Source: an uncultured Gammaproteobacteria bacterium
GTDB lineage: Bacteria > Patescibacteriota > Microgenomatia > UBA8517 > JACQJR01
Length of the DNA stretch: 64,000 bases
Assembly (NCBI GenBank): GCA_964442455.1
Contig: CAYTZB010000001.1
Location: 21,910-85,909, forward strand
Direction: 5' to 3'
The notes under the pieces are model-generated. The model worked only from the letters and a program-made list of their open reading frames with translations. It was not told the DNA's origin and made no database searches. This document shows positions 1 to 64,000 of the stretch, one piece after another (within the stretch, counting starts at the first letter, position 1; every line of letters begins with the position of its first letter). Made by a program: the position numbers and the translations under genes.

Positions 1-1
1 T

Positions 2-358
2 GTTGGAAGTCGCTATGTTAAAGGAGGCGGAATGGCTAATAAAACAAGAGAAATATTAAGTTACCTCTTTAATATACTTGTACGAATAATAATTGGTAGT
101 CCAGTGCGTGACAACTTGAGCGGTTTTTTTGCTATTAGGCGGTCAGAGCTTGATAAACTTCCTTTAGACAAAATTTTTTTTGGGTATGGGGATTATTTCA
201 TAAGACTGATATATTTAGCTAAAAAACAAGGAAATACTTTTGCGGAACTCCCTTCTTTTTATAAGGATAGAGAATATGGGGCAAGCAAATCTCAATTCCT
301 AAAGATGTTTATTGATTATTTTCAATCTACACTTAACGTCCGATTTGGTGAGGTTTAA
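2..358 (+). CDS. 5'-truncated GT2, C-terminal part of a DPM1/GtrB/ArnC-like polyprenyl-phosphate glycosyltransferase.
   Basis: Frame continues open to window start (..GSRYVKGGGMANK..). 'SGFFAIRR' and 'GYGDYF' motifs are typical of GtrB/ArnC-type GT2 C-termini. Confidence 0.5.
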   Translation, partial: VGSRYVKGGGMANKTREILSYLFNILVRIIIGSPVRDNLSGFFAIRRSELDKLPLDKIFFGYGDYFIRLIYLAKKQGNTFAELPSFYKDREYGASKSQFLKMFIDYFQSTLNVRFGEV

Positions 359-376
359 TTATGATATACTTCTTTT

Positions 377-958
377 GTGGTTATTCCCCTTAATGTAAAA
401 CATTCGATAGAAATTACTAAGATTCATGAGAAAGCACTATATGGAGATTTTCTGCCTTCTTTAGGACAATCCTTTCTTCAAACATTTTATGAGGGTGTTA
501 TTGGCAAACCAGGGGTTTATGGATTTGCAACAGCCGAAAACGGGGGAATTAGAGGTTTTGTGGTTGGAACAAAAGATTCAAATAAATTTTTTTCTCTAGC
601 TCTTCACTCAAACCTTATAAAACTTGCTTTTCTGATTTTTGTGCAGCTTATTAAGAAGCCATTACTTATAAAAAATGTTGCTGAAACTTTCCTTTACCCC
701 AAAAAGGATATTGGGCCCAAAGCAGAGCTTGTTGTTATTGCAGTTGATGGGAATTATCAAGGGAAGGGTGTTGGAAAGCAGCTCGTTCGCGCTCTTGAGA
801 GGGCGTTTAAAAAAGATGGCATTCGTCGTTACAAAGTTACTGTGCATGCCGATAAAAGGGCGGTTGGGTTTTACGAACACCTTGGCTACTCTCGTACCTC
901 GAGCTTCGGACTTTATGGTAAAATATGGTTTGTCTATGCGAAAAAAATCTCCTCCTGA
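377..958 (+). CDS. GNAT-family N-acetyltransferase.
   Basis: Acetyl-CoA binding motif 'VIAVDGNYQGKGVGKQLVRALERAF' followed by 'GFYEHLGY'; 193 aa. Confidence 0.6.
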   Translation: MVIPLNVKHSIEITKIHEKALYGDFLPSLGQSFLQTFYEGVIGKPGVYGFATAENGGIRGFVVGTKDSNKFFSLALHSNLIKLAFLIFVQLIKKPLLIKNVAETFLYPKKDIGPKAELVVIAVDGNYQGKGVGKQLVRALERAFKKDGIRRYKVTVHADKRAVGFYEHLGYSRTSSFGLYGKIWFVYAKKISS

Positions 959-1727
959 TTATCTTACCCCGCTTCTTATAAAGGCTCCGGCGGCATGGGC
1001 TTTAATCCGTGCTAACGAGATACGAGCATTAGATAAAATAAATTTTGAATCGCCGGTTTTGGATGTAGGATGCGGCGATGGTTTAGTTGCCAAGGTTTTG
1101 CTGTCAAAAAGGAAAACAACGTTTGATTGGGGGATAGATATTTCTGAAAGAGAGGTACAAAAGGCAAAAAAGCTGAAGGTTTATAAAAATTGTAAAGTTG
1201 CCGACGTCTATTCATTGCCATTTGGAGATGAAACTTTCTCAACAGTTTTTTCTAATTCGGTAATTGAGCATATTCCCAATTTGGATAGAGCACTTTCTGA
1301 GATGTCCCGAGTTCTGAAGAGAAATGGACAACTAGTTATTACTGTTCCCTCACCCTATTTAGCTAAATATCTTGTTGGAACAAGAATGTTAGGTAACTGG
1401 TATGGTTTGTTTTTTAACAAACTCTTCAAGCACTACAATTTATATAATCATAAGCAATGGGCAAAAATTTTTAAGAAATACTCCTTAAAATTGGTTTTTT
1501 ATCACTACTATCATACGCCAGAAATGATTAGAGCTCATGAGTTGTTGTCCTATTTATCTCTTCCTGTTCACCTTGCAAAACCGTTTTTGGGGTACTGGCC
1601 TGTTTTCCCAAAAATGCGAAAAGTTTTTATTGTTCCTTGGTTAAGAAAAATACTTTATAGATTCTATCTTGATGATACAAAAATGGATAAAGGGGGATCT
1701 TTACTTCTTGTTGCTAAAAAATTCTAA
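936..1727 (+). CDS. Class I SAM-dependent methyltransferase (Methyltransf_11-like). Paralog of 24177..24965.
   Basis: 'VLDVGCGDG' motif I, then 'FSTVFSNSVIEHIPNL...VLKRNGQLVITVP'. The ORF-track start at 675 overlaps the GNAT gene; an ATG at 915 or 936 is more plausible. Confidence 0.65.
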   Translation: MRKKSPPDYLTPLLIKAPAAWALIRANEIRALDKINFESPVLDVGCGDGLVAKVLLSKRKTTFDWGIDISEREVQKAKKLKVYKNCKVADVYSLPFGDETFSTVFSNSVIEHIPNLDRALSEMSRVLKRNGQLVITVPSPYLAKYLVGTRMLGNWYGLFFNKLFKHYNLYNHKQWAKIFKKYSLKLVFYHYYHTPEMIRAHELLSYLSLPVHLAKPFLGYWPVFPKMRKVFIVPWLRKILYRFYLDDTKMDKGGSLLLVAKKF

Positions 1728-4339
1728 TGAAAGCTTTAAAAAAGTTTTTCAAAAATAACCTTTTCGTAATTTTTCTAATTTTTATCCTTACTTCTATCGC
1801 ATATGGGCAAACTCTTAAGATGTATTTTCTTATAGATGACAACGCATTAATTTATAAGCTTCAGCATATTAATGAGTACACAGGTTTTTGGGGAAAAGGG
1901 ATAATTGGAGAGGGTCCATATAGACACATTGTCGATCAATTTGTTCTCTTCTATCCCATTTTTGGCGTTAACACTGCTCCATACTTTATGGTAGGGGTAT
2001 TACTTTATTTTTTCGCAGGATTGGCATTATATATTTTTGTTAATTTTCTTACTAGAAATAAACTTATTGCTCTTGGTGCTTCTGCTATTTTTGCATCTGG
2101 GTATGTTGGTTCAGAAAGTATGTTTGGAATCGTAAATTCTTGGCAAACAACACGCGGAATTATTATGGCTCTTGTAACGTTTTTTCTATTTTATCATTAC
2201 ATAAAATCGAAAAATATAATTTTTTATTTACTTTCAGTAACTCTTTTCTTTTTCTCGCTTGACACAGTTTATATTCGCGCTCATGGATTAGTTTTCGCAA
2301 TTTTGTTTTTTGATATTCTGTTCTGGCCTGTTTTGCTCAAGGTGAGCTCCATAGTGCAATTTATTGTTAGGCAAACCCCTTTTTTGTTAATTCATTATTA
2401 TGTCTATTTTAGAGCCACCGCTTATGTTAAAAGTCTGGGAATCTTTGACTTTTTACACGATATTTTTGTTGATGGAAACTTCCTGATAGCTACAATACCA
2501 CTGCAAAATTTAGGGAATTTATTTATCCCAGATATGCTTACCTCTTATGTAAATAAAATAATCTCTGACTCTGTTGTTTTGCCAAATGAATTATCAATTG
2601 GATCAATTTTGGCAGGAATTTTTATTCTATTTTTATCCATTTACATTTTGTCAAGAAGTTACAAAAGTGAAAGATTTTTAAATAAAGTTTTAATATTTAG
2701 TCTCATTTTCTCTGTTGCAAATTTTATGGTTTTCTGGGCAAGAGAGACAAATCATACTCTTTGGACTACACATAGATATTTCCTTTATTCTTTTGTAGGG
2801 GTTTCTTTATTTTGGGCAACTGCTTTTTACCTAATATCAAAAAATTTAAGATTCAAAAATGCCCTGAAAGTTTTAACATTTACAGTTATTATCGTTTATT
2901 TATTTTTAGGCATAAATTATCAGAAAGAGTTTAACGAGCGCCGCAGTTTCCCCGCCCAAAAGTTTTTTTCAAGCTTTAAAAAATCGATGCCCAGTATTCC
3001 AAAAGAAGCAGTTATTTATTTTAATTTGATGAACGATAGGCGTATTCAAGGTGAATTTGGTAGCTTTTTTGGGGGAATGTTTTCAGAAGCAGGAAATCTT
3101 GCAATCCTTGGAGACGTTGATGATTACACAAGCGATTTTCTCGTCACATACGATATTAATGAAGTTAAAAGGTTTTTAGGCGAAGGCAAGACTAGTCTTG
3201 ATAAAGTTTTTACTTTTTACTACGGAGATGAAGGTTTAATTGATACCAGTCAAATTACGCGTGAGCTTTTGATAACCAGTAAGGAAATAACGTTAGATAC
3301 CCAACAGTTTTCTTCAAGTACATCCTTTAGAACTTCCGGTGGGGTTTTTACAACCAGCACACACTTTGAGGAATCAGGTGAATTTACAACAGGAGAAAAT
3401 CCCGTCGTGACAATTTCTGTTCCTGATAATACTCCTTCACTTGTTCCATCGGTTTTATCTTTTTCTATGAGTGTTAGTCCCAATATCACTCCATTACCAT
3501 ACCAAACAAAAGGTCAAAGTTTCGACATTGATAGCAAAGAGAAAAATAAAATTTTTTCTTATCTTTTATCACAAAATAATTTTCGCAAAACAGCAGTTGG
3601 TACTTCAGCCTCTTTTTGGAAAGAGCAAGAAGCTAAATTAGCGCTGGATGGGAGGCTTGAAACGGCATGGCGTGGACATAGGGGTTATTGGGATGACATT
3701 GATAGAAATATAACCCGCAACATTGAATATTTTCAGGTTGATTTAAGGCACATAGCAACTGTTGGACAAATAATGTGGGTTTCTGCCCAGCGCCCGCTTG
3801 TCCCGACCCATTATAAAATTTTAACGTCAACTGATGGTAAAGAGTGGCAGTTGGTGAAAGAGGTAACGGGCGGAAATGTGTTGCCCGAGGGAACAGTGAT
3901 CTTTGACTCTTTCAAACCAACACCCGCTCGATATTTGAAAATGGAGATACTCGCAACTTATGGCAATGACGGACCTGAAATAAAAGAGTTTGAAGTGCTT
4001 GAAAGCCGCTTTGCAGAATTAGACAGAAAAGTTGTTGAAAAAGTAAGGCAAGCTCCGTTTGCAGAGATAGAAACATTAAGCGATTTTAATAATGCTTGGG
4101 CATTCGTTCAACAAAATGCAAGTTTGCGGTTTTATTATCAGTCGAGCGCCGATGGCAAACAGGACGAGACAAGATATGTAGATATCCCTGTCGTTATTGA
4201 CGGTAAATTGCATCAGTACTCAATAGACCTTCCGGCAACAGGGATTAACTGGACACAATTTACAATTGGCGGCTTTAACTTTCCGGCAGAAATTAAAATT
4301 AGTTCACCAAGTATTATCTACAAAACTATACAGAAGTGA
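1727..4339 (+). CDS. Large polytopic membrane protein (putative GT-C fold glycosyltransferase) with Ser/Thr-rich linker and C-terminal F5/8 type C (discoidin) domain.
   Basis: About 12 N-terminal hydrophobic helices. C-terminus 'ETAWRGHRGYWDD...FQVDLRHIATVGQIMW...YKILTSTDGKEWQ...ARYLKMEILATYGNDGPEIKEFEV' matches discoidin/galactose-binding-like domains. Confidence 0.55.
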   Translation: MKALKKFFKNNLFVIFLIFILTSIAYGQTLKMYFLIDDNALIYKLQHINEYTGFWGKGIIGEGPYRHIVDQFVLFYPIFGVNTAPYFMVGVLLYFFAGLALYIFVNFLTRNKLIALGASAIFASGYVGSESMFGIVNSWQTTRGIIMALVTFFLFYHYIKSKNIIFYLLSVTLFFFSLDTVYIRAHGLVFAILFFDILFWPVLLKVSSIVQFIVRQTPFLLIHYYVYFRATAYVKSLGIFDFLHDIFVDGNFLIATIPLQNLGNLFIPDMLTSYVNKIISDSVVLPNELSIGSILAGIFILFLSIYILSRSYKSERFLNKVLIFSLIFSVANFMVFWARETNHTLWTTHRYFLYSFVGVSLFWATAFYLISKNLRFKNALKVLTFTVIIVYLFLGINYQKEFNERRSFPAQKFFSSFKKSMPSIPKEAVIYFNLMNDRRIQGEFGSFFGGMFSEAGNLAILGDVDDYTSDFLVTYDINEVKRFLGEGKTSLDKVFTFYYGDEGLIDTSQITRELLITSKEITLDTQQFSSSTSFRTSGGVFTTSTHFEESGEFTTGENPVVTISVPDNTPSLVPSVLSFSMSVSPNITPLPYQTKGQSFDIDSKEKNKIFSYLLSQNNFRKTAVGTSASFWKEQEAKLALDGRLETAWRGHRGYWDDIDRNITRNIEYFQVDLRHIATVGQIMWVSAQRPLVPTHYKILTSTDGKEWQLVKEVTGGNVLPEGTVIFDSFKPTPARYLKMEILATYGNDGPEIKEFEVLESRFAELDRKVVEKVRQAPFAEIETLSDFNNAWAFVQQNASLRFYYQSSADGKQDETRYVDIPVVIDGKLHQYSIDLPATGINWTQFTIGGFNFPAEIKISSPSIIYKTIQK

Positions 4340-6966
4340 AGAAACGTACTATCTCTTTAAGTTTGACAATCCTGGCTTTAATAATAGCCCTTAGCTTTGG
4401 TCAGGCAATCCAGTTTACTCTTTGGCAGGATGATAATGCTTTAATTTTTAAGCTTCAACATTTAGAAGAACAAGCTGGTGTCTTTGGGCCTGGACCAGCT
4501 GGACTTGGTGCGTATCGCTACGTTGTACTCCCATACATTCCAATTTATAAAGTTTTTGGAATGAACATACCTAATTTTTATTTGTATACACTTTTCTTTT
4601 ACTTTCTCGCCGCAGCATCGGTTTTTTTGTTAACGAAATATTTAACGAAAAATAATATTGTTGCTTTGTTGTCGTGCGCAATTTTTTCTGCCGGATTTAT
4701 CGGCTCTGAAGGGATACTTAGACTTTTTAACGGTGTTCAAACAAGCTACAGCGTTTTTTTCGTGAGTTCATTCTTCTTGTTACTTTACCGGTTTATTAAG
4801 ACAAAGCACGCTATTTATTATTTCTTAGGATTATTGTTTTACTTTATTGCTCTGGAAACAGCTTTTATTCGTACGCAATATTTAATTTTACCGACCGTAA
4901 TTTTTTTTATTTTGTTTCTGGATTGGGGGAAACGGCCCTTTATTTCTTTAGAAACAAACTTGTTTATTCTAAAAAATATATTTTTAGTTGTACCCTTTTT
5001 ATTTATTTATCGTTTTGTTTTTTTGCGTAGCTCCGATGCAAGGGCCGATTTGGTTAAGGATTATGTTATGGGCATACTAAATGGAAATTTAGACTACACT
5101 CATAGTTTTTTTGGGACATTGGGAAGTATTATTTTACCTGATCCTATTACAAACTTCTTGTTTGATGCTATTGGTAATCTCAGCTTAGATTACACAAATC
5201 GCTTGTTGATGTTGGAGCTTTTATTCTTGGGGATAAGCTTTATTATTATTAATTTTGTTTTTAAAAATATCCCCAAGATTACTCGTGTCCTAATCTTTTT
5301 TCCTTTGGTAATTTGGTTTGTCTTAGGAATGATTTACTTTCAAAACTCGGAGAAGATATTTGTCCATTCGGAAATTGTAGATACCCTTGGAGTTTTTGCG
5401 AATTTTGTTGGAGGACTGTTTATTATTATTTCAACCTCTATTTTGATAACAGCATTCAAGAAAACCGCGACCCGTAATGAACAAGTGGGAAAACTTTCTT
5501 TATTCCTTTTATCATGGCTTTTAGCAAATATACTGGCATATTCAATTTATCTACCGTTTTCTCCTCTTGAAAGTATAAATCGTTATCTTGTCCACTCCTT
5601 AGCAGCTTACGCAATATTTATCCCATTGTTTTTATATTATGCTTGGGGAAGAAGAGTTACTATTGTTCTCTCAAGTTTTATTGTTTTGACAAATATTTTT
5701 TGGTCTTTAGATTACCAACAAAGATTCATAGTTGAGAGGACGGTTCCTACACGTATTTTTTATCAAGATTTAAGGAAATTTATTCCAGAATTGTCAAAGG
5801 GTGCAGTTGTTTATTTTGATGTTGCAAATGATAAAGTTTCCGAGCAGCAATTTCGCGATTTTTTTTCAGTTGGCTCTATGCCCGACGAAACTGCAATAGC
5901 TATAAGGTATGGTATTGATAGATATGATTTCAAAATAACTAAAGATTTTAATGAATTCCTTTCCCTTATTCAAGATAAATCTTTAGATCTTACTTTTTCA
6001 TTTTTTTACGATTCCACTGGTTTAAAAAATACAACCAAAATAATGAGAGTGAATTTAGTTGGCAAAGAAGTCGAAATTGACAGTAAAAATTTAAGCAATT
6101 TATCTTTAGTGACACCAGGTATATTGGAATTTAGTGCTAAAGTCATTCCAAAGATTAGTATTAAACAAAACTGCCCAAATTTTCCCGGGGACAGAGTAAA
6201 TCTTTTTAACTACCTTTTGGCTCGTGATAATTTTTATAAAAATGTTAAGGTTCAAACAAGCTCCCAGGAGAAATATCAGGCAAATGATTTTTTGAAAGAT
6301 GGTAAGTTTAATACATTATGGAGAGGTAGTAGAGGATGGTGGCATGAGAATAAGAAAGAAATAGTGACAGTTGATTTAGGAAGTCCAAAAAAAATTAATC
6401 AATTAGTCTGGATTAATGGCTATGCAAATTCTACACCCACAAAATATAAGATAGAAGTATCATTAAATGGAGAGAACTGGGATGTAGTAAGGAGAGTAGA
6501 TTCTGGTGCCAGGAAGGAAAACACAGGCCTAGTTACAGATAATTTCGAAACTTTCAAAGCCCGTTACATTAGACTAATAATAGAGGAAACTTTTGACAAT
6601 GACGCTCCTGCAATTGGTGAAATTGAGGTTGTCGAGGAAGACTTTGAAGGTATTAATAAAGAGAAAATAGAGAAACTAAAAGAAATTGCTCTTTGTGCAA
6701 ATAATCTGGAGTCTTTAAATAGTGTTAATCAGTTCATAAATAAAATTGGCATAGAAGGAGTAGTTTCCTGGAAGACAGACAAGAGTAACGACAATGTTGT
6801 TAGATTAAGTCTCCAAGCAGATGGTCTTTATCATAGCTACAAAGTTTTTTTGCCAGCAGGGGGTACTAAACTAAACGATTTAGTAATTGAACCTTGGGTA
6901 GTACCAGTGGACATTTCTGTAATTGGTTTAAAACTTATCTATCCAAATAATCTGAAAACAGATTGA
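4336..6966 (+). CDS. Tandem paralog of 1727..4339: polytopic membrane protein (putative GT-C) with C-terminal discoidin domain.
   Basis: The N-terminal regions align ('DDNALIFKLQHLEE' versus 'DDNALIYKLQHINE'). C-terminal discoidin signature 'NTLWRGSRGWWHENKKEIVTVDLG...YKIEVSLNGENWD...ARYIRLIIEETFDNDAPAIGEIEV'. ATGA overlap with the upstream gene. Confidence 0.55.
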   Translation: MKKRTISLSLTILALIIALSFGQAIQFTLWQDDNALIFKLQHLEEQAGVFGPGPAGLGAYRYVVLPYIPIYKVFGMNIPNFYLYTLFFYFLAAASVFLLTKYLTKNNIVALLSCAIFSAGFIGSEGILRLFNGVQTSYSVFFVSSFFLLLYRFIKTKHAIYYFLGLLFYFIALETAFIRTQYLILPTVIFFILFLDWGKRPFISLETNLFILKNIFLVVPFLFIYRFVFLRSSDARADLVKDYVMGILNGNLDYTHSFFGTLGSIILPDPITNFLFDAIGNLSLDYTNRLLMLELLFLGISFIIINFVFKNIPKITRVLIFFPLVIWFVLGMIYFQNSEKIFVHSEIVDTLGVFANFVGGLFIIISTSILITAFKKTATRNEQVGKLSLFLLSWLLANILAYSIYLPFSPLESINRYLVHSLAAYAIFIPLFLYYAWGRRVTIVLSSFIVLTNIFWSLDYQQRFIVERTVPTRIFYQDLRKFIPELSKGAVVYFDVANDKVSEQQFRDFFSVGSMPDETAIAIRYGIDRYDFKITKDFNEFLSLIQDKSLDLTFSFFYDSTGLKNTTKIMRVNLVGKEVEIDSKNLSNLSLVTPGILEFSAKVIPKISIKQNCPNFPGDRVNLFNYLLARDNFYKNVKVQTSSQEKYQANDFLKDGKFNTLWRGSRGWWHENKKEIVTVDLGSPKKINQLVWINGYANSTPTKYKIEVSLNGENWDVVRRVDSGARKENTGLVTDNFETFKARYIRLIIEETFDNDAPAIGEIEVVEEDFEGINKEKIEKLKEIALCANNLESLNSVNQFINKIGIEGVVSWKTDKSNDNVVRLSLQADGLYHSYKVFLPAGGTKLNDLVIEPWVVPVDISVIGLKLIYPNNLKTD

Positions 6967-6997
6967 CTAGTGTAGAATGTCTTGTTAAACTCTTAAC

Positions 6998-7987
6998 GTG
7001 ACTCATGATATAGCAATTGTAGGTTACGGATACTGGGGGCCGAACCTTTTAAGGACCTTTATAAATATTCCAGATTGTACTGTACGTTATTGTTGCGATA
7101 TTGATGAAAAAAATCTGCAAGAAGTCAAGAGAAGATATCCTCATGTTCTGACCACTACTGATTTTAAAGAGATAATTTCTGATAGTAATATTGACGGTGT
7201 AGTTTTGGCAACACCAACGAATTCGCATTTTTTGTTAGCACAGCAGGCGATAAATGCCGGCAAGGATGTTTTGGTTGAAAAGCCAATGTCCACTACTTCC
7301 CAAGAAGCTCGAAAACTTGTTAGCTTGGCCCAAAAAACAAAAAGAATCTTGATGGTTGACTATGTCCTTTTGTTCAGCCCTGCAGTATTAAAAATTAAAG
7401 AATTGATAGACAAGGGAGAAATTGGAGAGATTCTGTACATCGATTCTACACGGACAAATTTAGGTCTTTTTCAAAAAGACAGTAATGTAATTTTTGATTT
7501 AGCATCCCATGAATTTTCAATAGTTCAGTTTATTTTAGGAACAAAACCAACAAAAGTAAGTGCAACTGGTAAATCACATATAAATGATCAGGTAGATGTT
7601 GCTTATATTACAGCAGAGTATCAGAAAAATATTATTGCGCATGTTCATATTAGTTGGCTTTCTCCGGTTAAAGTTAGGAGAATGCTTATTGTCGGAAGCA
7701 AAAAAATGATAGTTTATGATGATAACGAATCATCGGAAAAGATTAAGGTTTATGATAAAGGTATAGTTAGAGAGAAATCTCACAACGAGAATGGGCAAAT
7801 TGAGATAGGTTATAGATTTGGTGATGTCTGGTTGCCCCATATAGAAACAATTGATCCATTGACCTTTATGGCTCAGAGTTTTATTGATGCGGTTTCAAGT
7901 CGCAAAGTAACAAGAAGCGACGGAAAATTCGGCGCGGAAATTGTTGAAATTTTAGAAAGAGCAACTAAATTGCTTAACGCAAAGTAG
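6998..7987 (+). CDS. Gfo/Idh/MocA-family NAD(P)-dependent sugar oxidoreductase (WbpB/WlbA-like).
   Basis: N-terminal Rossmann motif '[12 protein letters not shown]', then 'EKPM' and the C-terminal GFO_IDH_MocA_C region. GTG start. Confidence 0.7.
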
Positions 7988-7994
7988 AACAAAA

Positions 7995-8471
7995 ATGATA
8001 ACAAAGGACGTTAAACTCGGGAAAAACGTAAAGATTTATCATCCAGAACTTGTTAATTTATATGGTTGCAAAATTGGTGCGGGTTGTATTATTGGTTCTT
8101 TTGTGGAAATTGGAAGAAATGTAAGTATAGGCCGCCGAGTTAAAATACAAGCTTTTGTATATATACCTGAAGGAGTAACCATTGAGGATGAAGTTTTTAT
8201 TAGTCCCCATGTATGCTTTACAAACGATAAATATCCAAGATCAACAAATCCTGATGGATCTTTGAAAAATGCCCAAGAGTGGGAAGTTATCCCAACTAGA
8301 GTTTGTAAGGGGGCATCGATTGGGGCTAATAGCACAATTATTTGTGGGGTTACAGTTGGAGAGGGAGCAATTGTCGGTGCAGGAAGTGTAGTGACTCACG
8401 ATGTTTTGCCATGGACCATTGTTGCTGGAAACCCCGCCCGCCTGATCCGTAAAATCAAGATCTCAAAATGA
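7995..8471 (+). CDS. Hexapeptide-repeat (left-handed beta-helix) sugar N-acetyltransferase (WbpD/WlbB-like).
   Basis: Repeated [LIV]-G-x-x-x-x hexapeptides ('[25 protein letters not shown]', '[28 protein letters not shown]'); 158 aa. Confidence 0.7.
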
Positions 8472-9571
8472 AAATTCCGCTTGTTGACCTTGTAAGGCAG
8501 TATAAAAATTTAAAGGTCGAAATTGATAGTGTAGTTAAAAAAACATTCTCTAATGGTGATTTTATTCTGGGAGAAAATGTTACCGAGTTTGAAAAGGAGT
8601 TTGCACGCTTTTGTGGAGTTAATTATTGTGTTGGTGTTGCTTCGGGTACAGACGCCTTGCTCTTGTCGCTCCGTGCTTTAGGTATAGGAGCAGGGGACGA
8701 AGTTATTGCTCCCTCTTTTACTTTCATTGCCACAGTCCTGCCAACTATTTATCTTGGAGCAAAACCCGTGCTTGTTGATATTAACCCCGATACCTACCAG
8801 ATAGACGTAAGAAAAATAGAGCAAGTAATTACCAAAATGACAAAGGTGATAATTCCTGTCCACTTATTTGGCATGCCGGCTCCAATGTTGGAAATAAAAA
8901 AAATTGCCAAGAAATATAGACTGTATATTGTTGAAGATGCGTGCCAAGCACATGGAGCCTCTATTAACGGTAAAAAATGCGGTTCATTTGGGGATTTAGC
9001 AGCTTTTTCTTTTTATCCCAGCAAGGCTCTAGGAGCTTCGGGAGATGCCGGTGCTATTGTTACAAATAGTAAAAAGCTTGGAAATAACATTCGAGCGATG
9101 CGTAATGTAGGACAATTTAAAAAGTATAAACATGACATATTGGGTTATAACTCGAGACTTGATACATTGCAAGCCGGAGTTCTTTTGGTAAAGCTTAAGA
9201 AACTAGAAGAATGGAACGCCAAGAGAAAGAGATTATTCCAACTTTATAATAAACTTCTCTCGGGCTTACCAATTATTTTGCCGCCTACAACTGAGGATGG
9301 GTTTTCGCCAAATTATCTTATTTATACAATAAGAGTTAAAAAGAGAGATAAACTTTTAGATTTTCTGGCAAAATCTGGTATTAGCTGTGTAGTTTATTAC
9401 CCAATTCCTATTCATTTACAAAAAGCACTAGCACATTTGGGTTACAAAAAAGGTGATTTTCCAAATGCAGAAAGAGCGGCTCGTGAAGTTTTGTCGCTGC
9501 CTTTATACCCAGAACTCCAAGAAATAGAAATTAGATACGTTTGTAGTCGGATAAAGGAGTTCTTTAAATGA
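8468..9571 (+). CDS. DegT/DnrJ/EryC1/StrS-family PLP-dependent sugar aminotransferase (WbpE/WlbC-like).
   Basis: '[14 protein letters not shown]', '[22 protein letters not shown]' (PLP-lysine region) and a C-terminal 'SLPLYPEL' region; 367 aa. Confidence 0.8.
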
Positions 9572-10701
9572 AAATTCCACTTCATAGACCCTATTTTGAC
9601 AGTCTGGAAGAAAGAGCAATAGTTCAAGTTTTGCGCTCTGGTTGGGTAACACAAGGGCCGAAGGTTGAAGAATTTGAAGACGCTGTTTGCAAATACACGG
9701 GTTCTAAATATGCGGTTGCCACAACATCCTGCACAACCGCTCTTTTTATGAGTCTTCATATGTTGGGCATTGGTCGGGGAGATGAAGTAATTGTTCCTTC
9801 TTTAACTTTTATCGCAACTGCAAATGTTGTTGTTCATACCGGCGCAAAGCCCGTTTTTGTTGATATTGACCCGGAGACCTACAATATAAATCCTGGGAAG
9901 ATAAATGAGAAAATAACGAAAAGAACCCGTGCTATCATTCCTGTTGACCAAGTTGGACTTCCTTCTGATTTGGATAAGATTTACCAGTTAGCCAGAAAGC
10001 ATAAATTATTTGTAGTTGAGGATGCCGCTTGTGCTCTTGGAAGTAAATATCACGGAAAAAGAGTTGGTGGTTTTGGCCAGATTTCCTGTGTTAGCTTTCA
10101 TCCTAGAAAAACAATAACTACAGGGGAAGGCGGGATGATTTTAACCAATAACAAAGATTGGGCCGATAAATTGCGCATTTTACGTCATCAAGGGATGTCT
10201 ATTTCGGATGTTACGCGCCACAAAGCAAAGAGCATTATTTTTGAGAAATATCCGGTTGTTGGATATAATTTTCGTATGTCTGATTTGCAAGCCGCAGTTG
10301 GAGTGGAACAAATGAAAAAATTACCTGAAATATTAGAGAGAAGAGCAAATCTTGCTAAGCGATACACAAAAAACTTCTTGGAGACTAAGTTTATAATTCC
10401 CCCATATGTTCCTCCTGGCTATACACATAATTGGCAGTCTTATGTTATTAGAATTCGTAAAAATCGAAAAATCGAGAGAGGCGATCTTATGCAGAAATTA
10501 CTAGATGTAGGTATTGCAACTCGCATTGGCGTTATGGCAGCACACCTTGAAAAACCTTACAGAATGATGTATCCAAAGCTTGTTCTACCTGAAACAGAAA
10601 TAGCGGCAAGAGAAACTATAACAATTCCTCTTTATTTTCAAATGACAGAAAAAGAGCAAGACTATGTGATTGAAAAAATTTTAGGCTTTACGGAGGGTTG
10701 A
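9568..10701 (+). CDS. Second DegT-family sugar aminotransferase (tandem paralog).
   Basis: 'GDEVIVPSLTFIATANVV', 'SFHPRKTITTGEGGMILTN' and 'TIPLYFQMTEKEQDYVIEKI'. ATGA overlap with the upstream gene. Confidence 0.8.
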   Translation: MKIPLHRPYFDSLEERAIVQVLRSGWVTQGPKVEEFEDAVCKYTGSKYAVATTSCTTALFMSLHMLGIGRGDEVIVPSLTFIATANVVVHTGAKPVFVDIDPETYNINPGKINEKITKRTRAIIPVDQVGLPSDLDKIYQLARKHKLFVVEDAACALGSKYHGKRVGGFGQISCVSFHPRKTITTGEGGMILTNNKDWADKLRILRHQGMSISDVTRHKAKSIIFEKYPVVGYNFRMSDLQAAVGVEQMKKLPEILERRANLAKRYTKNFLETKFIIPPYVPPGYTHNWQSYVIRIRKNRKIERGDLMQKLLDVGIATRIGVMAAHLEKPYRMMYPKLVLPETEIAARETITIPLYFQMTEKEQDYVIEKILGFTEG

Positions 10702-11840
10702 TGGAAGAAAAATTTAATCATGGCTTTACTGACAATCCCTACAATGAGCACGCTTGGATTTTAGGAAACCCTGAAATTGGCGAGCGGGTTTGGATTGGCG
10801 CATTTTGTTTAATTGACGCCGCCAATGCCCCATTAAAGATTGGCAAAGGTACAGATATTTCAAGCGGTGCTCAAATCTTAACTCACTCGACAGTTAAAAG
10901 AGCTATATCAGAAAGACGTTATGGGGAAGTAGATAGTGCTGCAGTAGAAATTGGTGACTTTTGTTTTATCGGCACTAATGCTGTTGTTTTAATGGGGACA
11001 AAAATAGGCCACCATAGTGTTGTCGCAGCTGGGTCAGTTATTCCTCAATTTATGAAAGTTCCTCCATACTCAATAGTAGCTGGAGTTCCCGGCAAGATTA
11101 TCGGTTCAAGTAAAAAATTTTTGAAAGGTGTAGAGCCAGAATCTTTGTCAGTTGTTATTCCTGCATACAATGAGGCCCGAACGATAGAAGATGTAGTGAG
11201 AAATGCAATAGAGGTTCTAAAAAAAATAAGAATTGATTATGAGATAGTTTTGGTTAACGATGGTTCAACTGATCAAACAGGGAAAATCGTTGACGGTCTT
11301 GCAAGGAAAAATAAATTTATTCGCATTGTACATCATAAACAAAACAAAGGATTTACGGGAGCAATGAAAAGCGCCTTTTCCAGCGCTAAAAAACACCTGA
11401 TATTTTTAGCTCCCGCTGATGGTCAATTTGATTTTTCTGAACTCCCCAAGTTCTTAAGCGCAGTAAAAGGGTATGATGCGGCAACGGCGTACATTACTAA
11501 AAATAAAGAATCAACTTATAAAAGAGTAACTAGAGGTATCTTTCACCTGCCATTTCAATTTTTATGCCGCTATCTTTTAGGGATTAGTCTTAAAGAATTT
11601 TCTTCTGTGTCTTTGTGGAGAAGGATAGTTTTTCAATCAATTGAAATAAGTTCTGAGGACAGAAGTGCGATGTTTTTGCCAGAACTGATAAGTAAGGCAC
11701 TGAAGAAGAGATATAAATTTACGGAAGTTCCAATCAGATGGTATAGACGCAAAGGTGGTAAGGCAAAAGGCACAAGTGTAGTAGTTGCCATAAAGACTTT
11801 TTTTGCAATGGTTAAGTTATGGTTTAAATTAAGGGATTAA
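10698..11840 (+). CDS. Fusion protein: N-terminal hexapeptide-repeat acyltransferase domain joined to a C-terminal GT2 (DPM1/GtrB-like polyprenyl-phosphate sugar synthase) domain.
   Basis: Residues ~20-150 carry hexapeptide repeats ('IGERVWIGAFCLIDAANAPLKIGKGTDISSGAQIL', 'IGDFCFIGTNAVVLMGTKIGHHSVVAAGSVI'). Residues ~150-380 read 'LSVVIPAYNEARTIEDVV...YEIVLVNDGSTDQTGKIV...FTGAMKSAF...DGQFDF', a GT2 DXD-type fold. Confidence 0.6.
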   Translation: MMEEKFNHGFTDNPYNEHAWILGNPEIGERVWIGAFCLIDAANAPLKIGKGTDISSGAQILTHSTVKRAISERRYGEVDSAAVEIGDFCFIGTNAVVLMGTKIGHHSVVAAGSVIPQFMKVPPYSIVAGVPGKIIGSSKKFLKGVEPESLSVVIPAYNEARTIEDVVRNAIEVLKKIRIDYEIVLVNDGSTDQTGKIVDGLARKNKFIRIVHHKQNKGFTGAMKSAFSSAKKHLIFLAPADGQFDFSELPKFLSAVKGYDAATAYITKNKESTYKRVTRGIFHLPFQFLCRYLLGISLKEFSSVSLWRRIVFQSIEISSEDRSAMFLPELISKALKKRYKFTEVPIRWYRRKGGKAKGTSVVVAIKTFFAMVKLWFKLRD

Positions 11841-11866
11841 CTTTTGTGGAGGTAGCTCCTTAATTA

Positions 11867-13372
11867 ATGAATTCTATAAAAATAGATCTTTTTCTCATAA
11901 GTCTTGTTCTATTGCTAACTTTTTTTACCTGGAGACATATTCTCTCTTTGCAATTCACAGGGGAAAGTTGGGGTTTTATTGGCACAATTCCACCTAAGGG
12001 AAATTTGTTTGAAATAGTTTATCAGGAAGTTGCATCACTGGACGAGTTTACTATTGACAGGATACTCTCTGGAATTCTAATCCCTAAATTCGGTGACCAA
12101 ATTCATTTATATATGTGGTTTCAGCTTGTTTATATGCTTTTTATTGATTTATTATTATATTTCATAGTTAAGCAAATGACAGGTAGTAAATTGGCAGGAT
12201 TTCTCACTGCCTTTCTTTTTGGCAGTAGCTTTATAGCTAATTTTGAGACCTATTCAGGAGGAGGATATTTGTATTTTGCTGGAAGGGCAACTCTAGCTGT
12301 ACCAGCACTCATAGCTGTATATTTTTTATACTTATATCTTACGAAAAAATTTAAGCTTTATTTTTACTTCATTTCCCTTACTCTTTATGCATTTACACTA
12401 ATGATGAGTTTTTTTGGCACTTATTTTGTACCAATACTTATTACTTATCCAATTGTTTATCTTCTTTTTGGCTTAAGGGAGATAAGGCAAATTTTCTGGA
12501 AATTAATATTGTTACCCATCCCTTACATAATAATTACCCTGTATATAATTAGAGGGTCGCTTGCTTTTACTAACGAGTCTATCTTTGATTTTGTATTCGA
12601 AAAATTTTCTTATACCCTTACTGGAATTCTTCAACAACTAACTGTTCTTACTTTTCCGATGGGCGAATTGTTTTTAATCAATGATAAATTTTCTATTGAA
12701 TATTTTGGAATTTTGGTTATAACGGTATTAATCTATTGCTATGCTTTTTTCGCCAACTCAAAAATAAACACCCAGTGGAAAGTTCTTCAGATGACGGCAT
12801 TGCTAAGTGCCATAGGAATGCTTTTCTTTAATGTATATTTACAAGCTGCAGAAACACTAAATACATTTGGATCAACCAGGTACTTCTATTTTCCTTCTAT
12901 AATGGTGGCAATTTTTTTTGGTATTTTTTTAACTGGTATTCTTACCAAAGGAAGGAAATTATTGAATTTGCATCTAATAATTATTATTCTTGTTTGGTTT
13001 AGCTATAATAATGTTCATATTCAAAGACGATTGAAAACAGAAGAATGGGTACATAATGCAAACAAGCAAACCCTGGAAATATTGCGTTCTTGGGCGCCGG
13101 AAACGAAGAAAAATCCCTCTTATCTCTATTTACCTGCCACATTGGGTGGATACGGAGGTCAATTTGTCATTCAATTTTTCAGTCATCCGCAGGGAAAAGT
13201 AGATGTTGAAGGCCTTGAGTCTCTTGATCTAGATAAAGTGTCAAAATTGGGATTTTCTCCTAATAATCTTTTTGTAATGCATTTTGATCCTTTGTCAAGA
13301 AATGTTTATGATATAACAGAACAAACGAGAGCCATGTTTGCCCAAGAAAAAAGAAGAGATAAGAAATTTTGA
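11867..13372 (+). CDS. Polytopic integral membrane protein (putative GT-C-like glycosyltransferase).
   Basis: 501 aa, ten or more hydrophobic helices, GGAGG ribosome-binding site upstream. No soluble domain recognised. Confidence 0.4.
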   Translation: MNSIKIDLFLISLVLLLTFFTWRHILSLQFTGESWGFIGTIPPKGNLFEIVYQEVASLDEFTIDRILSGILIPKFGDQIHLYMWFQLVYMLFIDLLLYFIVKQMTGSKLAGFLTAFLFGSSFIANFETYSGGGYLYFAGRATLAVPALIAVYFLYLYLTKKFKLYFYFISLTLYAFTLMMSFFGTYFVPILITYPIVYLLFGLREIRQIFWKLILLPIPYIIITLYIIRGSLAFTNESIFDFVFEKFSYTLTGILQQLTVLTFPMGELFLINDKFSIEYFGILVITVLIYCYAFFANSKINTQWKVLQMTALLSAIGMLFFNVYLQAAETLNTFGSTRYFYFPSIMVAIFFGIFLTGILTKGRKLLNLHLIIIILVWFSYNNVHIQRRLKTEEWVHNANKQTLEILRSWAPETKKNPSYLYLPATLGGYGGQFVIQFFSHPQGKVDVEGLESLDLDKVSKLGFSPNNLFVMHFDPLSRNVYDITEQTRAMFAQEKRRDKKF

Positions 13373-13418
13373 TTTCTGTTGCTGGAAAGTTTAGTGCTAT
13401 ATTAAGCATGTACTATTA

Positions 13419-15245
13419 ATGAAGCATTTAGGAAAATTTTTTAATAAGTATAGTTACAAGTTAGTTTGGTTGGTGGTAATTTCCTCAATTTTATTTAATT
13501 TAGGTGCTACTTCATACGAGCTTTCAACGAAGGCAAACTTAATAGATCACTATTTTTATGGCATATTTCTCAGTCCTTTTGACAGTATTCGCTATGGACA
13601 TTTTATTGCCAGAAAACTTTTTCTTGTTGTAATCGCTTTATCAGTTTTTATCTACTGGCTAAAAAAACAAAAAAATGTTCTGCAAAATGCAAGAAAAAAC
13701 TTAAAATATATACTCGCTATTGGTCTTACTCTTTTCTTTTCGAGGATATTAACTTATGGCTTTTGGTTCTATAACGATGACCTGCGTTTTTTTCATTGGC
13801 ATCTTTTTTGCCCATCTCAGCCAATTTGTAACATACAAGGAATGTGGGGGCCAGTTGGTTCACATCCAATAGCTATACTAAATCTGGTTTTACCGTGGTT
13901 TGGAACAAACTATACCCTGTATAATAGCCTTGGCCTGTTTTTTTACTTTTTAGCAGGAGTAGCAATTTTTGCACTAATTAGCAAACTGCAAAAAAGCAAA
14001 TTTATTTCCCTTATTGCCGCAATATTTTTTCTGACAACCCCAACCTACTTTCAGGGGAGACTCCTTATAGGAGAAGTTATAAACAGTCCATTTATCGTAC
14101 TTTTAGTAGTGCTTTCCTTTTATATGCTTTTTCAGAAATTTATTCCAGGTGCGCTAATTTTTGCAGCAGCAGCTCTGGAATATGGAGTAGCTAAATCATA
14201 CTTTATTGCTTTGCCACTTACTCTTTTTGCATTATTTTTTGCTAACTCAAATCCTACAGGTAAAAAATTCATTGATCAAAAGAAAAGTATAATTTTTTTT
14301 GTTGTTGCAATTTGTTTAATTTCATTTGTTTATATGCCTATTTTTGATCGAGCGCCCGGGGGACATACCCAATTGAGTGAAATATTTGCCCTAGACCAAT
14401 TGTTTGTTTTTGGAGATGTACTTCTGGCAGTAACTTTGCCTTATGGCTTTTCGTATCCTCTTGTTCATTTATTAAGTTTGACTTTGAACAATTGGAAATA
14501 TATTACTATTGCGCTTGGATTTATAATTGTTGCGGTTTTTGCTGTTGCGAGTCTTATTTCTATACTTTCAAAAAAAATCTTTAGCGCAAAGATGTTAATA
14601 ATAGGTCTATCTATTATTCTTCCTACTGCAGCGGTAGCCTCTTTTATGGGAGTAAGAGTTGAACATAATGTAGCTAGACTTGTTGAATATCACAAAAACA
14701 GTTTAGGACCGCTTGGCGCAACAGGATATGGTATTTTTCCTGCCTTAGGTCTAGTTTTTGTATTAATGGGCTTGGCACATTTAGTTAGCAAAAGAACATT
14801 TAAAGTATCAGCTATAATTTTAATTTTTATAAACATAGTTACGTCTTTTTCGTTCGATTATAGATGGCTTATGTCTCCTTATTCTTACCCTCAGCGAAAA
14901 TATGACGAGCAGCTCCAAAAAATTCTTCCCAGGGACGGTATTAACAGATATATATTTGTTCCCGGAAGTCAGCGCCCATTATATGAAGGCGTTAGAACTT
15001 TCGGTTCTGTCTTTCAGGGAGACCAGGGTGTATATACCTTTATGGGTAAAGAAGATTTTGTCCAAGCTATCAAAGAGGATAAAGTAAGGCCAGACCATAT
15101 TTATTTTTTGATAACAAACGGGAAACCCAAATATGATATTTATGATTATTCGGAAAAGATAAGGTCAACTCCCTATAACCGACTTATTCCTCTTATCGAG
15201 TCATTAACAATAGAATTGACACCTAAAAATGTAGAATTTTGGTAG
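13419..15245 (+). CDS. Polytopic integral membrane protein (putative GT-C-like glycosyltransferase) with a C-terminal soluble region.
   Basis: 608 aa, 12 or more hydrophobic helices, then a ~120-aa hydrophilic C-terminus. Confidence 0.4.
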   Translation: MKHLGKFFNKYSYKLVWLVVISSILFNLGATSYELSTKANLIDHYFYGIFLSPFDSIRYGHFIARKLFLVVIALSVFIYWLKKQKNVLQNARKNLKYILAIGLTLFFSRILTYGFWFYNDDLRFFHWHLFCPSQPICNIQGMWGPVGSHPIAILNLVLPWFGTNYTLYNSLGLFFYFLAGVAIFALISKLQKSKFISLIAAIFFLTTPTYFQGRLLIGEVINSPFIVLLVVLSFYMLFQKFIPGALIFAAAALEYGVAKSYFIALPLTLFALFFANSNPTGKKFIDQKKSIIFFVVAICLISFVYMPIFDRAPGGHTQLSEIFALDQLFVFGDVLLAVTLPYGFSYPLVHLLSLTLNNWKYITIALGFIIVAVFAVASLISILSKKIFSAKMLIIGLSIILPTAAVASFMGVRVEHNVARLVEYHKNSLGPLGATGYGIFPALGLVFVLMGLAHLVSKRTFKVSAIILIFINIVTSFSFDYRWLMSPYSYPQRKYDEQLQKILPRDGINRYIFVPGSQRPLYEGVRTFGSVFQGDQGVYTFMGKEDFVQAIKEDKVRPDHIYFLITNGKPKYDIYDYSEKIRSTPYNRLIPLIESLTIELTPKNVEFW

Positions 15246-15260
15246 AATTTTGATTGAATT

Positions 15261-16214
15261 ATGACTAGTAACTATCTAGTAACTGGGGGAGCGGGTTTCA
15301 TCGGCAGTTTCGTAGTGGAGGAGCTTCTTGCCCGTGGTAAAAATGTGACGGTGTTGGACAACTTCAGTTCTGGTTCAAAAGAGAACCTTACCCAGGTCCA
15401 GAAGATTGTCCAGGGCCGTCTTCGAGTCCTGAAGGGCGACATCCGTAAACTGTCGGATCTTGAGAAGGTTTGTCGTGGTATCTCGGTAGTCTATCACATG
15501 GCTGTTCAACCGCTGACATTGGGACTGGAGGACCCCCTTATAATGAACGAGGTGAATAGCACTGGTACTCTCAATACTCTTCATGCTGCCCACCTTGCGG
15601 GTATTCAACGTTTTAACTATATTTCCTCTTCAGAGGTTTATGGAACAGCGCAGTATGTACCTATGGACGAGAATCATCCGCGCGTACCCCTAACCGTGTA
15701 CGCGGCCTCAAAACTTGCTGGCGAAGCGTATGTGCAAGGGTATTACAACACCTACGGTCTAACTTACACTATAATTCGCCCTTTCAACTCATATGGCCCA
15801 CGTCACCGGGACGATGGCTATTGCGCAGTATTATTTCGCTTCTTGCAATGTGTAATCAAAAACGAACCACCCCAAATTTACGGGGATGGTAAGCAGACGC
15901 GCGATATGTCTTATGTTGAGGATACCGCGCGAGGCATCGTACTCGCGGGAGAGTCTCCAAGAGTGATAAATGATGTGGTGAATATCGGTACTGGCCGGGA
16001 GGTGCAAGTTAACGAAGTGGCACAAGCAGTGCTCGAAATACTTGGCTCGAAACTCAAGCCCAGAAAGGTGGCACCCCGGCCAGGGGACGTGCGTAGACAC
16101 CTGGCTGGGATAGCAAAGGCTCAGTATTTACTCGGGTATAAGCCACGCTTCACATTCGCTGAGGGCGTACTTAAGACTATTGAATGGTATTTACAGAAAC
16201 ACTCCAAGAGGTGA
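15261..16214 (+). CDS. NAD-dependent epimerase/dehydratase (extended SDR; UDP-sugar 4-epimerase or 4,6-dehydratase-like). Lies in a GC-rich island.
   Basis: 'VTGGAGFIGS' Rossmann motif and catalytic 'YAASK' (YxxxK); 317 aa. GC content and codon usage (ctg, ggc, cgt) differ markedly from the neighbouring genes. Confidence 0.75.
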   Translation: MTSNYLVTGGAGFIGSFVVEELLARGKNVTVLDNFSSGSKENLTQVQKIVQGRLRVLKGDIRKLSDLEKVCRGISVVYHMAVQPLTLGLEDPLIMNEVNSTGTLNTLHAAHLAGIQRFNYISSSEVYGTAQYVPMDENHPRVPLTVYAASKLAGEAYVQGYYNTYGLTYTIIRPFNSYGPRHRDDGYCAVLFRFLQCVIKNEPPQIYGDGKQTRDMSYVEDTARGIVLAGESPRVINDVVNIGTGREVQVNEVAQAVLEILGSKLKPRKVAPRPGDVRRHLAGIAKAQYLLGYKPRFTFAEGVLKTIEWYLQKHSKR

Positions 16215-16263
16215 CTTCCAAAAGTTCTGGTAGAAATATCCGGTTTACATTAATGATTAAACT

Positions 16264-16770
16264 ATGTTAGGATTAAAACTAATGGTTAAGGCAATTGCTT
16301 TTTTTCTTTTATTTTTTTACATAATTTTTAGTTTACCAGGTGTTGTGTTAGCACAGGAATCACAAACTGAAACTAAAACTAAAGTCGAGGTAGACCACGT
16401 TGCGAATGTCATTGAAAAATTTAGAGAGAAAGTTGTTTTATTCTTTAAATTTTCAAAAAATACCAAAGTAGATTATCAACAATACTTGGTTGAAAAAAGA
16501 CTTGCCGAACTAAAATGGGTTGTGGATAGTAAAGAATGGCAACCGGTTGAGGAAACCTCATCTCGCTACTCAACTTATTTAGGAAATTTTACAGATTTTG
16601 TGATTAAAAACAAACTAACAAGTAAAAAAGAAGAAATTTTAAAAATGTACGAGGAACATCAAAAAATTCTCGATACGTTGCAAAGAAATTTCGAATTTGA
16701 ATCAGGGTTTTGGTTACTTTTACAGCATGATATTAATACTGTAAAAATTTTCTCCGAACGGGTTAAATAA
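16264..16770 (+). CDS. Hypothetical secreted or membrane-anchored protein.
   Basis: N-terminal signal/TM helix 'AIAFFLLFFYIIFSLPGVVLA' followed by a charged, helical 140-aa region. Confidence 0.4.
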   Translation: MLGLKLMVKAIAFFLLFFYIIFSLPGVVLAQESQTETKTKVEVDHVANVIEKFREKVVLFFKFSKNTKVDYQQYLVEKRLAELKWVVDSKEWQPVEETSSRYSTYLGNFTDFVIKNKLTSKKEEILKMYEEHQKILDTLQRNFEFESGFWLLLQHDINTVKIFSERVK

Positions 16771-16783
16771 TTAATTCTTCAGG

Positions 16784-16885
16784 GTGATATACTCATCTTA
16801 CTTGAATTTGCAACTTTTAAGGTATTCGTATATACCCGTTTTCCACAATTTCTAAATGCAAATTAGAGTTAAGCGGGTATATAAT
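16784..16885 (+). promoter_or_regulatory. Conserved ~100-nt intergenic element, copy 1. It has a 57-nt core, a stem-loop (arms 16829-16838 and 16874-16883) and a TATAAT box at 16880-16885. It sits upstream of the wzx-like gene.
   Basis: The core 'gtgatatactcatcttacttgaatttgcaacttttaaggtattcgtatatacccgtt' is 54/57 identical to the reverse complement of 21767-21823. A 10-bp perfect inverted repeat tatatacccg/cgggtatata flanks a 35-nt loop. Confidence 0.55.
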
Positions 16886-16919
16886 GGTCAATAAGTAAAA
16901 TAGTTAGTGTTCTAGTAAG

Positions 16920-18197
16920 ATGTTAAATGGCGTTAAAAATCACTTCCCGAAAAATTTCTCTTTTCAACAAGCTCAACTTTTATCAGGCAGTGCGATTATG
17001 ATTTTTGGAAGTTTTGCGACAAGCTTCATTAACTATTTGTATCACTTGATAATGGGGAGAATTTTAGAACCTGCCAATTATGGCATCTTAGCCTCTGTTA
17101 TATCTTTAGTCGGCCTATTGGTTCTGTTGCCTAATTCCATGGGGTTAGTTGTAACAAAATTAATTGCAAAAGCAAAGAACGAAAAAGAAGTTAGCGAAAA
17201 AGTTGCCACCCTTAATAAAAATGTCTTGTGGTTAGGTGTGGTTTCCTTTTCCGCTCTTGTGCTCTTGAGTCCTTTTATAGCGCAATTTATAAAAGTAGAG
17301 AAATTTCTTATAATTATTGGCCTTTTAGTATTTTTACTATCTTTTCCTTTAATGATGTTTCGTGGAACGCTTCAAGGATTGCTCAAATTTAAAGAGATGG
17401 TTATTAGTCAGACTGTAGAAAATCTCTTGCGACTGCTGGTAGCCGTAGTATTAGTGCTGGTGGGTTTTTCCATTGGTGGAGCCCTTTTCGGACTGGTTTT
17501 AGGAGTATTGGTTGGGTTTATCATTGCATGGCTTTTTGTTAAAAGTTTTTTGAGTTTGTCTAAAGGTAGGCAAAAGTTATCAGTCAATATTCTGTCAACC
17601 GTAAACCAAATATTACCCTTTTTTTTACTTTCAATTTCAATAACTTCCCTATATTCTTCAGATCTAATTTTGGTCAAACATTTTTTCGGTTCATTTGAAG
17701 CCGGAATCTATGGAGCTATGTCATTTTTGGGGAGAATAATTTTTTTTGGAGTGAGCCCTATTACGGCTGTTATGTTTCCAATAGTTGCAAAAAATTACTC
17801 CAAGGGCCAAAGCGGATTGGTCACTTTGAAATGGAGTTTATTGGGGGCATTTTTGATAGCTCTCTTTATAAATTCCATTTATGCATTTTTACCAGAGTTG
17901 GTAATTAAGCAGCTTTACGGTGAAAAATATCTTTTGTCAACTAGCCTTTTGGTATTTTTCGGAATTTTTATAACTTTTGTAACTTTGTCGTTTTTGCTAC
18001 TTAATTATGGTTTGGCGCAAGGCCAGTCACGCATCGTCTTGGCGAGTTTTCTGGCAGCATCCTTACAAATAACTTTTATCTGGATTTATCACCCGACATT
18101 ATTTGCCATTATTCTTATTTCAATTATAATTTCATTTGTCCTTTTTTTATATTTAGTTTTTTATACATTCCGCCAAAGTCTTGGACTTAAACAATGA
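16920..18197 (+). CDS. Wzx-like oligosaccharide/polysaccharide flippase (MOP superfamily, Polysacc_synt).
   Basis: 425 aa with about 12 TM helices in the N-terminal and C-terminal repeat pattern typical of Wzx. Gene context supports the call. Confidence 0.55.
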   Translation: MLNGVKNHFPKNFSFQQAQLLSGSAIMIFGSFATSFINYLYHLIMGRILEPANYGILASVISLVGLLVLLPNSMGLVVTKLIAKAKNEKEVSEKVATLNKNVLWLGVVSFSALVLLSPFIAQFIKVEKFLIIIGLLVFLLSFPLMMFRGTLQGLLKFKEMVISQTVENLLRLLVAVVLVLVGFSIGGALFGLVLGVLVGFIIAWLFVKSFLSLSKGRQKLSVNILSTVNQILPFFLLSISITSLYSSDLILVKHFFGSFEAGIYGAMSFLGRIIFFGVSPITAVMFPIVAKNYSKGQSGLVTLKWSLLGAFLIALFINSIYAFLPELVIKQLYGEKYLLSTSLLVFFGIFITFVTLSFLLLNYGLAQGQSRIVLASFLAASLQITFIWIYHPTLFAIILISIIISFVLFLYLVFYTFRQSLGLKQ

Positions 18198-20317
18198 AAT
18201 TTTTTCTGTCTCTTTTTCTAGGAATTTTATTTTTTATTTCTGGTTTCCTTACCTTAGGGAACTATGGAATATCTTGGGATGAACCAACTCATTTTAAAAG
18301 AGGGCAAGGATACCTTTGGTACCTTTTAACTGGGGATAATACTTACCAAAAACTACCACCTTATGATTTATTACGTGCTCAAAACGACTCCAGCTATCAT
18401 GAAAGAAGTATTTACCAAGATGATAAACACAACGCAGCATTTTATAGAACAATAGATGGTACTCATCCGCCCCTTGCCGATATTCTTTCCTCTAGCACAA
18501 ATATGGTTTTTTACCAGAGACTTGGGATTTTGGGAGATATTGAGAGTTATCACCTTTTTGAAATTTTTGTCGCCAGCATTGGAGTAGCTGTCTTGTTTCT
18601 GTTTGTTTATGAGAGTTTTGGGCTCATAGCAGCATTTTTTTCAACTATCATTTTTGCGACTTACCCCCTTTTTTGGGCAGAATCCCATTTTAATATAAAA
18701 GATCCGATTGAGACATCGTGGATTATTTTAACTCTTTACTTTTTATGGAAAGGTATAAAGAGTTCGTCAGCCCGCTTTATATTAATATCTTCGGTTTTTG
18801 CAGGTTTTGCACTTGCAACAAAATTCAATGTAATTTTCCTGCCGCTTATAGTACTGCCATGGTTATTCTTTGTATTTAAAACCCATAAAAAAGAATTTCT
18901 TTCATTTGTTAAAACCCGAAGATTTCTTTTATTGATTTTTCTTTATCCAATAATTGTATTTACAATTTTTTATGTTTCCTATCCATTTTTATGGGATAGC
19001 CCTATTGCTAACATTGGTAAAGTTTTGACATATTATCAAAGGAATGCACTGGACCCCACATTTGCAAATGCAGTGCTACCAAGTTGGCCATTTTATGCCA
19101 TAAGGTGGGTAATATTGACTGCTCCACCCCTAGTATTGTTAGGACTAATATTGAGCTTGGTGTTTCTCAAAAAGAATTTAACTAAATATCATGGCTTTTT
19201 CCTGCTGGTTCTTTTGTGGTTTCTTGTGCCAGTCTTGAGAGTGAGCATACCTGGAGTGAATATTTACGGGGGAGTAAGGCAAATAATGGAATACATTCCG
19301 GCAATAGCCATTCTTGCTGGAGTGGGAATAGGTAAGATGGTTACATGGTTACATGGTTACATGGTTAAGCTGAAGAAGCCATATAACTATTTAGCTATTC
19401 AGCCATTAACGTTATTAGTTATTTTTACATTTTCCATTTATCCCCTTATTAGACTTCACCCCAACGAGAACGTTTATTTTAATTTTCTTATTGGAGGTTT
19501 AAAGGGTGCAGCGGAATCCGGTGTACCAGCGGCAGGAAATTCGTTTGGTAACGCTTATTATCAAGGGGCAATGTGGATTAATGAAAATGCAATCCAGGAT
19601 GCAAAATTGACCCTTATTCAAGGGTCATCGGTTAATATACCTAAATATAAGTTACGCAGTGATATTAACTTATCGGATGACTATTTTAGCGGGATTAATC
19701 GTGATGGAGAATATTTAATGGCATTAACATACAATTATGAGCATAAAGAAAATTTCTATGCATGGGAGTATGTAGAGCGCTTCCTCGAGCCAATTTACGA
19801 GGTAAAAGCAGACAACGTGCCAATACTTAAGATCTGGAAAAATGATTTAGAACACACAAAACCAGAGTATAGATTTGAGGAAAAATCATTTAACGGAAAA
19901 ATAGTTACGGAACAAAAAAACCAAATGATTATGTTTAAAACAGAAAAAGAAGTTCTATTATCTCGACTCATTCTTTCATATGAGCCTGTAAATGGGTGTT
20001 CGCTACCCCGCGCATCGGTCATTGATACGTCTTTGGATGGGCAAACTTGGTTCAGAGAAAAAGATCCATTAGCGTTTTCTCAAGTAGGCAAAAAAAGCAG
20101 CTCTTTTAAGCCTGCCTGGGCAGATTTCTCATCTGAATCTTTATATAGCTCCGTGGTAAATGGAAATATGATACAGAGGAGCGAAACTGTATTTTACTTC
20201 GCAGCCAGAAAAGCAAAGTTCATCCGTCTTAATTTAGATAATGAGCAATCATGTATTTTACATAACCCCCTTGCTATGATTGAGCATCTAGTTCCACACA
20301 CAGGAAATGAAGATTAG
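18194..20317 (+). CDS. GT-C fold glycosyltransferase (PMT/ArnT-like, GT39/GT83-type) with a C-terminal extracytoplasmic beta-rich domain.
   Basis: N-terminal 'GNYGISWDEPTHF' resembles the DE motif in the first loop of PMT/ArnT enzymes, within a polytopic N-terminus. The last ~200 aa are hydrophilic. Contains an octamer tandem repeat at 19337-19367. Confidence 0.55.
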   Translation: MKFFLSLFLGILFFISGFLTLGNYGISWDEPTHFKRGQGYLWYLLTGDNTYQKLPPYDLLRAQNDSSYHERSIYQDDKHNAAFYRTIDGTHPPLADILSSSTNMVFYQRLGILGDIESYHLFEIFVASIGVAVLFLFVYESFGLIAAFFSTIIFATYPLFWAESHFNIKDPIETSWIILTLYFLWKGIKSSSARFILISSVFAGFALATKFNVIFLPLIVLPWLFFVFKTHKKEFLSFVKTRRFLLLIFLYPIIVFTIFYVSYPFLWDSPIANIGKVLTYYQRNALDPTFANAVLPSWPFYAIRWVILTAPPLVLLGLILSLVFLKKNLTKYHGFFLLVLLWFLVPVLRVSIPGVNIYGGVRQIMEYIPAIAILAGVGIGKMVTWLHGYMVKLKKPYNYLAIQPLTLLVIFTFSIYPLIRLHPNENVYFNFLIGGLKGAAESGVPAAGNSFGNAYYQGAMWINENAIQDAKLTLIQGSSVNIPKYKLRSDINLSDDYFSGINRDGEYLMALTYNYEHKENFYAWEYVERFLEPIYEVKADNVPILKIWKNDLEHTKPEYRFEEKSFNGKIVTEQKNQMIMFKTEKEVLLSRLILSYEPVNGCSLPRASVIDTSLDGQTWFREKDPLAFSQVGKKSSSFKPAWADFSSESLYSSVVNGNMIQRSETVFYFAARKAKFIRLNLDNEQSCILHNPLAMIEHLVPHTGNED
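19337..19367 (+). repeat. Tandem octanucleotide repeat (atggttac) x3.9 inside a GT-C coding sequence.
   Basis: Direct read: atggttac atggttac atggttac atggtta. The unit length is not a multiple of 3. Confidence 0.9.
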
Positions 20318-21023
20318 TATCCAAGACTATCAAGAGAATGCACTGGAGAATTTGGCACAGGTAGGTAATTATAACGAATGGCTCGTATCCAAATTTGAGA
20401 AGTATTTGGGGGAAAACATTTTAGAGGTAGGTAGTGGATTGGGTAATGTTACTATTAAAGTTAAGGATAAGGGTTTCAGTATTACCCCTACGGATATTAA
20501 CCGCTCTTTTCTTAAACCTTTAAAAAGAATTAACAAAAATGCGTTTTATTTTAATATCATTAATCCAAAACCCCATATAAGGGGTAAATTTGATACGATT
20601 GTCGCTATTAATGTATTGGAACATGTTCGTGATGACATCCGTGCAATTAAAAACATATATAATTTACTTCCTGATAATGGGATGTTTATAGTTCTTGTTC
20701 CCGCTCACAGCATTCTTTTCGGCTCATATGATAGATTAGCCGGTCACCATCAGCGTTATTCAAAAAGTAGTTTTTATAGGAAACTAACAAGCGCAGGTTT
20801 TTTGGTCGAAAGCATAAAATATTACAATAAATTATCAGCTTTAGGTTGGTTTATAAATGCAAGATTATTTAAACGAAAAGGATTTCCAAAATTACAATTA
20901 TCTATTCTTAAATTATTAGTTCCTTTCTTGGATTTTTTTGATAAAATAATCCCTTTTGATTTTGGTATATCAATTATATGTATTGCAAGTAAAAGCAGTG
21001 CTAATTTGAGAAGCGGTGCTTGA
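20307..21023 (+). CDS. Class I SAM-dependent methyltransferase.
   Basis: 'ILEVGSGLGNVT' motif I and 'TIVAINVLEHVRDD...NGMFIVLVPA' motifs II/III. Confidence 0.6.
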   Translation: MKISIQDYQENALENLAQVGNYNEWLVSKFEKYLGENILEVGSGLGNVTIKVKDKGFSITPTDINRSFLKPLKRINKNAFYFNIINPKPHIRGKFDTIVAINVLEHVRDDIRAIKNIYNLLPDNGMFIVLVPAHSILFGSYDRLAGHHQRYSKSSFYRKLTSAGFLVESIKYYNKLSALGWFINARLFKRKGFPKLQLSILKLLVPFLDFFDKIIPFDFGISIICIASKSSANLRSGA

Positions 21024-21708
21024 GTAATACCCAAATACCTACTAAACCGTTCCAAAAGTTAATTTTCTTTCCTTCTGAAAATTTTCTCGGATGGTAACTG
21101 ATAGGCACTTCTGCTATTTTATAACCCCTTTTTAAGAGTTTAACCACAAATTCGATATCCCACTCAAAGCTTTTACTTTTTGCAGATGCATTGTTTAAGC
21201 AATCCCTAGTATATAATTTGTAACAAGTGTATATGTCGGTAATTTTTGCACCGTAAAGAAGGTTAATCAAGTGAGTTGATAGATTTATACCCCAAACATA
21301 TATTATTTCGTCTTTTTTAGAAACGTGCGCATGTCGGGAACCAAAGATTATTTGAACATCTTTTCTTTCTAACCTCTTGAGGAGTTTAAATATGTCATTG
21401 GGGTTGTACTCTAAATCTGCGTCTTGTACTATTACTGCATCCCCGGTAACATACCTTAACGCCGTTTGTATAGCTGCCCCCTTACCATTATTTATTCTGT
21501 GCGAAATAAACTTAATTTTGGGCTTTTTGACTTTTATCAAATTTTGAATTATTTTCTTTGATTTATCAGAAGATCCGTCATCAACAATTATTATCTCCTT
21601 CTGCCACTTTCCTAATTTAGCTCGCATTACCCTCTTTAATAATTCCTCAATAGTATTTTCCTCATTAAAAACTGGTATAATTATTGATAATTTTTGCTTG
21701 GACTTCAT
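21001..21708 (-). CDS. GT2 polyprenyl-phosphate sugar synthase (DPM1/GtrB/ArnC-like).
   Basis: 'LSIIIPVFNEENTIEELL...EIIIVDDGSSDKS' with 'DADLEY' (DXD) and a C-terminal amphipathic region; 235 aa. Confidence 0.7.
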   Translation of the reverse strand: MKSKQKLSIIIPVFNEENTIEELLKRVMRAKLGKWQKEIIIVDDGSSDKSKKIIQNLIKVKKPKIKFISHRINNGKGAAIQTALRYVTGDAVIVQDADLEYNPNDIFKLLKRLERKDVQIIFGSRHAHVSKKDEIIYVWGINLSTHLINLLYGAKITDIYTCYKLYTRDCLNNASAKSKSFEWDIEFVVKLLKRGYKIAEVPISYHPRKFSEGKKINFWNGLVGIWVLLKHRFSN

Positions 21709-21720
21709 GATTACTTTTGT

Positions 21721-21823
21721 GATTATATACCTGTTTAACTTTAATCTGCACCTGCCTAATAATAAAAACAGGTATATACGAATACCTTAAAAGTTGCAAA
21801 TTAAACTAAGATGAGTATATCAC
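21721..21823 (-). promoter_or_regulatory. Conserved ~100-nt intergenic element, copy 2, in inverted orientation. Stem arms lie at 21724-21736 and 21766-21778, with TATAAT on the minus strand at 21722-21727. It sits upstream of the minus-strand GT2 gene and overlaps the start codon of the 21811 gene.
   Basis: The reverse complement of 21767-21823 is 54/57 identical to 16784-16840. A 13-bp perfect inverted repeat tatatacctgttt/aaacaggtatata flanks a 29-nt loop. Stem changes are compensatory relative to copy 1 (C/G to T/A). Confidence 0.55.
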
Positions 21824-24174
21824 TAATTGAACTACTGAATAAAATAGTGGTCTTTGTTAGAGGAAACTTCTTGTTATCACTAATTGTTATTATAGGTTTT
21901 CTTCTTCGTATTATTGGGACAAGTCCGGGTTACTACATGCATGGATATGAAGTTATATATGGGGATGCAGTATCAATGATTTTAAATAAGACGATTGGCT
22001 TAAGTCTTACCAATTTAGCTTATCCCCCTTTAGTATTTTGGATAATGGCAATAGTTTTCTTATTTTTCTTTATCCCCTTGGCGTGGCTTTTATACGCTGT
22101 TTCTCATTTTCCAGACTTTTTGCAATTAGTAGCTGATGGTATCGGTGGGAATATAAATTTTGTGGCGCAGTTAGATCAGATATTTAATAAAGAAATTTTG
22201 GGCACAAGGTATTGGCAAAATGCGATGTACTGGGGAAGATACATAACCGCTCTATTTGGAACGGCTAGTGTTATCCTTGGATATAAAGTTGTAATGGAAT
22301 ACTTTGGGAAAAGAATTATGGCACTGGTCGCAGCATTTATGTTGGCCGTAAATTACCGGCTGGTTATTAACAGCCATATGGGGTTTTTTGATATTTACAA
22401 TGTATTTTTCCTCCTTTTAGCGCTTTTTGCTGTTGGAAGATTAATTAAAAAACCAACAATGCCACGCTACATTTTTGCAGCTGTTTGCGTTGTTCTGTCA
22501 TTCTTAGTTAAGTATCAACCATCTGGCTTTGTAGTATTTGGTATCGCCCATTTACTTGTTGCTATTAAAAAATCAAAAAACAAGCGTCACCCCTTTTTAA
22601 AAAATTTCCTTAGTAAGAATATAATAATGTCCGCCATCATAATAGTTGCTATTTTTCTAATCGCGCACGTTGATTATTTTATGCGATTAGATGAGACGTT
22701 GAGCTGGTCGAAATGGGTATGGCTTGCAAACGAATTCCATAAGTATCAAATGTATCTTTTCCCTCTTTCTTATGTTTATCATACGGGTTTAGGTCCGGTT
22801 CTTACCATAATTTCATTGGGTGGTATTATTATTGGATTTCTCATCAAAAGGCACAGAGAACAAACGATTATACTGGTATCCCCAATTTTGCTGTCTTTCT
22901 ATTTGTTCGCTTATTTTTCGACAGGTGGCTACTATACTTATAATCTTCTGATCCCAATTGCTTTAATGCTTATTTTTGCCGCTTTGTTTTTTGGACAAAT
23001 ATTGGAATGGTCCATCAAAAGCTACAGAAATAAAAGTGCTCGTGTTTTCATAATTGGCTTTTATACATTAGCCTTAGTCCTTGTCCTTAAAGAGCATATT
23101 TACAATAGTGCTCTTAGCACGTACATTCTTGCTCAACCTTCTTACAGGATTGTCGCAGAAGATTGGTTAAATAAAAATATAGAGGGACCTGCTGTATTTG
23201 CTACCCATTCCAGTAATCCAAGCGTGCAAAAAGATAAGGTTCAGATTGCTGAACTCCCTAACTTACCAGAAATATTTGGTTACCGTGAGTTTTTAGAAGA
23301 GAAGTACGATTACGCACTTATAGATTTTTTTAAAATTCAGGAAAAGAATTTTTGGTGGATGCTTTCACCTCCTAGAATGCCCACCCAATTCTGGGATAAA
23401 CCGGATGGTTTGTTATCTCAAAACTATCTTGCATTAGCAACCCGTGAATTATTATGGAATCATACAATAAAAGATTTTATGCTGCCTTGGCAAGCATCTG
23501 GATATAACTATGCGGTAACTCAAATAAAGCCCCCATTAAGTTTTGGTAATGCTGCTCTTATAAAAAGATTTGACTTTGAGGGTAAAGATGACTGGACACC
23601 ACTTTTCTTTCTAGAAAAAGATAAAGATAAGTTATTCTGGTCAGAAGAAGGCAAAAAAATCAAAGGAGCATTAGTTATAAAAAAGGGTAAAGAAGCGGGG
23701 AATAATAAGTGGGTAACAGTTCCCGGAGTTATTCGTTGGGAATCGGATGCTCTGCCGGTTAAACCGGGATTCGGTTATAAAGTTACCGGTTGGATTAAAA
23801 ATAGTGAACATATAGAGAAGAAATTTAGGAATGGATTCTTAAGACTAGATTTCTATTCCGAGAGCAATCGAGGAACAAGCTCTGCTTATCAAGAAAATAA
23901 TGAACCATCGATTACAAACCGCCCAGTTATTAGTTTCGTTTCAACAAGACCTTATGGTGAGAGTCAATGGCATAAAGTAGAAGTACAGGGTATTGCACCG
24001 CAAGAGGCAAATTTTATTAAAATTGGTTTTCAAGCCGATGATTCTGTAGTAACTTTATTTTTGGACGAAGTCGAAATTTATGAGACGCTTGATGAGCAAG
24101 AGGAGATAGACATAGAACACTATATAATACCCGACGAAGATTTTTTCCGACCAAGTGACAGCAGTTTTACATGA
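21811..24174 (+). CDS. Polytopic membrane protein (putative GT-C glycosyltransferase) with a C-terminal beta-sandwich, carbohydrate-binding-like domain.
   Basis: 787 aa. N-terminal TM helix 'FLLSLIVIIGFLLRIIG' and 11 or more further helices. C-terminal ~250 aa is hydrophilic with Trp/Gly/Tyr-rich beta-like segments. The start codon lies inside the conserved element, so the true start may be downstream. Confidence 0.45.
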   Translation: MSISLIELLNKIVVFVRGNFLLSLIVIIGFLLRIIGTSPGYYMHGYEVIYGDAVSMILNKTIGLSLTNLAYPPLVFWIMAIVFLFFFIPLAWLLYAVSHFPDFLQLVADGIGGNINFVAQLDQIFNKEILGTRYWQNAMYWGRYITALFGTASVILGYKVVMEYFGKRIMALVAAFMLAVNYRLVINSHMGFFDIYNVFFLLLALFAVGRLIKKPTMPRYIFAAVCVVLSFLVKYQPSGFVVFGIAHLLVAIKKSKNKRHPFLKNFLSKNIIMSAIIIVAIFLIAHVDYFMRLDETLSWSKWVWLANEFHKYQMYLFPLSYVYHTGLGPVLTIISLGGIIIGFLIKRHREQTIILVSPILLSFYLFAYFSTGGYYTYNLLIPIALMLIFAALFFGQILEWSIKSYRNKSARVFIIGFYTLALVLVLKEHIYNSALSTYILAQPSYRIVAEDWLNKNIEGPAVFATHSSNPSVQKDKVQIAELPNLPEIFGYREFLEEKYDYALIDFFKIQEKNFWWMLSPPRMPTQFWDKPDGLLSQNYLALATRELLWNHTIKDFMLPWQASGYNYAVTQIKPPLSFGNAALIKRFDFEGKDDWTPLFFLEKDKDKLFWSEEGKKIKGALVIKKGKEAGNNKWVTVPGVIRWESDALPVKPGFGYKVTGWIKNSEHIEKKFRNGFLRLDFYSESNRGTSSAYQENNEPSITNRPVISFVSTRPYGESQWHKVEVQGIAPQEANFIKIGFQADDSVVTLFLDEVEIYETLDEQEEIDIEHYIIPDEDFFRPSDSSFT

Positions 24175-24176
24175 AG

Positions 24177-24965
24177 TTAACCGTTCTTCTTAGCAATCAC
24201 AAAAAAATTACGCCCTTCCGGATGAGTTTCTGAAAAATCGATTTTCAGACGACCTAGGACTAATTTGCTTATCTTTATTTTTTTAAGTAGAGATATTCGA
24301 TTCTGCAAAAAGGTAAATGGCATAAAAAATTCATACCAAAACGCAGATTTTGGAGAGACTATAGTACGTGTTTTTTCTAAGGATATCCCTACAGCTTGTA
24401 AATTCCGTTCCCAAGTTTCTAGACTCCAGAGAGTATTAAGCTGTAACATCCTACAGAAAGTGCTTTCGTAGATTTTAGCTAACCCATTTAACCTTAATTT
24501 TTTTAACAATTTTACTCCATAAAACTGTTTTGAGAGAGGAGAATGGGTGGTAAATATTAAAACCCCCCGGGGTTTTAGAATTCGGCTTATTTCCGATAAA
24601 ACACTGGTAAGATTTGGTATGTGCTCGAAAACACTGTTTGAAAATACTGTTTGTACAGACCCGTTGGGTAAAGGAATCTTGTGAGCGTCAGAAACAATGT
24701 AATTTTTATAGGCATTGACTTCTCGCGATTTTTCTATAGCATCTTTTGATATATCTAGACCATAATCCATTTGTCCCATAAACATTAGCTTTGTAAATTT
24801 TCCGTCTCCACATCCTAGGTCAAGAACTGGTTGTTTCAGTGTTGTTCCTGATATAGCTGTTATTTCAGAAGCTCTCCAAATAGTTCCGGAGATCGATGCG
24901 TTGTTAATAAACGCATTAAGCGTTTGTTTTAAAGGGTTAGTTTTGATAGTATTTCTTTTAAACAT
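24177..24965 (-). CDS. Class I SAM-dependent methyltransferase (paralog of 936..1727).
   Basis: 'VLDLGCGDGKFT' and 'QTVFSNSVFEHIPNL...ILKPRGVLIFTT' are nearly identical in motif to the 936..1727 protein. Confidence 0.65.
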   Translation of the reverse strand: MFKRNTIKTNPLKQTLNAFINNASISGTIWRASEITAISGTTLKQPVLDLGCGDGKFTKLMFMGQMDYGLDISKDAIEKSREVNAYKNYIVSDAHKIPLPNGSVQTVFSNSVFEHIPNLTSVLSEISRILKPRGVLIFTTHSPLSKQFYGVKLLKKLRLNGLAKIYESTFCRMLQLNTLWSLETWERNLQAVGISLEKTRTIVSPKSAFWYEFFMPFTFLQNRISLLKKIKISKLVLGRLKIDFSETHPEGRNFFVIAKKNG

Positions 24966-26423
24966 TTAGTTGCATTGCTTTTTCCAAATTTGCCAATCTT
25001 CAAAAGATGTTTTTAAAATATAGCAATTTTTCAGTTCGCTGTCTATGAACTGCACAATATCCGGTCTATTCCAATAGTTGATTAAAGTATTTATGTAGTT
25101 TCTTGAAACAATCCAAAATTCTGGTCTTTTCTCCATTATTTCTTTTTCTATCTGAAACATAGGATTCCATCCGTAAGGCATGCCCTTTGCTGGTCTAGCC
25201 GATGGTAATCTGTCGCTTCTTAGATAAAACAGGGCATCTCCCATAACCATAATTTTTGTATTTTTGGAAGTGTTATTTTTAATCCAGTCAACAGCAGCTT
25301 TCATTGGATCTTTAGAATTGGGGTATAAGTCGTTAGCAATTCTAAAACTTGGGGGGAATTTTATCCTTTCTAAATGCCACGGTAAGATTGAAGTTAATAC
25401 TATAAATAATATGATAAATCCGCCTAATCCAAATATAAGTTTGCTATCACGGGATTTGTCATATGCTATTCCTGCTGTTAAGGCCAGTATAGGTAAAGCA
25501 TAATTTAAATGATGAGGGTGAAAGATGCTAAAAATAACAAAAGGAACAGTAGATAATGAAAGGAGGATTGCATAAACTGATTGATAATTAATTTTGTGGT
25601 TTTTAATCAAAGTCACAAAGTTAATGGCAATTAATACAAGTAATGGGGCGTAAAAGCCCAAGAGTTCCTTAAATGGAAGGGATAATAGGCTATCTTTTTT
25701 ATAATCTGCATAGAGCAAATAATAGGGTACATTGTAATAAAAGAATTCTCCCAAAGCTCCTTTTGAAAAAAAGTATATGGAGATTAATAAAAATGGTAAG
25801 ACTACTCCTGCAATTAGAAAGCTAATAGTTGGGATAGAATTTTTAGCCTGCTTTTTAATAATTTCATATAAAACCAGAATCATTACAAATCCCAAGGTTA
25901 TTGTGGCAATTTGTCCTGAAAGTTGGGTAATTGCAATTAAAATACCAAGGGAGATTACAAGCCGATTATTTACTTTTCTTTCATTGTGAAGTTTGAACAA
26001 TAAGTAAATTATTATTGAAAGGGTAAAGCCGATTAATATTTCGTGGAAAAATAATATTCCGGTTGCGGCATACCAGAAAAAAATAGCAAAAAAAATGAGC
26101 GAGAGTGCTGTTCCCAAAGAAGATAGGAATCTCTTGCCAAACAAATAAATTGTAATTAAGGTTCCAATCCCGAAAGTAAGTCCTACAAAAGGATCAATTT
26201 CGAGATTCCAATTCGAGACAAGGTGAACTGGTAGCAAAATAAGTCTGCCCAAAGGAAAGTGGTAAGCGGCAAAATCTTTGTAGTATATAAGTCCTTGAAC
26301 GGAGAACCAAGTTTCAAGCACCCCTGTAAGCTCTATATAATGTGGCAGAAAAATAAAAATAATAACAAGCCATACTGCGCAAGTGTACAAAGCTATTCTT
26401 CCCATAGTTAATTTTATTCCCAT
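24966..26423 (-). CDS. Polytopic integral membrane protein (putative GT-C-like transferase).
   Basis: 485 aa with 10 or more hydrophobic helices and a ~130-aa hydrophilic C-terminus. Confidence 0.4.
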   Translation of the reverse strand: MGIKLTMGRIALYTCAVWLVIIFIFLPHYIELTGVLETWFSVQGLIYYKDFAAYHFPLGRLILLPVHLVSNWNLEIDPFVGLTFGIGTLITIYLFGKRFLSSLGTALSLIFFAIFFWYAATGILFFHEILIGFTLSIIIYLLFKLHNERKVNNRLVISLGILIAITQLSGQIATITLGFVMILVLYEIIKKQAKNSIPTISFLIAGVVLPFLLISIYFFSKGALGEFFYYNVPYYLLYADYKKDSLLSLPFKELLGFYAPLLVLIAINFVTLIKNHKINYQSVYAILLSLSTVPFVIFSIFHPHHLNYALPILALTAGIAYDKSRDSKLIFGLGGFIILFIVLTSILPWHLERIKFPPSFRIANDLYPNSKDPMKAAVDWIKNNTSKNTKIMVMGDALFYLRSDRLPSARPAKGMPYGWNPMFQIEKEIMEKRPEFWIVSRNYINTLINYWNRPDIVQFIDSELKNCYILKTSFEDWQIWKKQCN

Positions 26424-26468
26424 AATTCACTTCTTTTGTTAATCATTTTAATATATCATACTGAATAA

Positions 26469-27314
26469 ATGAAAATACCAAGCAAAGGATTTTATATTAA
26501 ACACTTAAATAAGTCTGTGCAATATTCTCACTCAAGAGAGTGGAATCTATGGTATGCCAATGTTGCAAGGCATAAGGGTTTAAGGACAGCGAAAATACTT
26601 AGTCTTTATAAAAAAAATACTGCAAAATTACTCGATTTGGGATGTGGTATAGGATTAACCTTAAGCATCATAGCCCAAAAATTTCCAAATAGCATTGGTT
26701 GCGATGTTGATAACCAAGCTATGAAAGCAACAAAAGAAATTTTTACAGAAGTTGGTGTAGATATCCCACTCATCGTCTACAACGGTAAGAAATTACCTTT
26801 TAAAAGTAACACGTTTGATATAGTTACCTTTATAGAGGTTATTGAACATGTTGATAATCCTAGCGGAGTTTTAAGAGAGATAAATAGAGTTTTAAAGAAA
26901 GATGGGATACTTCATATTACTACAGCAAATAAATGGTGGCCATATGAACCCCACTTCAAACTTTTAATGCTTTCATATCTGCCAGAAAAATGGGCTGACA
27001 TTTATGTTCGGTTAAGCGGTAGAGGAAAGGGTTATCACGGCATAAAGCTACCAAGCTACGGTGAGTTTAGAAAAATGTTGAGCGCTTATTTTGAAGTTGA
27101 GGATATTACTCTTGAGATTATTGAGGATTATAGAAAGTATAACTTTGACAAGGAACGCGGCAGTAAAGTTGTTGTGGTCGGTGAGTTCTTAAAATTTCTT
27201 AGAAGACTAGATAATACTCCTTTTGAGACCATATCCAAATTTATACGTGGTGTTCTTCTAAGAGTATCTTTGGGTTGGTTATTTATTGCAAGGCCAAAGG
27301 AAGGGATAAAATGA
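26469..27314 (+). CDS. Class I SAM-dependent methyltransferase.
   Basis: 'LLDLGCGIGLT' and 'FDIVTFIEVIEHVDNP...LKKDGILHITTANKWWPYEPHFKL'. Confidence 0.65.
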   Translation: MKIPSKGFYIKHLNKSVQYSHSREWNLWYANVARHKGLRTAKILSLYKKNTAKLLDLGCGIGLTLSIIAQKFPNSIGCDVDNQAMKATKEIFTEVGVDIPLIVYNGKKLPFKSNTFDIVTFIEVIEHVDNPSGVLREINRVLKKDGILHITTANKWWPYEPHFKLLMLSYLPEKWADIYVRLSGRGKGYHGIKLPSYGEFRKMLSAYFEVEDITLEIIEDYRKYNFDKERGSKVVVVGEFLKFLRRLDNTPFETISKFIRGVLLRVSLGWLFIARPKEGIK

Positions 27315-28087
27315 TTAATGATACTTTTGAACAGCAATACTACAAAACAAGAAACCCTAAATCGAAGAGTAAAAAGGTAATATCCTCGCATGTAAATGAA
27401 ATTTTAAGCGTGGCTAGAACCTATATAAAAAAAACTACGAAAGAAATTGACGTACTTGATGTGGGTTCGGGCCAGGGTGAATACTCATTCGAGCTGGGGA
27501 AAAAAGTTAAAAGCGTTGTCGGAGTCGAGCCTTACAAATCTGCCCATGAAGTTGCGGCAAAAAACTCTATTGGTCATTTAAAAGTTAAGTTCTTTAATAT
27601 ACCGGTAGAAGATTTAAAAATTAATAAGAAATTTGATTTGGTGATTTGCCTAACTGTAATTGAGCATATGCCCGATGCCAAAAAATCATTCAAAAAAATC
27701 TTTAAGTTGTTAAAGAGAGACGGAATTATTTATTTGACTGCCCCCAATAAGTTATGGCCCCTGGAGAGTCATCATAAATTACTATTCTTGTCATGGCTCC
27801 CTTTACCTATTGCTAATTTGTATGTTAAGTTAACCGGCAAAGCTAATTCTTATCAAGATAGTTCTTACTCAAAAACATATTTTGGCACGAGAAAATTTTT
27901 TGATTCTTTTCCTTGTAGATACGAATTTGTATTACCAAAAAATCTTGAAGGGGTATTTATGGGATGTGGAAGTGGAGGGAGGTTTTACAGATTTGTAATG
28001 AAGACGGGAATACTTTTAATACGTAAGTTTTCAGTCTTTTGGCTTTTTTCGAAAGGGTTCATTATAGTTGTTAGAAAGGAGAATTAG
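27311..28087 (+). CDS. Class I SAM-dependent methyltransferase (tandem paralog of 26469..27314).
   Basis: 'VLDVGSGQGEYS' and 'FDLVICLTVIEHMPDA...LKRDGIIYLTAPNKLWPLESHHKL' share the C-terminal motif with the upstream gene. ATGA overlap; the ORF-track start at 27275 is rejected. Confidence 0.65.
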   Translation: MINDTFEQQYYKTRNPKSKSKKVISSHVNEILSVARTYIKKTTKEIDVLDVGSGQGEYSFELGKKVKSVVGVEPYKSAHEVAAKNSIGHLKVKFFNIPVEDLKINKKFDLVICLTVIEHMPDAKKSFKKIFKLLKRDGIIYLTAPNKLWPLESHHKLLFLSWLPLPIANLYVKLTGKANSYQDSSYSKTYFGTRKFFDSFPCRYEFVLPKNLEGVFMGCGSGGRFYRFVMKTGILLIRKFSVFWLFSKGFIIVVRKEN

Positions 28088-28091
28088 TAAT

Positions 28092-29243
28092 TCATTTAGT
28101 CGCAGATCGATAAATTTTAAGGTAAGCATTTGTAACGTTCTCTATACTATAAGAGTTCAGGTTAATGTTTCTTGGCCGTATCTTTGGCTTAACTTTTAAA
28201 ATTTTTTCTATAGCTTTGCTCAGTACATCTGAATTTTTCGGAGGTAAAAGGATGTCTGGGGGTTTTACCAATTCTCTGTTGTTTAATATATCCGTCGTAA
28301 TAAGTGGTGTTTTTGAAGCAAGAACTTCCAAGATACTAATTGGTGGTATTGTGGTGCCATGTCCCGTTCGTTGCGGCAGAATAATTGCATCGCTGGCGGC
28401 AATAACTAGGGGAATATCTGTTTGCCCTTCCAACACTTTTATATGTTTTGCAATTTTCTTTAATTTGTTTATCCATACATTATGACGTCTCGAACCTTTC
28501 CACACAGAGAAAATTGCTACCAGTAGTATCTCTTTTAACCCTGTGTCTATTTTTCTCACAGCATCGAGCAAATCAGATATTCCCTTTTCTTCCGTAAGAG
28601 AGCCGAAGAAAGATATAATTTTCTTGTCTTTTGGAAGACCTAACTTTTCGCGAGCCACTGACTTTTTTGGAACTTTTCTGAAACGCCCCGCATCTATTGT
28701 GGGTGGAACAAAAGAAATTTTTCTAGATTGGATTCCAAGGTTTTTTAAATTATCTATTATTTCCTGCGAAGGAATACAATACATTTGCGAGAAGTTAAAT
28801 AGTTTAAACCAAAAAAACTTTCCTAAAAGTGTATTGTTATAAACACTTAATGTAAAAATTGTTGGAATACCAAACAAGAGTTTAATTACTAAACTTCTGA
28901 TTAAGATAATAGGCGTTGATGAGAATTCATGTATAAGATCGAATTTTTCTTTAAAAAGAAGTTTGACTGTGAAAAATGTTACGAAAAACGGCGTGAGAGC
29001 AAAATGTAGAAGCAGGCTTTTTTTTACAAAAGCCGGCGATTGTAATGAGATGATTCTAACACCATATTGTTTTTCTTGTTTCCTGGTCCATTCTCGCCAC
29101 TGAGGATGGGTATGTTTATAAATTGGATTGATGATGGTAGCCTTAATATTTTTTTTTGACAGCTCAAATATTAAATCTTGAATGAATTCTGTTCCCCAAC
29201 CCGCCGGAGGACCGATGCCGGAGACAAGATATAAAATCTTCAT
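28092..29243 (-). CDS. GT4 (GT-B fold) glycosyltransferase.
   Basis: 'MKILYLVSGIGPPAGWGTEF' N-terminus. The C-terminal domain has an E-x7-E-like region ('ILEVLASKTPLITTD'); 383 aa. Confidence 0.55.
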   Translation of the reverse strand: MKILYLVSGIGPPAGWGTEFIQDLIFELSKKNIKATIINPIYKHTHPQWREWTRKQEKQYGVRIISLQSPAFVKKSLLLHFALTPFFVTFFTVKLLFKEKFDLIHEFSSTPIILIRSLVIKLLFGIPTIFTLSVYNNTLLGKFFWFKLFNFSQMYCIPSQEIIDNLKNLGIQSRKISFVPPTIDAGRFRKVPKKSVAREKLGLPKDKKIISFFGSLTEEKGISDLLDAVRKIDTGLKEILLVAIFSVWKGSRRHNVWINKLKKIAKHIKVLEGQTDIPLVIAASDAIILPQRTGHGTTIPPISILEVLASKTPLITTDILNNRELVKPPDILLPPKNSDVLSKAIEKILKVKPKIRPRNINLNSYSIENVTNAYLKIYRSATK

Positions 29244-29246
29244 AAG

Positions 29247-29822
29247 TTATTTTGTAAAGAAGATTATAATGGACATAAAAAATAGTATGAAAATAATAGG
29301 ATAATTAATGACTTTTAACCAATAAGTACTAACCCGGATTATGCTTGTTAGGCCAAATTCCCTGTAAGATAAAGGAAAAAATGGCGTGACAACGTCAAAG
29401 TAAAAGTTAAAGAATATATGGTATAGGTTGCCTAAAAATACGTATTTGGCAATTTCGCTTCCACCCAAAAAGAAAAAAATGGCATAAGTTATAGCCGAGC
29501 CAAAAAATGAGTGAAACAAAGAGTGGTGGGCAAAAGGCGGTCCAAAGAGGAATGCAAAAAGGTCATCAAAAACTGGTAAGAGAGAGCCAATGATAAATGC
29601 AAAGAGGAAACCGTTAATTGGATATATGCTGTTTGTCGAACCATTTTTGAATAAAGAGGGAAATAGCACTGCAAATGTTAGTATTGTAATAAAAAGAATT
29701 ATCCATCCTGGAATAAACGCTACAGCACCAGGTTTCATATAATGAGCCTTTGGATGCATTGTAAAAACAGGTGGAGCCTTCTTAAACATTTTTTTGTGCC
29801 AAAACAAAAAATTTTGTACCAA
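29247..29822 (-). CDS. Hypothetical integral membrane protein.
   Basis: 191 aa, 5-6 hydrophobic helices, several conserved His and Asp ('FDDLFAFLFGPPFAHHSLFHSFFG'). Confidence 0.35.
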   Translation of the reverse strand: MVQNFLFWHKKMFKKAPPVFTMHPKAHYMKPGAVAFIPGWIILFITILTFAVLFPSLFKNGSTNSIYPINGFLFAFIIGSLLPVFDDLFAFLFGPPFAHHSLFHSFFGSAITYAIFFFLGGSEIAKYVFLGNLYHIFFNFYFDVVTPFFPLSYREFGLTSIIRVSTYWLKVINYPIIFILFFMSIIIFFTK

Positions 29823-30477
29823 TTGGAAGTCTGATTTTTGTTAGAAATTTATCAAAAAAGTTAATAAAATGTGCTCCGGGAAAATTATACACAGTCTCTC
29901 CAAGAACATGTAATGGGACAATTTCTAAGCAGTTAAATCCGTTTTTACTGAGTATTTTAATGATAGAAGGTTTAGTTAAGGCGTAACATGTACCTAAATT
30001 AAATTTAATTAAACTATTTATATTAAGAACATCGAAGATAATAAATCCCTTATTCTTTAAAATTCTATTTACCTCTTTTAGGGCTGGATTTATATCTTTA
30101 AGATGTTTGAAGACATGAAGGCTTACTACTATGTCGATGCAGTTTTTGTCTAGGGCAATTTTGTTTGCTAAGCCAACAATAACTTTAATTTGCCCTTTTT
30201 TAATTTGAGTGGGATAGTTTTCTTTAAGTAGTTTTAACATTGCAGGAGACTGGTCGAATGCATAAATTGTTTTTGGCCTGCTTTTTAAGAACACCCTTAT
30301 CGCTCTACCAGTACCTGCGCCAAGATCAAAGATGGTTTTGTTTGTTGATATTTTGTTGGAAAGCCAGTTTTCGATTATTTCCATTTCATCTTTATTTACA
30401 ATAGCAAGACCTCCCTTGAAACGATTTAAGCTATAGTCTTGTGCTCGTTTTGGTGACTTGTATTCCCCCTTAATCAT
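29782..30477 (-). CDS. Class I SAM-dependent methyltransferase.
   Basis: 'IFDLGAGTGRAI' motif I and 'IDIVVSLHVFKHLKD...LKNKGFIIFDV'. Confidence 0.6.
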   Translation of the reverse strand: MIKGEYKSPKRAQDYSLNRFKGGLAIVNKDEMEIIENWLSNKISTNKTIFDLGAGTGRAIRVFLKSRPKTIYAFDQSPAMLKLLKENYPTQIKKGQIKVIVGLANKIALDKNCIDIVVSLHVFKHLKDINPALKEVNRILKNKGFIIFDVLNINSLIKFNLGTCYALTKPSIIKILSKNGFNCLEIVPLHVLGETVYNFPGAHFINFFDKFLTKIRLPIGTKFFVLAQKNV

Positions 30478-31337
30478 AATTTTACCTTCTTTATTTTTGA
30501 CCAGGTCAGACCGGCAAAATAGGCAGCAAGCTCTGACGGCCGAAGAACTAAGAATCCAATTGTCCCAATAGGGTCGAGAATAAAAAGCTTTAAATTACGA
30601 AAGTATACAATCCGAAAAACTAAAGGAAACTCCTTTTTGAAATTAAATCCGTGTTTTTTGAATAATAAATTGAGAGTTAACCCGTAATTAAACTTTTTCT
30701 TAATTTGTGCTAGATAACTTAGTTTTCCCAAATGATGCTTCGTGACAAAGGGTAATGGTATTGAGTCAATTTTTCCTATAGCTATTACTCGTTTTGACAT
30801 ATCCCAATCTTCCGATGAGCGTAAATTTTCGTCGTAACCACCCAGCTTAAAAAAAACTTCTCGTCTGAAAAATCGAGCAGCCTCAATTGCGTCATAACCA
30901 ATATAACACTTTCTTTCTAACATCTTGGCCTTACTCCAGAAGCCTTGACCAACATCCTGCTCGTGAATTTTCAACGCTAGTATTTCAGGATTTGCCTCGA
31001 AGATATTAATTCCGGTTGAAATTACTTTTGGGGTAAGTTCCATATCAGAGTCGATATGAAGTAAGTACTTACCTTTTGAATTTTTAGCACCCATGTTTCT
31101 TGATATGGGAGGCGCGCTGTAAAAACGGTCAGCCCGTGTGCTAAATAGTTTGTTAGTAAATTTTTCTGCTATGCTGGTCGTACCATCGTTACTTTCCTGG
31201 TCAACAACAATAATTTCTATATTGGGATAAGTTTGCCTTTTTATAGATTTTAGACAAGTTTCAATTGTCCGTTTAGAGTTTCGGGTGGGGATAATAACAG
31301 ATACTAGAGGAAATTTCCTCCTAATTTTCTTTTTCAT
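30474..31337 (-). CDS. GT2 (GT-A fold) glycosyltransferase.
   Basis: 'LVSVIIPTRNSKRTIETCLKSIKRQTYPNIEIIVVDQESNDGT' and 'DSDMEL' (DXD). Confidence 0.7.
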   Translation of the reverse strand: MKKKIRRKFPLVSVIIPTRNSKRTIETCLKSIKRQTYPNIEIIVVDQESNDGTTSIAEKFTNKLFSTRADRFYSAPPISRNMGAKNSKGKYLLHIDSDMELTPKVISTGINIFEANPEILALKIHEQDVGQGFWSKAKMLERKCYIGYDAIEAARFFRREVFFKLGGYDENLRSSEDWDMSKRVIAIGKIDSIPLPFVTKHHLGKLSYLAQIKKKFNYGLTLNLLFKKHGFNFKKEFPLVFRIVYFRNLKLFILDPIGTIGFLVLRPSELAAYFAGLTWSKIKKVKL

Positions 31338-31400
31338 AACAAAACTAGTGTTAATTATATACTAAACTTAGTCTAGGGTGTATTATTTATTATTGTAGAA

Positions 31401-33479
31401 ATGTTTTACACGAAAAAAGTATTCCCACATATATCTCTAATTTTTATTCCGATATTCTTGTCCATTGTTTTCTATCTACAAAGTTTATATTCCTTTTTCC
31501 AGCAGGATGAATGGTTGGCATTTAGTCGACATATTTTATTGGAAGGCGCAGATAAAAAAGTATTTTTAGAAGATGTTTTTTTAACCGCTGGGGTTCACTA
31601 TACTCCTTTAACAGTCTTAAGTATAAACTTGCTTTTTTCTTTTTTGGGGCTTAATTATGTGGGTTATGCCTTGGTAAGTATACTTCTACATGTCATTGTG
31701 GTAATACTGGTTTTTTATCTAGCAAGAATACTTCTTCAAAATAACTTTTTAGCACTTTTTGTTTCTGCTCTTTTTGGTATTTCAGCAGCTGGTTTTCAAG
31801 CGACTAGTTGGGTGGTAGCAGATATTGCCACTCATGGAGCAACTATTTTAGGATTATTAACATTAATTTTATTTTTCGAATTTTTGAGATCTCAAAAAAT
31901 CATTTGGTTTTGGATATCCTTAATTACACTCATTATAAGTTTTTTATTTAAAGAAATAACTGTGGGGTTATTTGTAATTTTACCTCTAACGTTTTTTTTC
32001 TTTGCCAAAAATCCATTAAGAAAAAAAAACAAATTCCCACTTTTAATTTTTGGAGTTGGGATTATTTATTTTGCCTTTAGAGCAATGTTTCTAACCTCAG
32101 ATTCTTATATTTCAACTTCGAAGGGAATGAGTGTTGATTTATTATACAAGTTTGCATTTTTACCTGTAAAGACAGTTTCACAAACGCTCATTCCTCCTAG
32201 CCAAACTATTAAAATATCTTACTCGTTGGCACCTCTTTTCAAACAAGTTGCAACCGGAGAGAAAGGGAGTACGAGTTTTGATCTATTTGTCCAAAATAGA
32301 ATTTTGCCAGTTTTAGATTCGATGATTTTCCTTTTAGTTGCTGCAGTTCTTTGGTTTTTGTGGCGCAGGGGAGGTTTTAAAAGTATAAAACTACCGCTAT
32401 TTACTTTTACCTTCGTAATAATAAACAGTATTGTATATGCTATCTCACCAGAGAAGAGTGGATTGATTTCAATTATTGACTCACGCAATCTTTATTTTCC
32501 CTCAATAGGTACATTTATTTTTGTTGTTTATGTTGCGTCCTTTGTAGTGGGGAATGACTTTAGGAAAATATTTTTACTTCTTTTACCGCTTCTGGCGCTC
32601 AACACTTTTTGGCTTAATAGGGAACTTTCTTATTTGGCAGAAATAGGCTCTTTAAGAAAAAATATACTTTTCTATATCAAAGGTGAGTATCCAAATTTGT
32701 CTGATAAAACAGTGTTCTATATTGAAAGTGATACTTCTTACTATGGCTTACCAGCCCAAGAGAGAATTCTTCCATTCCAATCTGGTTTTGGTCAAACTTT
32801 ACTTGTTTGGTATTACAATACGCAACATTACCCAAGAGAATTTTATGAGAATAAATTTTTATGGGGAATTACAGAGCAAGGTTATAAAGAGTTTACCAAT
32901 CGTGGATTTGGTTATTTTAGAAATTTTGAAGAACTTGGAAAAACTGTGGAAGATAAAAATTTACCTACAGATTCAGTAATAGCATTTTCTTTTAATTCAT
33001 TCGACTCTACAACTCGTGATATTACCCAAGAGGTTAATGGTAGATTAGAAGGTTTTCTGGCACGCAAAAAGCTTATTAATAACAGCGATTACAACTTGAC
33101 TGCATCTTCTAATCCTGAAGAGGCTTATTTAGCAACTGACGGAAATAGATCTACTTTATGGAACTCCAAACTTCCTTATTCTGAATCTCAGTATTTAGAG
33201 ATAGATATTAAAAGCCTAAAGAATATTGCAGAGATAGATATAGACTCTTATAATAACAAAGATCAGAATGAGGTTGGGTATAAAATATCTTTGTCTAGTG
33301 ATAAGATTAATTGGTTAGAGGTGTTTCATTCGGCTCGCTATACACCGACCGACAGTGGTATTGTCAGAATATTTTTTAAACCTCAAACTGCTCGGTTTAT
33401 CAGAATATATCAAATCGGTTATCACAAATATGCACCTTGGGTTATCCATGAATTGAAGGTATATGAAGCAATTAATTAA
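31401..33479 (+). CDS. Polytopic membrane protein (putative GT-C) with a C-terminal F5/8 type C (discoidin) domain.
   Basis: About 11 N-terminal TM helices. C-terminus 'EAYLATDGNRSTLWNSKLPYSESQYLEIDIKSL...YKISLSSDKINW...ARFIRIYQIGYHKYAPWVIHELKVYE'. Confidence 0.55.
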   Translation: MFYTKKVFPHISLIFIPIFLSIVFYLQSLYSFFQQDEWLAFSRHILLEGADKKVFLEDVFLTAGVHYTPLTVLSINLLFSFLGLNYVGYALVSILLHVIVVILVFYLARILLQNNFLALFVSALFGISAAGFQATSWVVADIATHGATILGLLTLILFFEFLRSQKIIWFWISLITLIISFLFKEITVGLFVILPLTFFFFAKNPLRKKNKFPLLIFGVGIIYFAFRAMFLTSDSYISTSKGMSVDLLYKFAFLPVKTVSQTLIPPSQTIKISYSLAPLFKQVATGEKGSTSFDLFVQNRILPVLDSMIFLLVAAVLWFLWRRGGFKSIKLPLFTFTFVIINSIVYAISPEKSGLISIIDSRNLYFPSIGTFIFVVYVASFVVGNDFRKIFLLLLPLLALNTFWLNRELSYLAEIGSLRKNILFYIKGEYPNLSDKTVFYIESDTSYYGLPAQERILPFQSGFGQTLLVWYYNTQHYPREFYENKFLWGITEQGYKEFTNRGFGYFRNFEELGKTVEDKNLPTDSVIAFSFNSFDSTTRDITQEVNGRLEGFLARKKLINNSDYNLTASSNPEEAYLATDGNRSTLWNSKLPYSESQYLEIDIKSLKNIAEIDIDSYNNKDQNEVGYKISLSSDKINWLEVFHSARYTPTDSGIVRIFFKPQTARFIRIYQIGYHKYAPWVIHELKVYEAIN

Positions 33480-36400
33480 AAGATTTTTTGTATTTTGGAG
33501 TATTATCCCCTTTATTTTTTTAGGTCTTACTCCAATTATATGGTTTTGGGGTAAAGGGAATGTACTAGTAAATGGAATAGATACAAATTTTCCACTCAAT
33601 CCTCCGATGTGGCTTATGAGGCGTTTTTATGTCTGGACTGATTTTCCCAATGCAGGCGCTGATTTTTCTTCCTCAACTGCAGGTATTTTTTTTCACCTGA
33701 TTCAAGTTATTCCTTACAAGATTGGTCTTACCTTACAGCATGTTCAAATTGTGAGCCTTATTTTTTGGTTTGCTTTAATTGTGTTTTCTTCTTATATCTT
33801 GGCAAAAACAATTTTCCCTAAGAGGTTTTTAATTCAATTACTATTTTCGGTTCTTTATACATTTAATGTTTATATTTTCAATACATGGGAGAATGTAAAG
33901 GTTGCTAATCTTTCTTTAATCGCAGCCATACCACTTGTCTTATCAATACTTATTTTGTTAAAGGAAGAAAAGATCAAAAGATTAAAAGTTTTATTTTTCT
34001 CTTCCTTAATAGGTATTATTTTATCTGGCTCTGGGATAAATCCGTCCTATTTCTTATCATTCTTGTTTATAGTAGCAATATTTATTTTTTCTCAGATTAT
34101 AACTGGATTTAAATTTTACAAGGTAAAAACTGTTGTAACTAATAGCTTAATTGTTATTGTTCCTATAATTTTAGTCAATCTTTTTTGGATGCTTCCGACG
34201 ATTAATTTTGTATTTAACAATGTAGCACCAGGGGGAAGTATAGACAAAATTGGTTTTACAAATTGGGTTGATTCTTTATCTGAAAATACAAGTTTGTTAA
34301 ATGTAATGAGACTTCAGGGTGCATGGGATTGGTATGCATTTGATGGAATAACGGGACTACCGATTTATATACCTTATGCCTTGAATTATTTTTATAGATT
34401 TCCCTTTATTGTTTTTAGTTTCTTACTGCCTACAATTGCAATTTTAGCCCTCATTGTCCGGAAAAAAGTTAATGACTCAACTTATCTTTATATAAGTTTC
34501 TCTTTAATGTTTATTATTGGAATATTTTTAGGGGTAGGTACTCATTTGCCAACCGGTTATATCTTCAGGTGGTTAAGTAATAATATTCCATTTTTTACCC
34601 TTTTTCGTAGTCCTTGGTACATTTTTACACCCCTTGTTACGCTTTCTCTCGCAGGACTAGTTTCTCTGTTTTTATATTATTTATATGAAAATTTTGGAAA
34701 AAGATTTAGACTGATGTATCCTTTAGTTACTCTTATAGTTTTAGTTTTAATAATTGGTAACCTTGTCTATTCTTATCCACTAGTCACCGGTAAGATCTTT
34801 CGGCCAGGAAGGCCGGATAGTTTTTTTATAAATTTTCCCGAATATATTTATGATGCAGGGGATTGGTTAAGCCAAGTAAACAATAGCAGAATAGTTGTTT
34901 ATCCCGACGATGAAATAGAACAATTCAAGTGGGGTTATCGAGGAATTGAATCAATTCTGGCTTTACTCTCAAATACAGAAGTTATTTTCAATCCTCTTAA
35001 TAGTCCCGATTCCAATGTTGTTCTTCTAATTAAAGAGTTTTATAAAAATTTGAAAAAGGGCAAGATTAGTGAGGCTTTTGTTTTAGCTCAAAAACTAAAT
35101 GTAGGTTTTATTTTTGATAAGAATGATCAAGAAAGCCTTTCGCCAAGTTTATCTGATAAGGTGAAGAGTAATGAAGTTTCAAGTTTTGGGGGTTGGCATT
35201 TTTATAAATTCCCTCAAGATTCTATCCCTAAAATCTATTCTCCTACAAGTATTTTTTTGGGACCTATTCAAAAAGATGGTGCTCGGGTTCTAGGTCTAAT
35301 CCCTAAAGAAGGAGCTTTACTTAATCCGGAAGATAGTGTTGTAAAAAGTATTGATGCACTTAAAAGTTATTATGGTTTTGTTTTACTTTCAAAGAACTTT
35401 CAAGAAGAAGAGTTTAAAAATTTCGCTTACAGTGAATCAAAACTTAATAATCGTTTGGTTTCGCGAAACCTTTCAAAAGTGGATTTTAGTATAAATATTC
35501 CAGAGGAAGGTAATTATAGTCCGGTTATTGAAAGGTATGAATTAGAAGATTTTGGGATTAGAGTTGAGGAAGGTTTGGAAGTGGAAGTCGATGGAAATAA
35601 ACTAATTTGGAATGTTGAGAGTTATTCAGATTCATTTGTATACTTTAAGAAGGTTAATCTACCAAAAGGTGAGCATAAAATTAGTATAAAACTAAAAAAT
35701 GAAAACTTAGTTTTTGGGGGAGACTTTAACTCAGGTATGAACTTTAAACAAGGTGGATATGGAGAGGGGAGAGGTGAATATTCAATAAATGAAGATGGTA
35801 ATGGGAAATTCTTGCAAATCTTTAATGTTAACAAGGCTAATGTTTCAGCAGATTTTTCAGTTTCATCCTTTAATCCTTTTACCTCTTATTATGTTGAACT
35901 TGAGTATAAACAGATTTATGGTAATAATGCTAATGTGGTAGTTCTACAAGGGACGAGCAATACTCTTGTAAAAGCTCAGACAGAAAGATTGCCGAATTAC
36001 CCTGAATGGAATGTCTTTAGTTTTTACTTTGAACCAATTCAAACTAATTCATTTATGACCGTTGCTCTTGAATCTCCTTTTACAAGCGATCCATTGGGAA
36101 CGAAAATTCTCTATGATGATTTACGAGTTTTTAAGGTTTTTTCAAACAAATTATTATTTATAAAGGAGGGAAGTAATAAATTTGAAAATGTTCCTAAAAT
36201 AAAATTTGTTAAAAAGTCACCAGTAAGTTATGAGGGAGAAGTTTATGAAGTTGGAGGCCCGCATGTTATTACCTTTTCAGAAAATTATTCCCCAGAATGG
36301 GAAATTATGTTATTTGACGATGATGGTAAAAGGATTACTGGCGGCGTCAAGCATTTCTCGGCTAATATTTATGCGAATGGCTGGTTTGTAGAAGGAGTTC

Positions 36401-36546
36401 CAAACAGCTATAAATTTAAGATTTTTTATAAACCCCAGAATTTGTTTTGGTTAGGACTGGGAATATCTATAACTACTCTAATACTGTTTGCTATTTTAGC
36501 TAATTTAAATTTAGCAAAAAGATTATTTAAAGAATGGAAACATTAA
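33463..36546 (+). CDS. Very large (1027 aa) polytopic membrane protein with a ~550-aa extracytoplasmic beta-rich region and a C-terminal TM anchor (putative GT-C-like, AftD/DUF3367-like architecture).
   Basis: 12 or more N-terminal helices, a long hydrophilic middle and C-terminal region, and a final TM 'LFWLGLGISITTLILFAILANL'. Confidence 0.4.
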   Translation: MKQLIKRFFVFWSIIPFIFLGLTPIIWFWGKGNVLVNGIDTNFPLNPPMWLMRRFYVWTDFPNAGADFSSSTAGIFFHLIQVIPYKIGLTLQHVQIVSLIFWFALIVFSSYILAKTIFPKRFLIQLLFSVLYTFNVYIFNTWENVKVANLSLIAAIPLVLSILILLKEEKIKRLKVLFFSSLIGIILSGSGINPSYFLSFLFIVAIFIFSQIITGFKFYKVKTVVTNSLIVIVPIILVNLFWMLPTINFVFNNVAPGGSIDKIGFTNWVDSLSENTSLLNVMRLQGAWDWYAFDGITGLPIYIPYALNYFYRFPFIVFSFLLPTIAILALIVRKKVNDSTYLYISFSLMFIIGIFLGVGTHLPTGYIFRWLSNNIPFFTLFRSPWYIFTPLVTLSLAGLVSLFLYYLYENFGKRFRLMYPLVTLIVLVLIIGNLVYSYPLVTGKIFRPGRPDSFFINFPEYIYDAGDWLSQVNNSRIVVYPDDEIEQFKWGYRGIESILALLSNTEVIFNPLNSPDSNVVLLIKEFYKNLKKGKISEAFVLAQKLNVGFIFDKNDQESLSPSLSDKVKSNEVSSFGGWHFYKFPQDSIPKIYSPTSIFLGPIQKDGARVLGLIPKEGALLNPEDSVVKSIDALKSYYGFVLLSKNFQEEEFKNFAYSESKLNNRLVSRNLSKVDFSINIPEEGNYSPVIERYELEDFGIRVEEGLEVEVDGNKLIWNVESYSDSFVYFKKVNLPKGEHKISIKLKNENLVFGGDFNSGMNFKQGGYGEGRGEYSINEDGNGKFLQIFNVNKANVSADFSVSSFNPFTSYYVELEYKQIYGNNANVVVLQGTSNTLVKAQTERLPNYPEWNVFSFYFEPIQTNSFMTVALESPFTSDPLGTKILYDDLRVFKVFSNKLLFIKEGSNKFENVPKIKFVKKSPVSYEGEVYEVGGPHVITFSENYSPEWEIMLFDDDGKRITGGVKHFSANIYANGWFVEGVPNSYKFKIFYKPQNLFWLGLGISITTLILFAILANLNLAKRLFKEWKH

Positions 36547-36923
36547 ATTTTAAAAAGATTCAAAGTAAAGTTTTAGAGGATTTGAGCCTTTGGGCCCAAA
36601 ATAAGATATTTGGGTTATTTGTTTTTAATCTTTTAGTAATGCTTCTGATAGTACTGCGCTCGGCTGGCTATTTCGCCCCGTTTTTTCCAATTACAATCAA
36701 CTTCATAGTACTTTTATCTCTTATTCTATCGATTATTTTGCTTAGTGTAGGAAATAGAATTATGTTTTTGATTGCATTTATATTTTGGCTTTTGGCAGCA
36801 TTTTTTAAATTTTTTCAAATTGATGTTTGGGCAGAGAGAACAACAGTTTATACGTTTCAAGCTTTAGTAATAGGGGTACTTCTTTTAATAATAGAAACTA
36901 TATCAAGTAAACGCACAAGATAG
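36534..36923 (+). CDS. Small 4-TM membrane protein (possibly a GtrA-like polyprenyl-phosphate sugar flippase subunit).
   Basis: 129 aa with four hydrophobic segments. It overlaps the C-terminus of the convergent YfhO-like gene by 67 nt, so one of the two ends may be miscalled. Confidence 0.3.
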   Translation: METLNFKKIQSKVLEDLSLWAQNKIFGLFVFNLLVMLLIVLRSAGYFAPFFPITINFIVLLSLILSIILLSVGNRIMFLIAFIFWLLAAFFKFFQIDVWAERTTVYTFQALVIGVLLLIIETISSKRTR

Positions 36924-38809
36924 ATAAGCAAAAATAGCAATGTTGCTAATGTTATATATTTGCCAATAAGAAAACTTTTAGGCTCATATCTAAACTCTAC
37001 AAAGTTAGTGTCTGGTTTAATATTTACAAGCCGCAGAGTATTTGGTTTTTCTTGGACGTTCACTTTTTCTTTTCCGTTTAAGTAGGCATTCCACCAAGGA
37101 CTCCAGGTTTCGGATAGCACTAAACGAGATGATTCGTGTTTTGAGGTATCAACTTTTATATGGTTTGGGGAATATTTCAGTATTTTTACCTCGTTCCCCG
37201 GTTTTTGGTCGTCGAGTTGAAAGTATGCCCGCGGCAGATATAAAGTATTCCAATATAGCAAATATTCGCCAAATTTCTTTTCCAATGAAAACCTCTTATC
37301 CGTTAATTCGTAAGGAGAAATTACATATTTGGTATTAAATTCTCCCAGAGCAATTGGATCAGGCTGTGGTTTTTCGAAGGTGTAAGTTCCGATTGGTGGA
37401 ATTGATAAGGTGTAATAGTTCCAATATGCACCTGTTAACTGCCACGCCTGTTTGTAATAGTTTATTTGCTGGATTGTGTTATAGCCTTCGATTAATTCCA
37501 ATCCATATATGCTTGCATCTTTTTGTGATAAACAACGATTTGTGCAATAAACGCGGAATTTATCTTTGTCTTTCGCCAAAAATTCGTAAACCTCACGAGG
37601 TGCAAATTTAGAAATTTGAGGCGTAGGGATTGTGATTCTTGCCCAAGAAAGAGCCAGTGTTTCTGCTAAAGCTAAAACTGCGATAAAAAGCGTCATCTTC
37701 TTGAAACGTTTGTTTTTCGAAAGTATTTCAAGTCCCAGGGTGGCAAGAATTACTACTAAAAGTATTGTGATAAACCACACTCTTGTTGTAACTCGCAGCA
37801 TGACAAACCAGTCTTGGGTTAAAAGCAGGGAATAAATAGGAGAAAGATTATTAAGCGCCAGGAGGAAGATCATTAAACCAACCACGAGAAGCATAATTTT
37901 TAGTCGGCGCTTTAAGCTCAAAAATCCCAAAGTACCTAAGGCTATTGTCAATGTCCCCAGAGGTAGCCATTTCTCGCTGTCCAAATTCTCTATTATTCCC
38001 CATGGCCAAAATACTGCCATAAGGAACTCTTTTATTCCATTCCATTGAGGAAATACCTCACGAGTTGAAGTGAGTAATTGTCTTGTTGTATATGGTAACC
38101 ATTCAAGTTGTGGCAAAAAAGCTATTGCTGTTAGTCCAAAGGTTATAACACCGGAAAGTACTAAGTAGGGAAAACTTTTTATGCGGGATATAACTATGGT
38201 TATAACACTCGCCACTGCCACAATAAGAAAAGTTAATATATGCGTGTAGAAGGTAGCGGCAAGGAAAAGTGCAAGTGCAATGGACCAAATGACAGATGGT
38301 GATTTCACAAGCTTTATGGTGGTTAAGAATATGAAGGGAAGCCAAGCGAATGAAGTTACAAGTCCAAAATGTCCGGCTTCCAAGTATCCAAATAGCTTCG
38401 GAGTACAAATGTAAACCGCCGCTGCAAATAACGAACTAAATTGTTTCATCCCCAGGGTACGTGCTAAAAAGAACATTCCAAAGCCGCCTAAGAATGTATG
38501 CAGAATGAAGGAAGTTATGAATGCGGTTCCGATTGGCAGGAGAAGAAAAATAATGTTGGGTGGATAAAAAAGCGGCGCCTGCGGGTCAGATAAAAGCGGC
38601 ATCCCGGAAAAGAATAAATTATTCCAGAGCGGCAATTGTCCATTTTGAATTATCTGCTGCTTAACAAAAAAGAAGATCGGCCAGAAAAATTCTTGCAAAT
38701 CGTTCCCGCGGGCTAGAACTAACGATGGGTTTAGGAGTATAGGCAGATAAAGAACTATAACTGCGACAGCAATGATTAAAAAGGGAAAAGTTTTTTTCAA
38801 CTTAAGCAT
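36857..38809 (-). CDS. YfhO-family polytopic membrane protein (GT-C fold glycosyltransferase family).
   Basis: N-terminus 'LARGNDLQEFFWPIFFFVKQQIIQNGQLPLWNNLFFSGMPLLSDPQAPLFYP' matches the characteristic YfhO N-terminal signature. 650 aa with a C-terminal TM anchor. Confidence 0.6.
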   Translation of the reverse strand: MLKLKKTFPFLIIAVAVIVLYLPILLNPSLVLARGNDLQEFFWPIFFFVKQQIIQNGQLPLWNNLFFSGMPLLSDPQAPLFYPPNIIFLLLPIGTAFITSFILHTFLGGFGMFFLARTLGMKQFSSLFAAAVYICTPKLFGYLEAGHFGLVTSFAWLPFIFLTTIKLVKSPSVIWSIALALFLAATFYTHILTFLIVAVASVITIVISRIKSFPYLVLSGVITFGLTAIAFLPQLEWLPYTTRQLLTSTREVFPQWNGIKEFLMAVFWPWGIIENLDSEKWLPLGTLTIALGTLGFLSLKRRLKIMLLVVGLMIFLLALNNLSPIYSLLLTQDWFVMLRVTTRVWFITILLVVILATLGLEILSKNKRFKKMTLFIAVLALAETLALSWARITIPTPQISKFAPREVYEFLAKDKDKFRVYCTNRCLSQKDASIYGLELIEGYNTIQQINYYKQAWQLTGAYWNYYTLSIPPIGTYTFEKPQPDPIALGEFNTKYVISPYELTDKRFSLEKKFGEYLLYWNTLYLPRAYFQLDDQKPGNEVKILKYSPNHIKVDTSKHESSRLVLSETWSPWWNAYLNGKEKVNVQEKPNTLRLVNIKPDTNFVEFRYEPKSFLIGKYITLATLLFLLIYLVRLLDIVSIIKRSTPITKA

Positions 38810-39004
38810 GTCAGTGTGTAATTGAACCTGATTTTATTGTACAATTTAGTAGGATGCTTGAAAAGGTGTTATTTTCCGCATTTTTTGGAGGATTTTTGCT
38901 TCTGGGTTTCCTTCTTTTAATAAATCACCCGGGTTTTGCGATTAAAGTGGCGAATTATGTCTATCTTTTATTGGTTGTTATAGCTCTTATCAGAGCAGTT
39001 AAAT

Positions 39005-41632
39005 ATGCCAAACAGAAATAACTTGTTGTTCATGCTCGGATTATTAATACCTGCCATCTTGGTTTTCAGAGCTCTATTTCTCCCTGGTCCTGCCGTATGG
39101 GGAGACGCCCCTTATTTTTATCCCGAGAAGTTAGGTGATTTTTTGTCGGAACCTGATTCTTGGGTAAGCTGGGGAAATAATTTCGGAGGAATAAATCAAA
39201 CTTTATGGCTTACCCCCTTAATGTTATTTTATGGTATCTTGTACAAGTTTTTTGGTCTGACGAACGACGTGCTAATTAGAATTATTTTTTACTTCCCTGC
39301 CGTTTTCCTTTCAATTGTTACGCCGATAATTTTTACTCGCTCGCTCGGTTTTGGGAAACTTGTCCAATTCTTTGCGTCTTTGTTTTACGTGTTCAACACG
39401 TATTTCTTATTGCTTATTGACGGGGGACAGGTTGGAGTTGCATTGGCTTTTAGTCTCTTCCCGTTAGGTTTAACTTACCTTAGGAGTTTTTTAATTCAGC
39501 CGGTTTACAGTAAGTTCTTTTTGTCCCTTCTTGTACTAGCTGTCTTGACTTCTTTTGATCCTCGTGTGGGAGTGATTTCAGTTGTATCTATATTGGTATG
39601 GATACTACTAGAGTCTTTTTTAGAAAAAAAGGAAAGAAATTTAAAGAATTTAAAGTGGTTGATACCTTTAGTTTTAGCTACAGCTGCAGTTAATAGTTAT
39701 TGGATAATTCCGCTTTTAAATTTAAGCGAAGGCGTTGATATAACTGTTTCAAATCTCGGGTTAGTGTCGCTTCTTAATGGACTTTTTTTCTTCGGGCCGC
39801 ATTGGCCGACGAACGAATTTGGCAAAGTTGTTCCGCCGCCCTTTTATTTTTTGGGACTTCCTTTGCTTATTTTCGGAAGTATTTTCCTTAAAAAGAACAG
39901 GAAAGTATTAGCTTTAGTTTTTTGTTTATTGTTCTTTGTTTTTTTGGTTAAAGGTGCGACTCCTCCGCTGGGGGAAATGTATAATTGGGTAATTGTTAAT
40001 CTCCGTTTTGGAGCCGGTTTTAGGGACTCAACTAAGTTTTTTGCTCCCTTGTTTCTCTTTGGAGGAATATTAATTGGTGTTACTGTCGGTTACTTATCAA
40101 GTAAGTTGCCCAAATTTTCCTGGTTTCTAATTGGTTTAGTTTATGTTTATCTTCTTTTCTTAATTCATCCGGCACTTTTAGGCAGTCTTAATGGAGTCTT
40201 AGCGCAGAAGACTCTGTCCGACGATTTTAGAATTGTTCACAAGAAACTGACAGAAGAAAGTGAACTTTTAAGGGCTGCATGGTTTCCAGAACGTCATCCA
40301 TTTGGGTTTCATACAGAAGAAAAGAGCGCGATTGATGCAAAGGGTTTAATTAACGAGCGGCCCTTCGCAGCACTTAACGTTGGCAATGATCCTTTTAATT
40401 TTATGCATAGGCAAGAGTTTGTAGATTGGTTTAATTTGCTAGGAGTAAAACATCTAATTTTTTCTGGTGACCCCCGTAAAATAACTTGGAATGATGATGA
40501 AAGAGAAAATTGGAGCAATTTATTGCAGCTGACTGCTACTACTTCTGGACTCTTGAAAGAAAATTGGAATACCAGTTTTCCTGTTTACAGTTTGGAAGAT
40601 ATAAAACCAAGAATGTTTGCAACGGACAAGGTTATTGCGATTGTTGGTAGTGATGATATTTACAAAAAGATTCGAGAAAATCGCGAAGATTTTTCAGTTG
40701 GAAATCAGGCATTTGTGTTTTTTGAAGATGGTAAATTTGAACCAAGAAATTTGCAAGCAGTAGCGTCGCAATCTGCAATCCTAGTGTTTAACGGTAAATC
40801 AGAGGAAGATTTGACGATGAGTTTCCTGCAAAAATATTTTATAAATCCACTTGATGCAGATTTCTCACAATGGGCAGTTGGAGTTCCTTCTGAATACTTG
40901 ATATGGAAATATCAGTTATTGATTCGTGGGGTGGACGTACAAGAGTTTGATTATGGGGAGGGAATCGCTTTCTCAACCCAAGAAGGCGAGCGGATTTCTT
41001 TTAGTTTGCGTGCCCCAGAAAATGGAGAATATGTTTTTGCATCAAGATTGTTGTCCGCAAGTGGGAAATTTAAGTGGAACTTCGAAGAAGGGATTAATTT
41101 AAAAGAGGGTCAGTTTAAAAGAGAATTTGTGAATAATGAGGGAATAAGTGTTTTAAATACAGTTGCACTTATTCCTAAGAAAGATTGGGAAGCTGCAAAA
41201 GTTTTAACAAAACAGTTCGTCGGACATTTTCGTGTTGTTAAAATTGATGATGAAGCTGGTATTCTGGAACTTAGCTCTCTTCTGGGTGGAAACTGGTATC
41301 CCGTAAATTTCCAAAAGTTAAGTAATGAAAGATATGAAGTTATTCCACCAGAGAATGCCAACTGGATAGTTTTTACTGATAGTTACAACTCGTTTTGGAA
41401 GTTAAAAAGAGGCATGGAATATTTACCTTCCTCTGCGTTTTACTCAATGGTCAATGGATTTTATTTCGACCGAAGAGGAGAAACAAGCTCTGCTTATTTC
41501 GAACCTACTTGGACCGATACAGAAATTGTTTTTCGAGATCAAGATCAGACTCGTTGGGGATTTTATTGGTCGATTATTGCTGTTCTTTTTCTTGCAGTAA
41601 TTTTTCTAATGAAATATTCTAGAAAGGAATAG
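39005..41632 (+). CDS. Large (875 aa) polytopic membrane protein with a ~400-aa extracytoplasmic C-terminal domain and a terminal TM anchor (putative GT-C-like).
   Basis: About 13 N-terminal helices, a hydrophilic region at residues 430-840, and a final helix 'FYWSIIAVLFLAVIFLM'. The start may be at Met10 (39032). Confidence 0.4.
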   Translation: MPNRNNLLFMLGLLIPAILVFRALFLPGPAVWGDAPYFYPEKLGDFLSEPDSWVSWGNNFGGINQTLWLTPLMLFYGILYKFFGLTNDVLIRIIFYFPAVFLSIVTPIIFTRSLGFGKLVQFFASLFYVFNTYFLLLIDGGQVGVALAFSLFPLGLTYLRSFLIQPVYSKFFLSLLVLAVLTSFDPRVGVISVVSILVWILLESFLEKKERNLKNLKWLIPLVLATAAVNSYWIIPLLNLSEGVDITVSNLGLVSLLNGLFFFGPHWPTNEFGKVVPPPFYFLGLPLLIFGSIFLKKNRKVLALVFCLLFFVFLVKGATPPLGEMYNWVIVNLRFGAGFRDSTKFFAPLFLFGGILIGVTVGYLSSKLPKFSWFLIGLVYVYLLFLIHPALLGSLNGVLAQKTLSDDFRIVHKKLTEESELLRAAWFPERHPFGFHTEEKSAIDAKGLINERPFAALNVGNDPFNFMHRQEFVDWFNLLGVKHLIFSGDPRKITWNDDERENWSNLLQLTATTSGLLKENWNTSFPVYSLEDIKPRMFATDKVIAIVGSDDIYKKIRENREDFSVGNQAFVFFEDGKFEPRNLQAVASQSAILVFNGKSEEDLTMSFLQKYFINPLDADFSQWAVGVPSEYLIWKYQLLIRGVDVQEFDYGEGIAFSTQEGERISFSLRAPENGEYVFASRLLSASGKFKWNFEEGINLKEGQFKREFVNNEGISVLNTVALIPKKDWEAAKVLTKQFVGHFRVVKIDDEAGILELSSLLGGNWYPVNFQKLSNERYEVIPPENANWIVFTDSYNSFWKLKRGMEYLPSSAFYSMVNGFYFDRRGETSSAYFEPTWTDTEIVFRDQDQTRWGFYWSIIAVLFLAVIFLMKYSRKE

Positions 41633-41633
41633 T

Positions 41634-42905
41634 ATGGGAGATGTTTTTGGTCAAATCAGGGAGATTATCGGAGCGAAATTAACTAAAGATACAACTGTAG
41701 TTCTCTTTGGTAATTTAATTTCTTCTACGCTTGCTGTAGTTTTTACAATTTTAGCTGCTCGATTCCTAGGACCTGAAAATTGGGGGATTATTGCGGCAAT
41801 TGGAAGTTTAATTACAATTCTCGTTGCAGTTTCAGATTTGGGTCTGAGCTCTGCGCTTTTTCGATTTGTCTCTAAAAAATGGGTACAAGGAGAAAGGCAA
41901 GAAGCGCTAAATGTAACTCGCACGGTTTGGACGTTGAGGTTTATAAGCGTTTTGTTTTTTACCTCGATACTTTTATTTTTTTCTGATAGATTGACACAAG
42001 TTCTTTTAAAAACTGAAAATCCGATATTTATTATCTTGATCGCTCTGGGTCTGGTTGGAGCTTTATTTATCGACTTTCAAATTGCTGAAAGTGAAGCTCG
42101 ACAAGAATGGCGCAAAGCAGCAGTTTTTATATCATTGACAAATATTTTACGAGTTGCAGCTCTTTTTATCATTGGACTTGGAAATATTAATCTAATAAAC
42201 GTAGCCTTCGCTTTTACAAGCGCTCCAGTTGCTGCTTACATAATATCTCTTTTTTGGCAGCATATCCCGGTAGGTTTTGCACCAAATTGGCAGAAAATTG
42301 TTAAAGAAGTTATACCTTTTTCCGGCTTTATGGGAGCTAACAAAATAGTTTCTTCTTTTAATTCGAGAGTAGATGTTTTAATACTTATTCAATTGGCCGG
42401 AGCTTATGAAGCAGGGATTTATGGTGCAGCGAATAGATTAGCGATTGGCGTTCCATTAATTTTGGCTAGCTTCGCAACGGTTCTTGCCCCTCGTTTCTCG
42501 TCTTTGACAGCTCGTGAACTTCCGCAATTCTTTAAACGCTCTTTGGGTCTTTCGACAATTATAACTGTGGGGTTAATTATTGGAATTTTTATCGCGCCTT
42601 TCATAGTTTCATTGTTTGGACCGGCTTATTCCCAGTCAGGGCTTGTATTACAGTTGCTGTTTTTGTCTTTTGTTCCCGCAAGTATTTCTGTTCCTGCAGT
42701 TAATTTTGTGATTTACGGTATGCGTAAACCACAGATTATAACTTATATTTCGCTTGTCCAACTTCCGCTTATTGTACTATTGAATTTTTGGTTAATACCT
42801 CAACTGGGGGTTATTGCCCCTGCAATTGCTTTGACATTTGCTAACACTTTAACTGCCGTTGTTTGTTTTGCGGTTTCTTGGTCGACACTTAGAAAGAAAA
42901 AATGA
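41634..42905 (+). CDS. Wzx-like flippase (MOP superfamily), second copy.
   Basis: 'LFGNLISSTLAVVFTILAARFLGPENWGIIAAIGSLITIL' N-terminus typical of Wzx; 423 aa, about 12 TM helices. Confidence 0.55.
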   Translation: MGDVFGQIREIIGAKLTKDTTVVLFGNLISSTLAVVFTILAARFLGPENWGIIAAIGSLITILVAVSDLGLSSALFRFVSKKWVQGERQEALNVTRTVWTLRFISVLFFTSILLFFSDRLTQVLLKTENPIFIILIALGLVGALFIDFQIAESEARQEWRKAAVFISLTNILRVAALFIIGLGNINLINVAFAFTSAPVAAYIISLFWQHIPVGFAPNWQKIVKEVIPFSGFMGANKIVSSFNSRVDVLILIQLAGAYEAGIYGAANRLAIGVPLILASFATVLAPRFSSLTARELPQFFKRSLGLSTIITVGLIIGIFIAPFIVSLFGPAYSQSGLVLQLLFLSFVPASISVPAVNFVIYGMRKPQIITYISLVQLPLIVLLNFWLIPQLGVIAPAIALTFANTLTAVVCFAVSWSTLRKKK

Positions 42906-43738
42906 CTATAACAGCGCATTGTCTAGTAAAGAATGAGGCAAGGTTTGTTTGGTATGCGGTTATGTCAGTTGTGCATCACGTTGATAAGGTTTTGCTGTGG
43001 GATACGGGAAGTACGGATGGAACTTTAGAAATTGTTCGGAAAATTAAAAAGGCTGCGCCGGATAAGATTGATTTTAGAGAATACGGTTCTGTTACTCCAG
43101 AGACTTTTACAAAAGTTCGCCAGGAGATGCTGGAGCAAACCGATACTGATTGGTTTTTAATAGTTGACGGAGATGAAGTGTGGTGGGAGGAATCGATAAG
43201 AAAAGTAGTACAAGGTAGTGTGGGTAGAAATTTGGAATCAATTGTCGTGCCGACAATTAACTTGATTGGTGATATCTATCATTATCAGGAAGAAGAGGCG
43301 GGTCAGTATCATCTTACCGGAAAGAGGGGACATTTTAATTTGCGAGCAGTCAACCGCAGTATTCCGGGGTTACATTCCGCGGGCCCACATGGAACTTGGG
43401 GATGGGTGGATGCTGATAATAGAATGATTCAAGACAGGAGCACTCAAAAAATTTTATTTGTTGATGCACCATACCTTCATGCTACCTTTCTCCCCAGAAC
43501 ACTTTCGCGAGAAAAGGACTTATTAGTTCCCAAAAGGGCCCATAAATTTAAATATGAGCTGGGAATTCCTTTCCTTAGCGATTTTTATTATCCTGAAGTG
43601 TTTTTTCGCCCAAGACCTGAAATTGTTCCAAGTGTGTGGGAAAAGAGAGGTATAGCATATACACTTCGTGCAGCATTTGAGACTCCACTTAAGAAGATTA
43701 AAAGAAGATTAATTAAAGAAAGTAAGATTGGATATTAA
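42902..43738 (+). CDS. GT-A fold nucleotide-sugar transferase-like protein.
   Basis: 'LLWDTGSTDGTLEIV' and 'FLIVDGDEVWW' (DXD-like); 278 aa; ATGA overlap with the flippase gene. Confidence 0.4.
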   Translation: MTITAHCLVKNEARFVWYAVMSVVHHVDKVLLWDTGSTDGTLEIVRKIKKAAPDKIDFREYGSVTPETFTKVRQEMLEQTDTDWFLIVDGDEVWWEESIRKVVQGSVGRNLESIVVPTINLIGDIYHYQEEEAGQYHLTGKRGHFNLRAVNRSIPGLHSAGPHGTWGWVDADNRMIQDRSTQKILFVDAPYLHATFLPRTLSREKDLLVPKRAHKFKYELGIPFLSDFYYPEVFFRPRPEIVPSVWEKRGIAYTLRAAFETPLKKIKRRLIKESKIGY

Positions 43739-43755
43739 TCATCATATATGAATAT

Positions 43756-44577
43756 ATGAATAGCAAATGTATCAGTTGTGGTAAAAAGTTAAGATATTTT
43801 GGCAGAAGTGAAAGGTGGAATATCCTGCAGTGCAAAACTTGTGGTTTGGGAGTTACTCAAGGAAACGGAGAATTTACACAATACACTACTTATCACCGCG
43901 ATCCGGTATATGCGAGTGAGCAGGAGCAATTTCGTAATATTTTTGAAAAAAGAGTAGCAATACTCACAAAATTCAAACGCATCAGTCGTGCGCTTGAAGT
44001 CGGTTCATCGGTAGGAACATTCTTATCACTTCTTCAAACACGCGGATGGGAGGTGCGTGGGGTTGAACCATCGAAAGCTGCAGCGCAAGCTGCGCAAAAA
44101 GGCGGAATTCCCACAACCATCGATACATTTGAAGAAACTAATTTACCTGAAGCAACCTTTGATGTTGTAATTTTTAATCACGTGTTGGAGCATATGAGTG
44201 ACCCTTTCACTGTTCTAAGAAAGGCACATAAGGTTTTGAGAAAAGAGGGACTTGTGTTTATTGATGCACCTAATTTTGGTGGGTTGAGCGCACGGATTTT
44301 AGGTAGCCGTTGGCAATATATTTTACCAAGAGAGCACCGCTGGCATTTTACTCCTCAAGCGCTCTCACTTCTTTTGGGAAAAGCAGGATTTAAAGTGCTT
44401 TATTGGGAAACACATTCGGGAATATGGAACTATGGAAACCCCGCGAAGGAAATCTGGCAGAGTTTGATAAAACGTAGAAAACGATTTTTTATGAATATTA
44501 TAACTCTCCTTCCTTCTTTTATTGCAACCAAGATGGGAATGGGGAGCGGAGTAACAGTTATTGCACAAAAAGTATGA
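43756..44577 (+). CDS. SAM-dependent methyltransferase with an N-terminal zinc-ribbon (Methyltransf_13-type architecture).
   Basis: 'CISCGKKLRYF...CKTCGL' Cys4 ribbon, then 'ALEVGSSVGTF' and 'FDVVIFNHVLEHMSDP...LRKEGLVFIDAPNF'. Confidence 0.6.
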   Translation: MNSKCISCGKKLRYFGRSERWNILQCKTCGLGVTQGNGEFTQYTTYHRDPVYASEQEQFRNIFEKRVAILTKFKRISRALEVGSSVGTFLSLLQTRGWEVRGVEPSKAAAQAAQKGGIPTTIDTFEETNLPEATFDVVIFNHVLEHMSDPFTVLRKAHKVLRKEGLVFIDAPNFGGLSARILGSRWQYILPREHRWHFTPQALSLLLGKAGFKVLYWETHSGIWNYGNPAKEIWQSLIKRRKRFFMNIITLLPSFIATKMGMGSGVTVIAQKV

Positions 44578-46034
44578 GATATGGGACATACATGCTTGTT
44601 ATTTTACTGCTGGGACTTCATTTTTTTCCCCTAGTCAATCTTCAATTTACTGCTTGGCCGGAGATGTTCTCTTACCCCTATCTTCGCAATAATGGGTTTT
44701 TGATTTACAAAGATATGATTCATCCATATCCCCCTATTCTCACAATGGGACTTTCTTGGGTTTATTCGCTTTTTGGATATCAATTATGGGTATTAAAAGT
44801 TGTGGCATGGATGGCAGTTATCGTAAGTGATATTCTCGTGTTTATTATTACTCGTTCCATAACCCGCCGCGATGCACCGGCGTTTTTTGCCACTGCTGCC
44901 TATGTTTTTTTGCAACCCTTTTTAGATGGGAATATGCTGTGGTTTGATATTGCCATCGTTGTACCTATTCTTTTAGGAACTCTTTTTTTGTTAAGAAATA
45001 ACTTGTTTTTGACGGGATTATTTTTTGCAGCGGCTGCTCTTACTAAACAAACAGCGGGATTATATTTATTATTTACTATTTTCTATTTCGCAGTCCGCCA
45101 TTGGCGGACAAGAAATAAGACAGGGCTCCCTCTCTGGGGGATGTCTTATTTACTGCTTCTTTTTAATCAATTGAAATACTTATTTTATGGTCCTTTGATT
45201 TTAGGTATTCCACTTTTAGTTAGGCTTTTACAGGAGGGAGCGCTCGTTGATTTTCTAAATTGGACGATTATTTATCCTCTCACACAGTTTGGTAAATTTC
45301 CGGGATATGTGCATATGGAGGTGTCTTCTGGGCAAGCGTTTATAGGTATTCTTTTACTTGTGCCACTTTTAATTATCATGATTAAGAATAAGGTGATTCT
45401 TAAAGCTTCAGTATTTCAGGTTTTATTCCCCTTTCTAGTAATTGCGCTTATCATAATCTATCCTCGTTTTTCTTTTTTCCATTTTCAAACAGCTCTTGCA
45501 TTTCTGGTGATTATTTATGGTTATACAACAAAAGATATAAAAAAACTAACCCCTCGACTTATTGCCTATTGCCTATTGCCCCTTGCCTTAATTATTATTT
45601 TTATCCAAAAGCCAGTCCTTGCTCGAGAGTGGCAAAAAGAAGCACGGTTTTATAATAACCAGGAGTTGGCATTGGCGGAAATTGTTCAAGAAACAACCGG
45701 TTCCGATGATAATGTCTATTTGTTAGGTCTTAATTCCAGCATTTATGCTATAGCAAATAGGTTACCACCCGAAAGGTGGACGGATAATTTTGGCTGGTAT
45801 TTAGAAATTCCAAACGTCCAGGAGGAAATTATTGGTCGCTGGAATACTAATCCTCCCAAATATATTTTTTGGAGAACCCCTTCTCCTGGCAATTGGTTTG
45901 ACTTAGGGACTTATCAACCACAAAAAATTGTTCGTTGGATTGAGGAGAACTATACTAAAAAAGAAGAGGTTAGCCCAGGTATTTGGTTATGGACGAGGAA
46001 ACTTGTCCTGAGCTCTTCGGCAAGCTCGGGGTAA
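44574..46034 (+). CDS. Polytopic membrane protein (putative GT-C glycosyltransferase).
   Basis: 486 aa, 11 or more helices, C-terminal ~110-aa hydrophilic domain. Contains a heptamer repeat at 45560-45588. Confidence 0.4.
   Translation: MRYGTYMLVILLLGLHFFPLVNLQFTAWPEMFSYPYLRNNGFLIYKDMIHPYPPILTMGLSWVYSLFGYQLWVLKVVAWMAVIVSDILVFIITRSITRRDAPAFFATAAYVFLQPFLDGNMLWFDIAIVVPILLGTLFLLRNNLFLTGLFFAAAALTKQTAGLYLLFTIFYFAVRHWRTRNKTGLPLWGMSYLLLLFNQLKYLFYGPLILGIPLLVRLLQEGALVDFLNWTIIYPLTQFGKFPGYVHMEVSSGQAFIGILLLVPLLIIMIKNKVILKASVFQVLFPFLVIALIIIYPRFSFFHFQTALAFLVIIYGYTTKDIKKLTPRLIAYCLLPLALIIIFIQKPVLAREWQKEARFYNNQELALAEIVQETTGSDDNVYLLGLNSSIYAIANRLPPERWTDNFGWYLEIPNVQEEIIGRWNTNPPKYIFWRTPSPGNWFDLGTYQPQKIVRWIEENYTKKEEVSPGIWLWTRKLVLSSSASSG
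45560..45588 (+). repeat. Tandem heptanucleotide repeat (tattgcc) x3 plus one degenerate unit inside a coding sequence.
   Basis: Direct read: tattgcc tattgcc tattgcc ccttgcc. Confidence 0.8.
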
Positions 46035-46053
46035 ACTTGAAAGGAGCCGAAGG

Positions 46054-47094
46054 ATGAAAATAGCATTTTTAAATATTTATCAAGATCAAGTGCAGAGGGG
46101 TGCAGAGACATTTGTGCGAGAGCTCTCGGAAAGATTAAAAAGAAACCATGAGATTATGGTAACGAGTGGAGATAAAATTCCACCGAAGAGATGGTCTTTT
46201 GTCTGGCGCTTTTTTATAGATCCCAATGGTCTTTCCATATTGTGGTTTACACTTAAAAGTCTTCCTCGCCTTTGGAAGGAAAAATTTGATATTGTTATTC
46301 CTCTTAATGGTGGGTGGCAGCCGGCGCTTGTCCGTATTGTCACATGGTTATATGGTGGGAAAATGATAATCAGTGGACAATCGGGGATGGGATGGGATGA
46401 CAGAAATAATTTGTGGTGTTTCCCTGATGTCTTTGTGGCTATATCCAGCACTGCTCGTGATTGGGCAAGGAGAGCAAATCCATTTGTGAGAGTGGAATGT
46501 ATTACTAATGGCGTAGATTTGAATAAATTTTTACCAACAGGTAGTAAGTTTAAAAGTTTGCTTAAGAAGCCTATTGTGCTTTGCGTTGCAGCATTAACTG
46601 CGGGTAAAAGAGTTGACTTGGCAATTAAAGCAGTGGCAAAACTTGGGAATGTGAGCTTACTACTTGTCGGCGATGGTCCGCTAAAAAATGAGATAGAAAA
46701 CTTATGTAAAAAATTGCTTGGCGATAGATTTTCCGCCAGAGGCGAACCAACCTTTGGTTGGCAATTAATTAAAATGCCATATGAAGAGTTACCTACTGCG
46801 TATAGAGTGGCAGATGTCTTTACTATCCCCTCTGAAAGTTACCATTCTTTTGAGATTGTTCTTGTTGAAGCAATGGCGACAAATATCCCCGTGGTTGCAA
46901 ATGACGATCCAATTCGTCAGGAAATTGTAGGTGATGCGGGAATTTTGGTGGACCCGACGGATACGGATACATACGCAAGGGCGATTAAAAATGTATTGAA
47001 TGCTAAATGGGAAAGTAAACCGCGCAAACAGGCAGAAAAATTCTCATGGGATAAAATAGCAAAGCAGTATGAAGAGTTGTTTAAGAACTTATGA
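46054..47094 (+). CDS. GT4 (GT-B fold) glycosyltransferase.
   Basis: AGGAG ribosome-binding site upstream. C-terminal 'VFTIPSESYHSFEIVLVEAMATNIPVVAND' (E-x7-E region). Confidence 0.6.
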   Translation: MKIAFLNIYQDQVQRGAETFVRELSERLKRNHEIMVTSGDKIPPKRWSFVWRFFIDPNGLSILWFTLKSLPRLWKEKFDIVIPLNGGWQPALVRIVTWLYGGKMIISGQSGMGWDDRNNLWCFPDVFVAISSTARDWARRANPFVRVECITNGVDLNKFLPTGSKFKSLLKKPIVLCVAALTAGKRVDLAIKAVAKLGNVSLLLVGDGPLKNEIENLCKKLLGDRFSARGEPTFGWQLIKMPYEELPTAYRVADVFTIPSESYHSFEIVLVEAMATNIPVVANDDPIRQEIVGDAGILVDPTDTDTYARAIKNVLNAKWESKPRKQAEKFSWDKIAKQYEELFKNL

Positions 47095-47936
47095 GTAAAG
47101 TTTCTGTGATTATCCCGACATACAACGAGGAAAACACTATTGCTGAGTGTTTAGAGTCCCTTTCTCAACAAACCTACAAAGATACGGAGATAATAGTGGT
47201 TGATGACGGCTCTACAGATAATACTCTTAATGTTGTTGAGACTGTTCACTGTTCACTGTTCACTGTTCACTTGCTGCGCCAGAAGCACAAAGGTCCTGGT
47301 GAAGCGAGAAATTTGGGAGCAAAAAATGCAAAAGGTGAAATACTTGTTTTTGTTGATGCTGATATGACGTTTGAGAGGGATTTTATAGAGAAATTGGTCG
47401 CACCAATAATAAGAGGGAAGGCAAGTGGCACGTGGAGTCGCGAAGAATATGTTTTAAACTGGGATAACGTTTGGGCAAGATGTTGGAATATTAATGAGGG
47501 ATGGGAGGAGAGGAAACGCCATCCTAAAAATTACCCGCCCACACAGAAGGTTTTTAGAGCACTTTTAAAAAGTGAATTTGATAATGTAGGAGGATTTGAA
47601 CGTGGTGGGTATTATACGGATGACTGGAGTTTAAGTGAGAAACTTGGATATGAAGCAGTAGCTGCCCCTGGCGCGAAGTTTTATCATGCAAATCCCAGTA
47701 ATCTTTCTGAAGTTTTTAACCACGCCAAGTGGGTTGCGAAAAGACCCTATAAATTGGGAATCTTAGGAGCAACTTTTGCCTTTTTTCGTGCAACATTGCC
47801 AGTATCACTAGTAGTAGGACTTGTAAAATCCGTCCTTAATAAAACGCCTCATTTCTTCATCTTTAAAATTGTTTATGATTTTGGAATTTTTGTAGGAATT
47901 TTGGAATATCTGCTAACAGGTAAAGGAGCAAAGTGA
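47091..47936 (+). CDS. GT2 glycosyltransferase.
   Basis: 'VSVIIPTYNEENTIAECLESLSQQTYKDTEIIVVDDGSTDNT' and 'DADM'. Contains a heptamer repeat at 47241-47271. Confidence 0.7.
   Translation: MSKVSVIIPTYNEENTIAECLESLSQQTYKDTEIIVVDDGSTDNTLNVVETVHCSLFTVHLLRQKHKGPGEARNLGAKNAKGEILVFVDADMTFERDFIEKLVAPIIRGKASGTWSREEYVLNWDNVWARCWNINEGWEERKRHPKNYPPTQKVFRALLKSEFDNVGGFERGGYYTDDWSLSEKLGYEAVAAPGAKFYHANPSNLSEVFNHAKWVAKRPYKLGILGATFAFFRATLPVSLVVGLVKSVLNKTPHFFIFKIVYDFGIFVGILEYLLTGKGAK
47241..47271 (+). repeat. Tandem heptanucleotide repeat (actgttc) x4.4 inside a GT2 coding sequence.
   Basis: Direct read: actgttc actgttc actgttc actgttc act. Confidence 0.9.
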
Positions 47937-49396
47937 TTTTCATAATTCTTATACTTGGGTTTTTACTTAGACTGATTTCCCTTAACCAGTCTTTATGGCA
48001 TGATGAGGCGACAAGTGCGTTGGTGGCACGCGACTTTTCTGTTGCCGAAATTTTAACACAATTCTCTCCCGGTGACTTCCACCCACCGTTTTACTACTTG
48101 ATGCTCCACTTTTGGATACAAGTTTTCGGTACCTCAGAAGTTGCTATTCGAATGCTATCAATACTATTTGGTGTTGCAACGGTTTGGCTGATTTATAAAA
48201 TAGCTAAAACCATACAGCCATCTAACCATTTAGCCATTTTGTCTGCTCTCTTTCTTGCCACCGCCCCGCTCCACATCTACTATTCTCAAGAAGCACGGAT
48301 GTATGTACCTGCAGCGTTTTTTGCAGTCCTTTCAGTTTGGTTTTTCTTGAAAATTATTAAAGCGAAAAAACAAAGAGTGATGGATTGGGTGGGATTAGTA
48401 ACTGTAAGTACACTTCTTCTCTATACTGATTACCTTCCCGTTTTTCTTTTCCTCTTTTTCGCTTTGTATTTACTCGTGTTCGAAAGAAAACATCTTAAAA
48501 GGAATGTTACCAACTGGTTGTTATCTACCGGAGCCATTCTTTTCCTCTTTTTACCTTGGGTGCCGATGTTATTTGGGCAACTTGCGGCAGGTTTGGGGGT
48601 ACAAATGACTAACCCCCAATGGTGGAATGTGCTGGGCGGAACGAACGTAAAAGAGCTTGCGTTAGTACCTATTAAATTTATGATTGGGAGAATATCGTCA
48701 GAAAATGATGTGCTTTATGCCGCATCTATTGTTATTCCAACTGTACTTTTCGCGAGCGTTTTCCTCAAAAGTGTTACTCTGTGGCAGCGAACAAAGTTTG
48801 TATGGGTATGGTTTATGTTACCTATTCTCGCAGTGGCTCTGGTGGGAGTAAGACTTTCAGTCTTTTCCTATTTTCGGCTCATTTTTTTGCTGCCTCCATT
48901 TTATTTACTTGCGGCATTTGGCGCGCTTTCATTTAAAAATAGTAAAGCGAAGTTCATAGCGATGGCCGGGTTACTTTTGGTTAATATGGTTTCAAGTAGT
49001 ATATATCTTTTTAATTCGCGCTTTCATAGAGAAGATTGGAGAGGGGCGGTAAGTTTTATTGAACAAAGAGTGCAATCTCATGCTCTTGTTCTTTTTGAAA
49101 GTAAAAGTGTCTTGCCTGGTTTTTCTTGGTATTCAAAGGAAGTAGTTGACGGTGTAGGTGGTTTGACGCCACAGCTTTACCAAATTATAAAAGAAAGAGA
49201 GCAGATTTTTGTTTTTCAATACTTGGTCCAGATAAATGATCCGGAAAGGGTAGTTGAAGAAACATTGGAAGAAAATGGTTTTGTTAGGATAGCGACTTAT
49301 AATTTTCGCGGAGTGGGGTTTGTTTTCGAATATCAACGCGGGGTACAATTAACTCAAGATGAAGATTGGAATAGATATTTCGCAAATAGTTTATGA
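47933..49396 (+). CDS. GT-C glycosyltransferase of the PMT/ArnT (GT39/GT83) family.
   Basis: 'LLRLISLNQSLWHDEATSALVARDF...FHPPFYYLMLHFW' is the classic first-loop DE motif region of PMT_2/ArnT-like enzymes. Confidence 0.65.
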   Translation: MIFIILILGFLLRLISLNQSLWHDEATSALVARDFSVAEILTQFSPGDFHPPFYYLMLHFWIQVFGTSEVAIRMLSILFGVATVWLIYKIAKTIQPSNHLAILSALFLATAPLHIYYSQEARMYVPAAFFAVLSVWFFLKIIKAKKQRVMDWVGLVTVSTLLLYTDYLPVFLFLFFALYLLVFERKHLKRNVTNWLLSTGAILFLFLPWVPMLFGQLAAGLGVQMTNPQWWNVLGGTNVKELALVPIKFMIGRISSENDVLYAASIVIPTVLFASVFLKSVTLWQRTKFVWVWFMLPILAVALVGVRLSVFSYFRLIFLLPPFYLLAAFGALSFKNSKAKFIAMAGLLLVNMVSSSIYLFNSRFHREDWRGAVSFIEQRVQSHALVLFESKSVLPGFSWYSKEVVDGVGGLTPQLYQIIKEREQIFVFQYLVQINDPERVVEETLEENGFVRIATYNFRGVGFVFEYQRGVQLTQDEDWNRYFANSL

Positions 49397-50522
49397 GACT
49401 GGCGTTTCATGGTATACGAGGAGTTTGGTACATGCCCTCCTCTTGCTTAATAAAAAAGATGAGTATTTCCTCTTCGGTGGTGCCATGCGCCGTTTGCCTG
49501 ATTTAAATCATTTTAGCAAGGACCTTGGAGGCGATTTCACAAAAAAGTTTTATCCACTTTCTCCCACGATACTTGATTTTTTATGGAATCGGCTTCACAT
49601 CTCTCCAATTGAAAACTTTGTAGGAAAAGTTGAAGTATTCCATTCTTCTGATTGGGCGCAACCTCCAGCGCGACGAGCAAAAGTAGTCACAACAATCCAT
49701 GATCTCGTTCCACTTTTATATCCTGAGAGTTCGCATCCTAAAATTGTGGCTGTGCATAAAAGACGGCTTGAGTGGGTAAAGAAAGAGTGTGAGCAGGTGA
49801 TAGCAGTGTCGGAGGCTACCAAAAATGACATCATAACTTATTTGGGAATTCCGGCGAAAAAAATTTCAGTGGTGTATGAGGCACCAGATGCAATTTATAA
49901 AAAAGTAGGCCGCCGGCCCGGAGAGGCTTCTCGCCGAGTCGGAGACTCTCCAGAGTCGGAGACTGGTTCGGAGGGGGATAAGAGAGTAGGGGAGGTAAAA
50001 AAGAAATTTGGTCTTCCACGACAATTCTTGCTTGCAGTAGGAGCAGACCCGCGAAAAAATCTGTCAAACGTGGCTCAAGCACTTACACTCATTCCCGATG
50101 CGCCAAAGTTAGTAGTTGTGGGAAGGAAGTGGAACGCACCCTCCTCCGCTAAAGCTTCGGATGGGCAAGGCAATATTTTATGGCTAGGACATGTTTCCAG
50201 GACGGATCTCACTGCCTTGTATAGTGGTGCACAAGCGTTGGTATACCCTTCCCTTTATGAAGGGTTTGGTTTGCCAATACTTGAAGCTTTTGCATGTGGT
50301 TGTCCGGTGGTAACGTCGAATATCTCAAGTATGCCTGAGGTAGCAGGGGATGCAGCGGTGTTGGTAAACCCAGAGGATGTTGATGATATAAGAAGAGGAA
50401 TTGAACGAGTGCTTTCAAAAAGAGAGGAATTCATTGAAAAAGGTTTTAGGCGAGTTAAAGAATTTTCGTGGAAGAAAACAGCCCAAGAAACTCTTAGAGT
50501 TTATCGTGAGTTGATACAGTAA
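49359..50522 (+). CDS. GT4 glycosyltransferase with a GC-rich repetitive in-frame insertion in the inter-domain linker.
   Basis: 'EGFGLPILEAFACGCPVVTSN' E-x7-E motif. Linker 'RRPGEASRRVGDSPESETGSEGDKRVGEV' is encoded by 49906-49998, which contains a 17-nt direct repeat. Confidence 0.6.
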   Translation: MKIGIDISQIVYETGVSWYTRSLVHALLLLNKKDEYFLFGGAMRRLPDLNHFSKDLGGDFTKKFYPLSPTILDFLWNRLHISPIENFVGKVEVFHSSDWAQPPARRAKVVTTIHDLVPLLYPESSHPKIVAVHKRRLEWVKKECEQVIAVSEATKNDIITYLGIPAKKISVVYEAPDAIYKKVGRRPGEASRRVGDSPESETGSEGDKRVGEVKKKFGLPRQFLLAVGADPRKNLSNVAQALTLIPDAPKLVVVGRKWNAPSSAKASDGQGNILWLGHVSRTDLTALYSGAQALVYPSLYEGFGLPILEAFACGCPVVTSNISSMPEVAGDAAVLVNPEDVDDIRRGIERVLSKREEFIEKGFRRVKEFSWKKTAQETLRVYRELIQ

Positions 50523-50540
50523 ATAATCATATATTCATAT

Positions 50541-51701
50541 ATGAATAACAATATGATAATCGGAATTGATGGAAATGAAGCAAATGTAGAAAGGCGTGTT
50601 GGATCAAATCAATATGCGTTTGAGTTACTGCATGCGCTGCACGATTTAAAAGAAGCACAAAAACATCAATGGATGATTTATTTACGTGATACTCCCCTAC
50701 CTGACATGCCCCAAAAAACTTCATGGTGGAAATATAAAGTCTTCGGGCCTAAACGTTTATGGACTCAATTTGCACTTCCCTTTGCACTTTTCTTTGGAAA
50801 ACGGCCCGATGTATTTTTTACCCCAGGGCATTATCGCCCTCGGTTGTCACCTGTTCCGACAGTCGTCTCCATAATGGACCTTGGGTATTTGCGATACCCC
50901 GAGCAGTTTACACGCCGTGACCTTTACCAGTTAACTTCCTGGACCGCTCACTCTATTAAAAAGGCAGACCATATTATTGCTATTTCTGAAAGTACGAAAA
51001 GAGACATTATTAGGTATTACAAAATTCCACGTTCAAAAATTACGGTTACGTATCCGGGTTATGACAAGTCAAAATTCGAAATTCGAATATCGAAATTCGA
51101 AACAAATAAAATAAAAACAAAATACAAAATTCAAAACGACTACATTTTATTTTTGAGTACACTTAAACCGAGCAAAAATGTCGAAAGCCTTCTTGAGGCT
51201 TTTAGGCTACTAGGGCACTGGGATACTGGGAGTAATAAACCCAGTATCCCAGCAACCCAGCAACCAAGTGACCTCAAACTCGTTATTGCTGGCAAAAAAG
51301 GATGGCTTTATGAGTCAATTTTTGAGAAAGTGAAACAGCTTGCGCTAGAGGATAATGTTATTTTTACTGATTTTGTACCAGATGATGATGTGCCACATCT
51401 CCTGGCAGGAGCGCGGGTTTTTGTACTTCCGAGTTTTTGGGAGGGATTTGGGATTCCGGTAGTTGAGGCGATGGCAGTAGGAACACCGGTTGTCGTCTCG
51501 ACAGTTGGGAGTTTACCTGAAGTTGTGGGAGATACAGGAATTTTAGTGAATCCCGACGATCCAAGAGATATCGCTCGTGGGATAAAAGAGGCTCTTAAAA
51601 ATCATGACGCATTATCCAAAAAAGGTTTAGAGCGTACCAAACTCTTCGACTGGCAAAAAACAGCTAAACAAACACTTGAAGTTTTAGAAAGAGTAACTTG
51701 A
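50541..51701 (+). CDS. GT4 glycosyltransferase with an AT-rich heptamer-repeat insertion in the inter-domain linker.
   Basis: 'EGFGIPVVEAMAVGTPVVVSTVGSLPEV'. Linker 'KSKFEIRISKFETNKIKTKYKIQN' is encoded by the repeats at 51073-51100. Confidence 0.6.
   Translation: MNNNMIIGIDGNEANVERRVGSNQYAFELLHALHDLKEAQKHQWMIYLRDTPLPDMPQKTSWWKYKVFGPKRLWTQFALPFALFFGKRPDVFFTPGHYRPRLSPVPTVVSIMDLGYLRYPEQFTRRDLYQLTSWTAHSIKKADHIIAISESTKRDIIRYYKIPRSKITVTYPGYDKSKFEIRISKFETNKIKTKYKIQNDYILFLSTLKPSKNVESLLEAFRLLGHWDTGSNKPSIPATQQPSDLKLVIAGKKGWLYESIFEKVKQLALEDNVIFTDFVPDDDVPHLLAGARVFVLPSFWEGFGIPVVEAMAVGTPVVVSTVGSLPEVVGDTGILVNPDDPRDIARGIKEALKNHDALSKKGLERTKLFDWQKTAKQTLEVLERVT
51073..51100 (+). repeat. Tandem heptanucleotide repeat (aattcga) x4, one unit variant (atatcga), inside a GT4 coding sequence.
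   Basis: Direct read: aattcga aattcga atatcga aattcga. Confidence 0.8.
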
Positions 51702-51726
51702 CAAGGAGAAAAATTTTGATATATTG
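51698..51726 (+). promoter_or_regulatory. Candidate sigma70-like promoter (TTGACA, 16-nt spacer, TATATT) upstream of 51739.
   Basis: ttgaca at 51698-51703 and tatatt at 51720-51725, 13 nt before the ATG region. Confidence 0.3.
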
Positions 51727-51738
51727 ACTATATAAATT

Positions 51739-52122
51739 ATGGGTAAAGATAGAGAACAAGGGATCGGGTTAAAAGAAAAAGTTCCTGGACTTGCTATGAT
51801 TACAGCAGGTGCAACGGGTTTATGGATAGGTTGGAAAGTTAATCAGTTATGGAGGAAAGCTGTAAATGAACATCCTTCGGGATCACGGTTAAGAGAAGTA
51901 GAGAGAGAATTATCCTCGTTAAGTAAAACTAATTTTGTAGGTTACCTAAATGAATGGTCACGAAATTTTGATGAGAAGGATCGATTAGAAACAGCAATAA
52001 AAGAAGATATAGATCCTTATAACTTTCGTCTGATTGGCAGTAGAGTACTACCTCTTGTTTCGGCTATAGCAGGAGCTGCGGGAGTGTATAGACTTCTTAA
52101 ACCAGGTAGGAAAAAGGGATAG
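51739..52122 (+). CDS. Hypothetical small protein with two TM helices.
   Basis: 127 aa, hydrophobic segments at residues ~18-38 and ~100-120. Confidence 0.35.
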   Translation: MGKDREQGIGLKEKVPGLAMITAGATGLWIGWKVNQLWRKAVNEHPSGSRLREVERELSSLSKTNFVGYLNEWSRNFDEKDRLETAIKEDIDPYNFRLIGSRVLPLVSAIAGAAGVYRLLKPGRKKG

Positions 52123-52167
52123 TTATTTGTCTTCTTCTCAGTAAACCTTTATGATATCTTCCTCGCT

Positions 52168-52815
52168 ATGAATGGCGGGGTTTTCTTGAATGCTGTTATA
52201 ATAAGATTATCTATGGCTGTTTTTCGTGATCGGATGGGGAGAGAGCTGAATCTCCGACAGGTTCAGGATAAGCTCGTAAACCGTCTCTATAATTATTTAG
52301 CTGATTTTGCCTTATTTTGGCTTCATTTACTTTGCAATTTTCCCTCCCATCATTTCCGTCGCTTTTTAATGCGTCTTGGGGGTGCAAGGATTGGTGCGGG
52401 TTCGAGCATTCATATGGGTTGCCGATTTTTTTCCTTAAAAAATTTAAAGATTGGGCAAGATTCAATAATTGGCGACCACGTGTTTCTTGATGGGCGGGCG
52501 CCTCTTGCGATTGGAAACCACGTTGATATTGCTTCACAGGTGCTTATCTATAATTCAGAGCATGATGTGCATTCAGACGATTTTAGACCTACCGTGGGGC
52601 CAGTTGAAATAGAGGACTATGTATTTGTTGGACCGCGGGCAATAATCTTACCAACCGTCAAAATAAAGAAAGGTGCGGTTGTTGCTGCGGGAGCGGTCGT
52701 AACAGAGGATGTTCCTGAATTTGCAATTGTTGGAGGTGTGCCGGCAAAGGTGATTGGTGAGAGGAAAAACAAAAATCCAAACTATCGGCTTGGTCGCGCA
52801 AGACTTTTTCAGTAG
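52168..52815 (+). CDS. Hexapeptide-repeat acyltransferase (WcaF/NodL-like putative sugar O-acetyltransferase).
   Basis: 'IGAGSSIHMGCRF', 'IGQDSIIGDHVFL', 'IGNHVDIASQVLI' and 'VGPRAIILPTVKIKKGAVVAAGAVV' repeats. Confidence 0.65.
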   Translation: MNGGVFLNAVIIRLSMAVFRDRMGRELNLRQVQDKLVNRLYNYLADFALFWLHLLCNFPSHHFRRFLMRLGGARIGAGSSIHMGCRFFSLKNLKIGQDSIIGDHVFLDGRAPLAIGNHVDIASQVLIYNSEHDVHSDDFRPTVGPVEIEDYVFVGPRAIILPTVKIKKGAVVAAGAVVTEDVPEFAIVGGVPAKVIGERKNKNPNYRLGRARLFQ

Positions 52816-52819
52816 AAAT

Positions 52820-53392
52820 ATGAAAGTCATCAAATTTTTACTTTTAACCTTATTTGTTATCGCTTATACTTTTTTTTCAGGAATTTTTCTTTTTTATATC
52901 ATACTTCCTACGCCTCCTTTCCCGAGCAATCCTCCCGACTCTTTAGAGTCTACTGAGCGGGGAGACACCGAAGATTATAAAAACCGACGAGCTTATTTTA
53001 CTGATTTATCACGCGAGGAGGTTCTTACATATCATCAGAAGGAACTAAGTACCATAAGCTGGAGAAGTTTTAACATTCCTATCCCAACTTACAGGCTTAA
53101 TTACCCCCCAGAAGATGCAGCTATATTTATTAAAGATTTGACCCGAAGCGTTTTTTTGGAGGAAATAGTTCACCCCTTTAGGGAGTCGTTTTTTGTCAAC
53201 GGTTTTGTTGCGAAACAGCCAAAAGATGCAATCATAATCGAAGGGCGAGAATTTCAACAAAAAATTACCGTTCGGTATTACAGAAGTAATACATATCTAA
53301 GAGTTTCACTTGCTGCTTTTTCCCTTGGTTTGTTACTTCTCGTGATGCGTTCGTGGTACAAAACTCTTTTTAGAGCAAATGGAAATAGTTGA
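52820..53392 (+). CDS. Hypothetical membrane-anchored protein (N-terminal TM plus extracytoplasmic domain).
   Basis: The start was moved to ATG 52820 to avoid a 62-nt overlap. One N-terminal helix, a proline-rich segment and a C-terminal helix. Confidence 0.4.
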   Translation: MKVIKFLLLTLFVIAYTFFSGIFLFYIILPTPPFPSNPPDSLESTERGDTEDYKNRRAYFTDLSREEVLTYHQKELSTISWRSFNIPIPTYRLNYPPEDAAIFIKDLTRSVFLEEIVHPFRESFFVNGFVAKQPKDAIIIEGREFQQKITVRYYRSNTYLRVSLAAFSLGLLLLVMRSWYKTLFRANGNS

Positions 53393-54275
53393 TCTTTCAA
53401 TAATTATAGTGTCGTATAACACAAAAGGGTTACTCCTTGAGTGTCTTTCCTCAATTCAAAAACACACAAAGGAAGTAAGTTATGAGGTAATTGTAGTGGA
53501 TAATGCATCGAAAGATGGAAGTGTAGCTGCGCTACAAAAGTTGGAGGTAGCAGGTAAAAAGTTACAAGTTATTGCAAACAAAGAAAATTGGGGATTTGGG
53601 GCGGCAAATAATCAGGGGATGAAGAAGGCAAAGGGACGTTATATTCTGCTTCTTAATTCGGATACAAAATTAATTGAAAATTCTTTACTTAGTATGGTGA
53701 TGTTCATGGATGAGCATCCTAAAGTTGGCATTGCCAGTTGCAAATTAGTGAATGCCGATGGTACGCTCCAGACAACAGGCGGATTTTTCCCGACCTTACC
53801 GAGAGTGTTCTTGTGGGCAACACTCATTGATGATGTACCATTTGTAGGCGATTTTTTTGGCTCGTACCATCCCCATAAGTTGTTTTACTCAAAAGAACGG
53901 CCGCTTGATTGGGTAACAGGAGCATTTTTTTTAGCGAGACGAGAGGTTACCAGCGAGATTGGTTTGTTTGATGAGCGCTTCTTTCTCTATGTTGAGGAAG
54001 TTGAATATTGTATGCGGACTAGGAGCAAGGGATGGGAGGTGTGGTACGTTCCACAAACAAAAATAATCCACTTCGGGGGGGCAAGTGGAACAAGAGAGGG
54101 AACGGTTCTTCGCGAGTTCGAAGGTTTAAAAATCCTTTACAAAAAACATTATTCAAAGGTGAGCCTTGTCTTTTTACGCCTTTTCCTTTTTATAGGAAGT
54201 GTTCTTCGTATGTTTATTTTTGGTATCATTACACCAAGGAGTAGGATTTATGTTCACGCGCTTGGTAGAATTTGA
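53379..54275 (+). CDS. GT2 glycosyltransferase (paralog of 58356..59294).
   Basis: 'LSIIIVSYNTKGLLLECLSSIQKH...VIVVDNASKDGS' and 'NSDTKL'. Confidence 0.7.
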   Translation: MEIVDLSIIIVSYNTKGLLLECLSSIQKHTKEVSYEVIVVDNASKDGSVAALQKLEVAGKKLQVIANKENWGFGAANNQGMKKAKGRYILLLNSDTKLIENSLLSMVMFMDEHPKVGIASCKLVNADGTLQTTGGFFPTLPRVFLWATLIDDVPFVGDFFGSYHPHKLFYSKERPLDWVTGAFFLARREVTSEIGLFDERFFLYVEEVEYCMRTRSKGWEVWYVPQTKIIHFGGASGTREGTVLREFEGLKILYKKHYSKVSLVFLRLFLFIGSVLRMFIFGIITPRSRIYVHALGRI

Positions 54276-55605
54276 GAATTTTATTTTTAAATGGGGTCTG
54301 GCGGTAATTTTACTTGCTATACCTTTATATCCTAAGTTTCCTCTTTTTAATATACCGGGAACGTATGTTGCAGTGAGAATGGAAGATATTTTGCTTGCGG
54401 CTCTTGGGATATTTCTTTTGTTAAAAGTAGTACAAAATCATCGCTCTTTTTTTCAGAGCAGCATTACCCGTGCATTCTTTCTGTTCTTTGCGGCAGGGTT
54501 GGTGTCAATTGTGGCCGGTATCTTTTTAACCCATACCGTTGTACCACATATAGGACTGCTCCATTGGGTAAGAAGGATTGAATACGTTGTTCCTTTTTTT
54601 CTTGCGTACAGCTTCGCGCGGGTAGAGCGGCATGCATATTTCTTTATTGAGGTGCTTCTGGTTGCCGCGTTCTTAGTGTTTTTGTATGGGTTAGGGCAAA
54701 TCCATTTTGGCTTTCCGGTGATTTCAACCCAAAATGCGGAATTTTCGAAAGGATTGGCACTCCGATGGTTGCCGGGAGCGCGGCTTCATTCGACGTTCGG
54801 GGGACATTATGATTTGGCAGCATTTTTAGTGCTTGTCCTTCCGCTGGGAATTGCGTACCTTTTTGCGGTAAGGAATATTGTAGGGAGAGCGGTTATCTTT
54901 GGTGTTACTCTCTGTCTTTTGTGGCTGCTTGTGACTGCTGCCTCTCGGATTTCCGTCGCAGCGTACTTTCTAGGACTATTGGTAACTCTTTGGTTCTTGA
55001 AGCGACGAGTCTTTTTAGTGTATATGATAGCCATAAGCATCGCGTTTGTACTTACTTCGGATTTGGCTGGCAAGTATAAATTTACTCTACAGCAGCTATT
55101 CGGAAGAGTCGAGATAACAAGAATTGCGTGGGCGCAAGAAGAGAAGCTCTCTCCTACTCCCGTTCCCCCACCACCAATTTTCGAAGACCGCTCAACTGCA
55201 ATTCGTCTGAATGTTGAATGGCCGAGGGCATTGCGTGCGTTCTTTAAGAATCCTCTACTGGGGACCGGATTTTCCTCCATCACCCTTGCAACCGATAATG
55301 ATTACCTTCGCATGTTAGGGGAAGTGGGGGTGGTGGGCACGCTGGCGTTTTTCCTTGTGTTGGTAAGAATCGGACAAAAAATGTGGAAATTCCTACGGGA
55401 GTTTCGGCCAAACGGGGGCACTCTTGCCTCCCAAGATGTGTTGGTTGTGGGGGCAGTAGGGGGAGCAGTGGGACTGCTTGCGAATGCGGCATTTATTGAT
55501 GTATTCGAGGCCTCAAAGGTGGCACTTATATTTTGGACACTTCTGGGGATATCGGTAGGAATTATTAATACGCGTATGAAGAGGGAGAGTCGTGAAGAAA
55601 ATTAA
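54250..55605 (+). CDS. O-antigen ligase/polymerase-like (Wzy_C family) polytopic membrane protein.
   Basis: About 11 helices and a large loop with 'ATDNDYLRMLGEVGVVGTLAF', resembling the Wzy_C/WaaL 'HNxYLxxLxExGxxG' motif. The start was moved from 54199 to ATG 54250. Confidence 0.5.
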   Translation: MFTRLVEFENFIFKWGLAVILLAIPLYPKFPLFNIPGTYVAVRMEDILLAALGIFLLLKVVQNHRSFFQSSITRAFFLFFAAGLVSIVAGIFLTHTVVPHIGLLHWVRRIEYVVPFFLAYSFARVERHAYFFIEVLLVAAFLVFLYGLGQIHFGFPVISTQNAEFSKGLALRWLPGARLHSTFGGHYDLAAFLVLVLPLGIAYLFAVRNIVGRAVIFGVTLCLLWLLVTAASRISVAAYFLGLLVTLWFLKRRVFLVYMIAISIAFVLTSDLAGKYKFTLQQLFGRVEITRIAWAQEEKLSPTPVPPPPIFEDRSTAIRLNVEWPRALRAFFKNPLLGTGFSSITLATDNDYLRMLGEVGVVGTLAFFLVLVRIGQKMWKFLREFRPNGGTLASQDVLVVGAVGGAVGLLANAAFIDVFEASKVALIFWTLLGISVGIINTRMKRESREEN

Positions 55606-57049
55606 TAGAATAATAAAAAGGTTAGTAAAACCAGAGTATCTTTTGTTGGTGCTCATTCTTCTTATTGCACTGTGGGCCCGTCTTTACAAAATAGATAATC
55701 CTGTTGCCGACTGGCATTCTTGGCGACAGGCAGATACCGCCTCAGTCACTCAATTTTATGTTGAGCGCGGGATTGATTTACTTCGTCCTCGCTATCTTAA
55801 TATCTCAAGCAGTGCCACAGGATACGAGAATCCTAAAGGTTACCGATTTGTTGAGTTCCCCGTTTTCAATGCTGTACATGCACTCCTTTATCAGGCATTT
55901 CCTTCCTGGTCACTTGATCGATGGGGTCGACTCATCGCTGCTACTGCTTCGATTATCTCACTATTCTTTATCTTTTTAATTGGCAAACGATTTTTAGGGA
56001 CTGCGGTGGCTTTACTTGCTGCACTCTTTTTTGCCATTCTTCCCTTCAATGTTTATTTTTCCCGCGTCATACTTCCCGATCCTTTGACTGTTACTGTTGC
56101 AATTGTAAGCTTATGGTTTTTTGTCTGGTGGATTGATACCGAGCGGTCATGGAAGCTGTTTACCTCGGCATTCTTTTTTGCGACGGCCCTACTTCTTAAA
56201 CCTTACATTGTTTTTTATAGCATACCGATGCTTTACCTTGCAGTGACAAAATATGGTGTGTGGGGAGCAGTGAAAGAGGCAAAACTATGGATGTTTTTTT
56301 GTCTCTCACTTATCCCGGTTTTCTTCTGGCGTGCATGGATGGGGCACGATTATTACTTTGTGGGTATTCCTTTTTGGGAGTGGGCATTTAATGGAGATGA
56401 AATTAGGTTTAAACCCTCATTTTGGTGGTGGCTCTTTGGACAGCGTCTGGGATTGCTCATTTTAGGAGGATGGGCGCTTGTTCCATTTGTCATTGGACTG
56501 CTGTCTCCTTCCCGTGGGAAGTTCCCCTGGTTTGTACACTCTATGCTTGCGGGACAGTTGTTGTACATAGCGGTTGTGGCAACCGCAAATGTGCGACACG
56601 ATTACTACCAAACACTGCTTATTCCCGCAGTTGTCCTTCCTCTCGCGAATGGAACGTATTTGTTATGGCGGCTGCGTGCGTTCAACCAATTTCTTACCCG
56701 CGTGGCGGTGTTGGGGACTCTTGCAGCAGGATTGGCATTTTCTTTTTATCAAATTAAAGAGTTTTATAAAGTTAATCATCCCGAGATTATGATTGCCGGC
56801 GCCGCAGCTGACCGATTATTACCAAAAGACGCAAAAGTCATAGCTCCCTACAATGGTGATACCGCATTCTTGTATCAAACGAAACGTCAAGGGTGGCCGG
56901 TTGCGACGCTCCCCATGGACCAAATGATTAGTCGGCTTGATGCCGAGTATTATGTATCGGTCAATTACGATGCACAGACGAAGGAGGTAATGGAAAAATA
57001 TACGGTGCTTGAGAAAACAAATGAGTATGTGGTGGTTAAACTAAAATGA
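55592..57049 (+). CDS. GT-C glycosyltransferase of the PMT/ArnT-like family.
   Basis: 'LLIALWARLYKIDNPVADWHSWRQADTASVTQ' first-loop motif; 485 aa, about 11 helices. Confidence 0.55.
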   Translation: MKKINRIIKRLVKPEYLLLVLILLIALWARLYKIDNPVADWHSWRQADTASVTQFYVERGIDLLRPRYLNISSSATGYENPKGYRFVEFPVFNAVHALLYQAFPSWSLDRWGRLIAATASIISLFFIFLIGKRFLGTAVALLAALFFAILPFNVYFSRVILPDPLTVTVAIVSLWFFVWWIDTERSWKLFTSAFFFATALLLKPYIVFYSIPMLYLAVTKYGVWGAVKEAKLWMFFCLSLIPVFFWRAWMGHDYYFVGIPFWEWAFNGDEIRFKPSFWWWLFGQRLGLLILGGWALVPFVIGLLSPSRGKFPWFVHSMLAGQLLYIAVVATANVRHDYYQTLLIPAVVLPLANGTYLLWRLRAFNQFLTRVAVLGTLAAGLAFSFYQIKEFYKVNHPEIMIAGAAADRLLPKDAKVIAPYNGDTAFLYQTKRQGWPVATLPMDQMISRLDAEYYVSVNYDAQTKEVMEKYTVLEKTNEYVVVKLK

Positions 57050-57150
57050 GTGTCCTTGCGGGTCCTGCCCCGGGTTATCCCTCCCGCCAGTGCTCGGCAT
57101 TTGCTTGCGCGCGTGTCGGGATCCCTTCCACCCGTGTCACCCGCGGCGGA
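57050..57150. repeat. GC-rich ~100-nt intergenic element, homologous to the in-frame insertion at 62491-62604.
   Basis: Very GC-rich by eye in an AT-rich context. Shares 'gggtcctgcc', 'tccctcccgcc' and 'tccctcc..c.cg.gtcacccg' blocks with 62491-62604. Confidence 0.55.
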
Positions 57151-57168
57151 CTTTAGACTATTTTATTT

Positions 57169-58359
57169 ATGAAAATCTTGATGCTTACTCCCTACCTTCC
57201 TTATCCGCTCTTATCCGGAGGGCAAACCCGCTCGTATAACTTGCTCAAAAATTTGTCAGGTACGCACGAAATTACCCTTTTTTCCTTGGTAAAAGATGAA
57301 AGAGAGCAACGTTACATTGGGGAACTTAAGAAGTTTTGTAAAAATGTGGTGATATTTCCCCGTTCCAGTAATCCTTGGACACTGCGTAACATTTTACTTA
57401 CAGGTTTCTCTCTTTATCCCTTTTTAGTGATGAGAAATTTGTCTCCACAAGAGCGAGAGGCAGTGAGAGTACACTTGCGGGAAGTGTCGTATGATTTAAT
57501 TCACGCAGAGACATTCTATGTTATGCCGCATATTCCCAAAACATCCATTCCTATTTTACTTGTTGAGCAAACGGTAGAATATCTTGTTTATAAACATTAT
57601 GTTGAAGAACAAGCGCCGTTTCTTTTACGCCCACTCTTGTGGATTGATATTGCAAAAATAAAGTTTTGGGAGACGTACTTTTGGCAACGAGCGAACAGAG
57701 TTGTTGCGATGTCCGAGGCGGACAGACACTCAATGCAAAAACTTGTTCCTGGATTGGCAGTTGATATTGTACCTAACGGTATAGATACCGAGCACTTTTC
57801 AATAGAAAAGAAACGAAACGCCGGTCCCCAAAGAATTCTTTATGTGGGTAATTTCAAATGGCTACAAAATAGAGAAGCAGTAGATGTACTTGCAACACGC
57901 ATATGGCCACGGATTAAAAAGAGGATTCCAAATGCGAAGCTTTTGATTGTAGGTATGAGCTTAACACGAGACGTTAAAGAGTTACAAAGTAAAGATATTG
58001 AAGTTGTCGAAGGTATACCCGATATTCGTGAAGCATATGAGAGGGCAGATGTATTAGTTGCGCCAATTGAAGGTCCGGGGGGGACAAGACTTAAAATTCT
58101 TGAAGCAATGGCATCAGGCGTTCCCGTGGTAACTACAAAGATTGGTATCGAAGGATTAGATGTAAGGGATGGAATACATGCGCTTATTCGCAACACCGAG
58201 CAAGATTTGACTGCTGCGACAGTGCGTGTACTCACCGATAAAAAACTGTCAGAAAAAATTGCTACCAATGCAAAAAAATTAGTGAGAGAGAAGTATAATT
58301 GGGAAGCTTCAGCAAACGCACTCGATAAGATTTATCGCCAATTAGCAAACACACAATGA
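57169..58359 (+). CDS. GT4 glycosyltransferase.
   Basis: 'MKILMLTPYLPYPLLSGGQTRSYNL' and 'GPGGTRLKILEAMASGVPVVTT'. Confidence 0.65.
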   Translation: MKILMLTPYLPYPLLSGGQTRSYNLLKNLSGTHEITLFSLVKDEREQRYIGELKKFCKNVVIFPRSSNPWTLRNILLTGFSLYPFLVMRNLSPQEREAVRVHLREVSYDLIHAETFYVMPHIPKTSIPILLVEQTVEYLVYKHYVEEQAPFLLRPLLWIDIAKIKFWETYFWQRANRVVAMSEADRHSMQKLVPGLAVDIVPNGIDTEHFSIEKKRNAGPQRILYVGNFKWLQNREAVDVLATRIWPRIKKRIPNAKLLIVGMSLTRDVKELQSKDIEVVEGIPDIREAYERADVLVAPIEGPGGTRLKILEAMASGVPVVTTKIGIEGLDVRDGIHALIRNTEQDLTAATVRVLTDKKLSEKIATNAKKLVREKYNWEASANALDKIYRQLANTQ

Positions 58360-59294
58360 AAACACAGCCAGATCTTTCAATTGTGATTCTTAATTATAAC
58401 GCAAAAAACTTTGTTACTCAGTGTATTCAATCAATTGTCCATCAGGGGCGGATGAGCCTTTGGTCCAAAAGATCAAAAGATACTAAATATTCTTATGAAA
58501 TTATTGTGGTTGATAATGCCTCGTCAGATGGAAGCATAGAAATGCTTAGAGAAATGCGAAAGAAGACAAAGTTCCAATTAATTGAAAACAAAGAAAATTT
58601 AGGATTTTCCAAAGGGAATAATGTTGCAGTGCCTTATGCAAAAGGTCGGTATATTCTTTTTTTGAATCCGGATACAATCGTAGCCCCAAATACTTTTGTT
58701 TATATGACTCGCTTTATGTATAAACATCCACAGGTTGGGGCTGCAACTTGTAAATTAAAGTCCCCTACTGGCGGACTCGATGAAGCGGCACATCGCGGCT
58801 TTCCCACTCCCTGGAATGCTTTTTGTCACTTCTTTGGACTTGAGCGACTTTTCCCAAAATCACGTTTATTCTCCGGATATACGTTGGGGTATCTTCCAAG
58901 AACCACAATACATGAAATAGACGCGCTCAGTGGAGCGTTCATGATAGTTCGCCGCAAAGCAGGAGAAGGAGTTTCTTGGTGGGACGAGGATTATTTTTGG
59001 TATGGAGAAGATGTTGATTTTTGTTACCGATTGAAAAAAGCGGGGTGGAAAATTATGTATGTTCCCAGCGTTTCTATCTTACACTATCGAGGGGTATCCT
59101 CAGGAATTAAAAGACAAACCAGGGAAGTATCTGTGGCGACAAAAGAGACACGAAAGATGGCAGCACGCGCATCTATTGAAGCAATGAAAATTTTTTATAA
59201 GAAACATTATACAGAGAGATATCCACAGTCCGTTTTGTGGTTAGTGTGGTTTGGAATCTGGATTTTAGAAAAGTACAGACTAATATTTTGGTAG
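58356..59294 (+). CDS. GT2 glycosyltransferase.
   Basis: 'LSIVILNYNAKNFVTQCIQSIVHQ...IIVVDNASSDGS' and 'NPDTIV'. Confidence 0.7.
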   Translation: MKTQPDLSIVILNYNAKNFVTQCIQSIVHQGRMSLWSKRSKDTKYSYEIIVVDNASSDGSIEMLREMRKKTKFQLIENKENLGFSKGNNVAVPYAKGRYILFLNPDTIVAPNTFVYMTRFMYKHPQVGAATCKLKSPTGGLDEAAHRGFPTPWNAFCHFFGLERLFPKSRLFSGYTLGYLPRTTIHEIDALSGAFMIVRRKAGEGVSWWDEDYFWYGEDVDFCYRLKKAGWKIMYVPSVSILHYRGVSSGIKRQTREVSVATKETRKMAARASIEAMKIFYKKHYTERYPQSVLWLVWFGIWILEKYRLIFW

Positions 59295-59312
59295 GCATAA
59301 GCGATATATGAT

Positions 59313-60440
59313 ATGAAGATACTCATTGATGCACGAATGTATGGACTAGAGCATGCAGGTATTGGACGGTATGTAATGAACCTCGTGTCCCAGCTGGTAG
59401 AGATAGATAAAACTAACCAATATATTCTTCTCGTAAACCGAAAACTGACTACTGACTACCGACTACCAACAACCGACAACTGGGAACTGGAATTTGTTGA
59501 TGTTCCCCATTATAGTATTGCTGAACAAGTGCAGCTCCCTGCCATTCTTATAAAAGAGCAGTTTGATATTGCCCATTTCCCCCACTTTAATGTACCTATT
59601 TTTTTTAAGCGTCCATTTGTTGTCACAATTCATGATTTAATAAAACATACTTCTCGCGGTTTGGCGACTACCACGAGAGATCCACTTTTGTATTGGGTTA
59701 AATATGCAGGATACAAGATGGTATTTAGCAATGCAGTACATAAAGCTCGAAAGATTATTGTCCCAAGTAATGCTGTGAGAGATGAGCTCTTGAAGGAGTA
59801 TAGAGTTGATAGAGAGAAAGTGATGGTTATTTATGAAGGAGCAGACGAGATATTTAGTAAAACTCAAAAACTCCAGAACTCCAAACGAATAATAAATAAA
59901 TACAAAATTCCCCAACAATATGTAATTTATGCAGGCAGTGCGTATCCACACAAAAATCTAGAACGACTTATTAAAGCAGTGAAACAAAGTAGAACAAATT
60001 TAATTATCGCGAGCGCACGGAATGTTTTTACTGCCCGATTAATACAATATGTTAATAAAATCAAAGCTGATTCTTTTGTAAACTTTCTAGGGTTTGTTTC
60101 AGATGAAGATTTAGTAATACTCTATAAAAATGCGAAAGCGTTTGTTTTTCCATCTTTATCGGAAGGGTTTGGTTTACCGGGTTTGGAAGCAATGACAACA
60201 GGGTGCCCCGTAGTTTGTTCAGACATACCAGTATTTCATGAAATTTACGGTGACGCCGCAACGTATTTTAACCCCAGAGATGTAGTTGATATTGCTTCAA
60301 AAATAAATGAGGTACTCCGCTTTGATGTTTCGAAACATCAAAACATGGTTGAAAAAGGAAAAGAGCGAGCAAAACAATTCTCCTGGAAAAAAATGGCAGA
60401 AGAGACACTTCAAGTCTACAAAGAAGCTCTCTTAAGGTAG
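59313..60440 (+). CDS. GT4 glycosyltransferase.
   Basis: 'EGFGLPGLEAMTTGCPVVCSDIPVFHEI'. Contains a degenerate heptamer repeat at 59446-59480. Confidence 0.65.
   Translation: MKILIDARMYGLEHAGIGRYVMNLVSQLVEIDKTNQYILLVNRKLTTDYRLPTTDNWELEFVDVPHYSIAEQVQLPAILIKEQFDIAHFPHFNVPIFFKRPFVVTIHDLIKHTSRGLATTTRDPLLYWVKYAGYKMVFSNAVHKARKIIVPSNAVRDELLKEYRVDREKVMVIYEGADEIFSKTQKLQNSKRIINKYKIPQQYVIYAGSAYPHKNLERLIKAVKQSRTNLIIASARNVFTARLIQYVNKIKADSFVNFLGFVSDEDLVILYKNAKAFVFPSLSEGFGLPGLEAMTTGCPVVCSDIPVFHEIYGDAATYFNPRDVVDIASKINEVLRFDVSKHQNMVEKGKERAKQFSWKKMAEETLQVYKEALLR
59446..59480 (+). repeat. Degenerate tandem heptanucleotide repeat (tgactac-like) x5 inside a GT4 coding sequence.
   Basis: Direct read: tgactac tgactac cgactac caacaac cgacaac. 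Confidence 0.7.
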
Positions 60441-60492
60441 AAAATTTTCGCAGGTGTCATTGAGAATTATTTGGCCTTTCTTTAGCTAAGTA

Positions 60493-61731
60493 TTAGCTAG
60501 ATACACCCAAAGGAGACGGGGTCAAAGTAGGATATGCACTACGAATAGCACTTAATAATTCTTTTATTCTATCCTCATTTAAATCAGCGATATTGAGAAT
60601 AAGAAGTAATAACTTCTGTGTCTCCTCATCATTTTTATCATAAGCTCCCTCACGCGCCCTAGTAAAATGAGAAATTTTTTCAAGGACGCTGGGAAGTCTT
60701 TCTATGATAAACTCTCGGTTAACATCTATACCCTCTTTATTTGCTAGCTTACTTATTATTGGATTTATTATACGACGTCTCGCCTGATCATCAATTATAA
60801 CTCCAACCAACCTCCACTTATTTTCTAGTCCAGGAGCTCTTAAAATCGCACCCAAAACAATTGTATCCTCAATTGTAAACCTATATGGATTTTCAATTTC
60901 ACTTTCTGGAGTAGGAGTTAATTCTTCTGACAGTTGACGAGCACCATCCGTTATAACAACAGAAGTGGTGGGAATAGTCCCTTCTTCTAAAACACTGGCT
61001 ATTACTTCTTCTCTGGAAGTAATAGGGTCAGTTTGGACAGAAGAAGTCTCTACTCTTTCTGATTGAGTTTCATTTGTTCTTATCAAAGAATAACGAGCTT
61101 CTACACCACGACGCCGCCCACTATGATTTACAGAATTATGAATAATCGCCCCTATATTCCTTAACTTTTCATTAAGCTTCGAAATGTCAGCACTAAGTAG
61201 TTGTTTGGCCCTATCAACATCGGACTCGTCAGGACGTGCACTCTTTGCCAATTCTGATCTTGAGATTTCTTCTCCTTCTTGAAGGGTACTAAGCTTTTGC
61301 ACAATCATAAATTCTGATGGTGATAATCCTATAATTTGCTGATCCTCAAAGGTAAAAGAGTAGTGTCCTCGAGAGGATATTTTACTAGGTTCAGGAAATA
61401 TCTGAGTGGCTAGTTCATCTGGAAGATCCCCATCTTCAACAGTTACACCAGTTCCTATCTCGATTGCTCCTAAACGGGATTTATCCAAAAGTTCAATTAA
61501 TTCTCTAGGAAATGCCTCGAGGTTAAGGTTCAACTCACGCAGCTGTAGATGGCCGCTTTCAAATTGCCCCACAAGTGCATTACCAGTTCGCGGATCTCTG
61601 CCAAATGCTAGGATTCTTCCAGCTATCCCCCAGAGGTTATCTAAGACCTCTCCTAATTGTTTATTGCGCTCCCTACCTTGCTTTACCAGCTCACCGGCTT
61701 GTTGGGATAAGACTTCTTTTGAACTTGCCAT
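60493..61731 (-). CDS. Hypothetical soluble protein with an internal OmpR/PhoB-type winged-helix-like segment (possible DNA-binding regulator without a receiver domain).
   Basis: Segment 'LSPSEFMIVQKL...ISRSELAKS...VDRAKQLLSADISKLNEKL...RRRGVEARYSL' resembles the Trans_reg_C pattern 'LTPTEFxLLxxL...SRExL...VDVHIxRLRKKL...VRGxGYRL'. No TM helices. It is the only long minus-strand gene in a plus-strand block. Confidence 0.3.
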   Translation of the reverse strand: MASSKEVLSQQAGELVKQGRERNKQLGEVLDNLWGIAGRILAFGRDPRTGNALVGQFESGHLQLRELNLNLEAFPRELIELLDKSRLGAIEIGTGVTVEDGDLPDELATQIFPEPSKISSRGHYSFTFEDQQIIGLSPSEFMIVQKLSTLQEGEEISRSELAKSARPDESDVDRAKQLLSADISKLNEKLRNIGAIIHNSVNHSGRRRGVEARYSLIRTNETQSERVETSSVQTDPITSREEVIASVLEEGTIPTTSVVITDGARQLSEELTPTPESEIENPYRFTIEDTIVLGAILRAPGLENKWRLVGVIIDDQARRRIINPIISKLANKEGIDVNREFIIERLPSVLEKISHFTRAREGAYDKNDEETQKLLLLILNIADLNEDRIKELLSAIRSAYPTLTPSPLGVSS

Positions 61732-61938
61732 TTTATTAGATTTTGTGGAAGTTATTTATTTTAAACTCTAACTTGAAAGAATAAAAGAGTCAAGGGACCG
61801 ATATAAGGTATAAATACAAAAATCTATTCTTCATTTTCTTGCTATAATTCCATCATAAACGATTAAAATGAGAGTAGATTTGGTTTATTTCGAAGTACAC
61901 TATTGGCGAACGAGAGTCAAACCAAGGAGGCTTGAAGA

Positions 61939-63093
61939 ATGAAAGCCGCGTTGGTTTATGACAGAGTGAATAAGTGGGGTGGGGCGGAGAGAGTACTTTT
62001 GACGCTGCATGAGATGTTTCCCCAAGCGCCGCTTTATACATCAGTTTACAATCCTGAAACTGCACCGTGGGCTCGTGTATTTGATGTGAGAACTTCATTC
62101 CTCCAAAATTTTCCCTACGCGCCATCCACTCACGAGTTATATGCCATTCTCATGCCTCTTGCTTTTGAAAGTTTCAACTTTGACAACTATGATGTGGTGA
62201 TTTCGGTGACGAGCGAGGCAGCCAAAGGAATTATTACAAAACCAGGAACGCTCCATCTTTGCTACTGTTTAACACCGACACGATATTTATGGAGCGGTTA
62301 CGAAGATTACTTCGATAAACCCATAACAAAATTTTTCACAAAACCTATAGTCTCGTATTTGAGGAATTGGGATAAAGTGGCCGCACACAGACCAGATAAA
62401 ATTATCGCAATCTCACAAACAGTGGCTGATCGAATTAAAAAGTATTACGGAAGAGAAGCAAATGTTATTTATCCACCAGTTGGGATAATGACGGGTCCTG
62501 CCGCTCGCTCGTCCCGCCCGACGTCCTCCCCGCCAACAGTCGAGCAGTCTGGGCGGGTTGCGGGCGCTCGGTGGGACTCCCTCCGCTCGCGTCACCCGTC
62601 ATCGTTTTATGAGTACTTTTTAATCGTCTCTCGTCTTGTTCCTTACAAACGAGTTGATTTGGTAATTGAGGTGTTTAATCAATTGAAACTTCCACTTATT
62701 ATCATTGGAATCGGTAGAGAGGAAGGAAAACTGAAAAGGATGGCAGGGTCCACTATTACCTTTGTCGGCCAGTTGACAGATGAAGAGCTTGCCTTGTACT
62801 ATGAAAAGGCAGCAGCCATTATCTTCCCGCAAGAGGAAGATTTTGGTATTGTGGCAGTTGAAGCACAGAGAATGGGAACACCGGTCATTGCATATAAAGG
62901 CGGGGGAGCGCTTGAAACTGTCCGCCCTGGGCGGACCGGTGAGTTTTTTGAAGAGCAAAATGTTGATGCGTTGGCTCGGGTGATACAAAGCTTTAATAAA
63001 GCGAAGTATAAACCTGAAATTTTAAAAAAACATGCACAAAAGTTTTCTAAAGAAAGATTTAGGAGGGAATTTTTAAAAATTTCTAATTTCTAA
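61939..63093 (+). CDS. GT4 glycosyltransferase carrying a GC-rich ~114-nt in-frame insertion (62491-62604) in the inter-domain linker.
   Basis: AAGGAGG ribosome-binding site. 'EDFGIVAVEAQRMGTPVIAYKGGGALETV' E-x7-E region. The linker 'TGPAARSSRPTSSPPTVEQSGRVAGARWDSLRSRHPSS' is encoded by a very GC-rich segment. Confidence 0.65.
   Translation: MKAALVYDRVNKWGGAERVLLTLHEMFPQAPLYTSVYNPETAPWARVFDVRTSFLQNFPYAPSTHELYAILMPLAFESFNFDNYDVVISVTSEAAKGIITKPGTLHLCYCLTPTRYLWSGYEDYFDKPITKFFTKPIVSYLRNWDKVAAHRPDKIIAISQTVADRIKKYYGREANVIYPPVGIMTGPAARSSRPTSSPPTVEQSGRVAGARWDSLRSRHPSSFYEYFLIVSRLVPYKRVDLVIEVFNQLKLPLIIIGIGREEGKLKRMAGSTITFVGQLTDEELALYYEKAAAIIFPQEEDFGIVAVEAQRMGTPVIAYKGGGALETVRPGRTGEFFEEQNVDALARVIQSFNKAKYKPEILKKHAQKFSKERFRREFLKISNF
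62491..62604 (+). repeat. GC-rich repeat element inserted in-frame within a GT4 coding sequence (homolog of 57050-57150).
   Basis: See shared blocks with 57050-57150. 114 nt equals 38 codons and the ORF stays open. Confidence 0.55.
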
Positions 63094-63195
63094 TTATTCT
63101 AATTAACCTAAAGAATGTCCAAGCACCAATTTGTAATTGGGCATTGGGATTTGATTAGAAATTAGTAATTAGGTCAATTAGGTTAATCATGTATT

Positions 63196-64000
63196 ATGTA
63201 TAAAGATCATCTCTGGGTAGCAATATTGGCAGGAGGAGGTGGAACTCGTCTTTGGCCACTGTCCCGTGAAAAAAATCCAAAGCAATTTTTAAAGCTCTTT
63301 GGAAGAAAAACCCTTCTTCAGGTAACCGCAGAACGTCTTTCCCGCATTGTTCCCTGGGAGAGAATATTTGTTGTTACAACGAGTCCCCTGTATGCTCATG
63401 AAATTGAGAAAGAGTTGCGTCTCATACCCAGTGAGAATATTTTAGTTGAACCAACCAAGCGGGGTACAGCCATAGCACATGGGTTGGCTAGCGTTTATAT
63501 TCACAACCTAGATCCAGATGCGGTGATTCTTAATGAATCTGCGGACCATGTCGTGCGTCCAATTACTAAGTATCTTGATACGTTTCTTGTTGCAGCAGAG
63601 ACTGCTTTTCAAACTCGTTCTCTGGTTGCCGTTGGAATAGAGCCAGAATATCCCCATACGGGGATGGGTCATATAAAGGTTGGGAAAATTGTTCATAGGG
63701 TAAATGATAGAGTAGTTTTTCAGGTTGAAAAGTTTATTGAAAAGCCTCCACTTGGTTTGGCTCGTAGGTTTACAAACTCAGGTGATTACTACTGGAACGG
63801 CAATCTTTATGTATGGCGTGCAGACAGTATTTTAAAGTCGATAAATATCCATGCACCTAAAATTGGTCATAGTCTTAAACAAATTCAGGATGCACTTTTT
63901 TCGGGGAAAGTGGGTAATCAAGTCATGGAAGCGGCGTATCGAAATGCACCCAATATCTCAATTGATTATGCAGTTTCTGAGCGGGAGAAAAATTTCTTGG
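63196..64000 (+). CDS. manC: 3'-truncated mannose-1-phosphate guanylyltransferase-like sugar nucleotidyltransferase (ManC/CpsB N-terminal domain).
   Basis: 'VAILAGGGGTRLWPLSREKNPKQF' nucleotidyltransferase G-loop, plus 'VEPTKRGTA' and 'VAVGIEPEYPHTGMGHI'. Frame is open to the window end. Confidence 0.75.
   Translation, partial: MYKDHLWVAILAGGGGTRLWPLSREKNPKQFLKLFGRKTLLQVTAERLSRIVPWERIFVVTTSPLYAHEIEKELRLIPSENILVEPTKRGTAIAHGLASVYIHNLDPDAVILNESADHVVRPITKYLDTFLVAAETAFQTRSLVAVGIEPEYPHTGMGHIKVGKIVHRVNDRVVFQVEKFIEKPPLGLARRFTNSGDYYWNGNLYVWRADSILKSINIHAPKIGHSLKQIQDALFSGKVGNQVMEAAYRNAPNISIDYAVSEREKNFL

Follow-up and report, generated by a model that had tools for sequence, protein, structure and literature searches.

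The 64,000-nucleotide stretch of DNA analysed here (the window) contains two hairpins, at positions 57052-57151 and 62488-62602, which sequence comparison confirms as members of one repeat family. Both are probably copies of a non-autonomous, GC-rich palindromic repeat that is dispersed through the Patescibacteria (CPR), one of them lying in a spacer and the other in frame within a GT4 glycosyltransferase gene. In a full-text literature search, no earlier account of such an element in CPR was found.

Two related hairpins in the window

The window has 37% GC, and the stretches 57048-57157 and 62470-62615 are its only two islands of about 110 nt with at least 70% GC. This agrees with the sequence-only reading, which had singled out two segments as very GC-rich against their context and had described ordered blocks common to both. 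These blocks are indeed found in that order, namely CGGGTCCTGCC, TCCCTCCCGCC/TCCTCCCCGCC, GCGCG..GGGA and CCCT(T/C)CC..GTCACCCG. Direct BLAST of one segment against the other gives a weak match (E about 0.04). Their local alignment reaches a score of 24, as compared to 11.9 +/- 2.1 in composition-matched shuffles, of which 1/2000 attains 24. Furthermore, an independent profile, built from 117 copies of other genomes with the window copies excluded, matches these two sites alone in the 64 kb, with E-values of 1.9e-14 for the intergenic and 1.7e-12 for the intragenic segment, and a covariance model, applied with its filters disabled, likewise reports two copies in the window, with 72 and 55 bits, respectively. 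The segments are significantly related, and a resemblance no better than that of shuffled GC-rich sequence, i.e. chance similarity, is ruled out by the shuffles and the independent profile. Using Rfam 15, no match at gathering score was observed in the window, and ARAGORN revealed no tRNA or tmRNA in it.

The intergenic copy, assigned to subtype B, is an imperfect hairpin (57052..57151, conserved core 57060-57142; forward strand, as are the other features of the window described here) of the form GTCC..GCGGGT ... ACCCGC..GGAC, and shares 89% identity with a copy from a different locus of the closest relative genome (L111). As had been proposed, it lies between a GT-C gene and a GT4 gene, the upstream PMT_2 gene (55592..57049) and the downstream GT4 gene (57169..58359) both being intact after the insertion as judged from their Pfam domains and ORFs. 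The latter gene shares 94% identity with the locus L001 of the closest relative across its first 239 nt. Comparison with L001 reveals that 119 nt of the window (57050..57168), comprising the hairpin and then a 17-nt AT-rich tail TTTAGACTATTTTATTT, have no counterpart in this relative. At the empty site of L001, the PMT_2 stop codon overlaps the GT4 start codon with zero spacer (...CTACAATGAAAATTTT), and the filled site of the window reads ...CTAAAATGA, followed by the 119 nt and ATGAAAATC. The left ATGA (57046..57049) contains the PMT_2 stop codon and the right ATGA (57169..57172) contains the start codon of the downstream GT4 gene. Insertion would thus have split the overlapping stop/start ATGA and duplicated it, and this ATGA duplication, seen in one case, is possibly a 4-bp target-site duplication. 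A consensus scan for a terminator gave no match on the intergenic copy.

The intragenic copy belongs to subtype A (hairpin 62488..62602, core 62493-62597), is closed by the pair ATGACGGGT/ACCCGTCAT and reads in frame as ..TGPAARSSRPTSSPPTVEQSGRVAGARWDSLRSRHPS... Its host is the GT4 gene 61939..63093, examined using Pfam, AlphaFold and 120 orthologues. Here, positions 62491-62604 constitute 114 nt or 38 codons (amino acids 185-222), in frame and with the translation originally noted, inserted between two Rossmann-type domains, as was also claimed, which correspond to Pfam Glyco_transf_4 (amino acids 13-181) and Glycos_transf_1 (amino acids 225-368). In the AlphaFold model, pLDDT is 45-61 at residues 181-225 as compared to 88 overall, and the insert is hence predicted as a low-confidence loop in the inter-domain linker. 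All 120 orthologues have linkers of variable length, from 12 to 75 amino acids, with an orthogroup baseline of only 14-17 amino acids. Upon their alignment, the closest orthologue (78% identical, L001) was found to lack the insert, and the linkers of the nearest orthologues carry unrelated inserts. A homologous insert at the same GT4 site is present in L003, where element and flanks show similar identity to the window, about 70-73%, values that fit with this copy being old and vertically inherited. Matches of 1.5-1.7 kb at metagenome loci, which would have indicated a larger insert or intron in the GT4 gene, resulted from the artificial joining of hits to the adjacent GT4 paralogue.

RNA folding gives z-scores of -0.24 to -0.4 for the intergenic copy, whose fold is decayed, and of -1.5 to -2.95 for the intragenic copy. 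The two window copies thus appear to be old, partly decayed relics, and for this reason the expectation that the element would be a notable feature of the source genome did not hold, since it is not striking there in particular.

Structure, distribution and reading frame of the family

The element is an imperfect palindrome or hairpin of ~80-120 nt without an ORF of its own, with ~68% G+C and C-rich on one strand, in host genomes of about 35-45% GC. Its ends and loops are conserved as GGGTCCTGYC ... GGGANNCCYTCC ... GYCACCC with a variable tip, these motifs being in part imposed by the search pattern. Of the conserved loops, CCTGYC lies close to the base and CCYTCC on the 3' side, and the terminal inverted repeat is short, ((G/A)AC)GGGT...ACCC(GT(C/T)). 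A 6-bp stem is free in sequence with its complementarity kept. Across the family, 85% of cells are paired versus 71% in shuffles, and double-sided changes number 388 versus 123 +/- 9 in shuffles and 58-97 in slid controls. Stem P2 is occupied by CG, GC, AU and UA at every position with essentially zero one-sided (G-U) states. Folding of young copies revealed near-perfect hairpins (z = -9.3 in L095). When Rfam was searched with the element at E up to 10, only chance miRNA-hairpin matches far below threshold were obtained.

While the window holds exactly two copies, a pattern scan of GTDB genomes for further ones identified at least 115 stretches in other genomes, nearly all from Patescibacteria. 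Among the matches listed, 76/80 are from Patescibacteria or low-GC MAGs and several class-level CPR lineages are covered. One Roizmanbacteria assembly contains at least 13 copies, and copies are also present in Solirubrobacterales MAGs (Actinobacteria). The same pattern has zero matches in the 2.9 million viral contigs of IMG/VR. Presence or absence of the element varies at orthologous sites among related genomes. Thus, the L001 genome lacks both window copies and carries related copies elsewhere (L111, L143), and at one orthologous loop the element is found in L137 and L190, with an empty site in seven relatives. Close genome pairs, with 85-91% flank identity, have all their copies in common, so that no recent transposition event is seen. 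Three genes have a site at which one genome bears subtype A and another subtype B, for which hot spots or conversion in situ would be needed. The copies in Roizmanbacteria combine outer stem, P2 and tip as mosaics, and a common 10-bp outer stem occurs at different sites in L118 and L187.

Among 124 copies, 70 are intragenic (in long open frames), 35 intergenic and 19 ambiguous. The intragenic copies reside in 46 unrelated host protein families, including LeuRS (four copies in one gene), ArgRS, PPDK, P-type ATPase, PMT_2 and DUF2298, and in GT4, ArgRS, PPDK and LeuRS they are inserted between Pfam domains. With respect to the host gene, 52 are in sense and 18 in antisense orientation. A single frame is used in 47/52 sense copies, or in 30/34 sense counts at the level of host families, and this preference exceeds what stop-codon content explains. 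The usual frame, xxG GGT CCT..., specifies a peptide rich in Gly, Pro, Ser, Ala and Arg at domain boundaries, recurring as ..RGPxxxFPPxSAP..RAVGSPSSxxTP... In the 58 copies with genes on both sides, the frame through the element is the same in 54 and different in 4, which argues that the element is translated rather than spliced, and the insert would on these grounds be part of the host protein. Subtypes A and B differ in the frame in which the 3' half is read, which points to conservation at the nucleotide level. A concatenated A+B peptide profile yielded only 3 weak matches in 5.8 billion proteins and was uninformative. None of the copies in 36 loci overlaps an rRNA, tRNA or tmRNA; one copy in these loci is located 30 nt from a tRNA.

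Proposed mobility and mechanism, and alternative explanations

Mobility of the element is suggested by its presence/absence pattern and copy number. Copying and insertion would occur at the DNA level, since base pairs are strictly of the Watson-Crick type and G-T is nearly absent, by a machinery acting in trans. Copies within a genome would exchange segments via gene conversion, as indicated by their mosaic composition and by subtypes that are genome-specific even at orthologous sites. Out-of-frame or disruptive insertions would be purged by selection, leaving survivors that are translated as tolerated disordered loops. Clustering of 1382 ORFs from 115 loci of up to 8 kb (about 0.9 Mb) revealed no transposase or other recurrent gene near the copies, nor was an autonomous partner found among the genes at element loci. 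The largest neighbour clusters comprise at most 9 loci each and are all housekeeping genes (GT2, DNA pol III delta', HIT, YbeY, ABC transporter, PRPP synthetase, RecR and tRNA synthetases). The ATGA duplication comes from the one clean empty-site comparison, and most other copies have copy-specific inverted flanks without direct target duplication. Taken together, the invariant loops, the Watson-Crick stems, the site-wise genome-specific subtypes and the lack of a nearby transposase suggest that some mechanism of copying or conversion operates.

A more far-reaching and doubtful reading holds that the element is a superphylum-wide hairpin module of great age, with a conserved CPR factor recognising its two pyrimidine-rich loops, CCTGYC and CCYTCC. 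If so, such a factor would copy the element and homogenise its copies in each genome by gene conversion, and disordered Gly/Pro/Ser linkers would have been seeded repeatedly at the same domain junctions of essential enzymes. The element might then also move between CPR epibionts and Actinobacteria, as represented by the Solirubrobacterales MAGs, and would constitute a distinct, undescribed class of DNA-level hairpin element shaping CPR proteomes.

It is unlikely that the element is instead a functional structured nucleic-acid motif maintained by selection for a host function, for example in stabilising RNA or directing its processing, or in binding protein as a DNA hairpin like REP/BIME, rather than a selfish mobile repeat. 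Conserved loops with strongly covarying stems across very distant CPR lineages, copies that are stable between related genomes, the same sites being occupied in several lineages and the failure to find a transposase at element loci would all suit such a role. However, the occurrence in both orientations and in 46 unrelated ORF families as well as spacers, stems devoid of the G-U intermediates expected under RNA selection, the many orthologues that lack the element with no evident consequence, the decayed folds of the window copies and zero Rfam match speak against it. The presence of the same element in dozens of unrelated genes and spacers also renders it very unlikely that the GT4 segment is an ancestral, fast-evolving low-complexity linker, whose likeness to the intergenic segment reflects GC-rich composition. 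The variable linkers of all 120 orthologues, the weak direct BLAST match and the similar element and flank identities with L003 could be taken in its favour, but both segments, and no other site of the window, are matched by the independent profile (E below 1e-11), the nearest orthologues bear unrelated inserts and the frame of the 3' half differs between subtypes A and B. Excision or skipping of the intragenic copy (mini-intron, bulge-helix-bulge-type excision or ribosomal bypass), giving a protein without the 38 residues, is scarcely credible, although the stable hairpin, with its conserved ends, falls precisely on a domain junction and although bypassed GC-rich mobile hairpins are known from yeast mitochondria. 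It is rejected on frame conservation, because removal would free the frame and stop codons, yet 54/58 copies keep the frame, one frame is preferred beyond stop-codon content, and no ribozyme or intron family matches.

A dispersed, mobile repeat as the probable nature of the element has consequences for the biology of CPR, whose genomes are tiny and strongly reduced, yet harbour it inside genes that are among the most essential ones they have, such as those of aminoacyl-tRNA synthetases, PPDK, ATPases and cell-envelope glycosyltransferases. Many unusual Pro/Ser/Arg-rich insertions and differences in length among CPR proteins are explained by the family, and its recognition prevents mis-annotation and misalignment. 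Its model R1 can serve as a nucleotide marker for CPR contigs. In evolutionary terms, it would be a second, independent system beside Rickettsia of selfish DNA absorbed into proteins.

Comparison with known systems

GC clusters or 'byp' elements of yeast mitochondria are, like the CPR element, GC-rich mobile hairpins of AT-rich genomes found inside protein-coding genes. Ribosomes skip the byp elements, whose frame need not be kept, whereas in the CPR element the frame is conserved (54 versus 4) and the hosts are bacterial chromosomes. REP/REPIN elements are extragenic by definition, in contrast to the CPR element, with more than half of its copies inside ORFs. In other respects the two are alike, being GC-rich imperfect hairpins of comparable size with two inverted arms, many copies, compensatory stem changes, long-term vertical persistence and within-genome homogenisation. 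REP/REPIN elements reportedly go together with RAYT transposases, as is said to have been described by Bertels and Rainey in 2011 and Nunvar et al. in 2010. No RAYT/Y1 transposase was found among the recurrent neighbours in about 0.9 Mb around the CPR copies (115 loci).

Bacterial MITEs are small repeats of the non-autonomous kind, which in some cases lie within genes and in frame (PMC10969869). These properties of MITEs (Correia/NEMIS, ERIC, BOX, RUP and Nezha) are common to the CPR element, which in one case also has a short direct duplication (ATGA). It differs from them in its terminal inverted repeats of about 4-7 bp (GGGT/ACCC plus GAC/GTC), which match no IS found nearby, and in the lack of direct target duplication in most copies, whose flanks are inverted and copy-specific.

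Rickettsia palindromic elements (RPEs) are short palindromic repeats located in spacers and in frame within ORFs (PMC10969869), and the likeness to them proposed in the sequence-only reading is supported by copies that occur between genes as well as in frame in ORFs representing 46 unrelated host families. Both kinds of element are palindromic, about 100-150 nt long, devoid of coding capacity and present in many copies per genome, and both occur in spacers and in frame in unrelated housekeeping ORFs, with a preferred frame that gives a recurrent peptide at fold-compatible positions. Hence, the hallmarks of the RPE kind, i.e. a hairpin palindrome, dispersed multicopy occurrence, a kept frame with a recurrent peptide and fold-compatible insertion, are all found in CPR. 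The resemblance is supported as one of behaviour only, and, as host clade and base composition differ, homology to RPE-1 to RPE-10 is not claimed. The RPE hosts are Rickettsiales and belong to one genus, whereas the present element is spread over several class-level lineages of Patescibacteria, is GC-rich (about 68% G+C) and C-rich on one strand, and combines invariant loops with freely covarying stems.

Two related copies and the sites that they occupy

The window has an overall composition of 37% GC, and a 60-nt sliding scan revealed only two islands of about 110 nt with at least 70% GC, located at 57048-57157 and 62470-62615. This bears out the sequence-only reading of GC-rich segments in an AT-rich context, and the ordered blocks named in it were found to be common to both segments. 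Plain BLAST of one segment against the other gave a weak match (E ~0.04); however, their local alignment score of 24 was equalled by 1 in 2000 same-composition shuffles (11.9 +/- 2.1), and a nucleotide profile built from 117 copies of other genomes, with both window copies left out to avoid circularity, matched exactly the two segments in the 64 kb (E 1.9e-14 and 1.7e-12). A covariance model of the element run with filters off scored them at 72 and 55 bits, with next matches at E >1. The two segments are hence related beyond shuffled GC-rich sequence.

The intergenic copy (57052-57151, subtype B) lies between a PMT_2 (GT-C) gene (55592..57049) and a GT4 glycosyltransferase gene (57169..58359), as had been noted. 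The second copy (62488-62602, subtype A) is in frame at aa 185-222 of the GT4 gene 61939..63093, and Pfam coordinates place it between Glyco_transf_4 (aa 13-181) and Glycos_transf_1 (aa 225-368), in agreement with the proposed inter-domain position. In the AlphaFold model of this protein (pLDDT 88, pTM 0.85 overall), residues 181-225 fall to 45-61.

Levybacteria and Microgenomates provide the best GT4 homologues, and the nearest of these (P0002, 78% identical) is encoded on contig L001, where the genes are ordered as in the window. On L001, the PMT_2 stop overlaps the GT4 start as ATGA with zero spacer, whereas the window reads ...CTAAAATGA, 119 nt, then ATGAAAATC..., and because of this difference the intergenic copy is best read as an insertion bounded by duplicated ATGA, a duplication that leaves the stop of PMT_2 and the start of GT4 both intact. 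It is the single case with a clean empty site for comparison. The L001 assembly is without both window copies, yet it has related copies at other places, L111 and L143, the former located in a leucyl-tRNA synthetase (LeuRS) gene and sharing 89% identity with the intergenic copy of the window.

The same element occupies the same GT4 site in five more orthologues (L003, L005, L006, L007, L025). An orthologous GT4 lacking the insert was also found, since the L001 linker contains an unrelated AT-rich hairpin of 84 nt in place of the element, and the linker of the next relative (P0003, 75% identical) has a third, different insert. Across 120 orthologues the stretch from YPP(V) to YFLIVSRL varies from ~12 to 75 aa, with a commonest linker length of 14-17 aa in 80 metagenome loci. 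Long linkers are hairpin-prone (mean z -1.75 vs 0.0 in control segments, p = 1.5e-5), and the inter-domain site appears to be a general hot spot for palindromic inserts. At least five further unrelated insert families are present at this site among P0001-P0120 (linkers at window 62479-62613, L001 10541-10624, L019 10538-10606, L055 3328-3438 and L028 1565-1726), with types such as DGRRWKIEDSNLKMEDRR..SSTFxHPSS, GAEVAxKNFRV..SENFxSSPR, AFSSLASSVQ..LNAKxLDAKR, GNSxxLIGNAAxIGNV and KFxIxNxK, and these types are interleaved on the protein tree. AT-rich inserts of the KFKIQNSK type have short AT-rich matches in further genes and loci (L005 713-757 and 6633-6666, the latter mid-way within a paralogous GT4 gene, 6010-7212; L009 2204-2275; L027 8937-9086; L025 4046-4109; L071 629-688; window 63144-63170), which may represent another dispersed low-complexity or hairpin repeat.

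Two other GC-rich spots of the window do not match the element model. The first, 49899-49979 (70% GC, tandem GAGTCGGAGACT x2), encodes ..KKVGRRPGEASRRVGDSPESETGSEGDKRVGE.. at aa ~183-207 of a second GT4-like gene (ORF 49359..50522), an equivalent mid-protein position, and may represent another family of in-frame inserts. The other, 16041-16127, encodes ..PRKVAPRPGDVRRHLAGIAKAQ.. within an NAD-dependent epimerase/dehydratase-like ORF (15261..16214) and looks like ordinary coding sequence and not an insert. The 64-kb window contains neither a tRNA nor a tmRNA, and no Rfam family reaches gathering score in it.

Distribution and architecture of the family

The expectation that a repeat should recur outside the window was confirmed for other genomes by a pattern derived from the above seven copies, GGGTCCTGYC-N(42-72)-GGGANNCCYTCCNNNNNNGYCACCC, which identified at least 115 stretches when one genome per GTDB species was scanned and gave zero matches in 2.9 million viral contigs. 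Among the 80 matches listed, 11 loci belong to one Roizmanbacteria assembly (13 copies), 11 to Levybacteria, 18 to Saccharibacteria, including MAGs from animal gut, 12 to other Patescibacteria labels, 21 to low-GC MAGs labelled Gammaproteobacteria and four to high-GC Solirubrobacterales MAGs, with three unlabelled. The MAGs labelled 'uncultured Gammaproteobacteria' (L001, L111 and L143 of GCA_964363945.1, contigs CAYIKF01..., plus some 20 further loci) have 36-47% GC and a glycosyltransferase operon of the Microgenomates type that is syntenic with that of the window. Their label is probably wrong, given the presence of such an operon in the L001 assembly. The four copies from Solirubrobacterales (Actinobacteria; L099 4728-4811, L124 1915-1998, L157 5599-5683, L158 1187-1269) retain intact complementary stems in contigs of 68-69% GC, and could reflect a true presence outside the candidate phyla radiation (CPR) or transfer between epibiont and host lineages. 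A search of Rfam matched no family to the element and a full-text literature search found no paper describing it, and the element is apparently CPR-wide and undescribed.

Alignment of 119 distinct copies yielded one common structure. Its outer stem combines a variable flank with GGGT/ACCC, and is followed by an internal loop in which CCTGYC faces GYCA, the 6-bp stem P2, an asymmetric loop whose 3' side bears CCYTCC, and another stem, which is CTCCCGCCAG/CTGTCGGGAG in subtype B and GTCCCGTCCGA/TCGACGGGAC in subtype A; the tip is a variable apical hairpin. The element is about 68% G+C, with C reaching 41% on one strand. Paired cells amount to 85%, as compared to 71% in shuffled and 38-54% in slid controls, and 388 double-sided changes were observed against 123 +/- 9 and 58-97, respectively. 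At every P2 position CG, GC, AU and UA are all seen, and the near absence of one-sided (G-U) states points to maintenance of Watson-Crick complementarity at the DNA level and not to selection for an RNA fold. As to the anticipated hairpin folding, it holds for young copies, which are near-perfect hairpins (L095, z = -9.3), and for the intragenic window copy as RNA (z -2.95), but not for the intergenic copy (RNA z -0.24). The DNA fold z values are -0.4 and -1.5 for the intergenic and the intragenic copy, respectively. Both window copies are eroded, and are probably old family relics.

Copies within genes and their turnover

Long open frames harbour 70 of 124 copies, 52 in sense and 18 in antisense orientation; of the others, 35 lie between genes and 19 are ambiguous. 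Where long open frames flank a copy on both sides, the frame through the element is the same in 54 cases and different in 4. If the element were spliced out or bypassed by ribosomes, a same:different ratio of about 1:2 would be expected; such removal is thus rejected, and the intragenic copies are predicted to be read through. The proposed Rickettsia-like habit of colonizing both spacers and ORFs in frame is supported. The 70 intragenic copies fall in 46 host protein families, and the frame xxG GGT CCT accounts for 30/34 sense-orientation counts at the host-family level, with encoded peptides such as RGPAxxFPPASAP...RAVGSPSSxVTP. Stop-codon content does not account for this preference, since 79-89% of copies have no stop in any of the three sense frames. 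Another predicted peptide of the element is ..GPAATFPPASAP... Conservation is at the nucleotide level, because the reading frame of the 3' half differs between subtypes A and B.

Hosts checked by Pfam include LeuRS (three loci), ArgRS, where the insert separates the catalytic from the DALR domain, PPDK/PEP synthase, where an antisense copy separates the mobile from the PEP-binding domain, a heavy-metal P-type ATPase, PMT_2 and DUF2298. The GC-rich element is present four times in the LeuRS gene of L192 (2930-5929), in frame each time. The LeuRS gene of L106 (706-3528) contains, besides the element, three in-frame copies of (S/N)VILNSFQ(D/N)xGSxxxE(M/I)xKxV(Q/R)(H/D)D, which points to a further in-frame repeat family in CPR genes. 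No copy was found within any rRNA, tRNA or tmRNA (36 loci), and a consensus scan detected no terminator-like site on the intergenic window copy.

One loop of an uncharacterised 359-aa protein carries the element in L137 and L190, and seven relatives have this loop empty. Outer stems move along with the element, as L118 and L187 have a common AAAAATAAAC/GTTTATTTTT at different sites, and Roizmanbacteria copies combine outer stems, P2 and tips as mosaics. In Roizmanbacteria JACOYT01 (L087, L095, L118, L128, L134, L187), the core is directly flanked by perfect, copy-specific inverted repeats 6-12 nt long, as in GAATTGTTGAC[core]GTCAACAATTC, with no direct target duplication at these copies; some Roizmanbacteria outer stems reappear at different sites. 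No transposase or other recurrent gene was found near copies. All genome pairs with 83-97% flank identity share their copies, and hence the family does not turn over quickly.

Genomes tend towards one subtype each. At three orthologous sites, one genome has subtype A and another subtype B (GT4, window 62493-62597 vs L005 10549-10646; L143 3226-3313 vs L183 694-777; L137 606-709 vs L190 2335-2426). Furthermore, the copy common to L150 and L172, whose flanks are 90-91% identical, differs by paired compensatory changes and a swapped tip. These patterns suggest that copies evolve in concert through gene conversion, or possibly re-insert site-specifically at hot spots.

Comparison with known palindromic repeats

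Rickettsia palindromic elements (RPEs) are ~150-bp palindromic repeats of many families, about half of which lie in frame within unrelated metabolic genes and encode a conserved peptide (PMC10969869). The element described here matches RPEs as summarised there in behaviour. It differs in its host clade (Patescibacteria instead of Rickettsiales), in its base composition, in spanning several class-level CPR lineages, and in having invariant loops with freely covarying stems. Its wider interest lies in being a CPR-wide element written into essential proteins. With REPINs it shares the hairpin form, compensatory change and persistence; however, it is not confined to extragenic DNA, and a RAYT was not found near copies. 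Thus, the RPE-like reading is upheld in behaviour, and the element is classed as an in-frame palindromic repeat, not as an RPE homologue.
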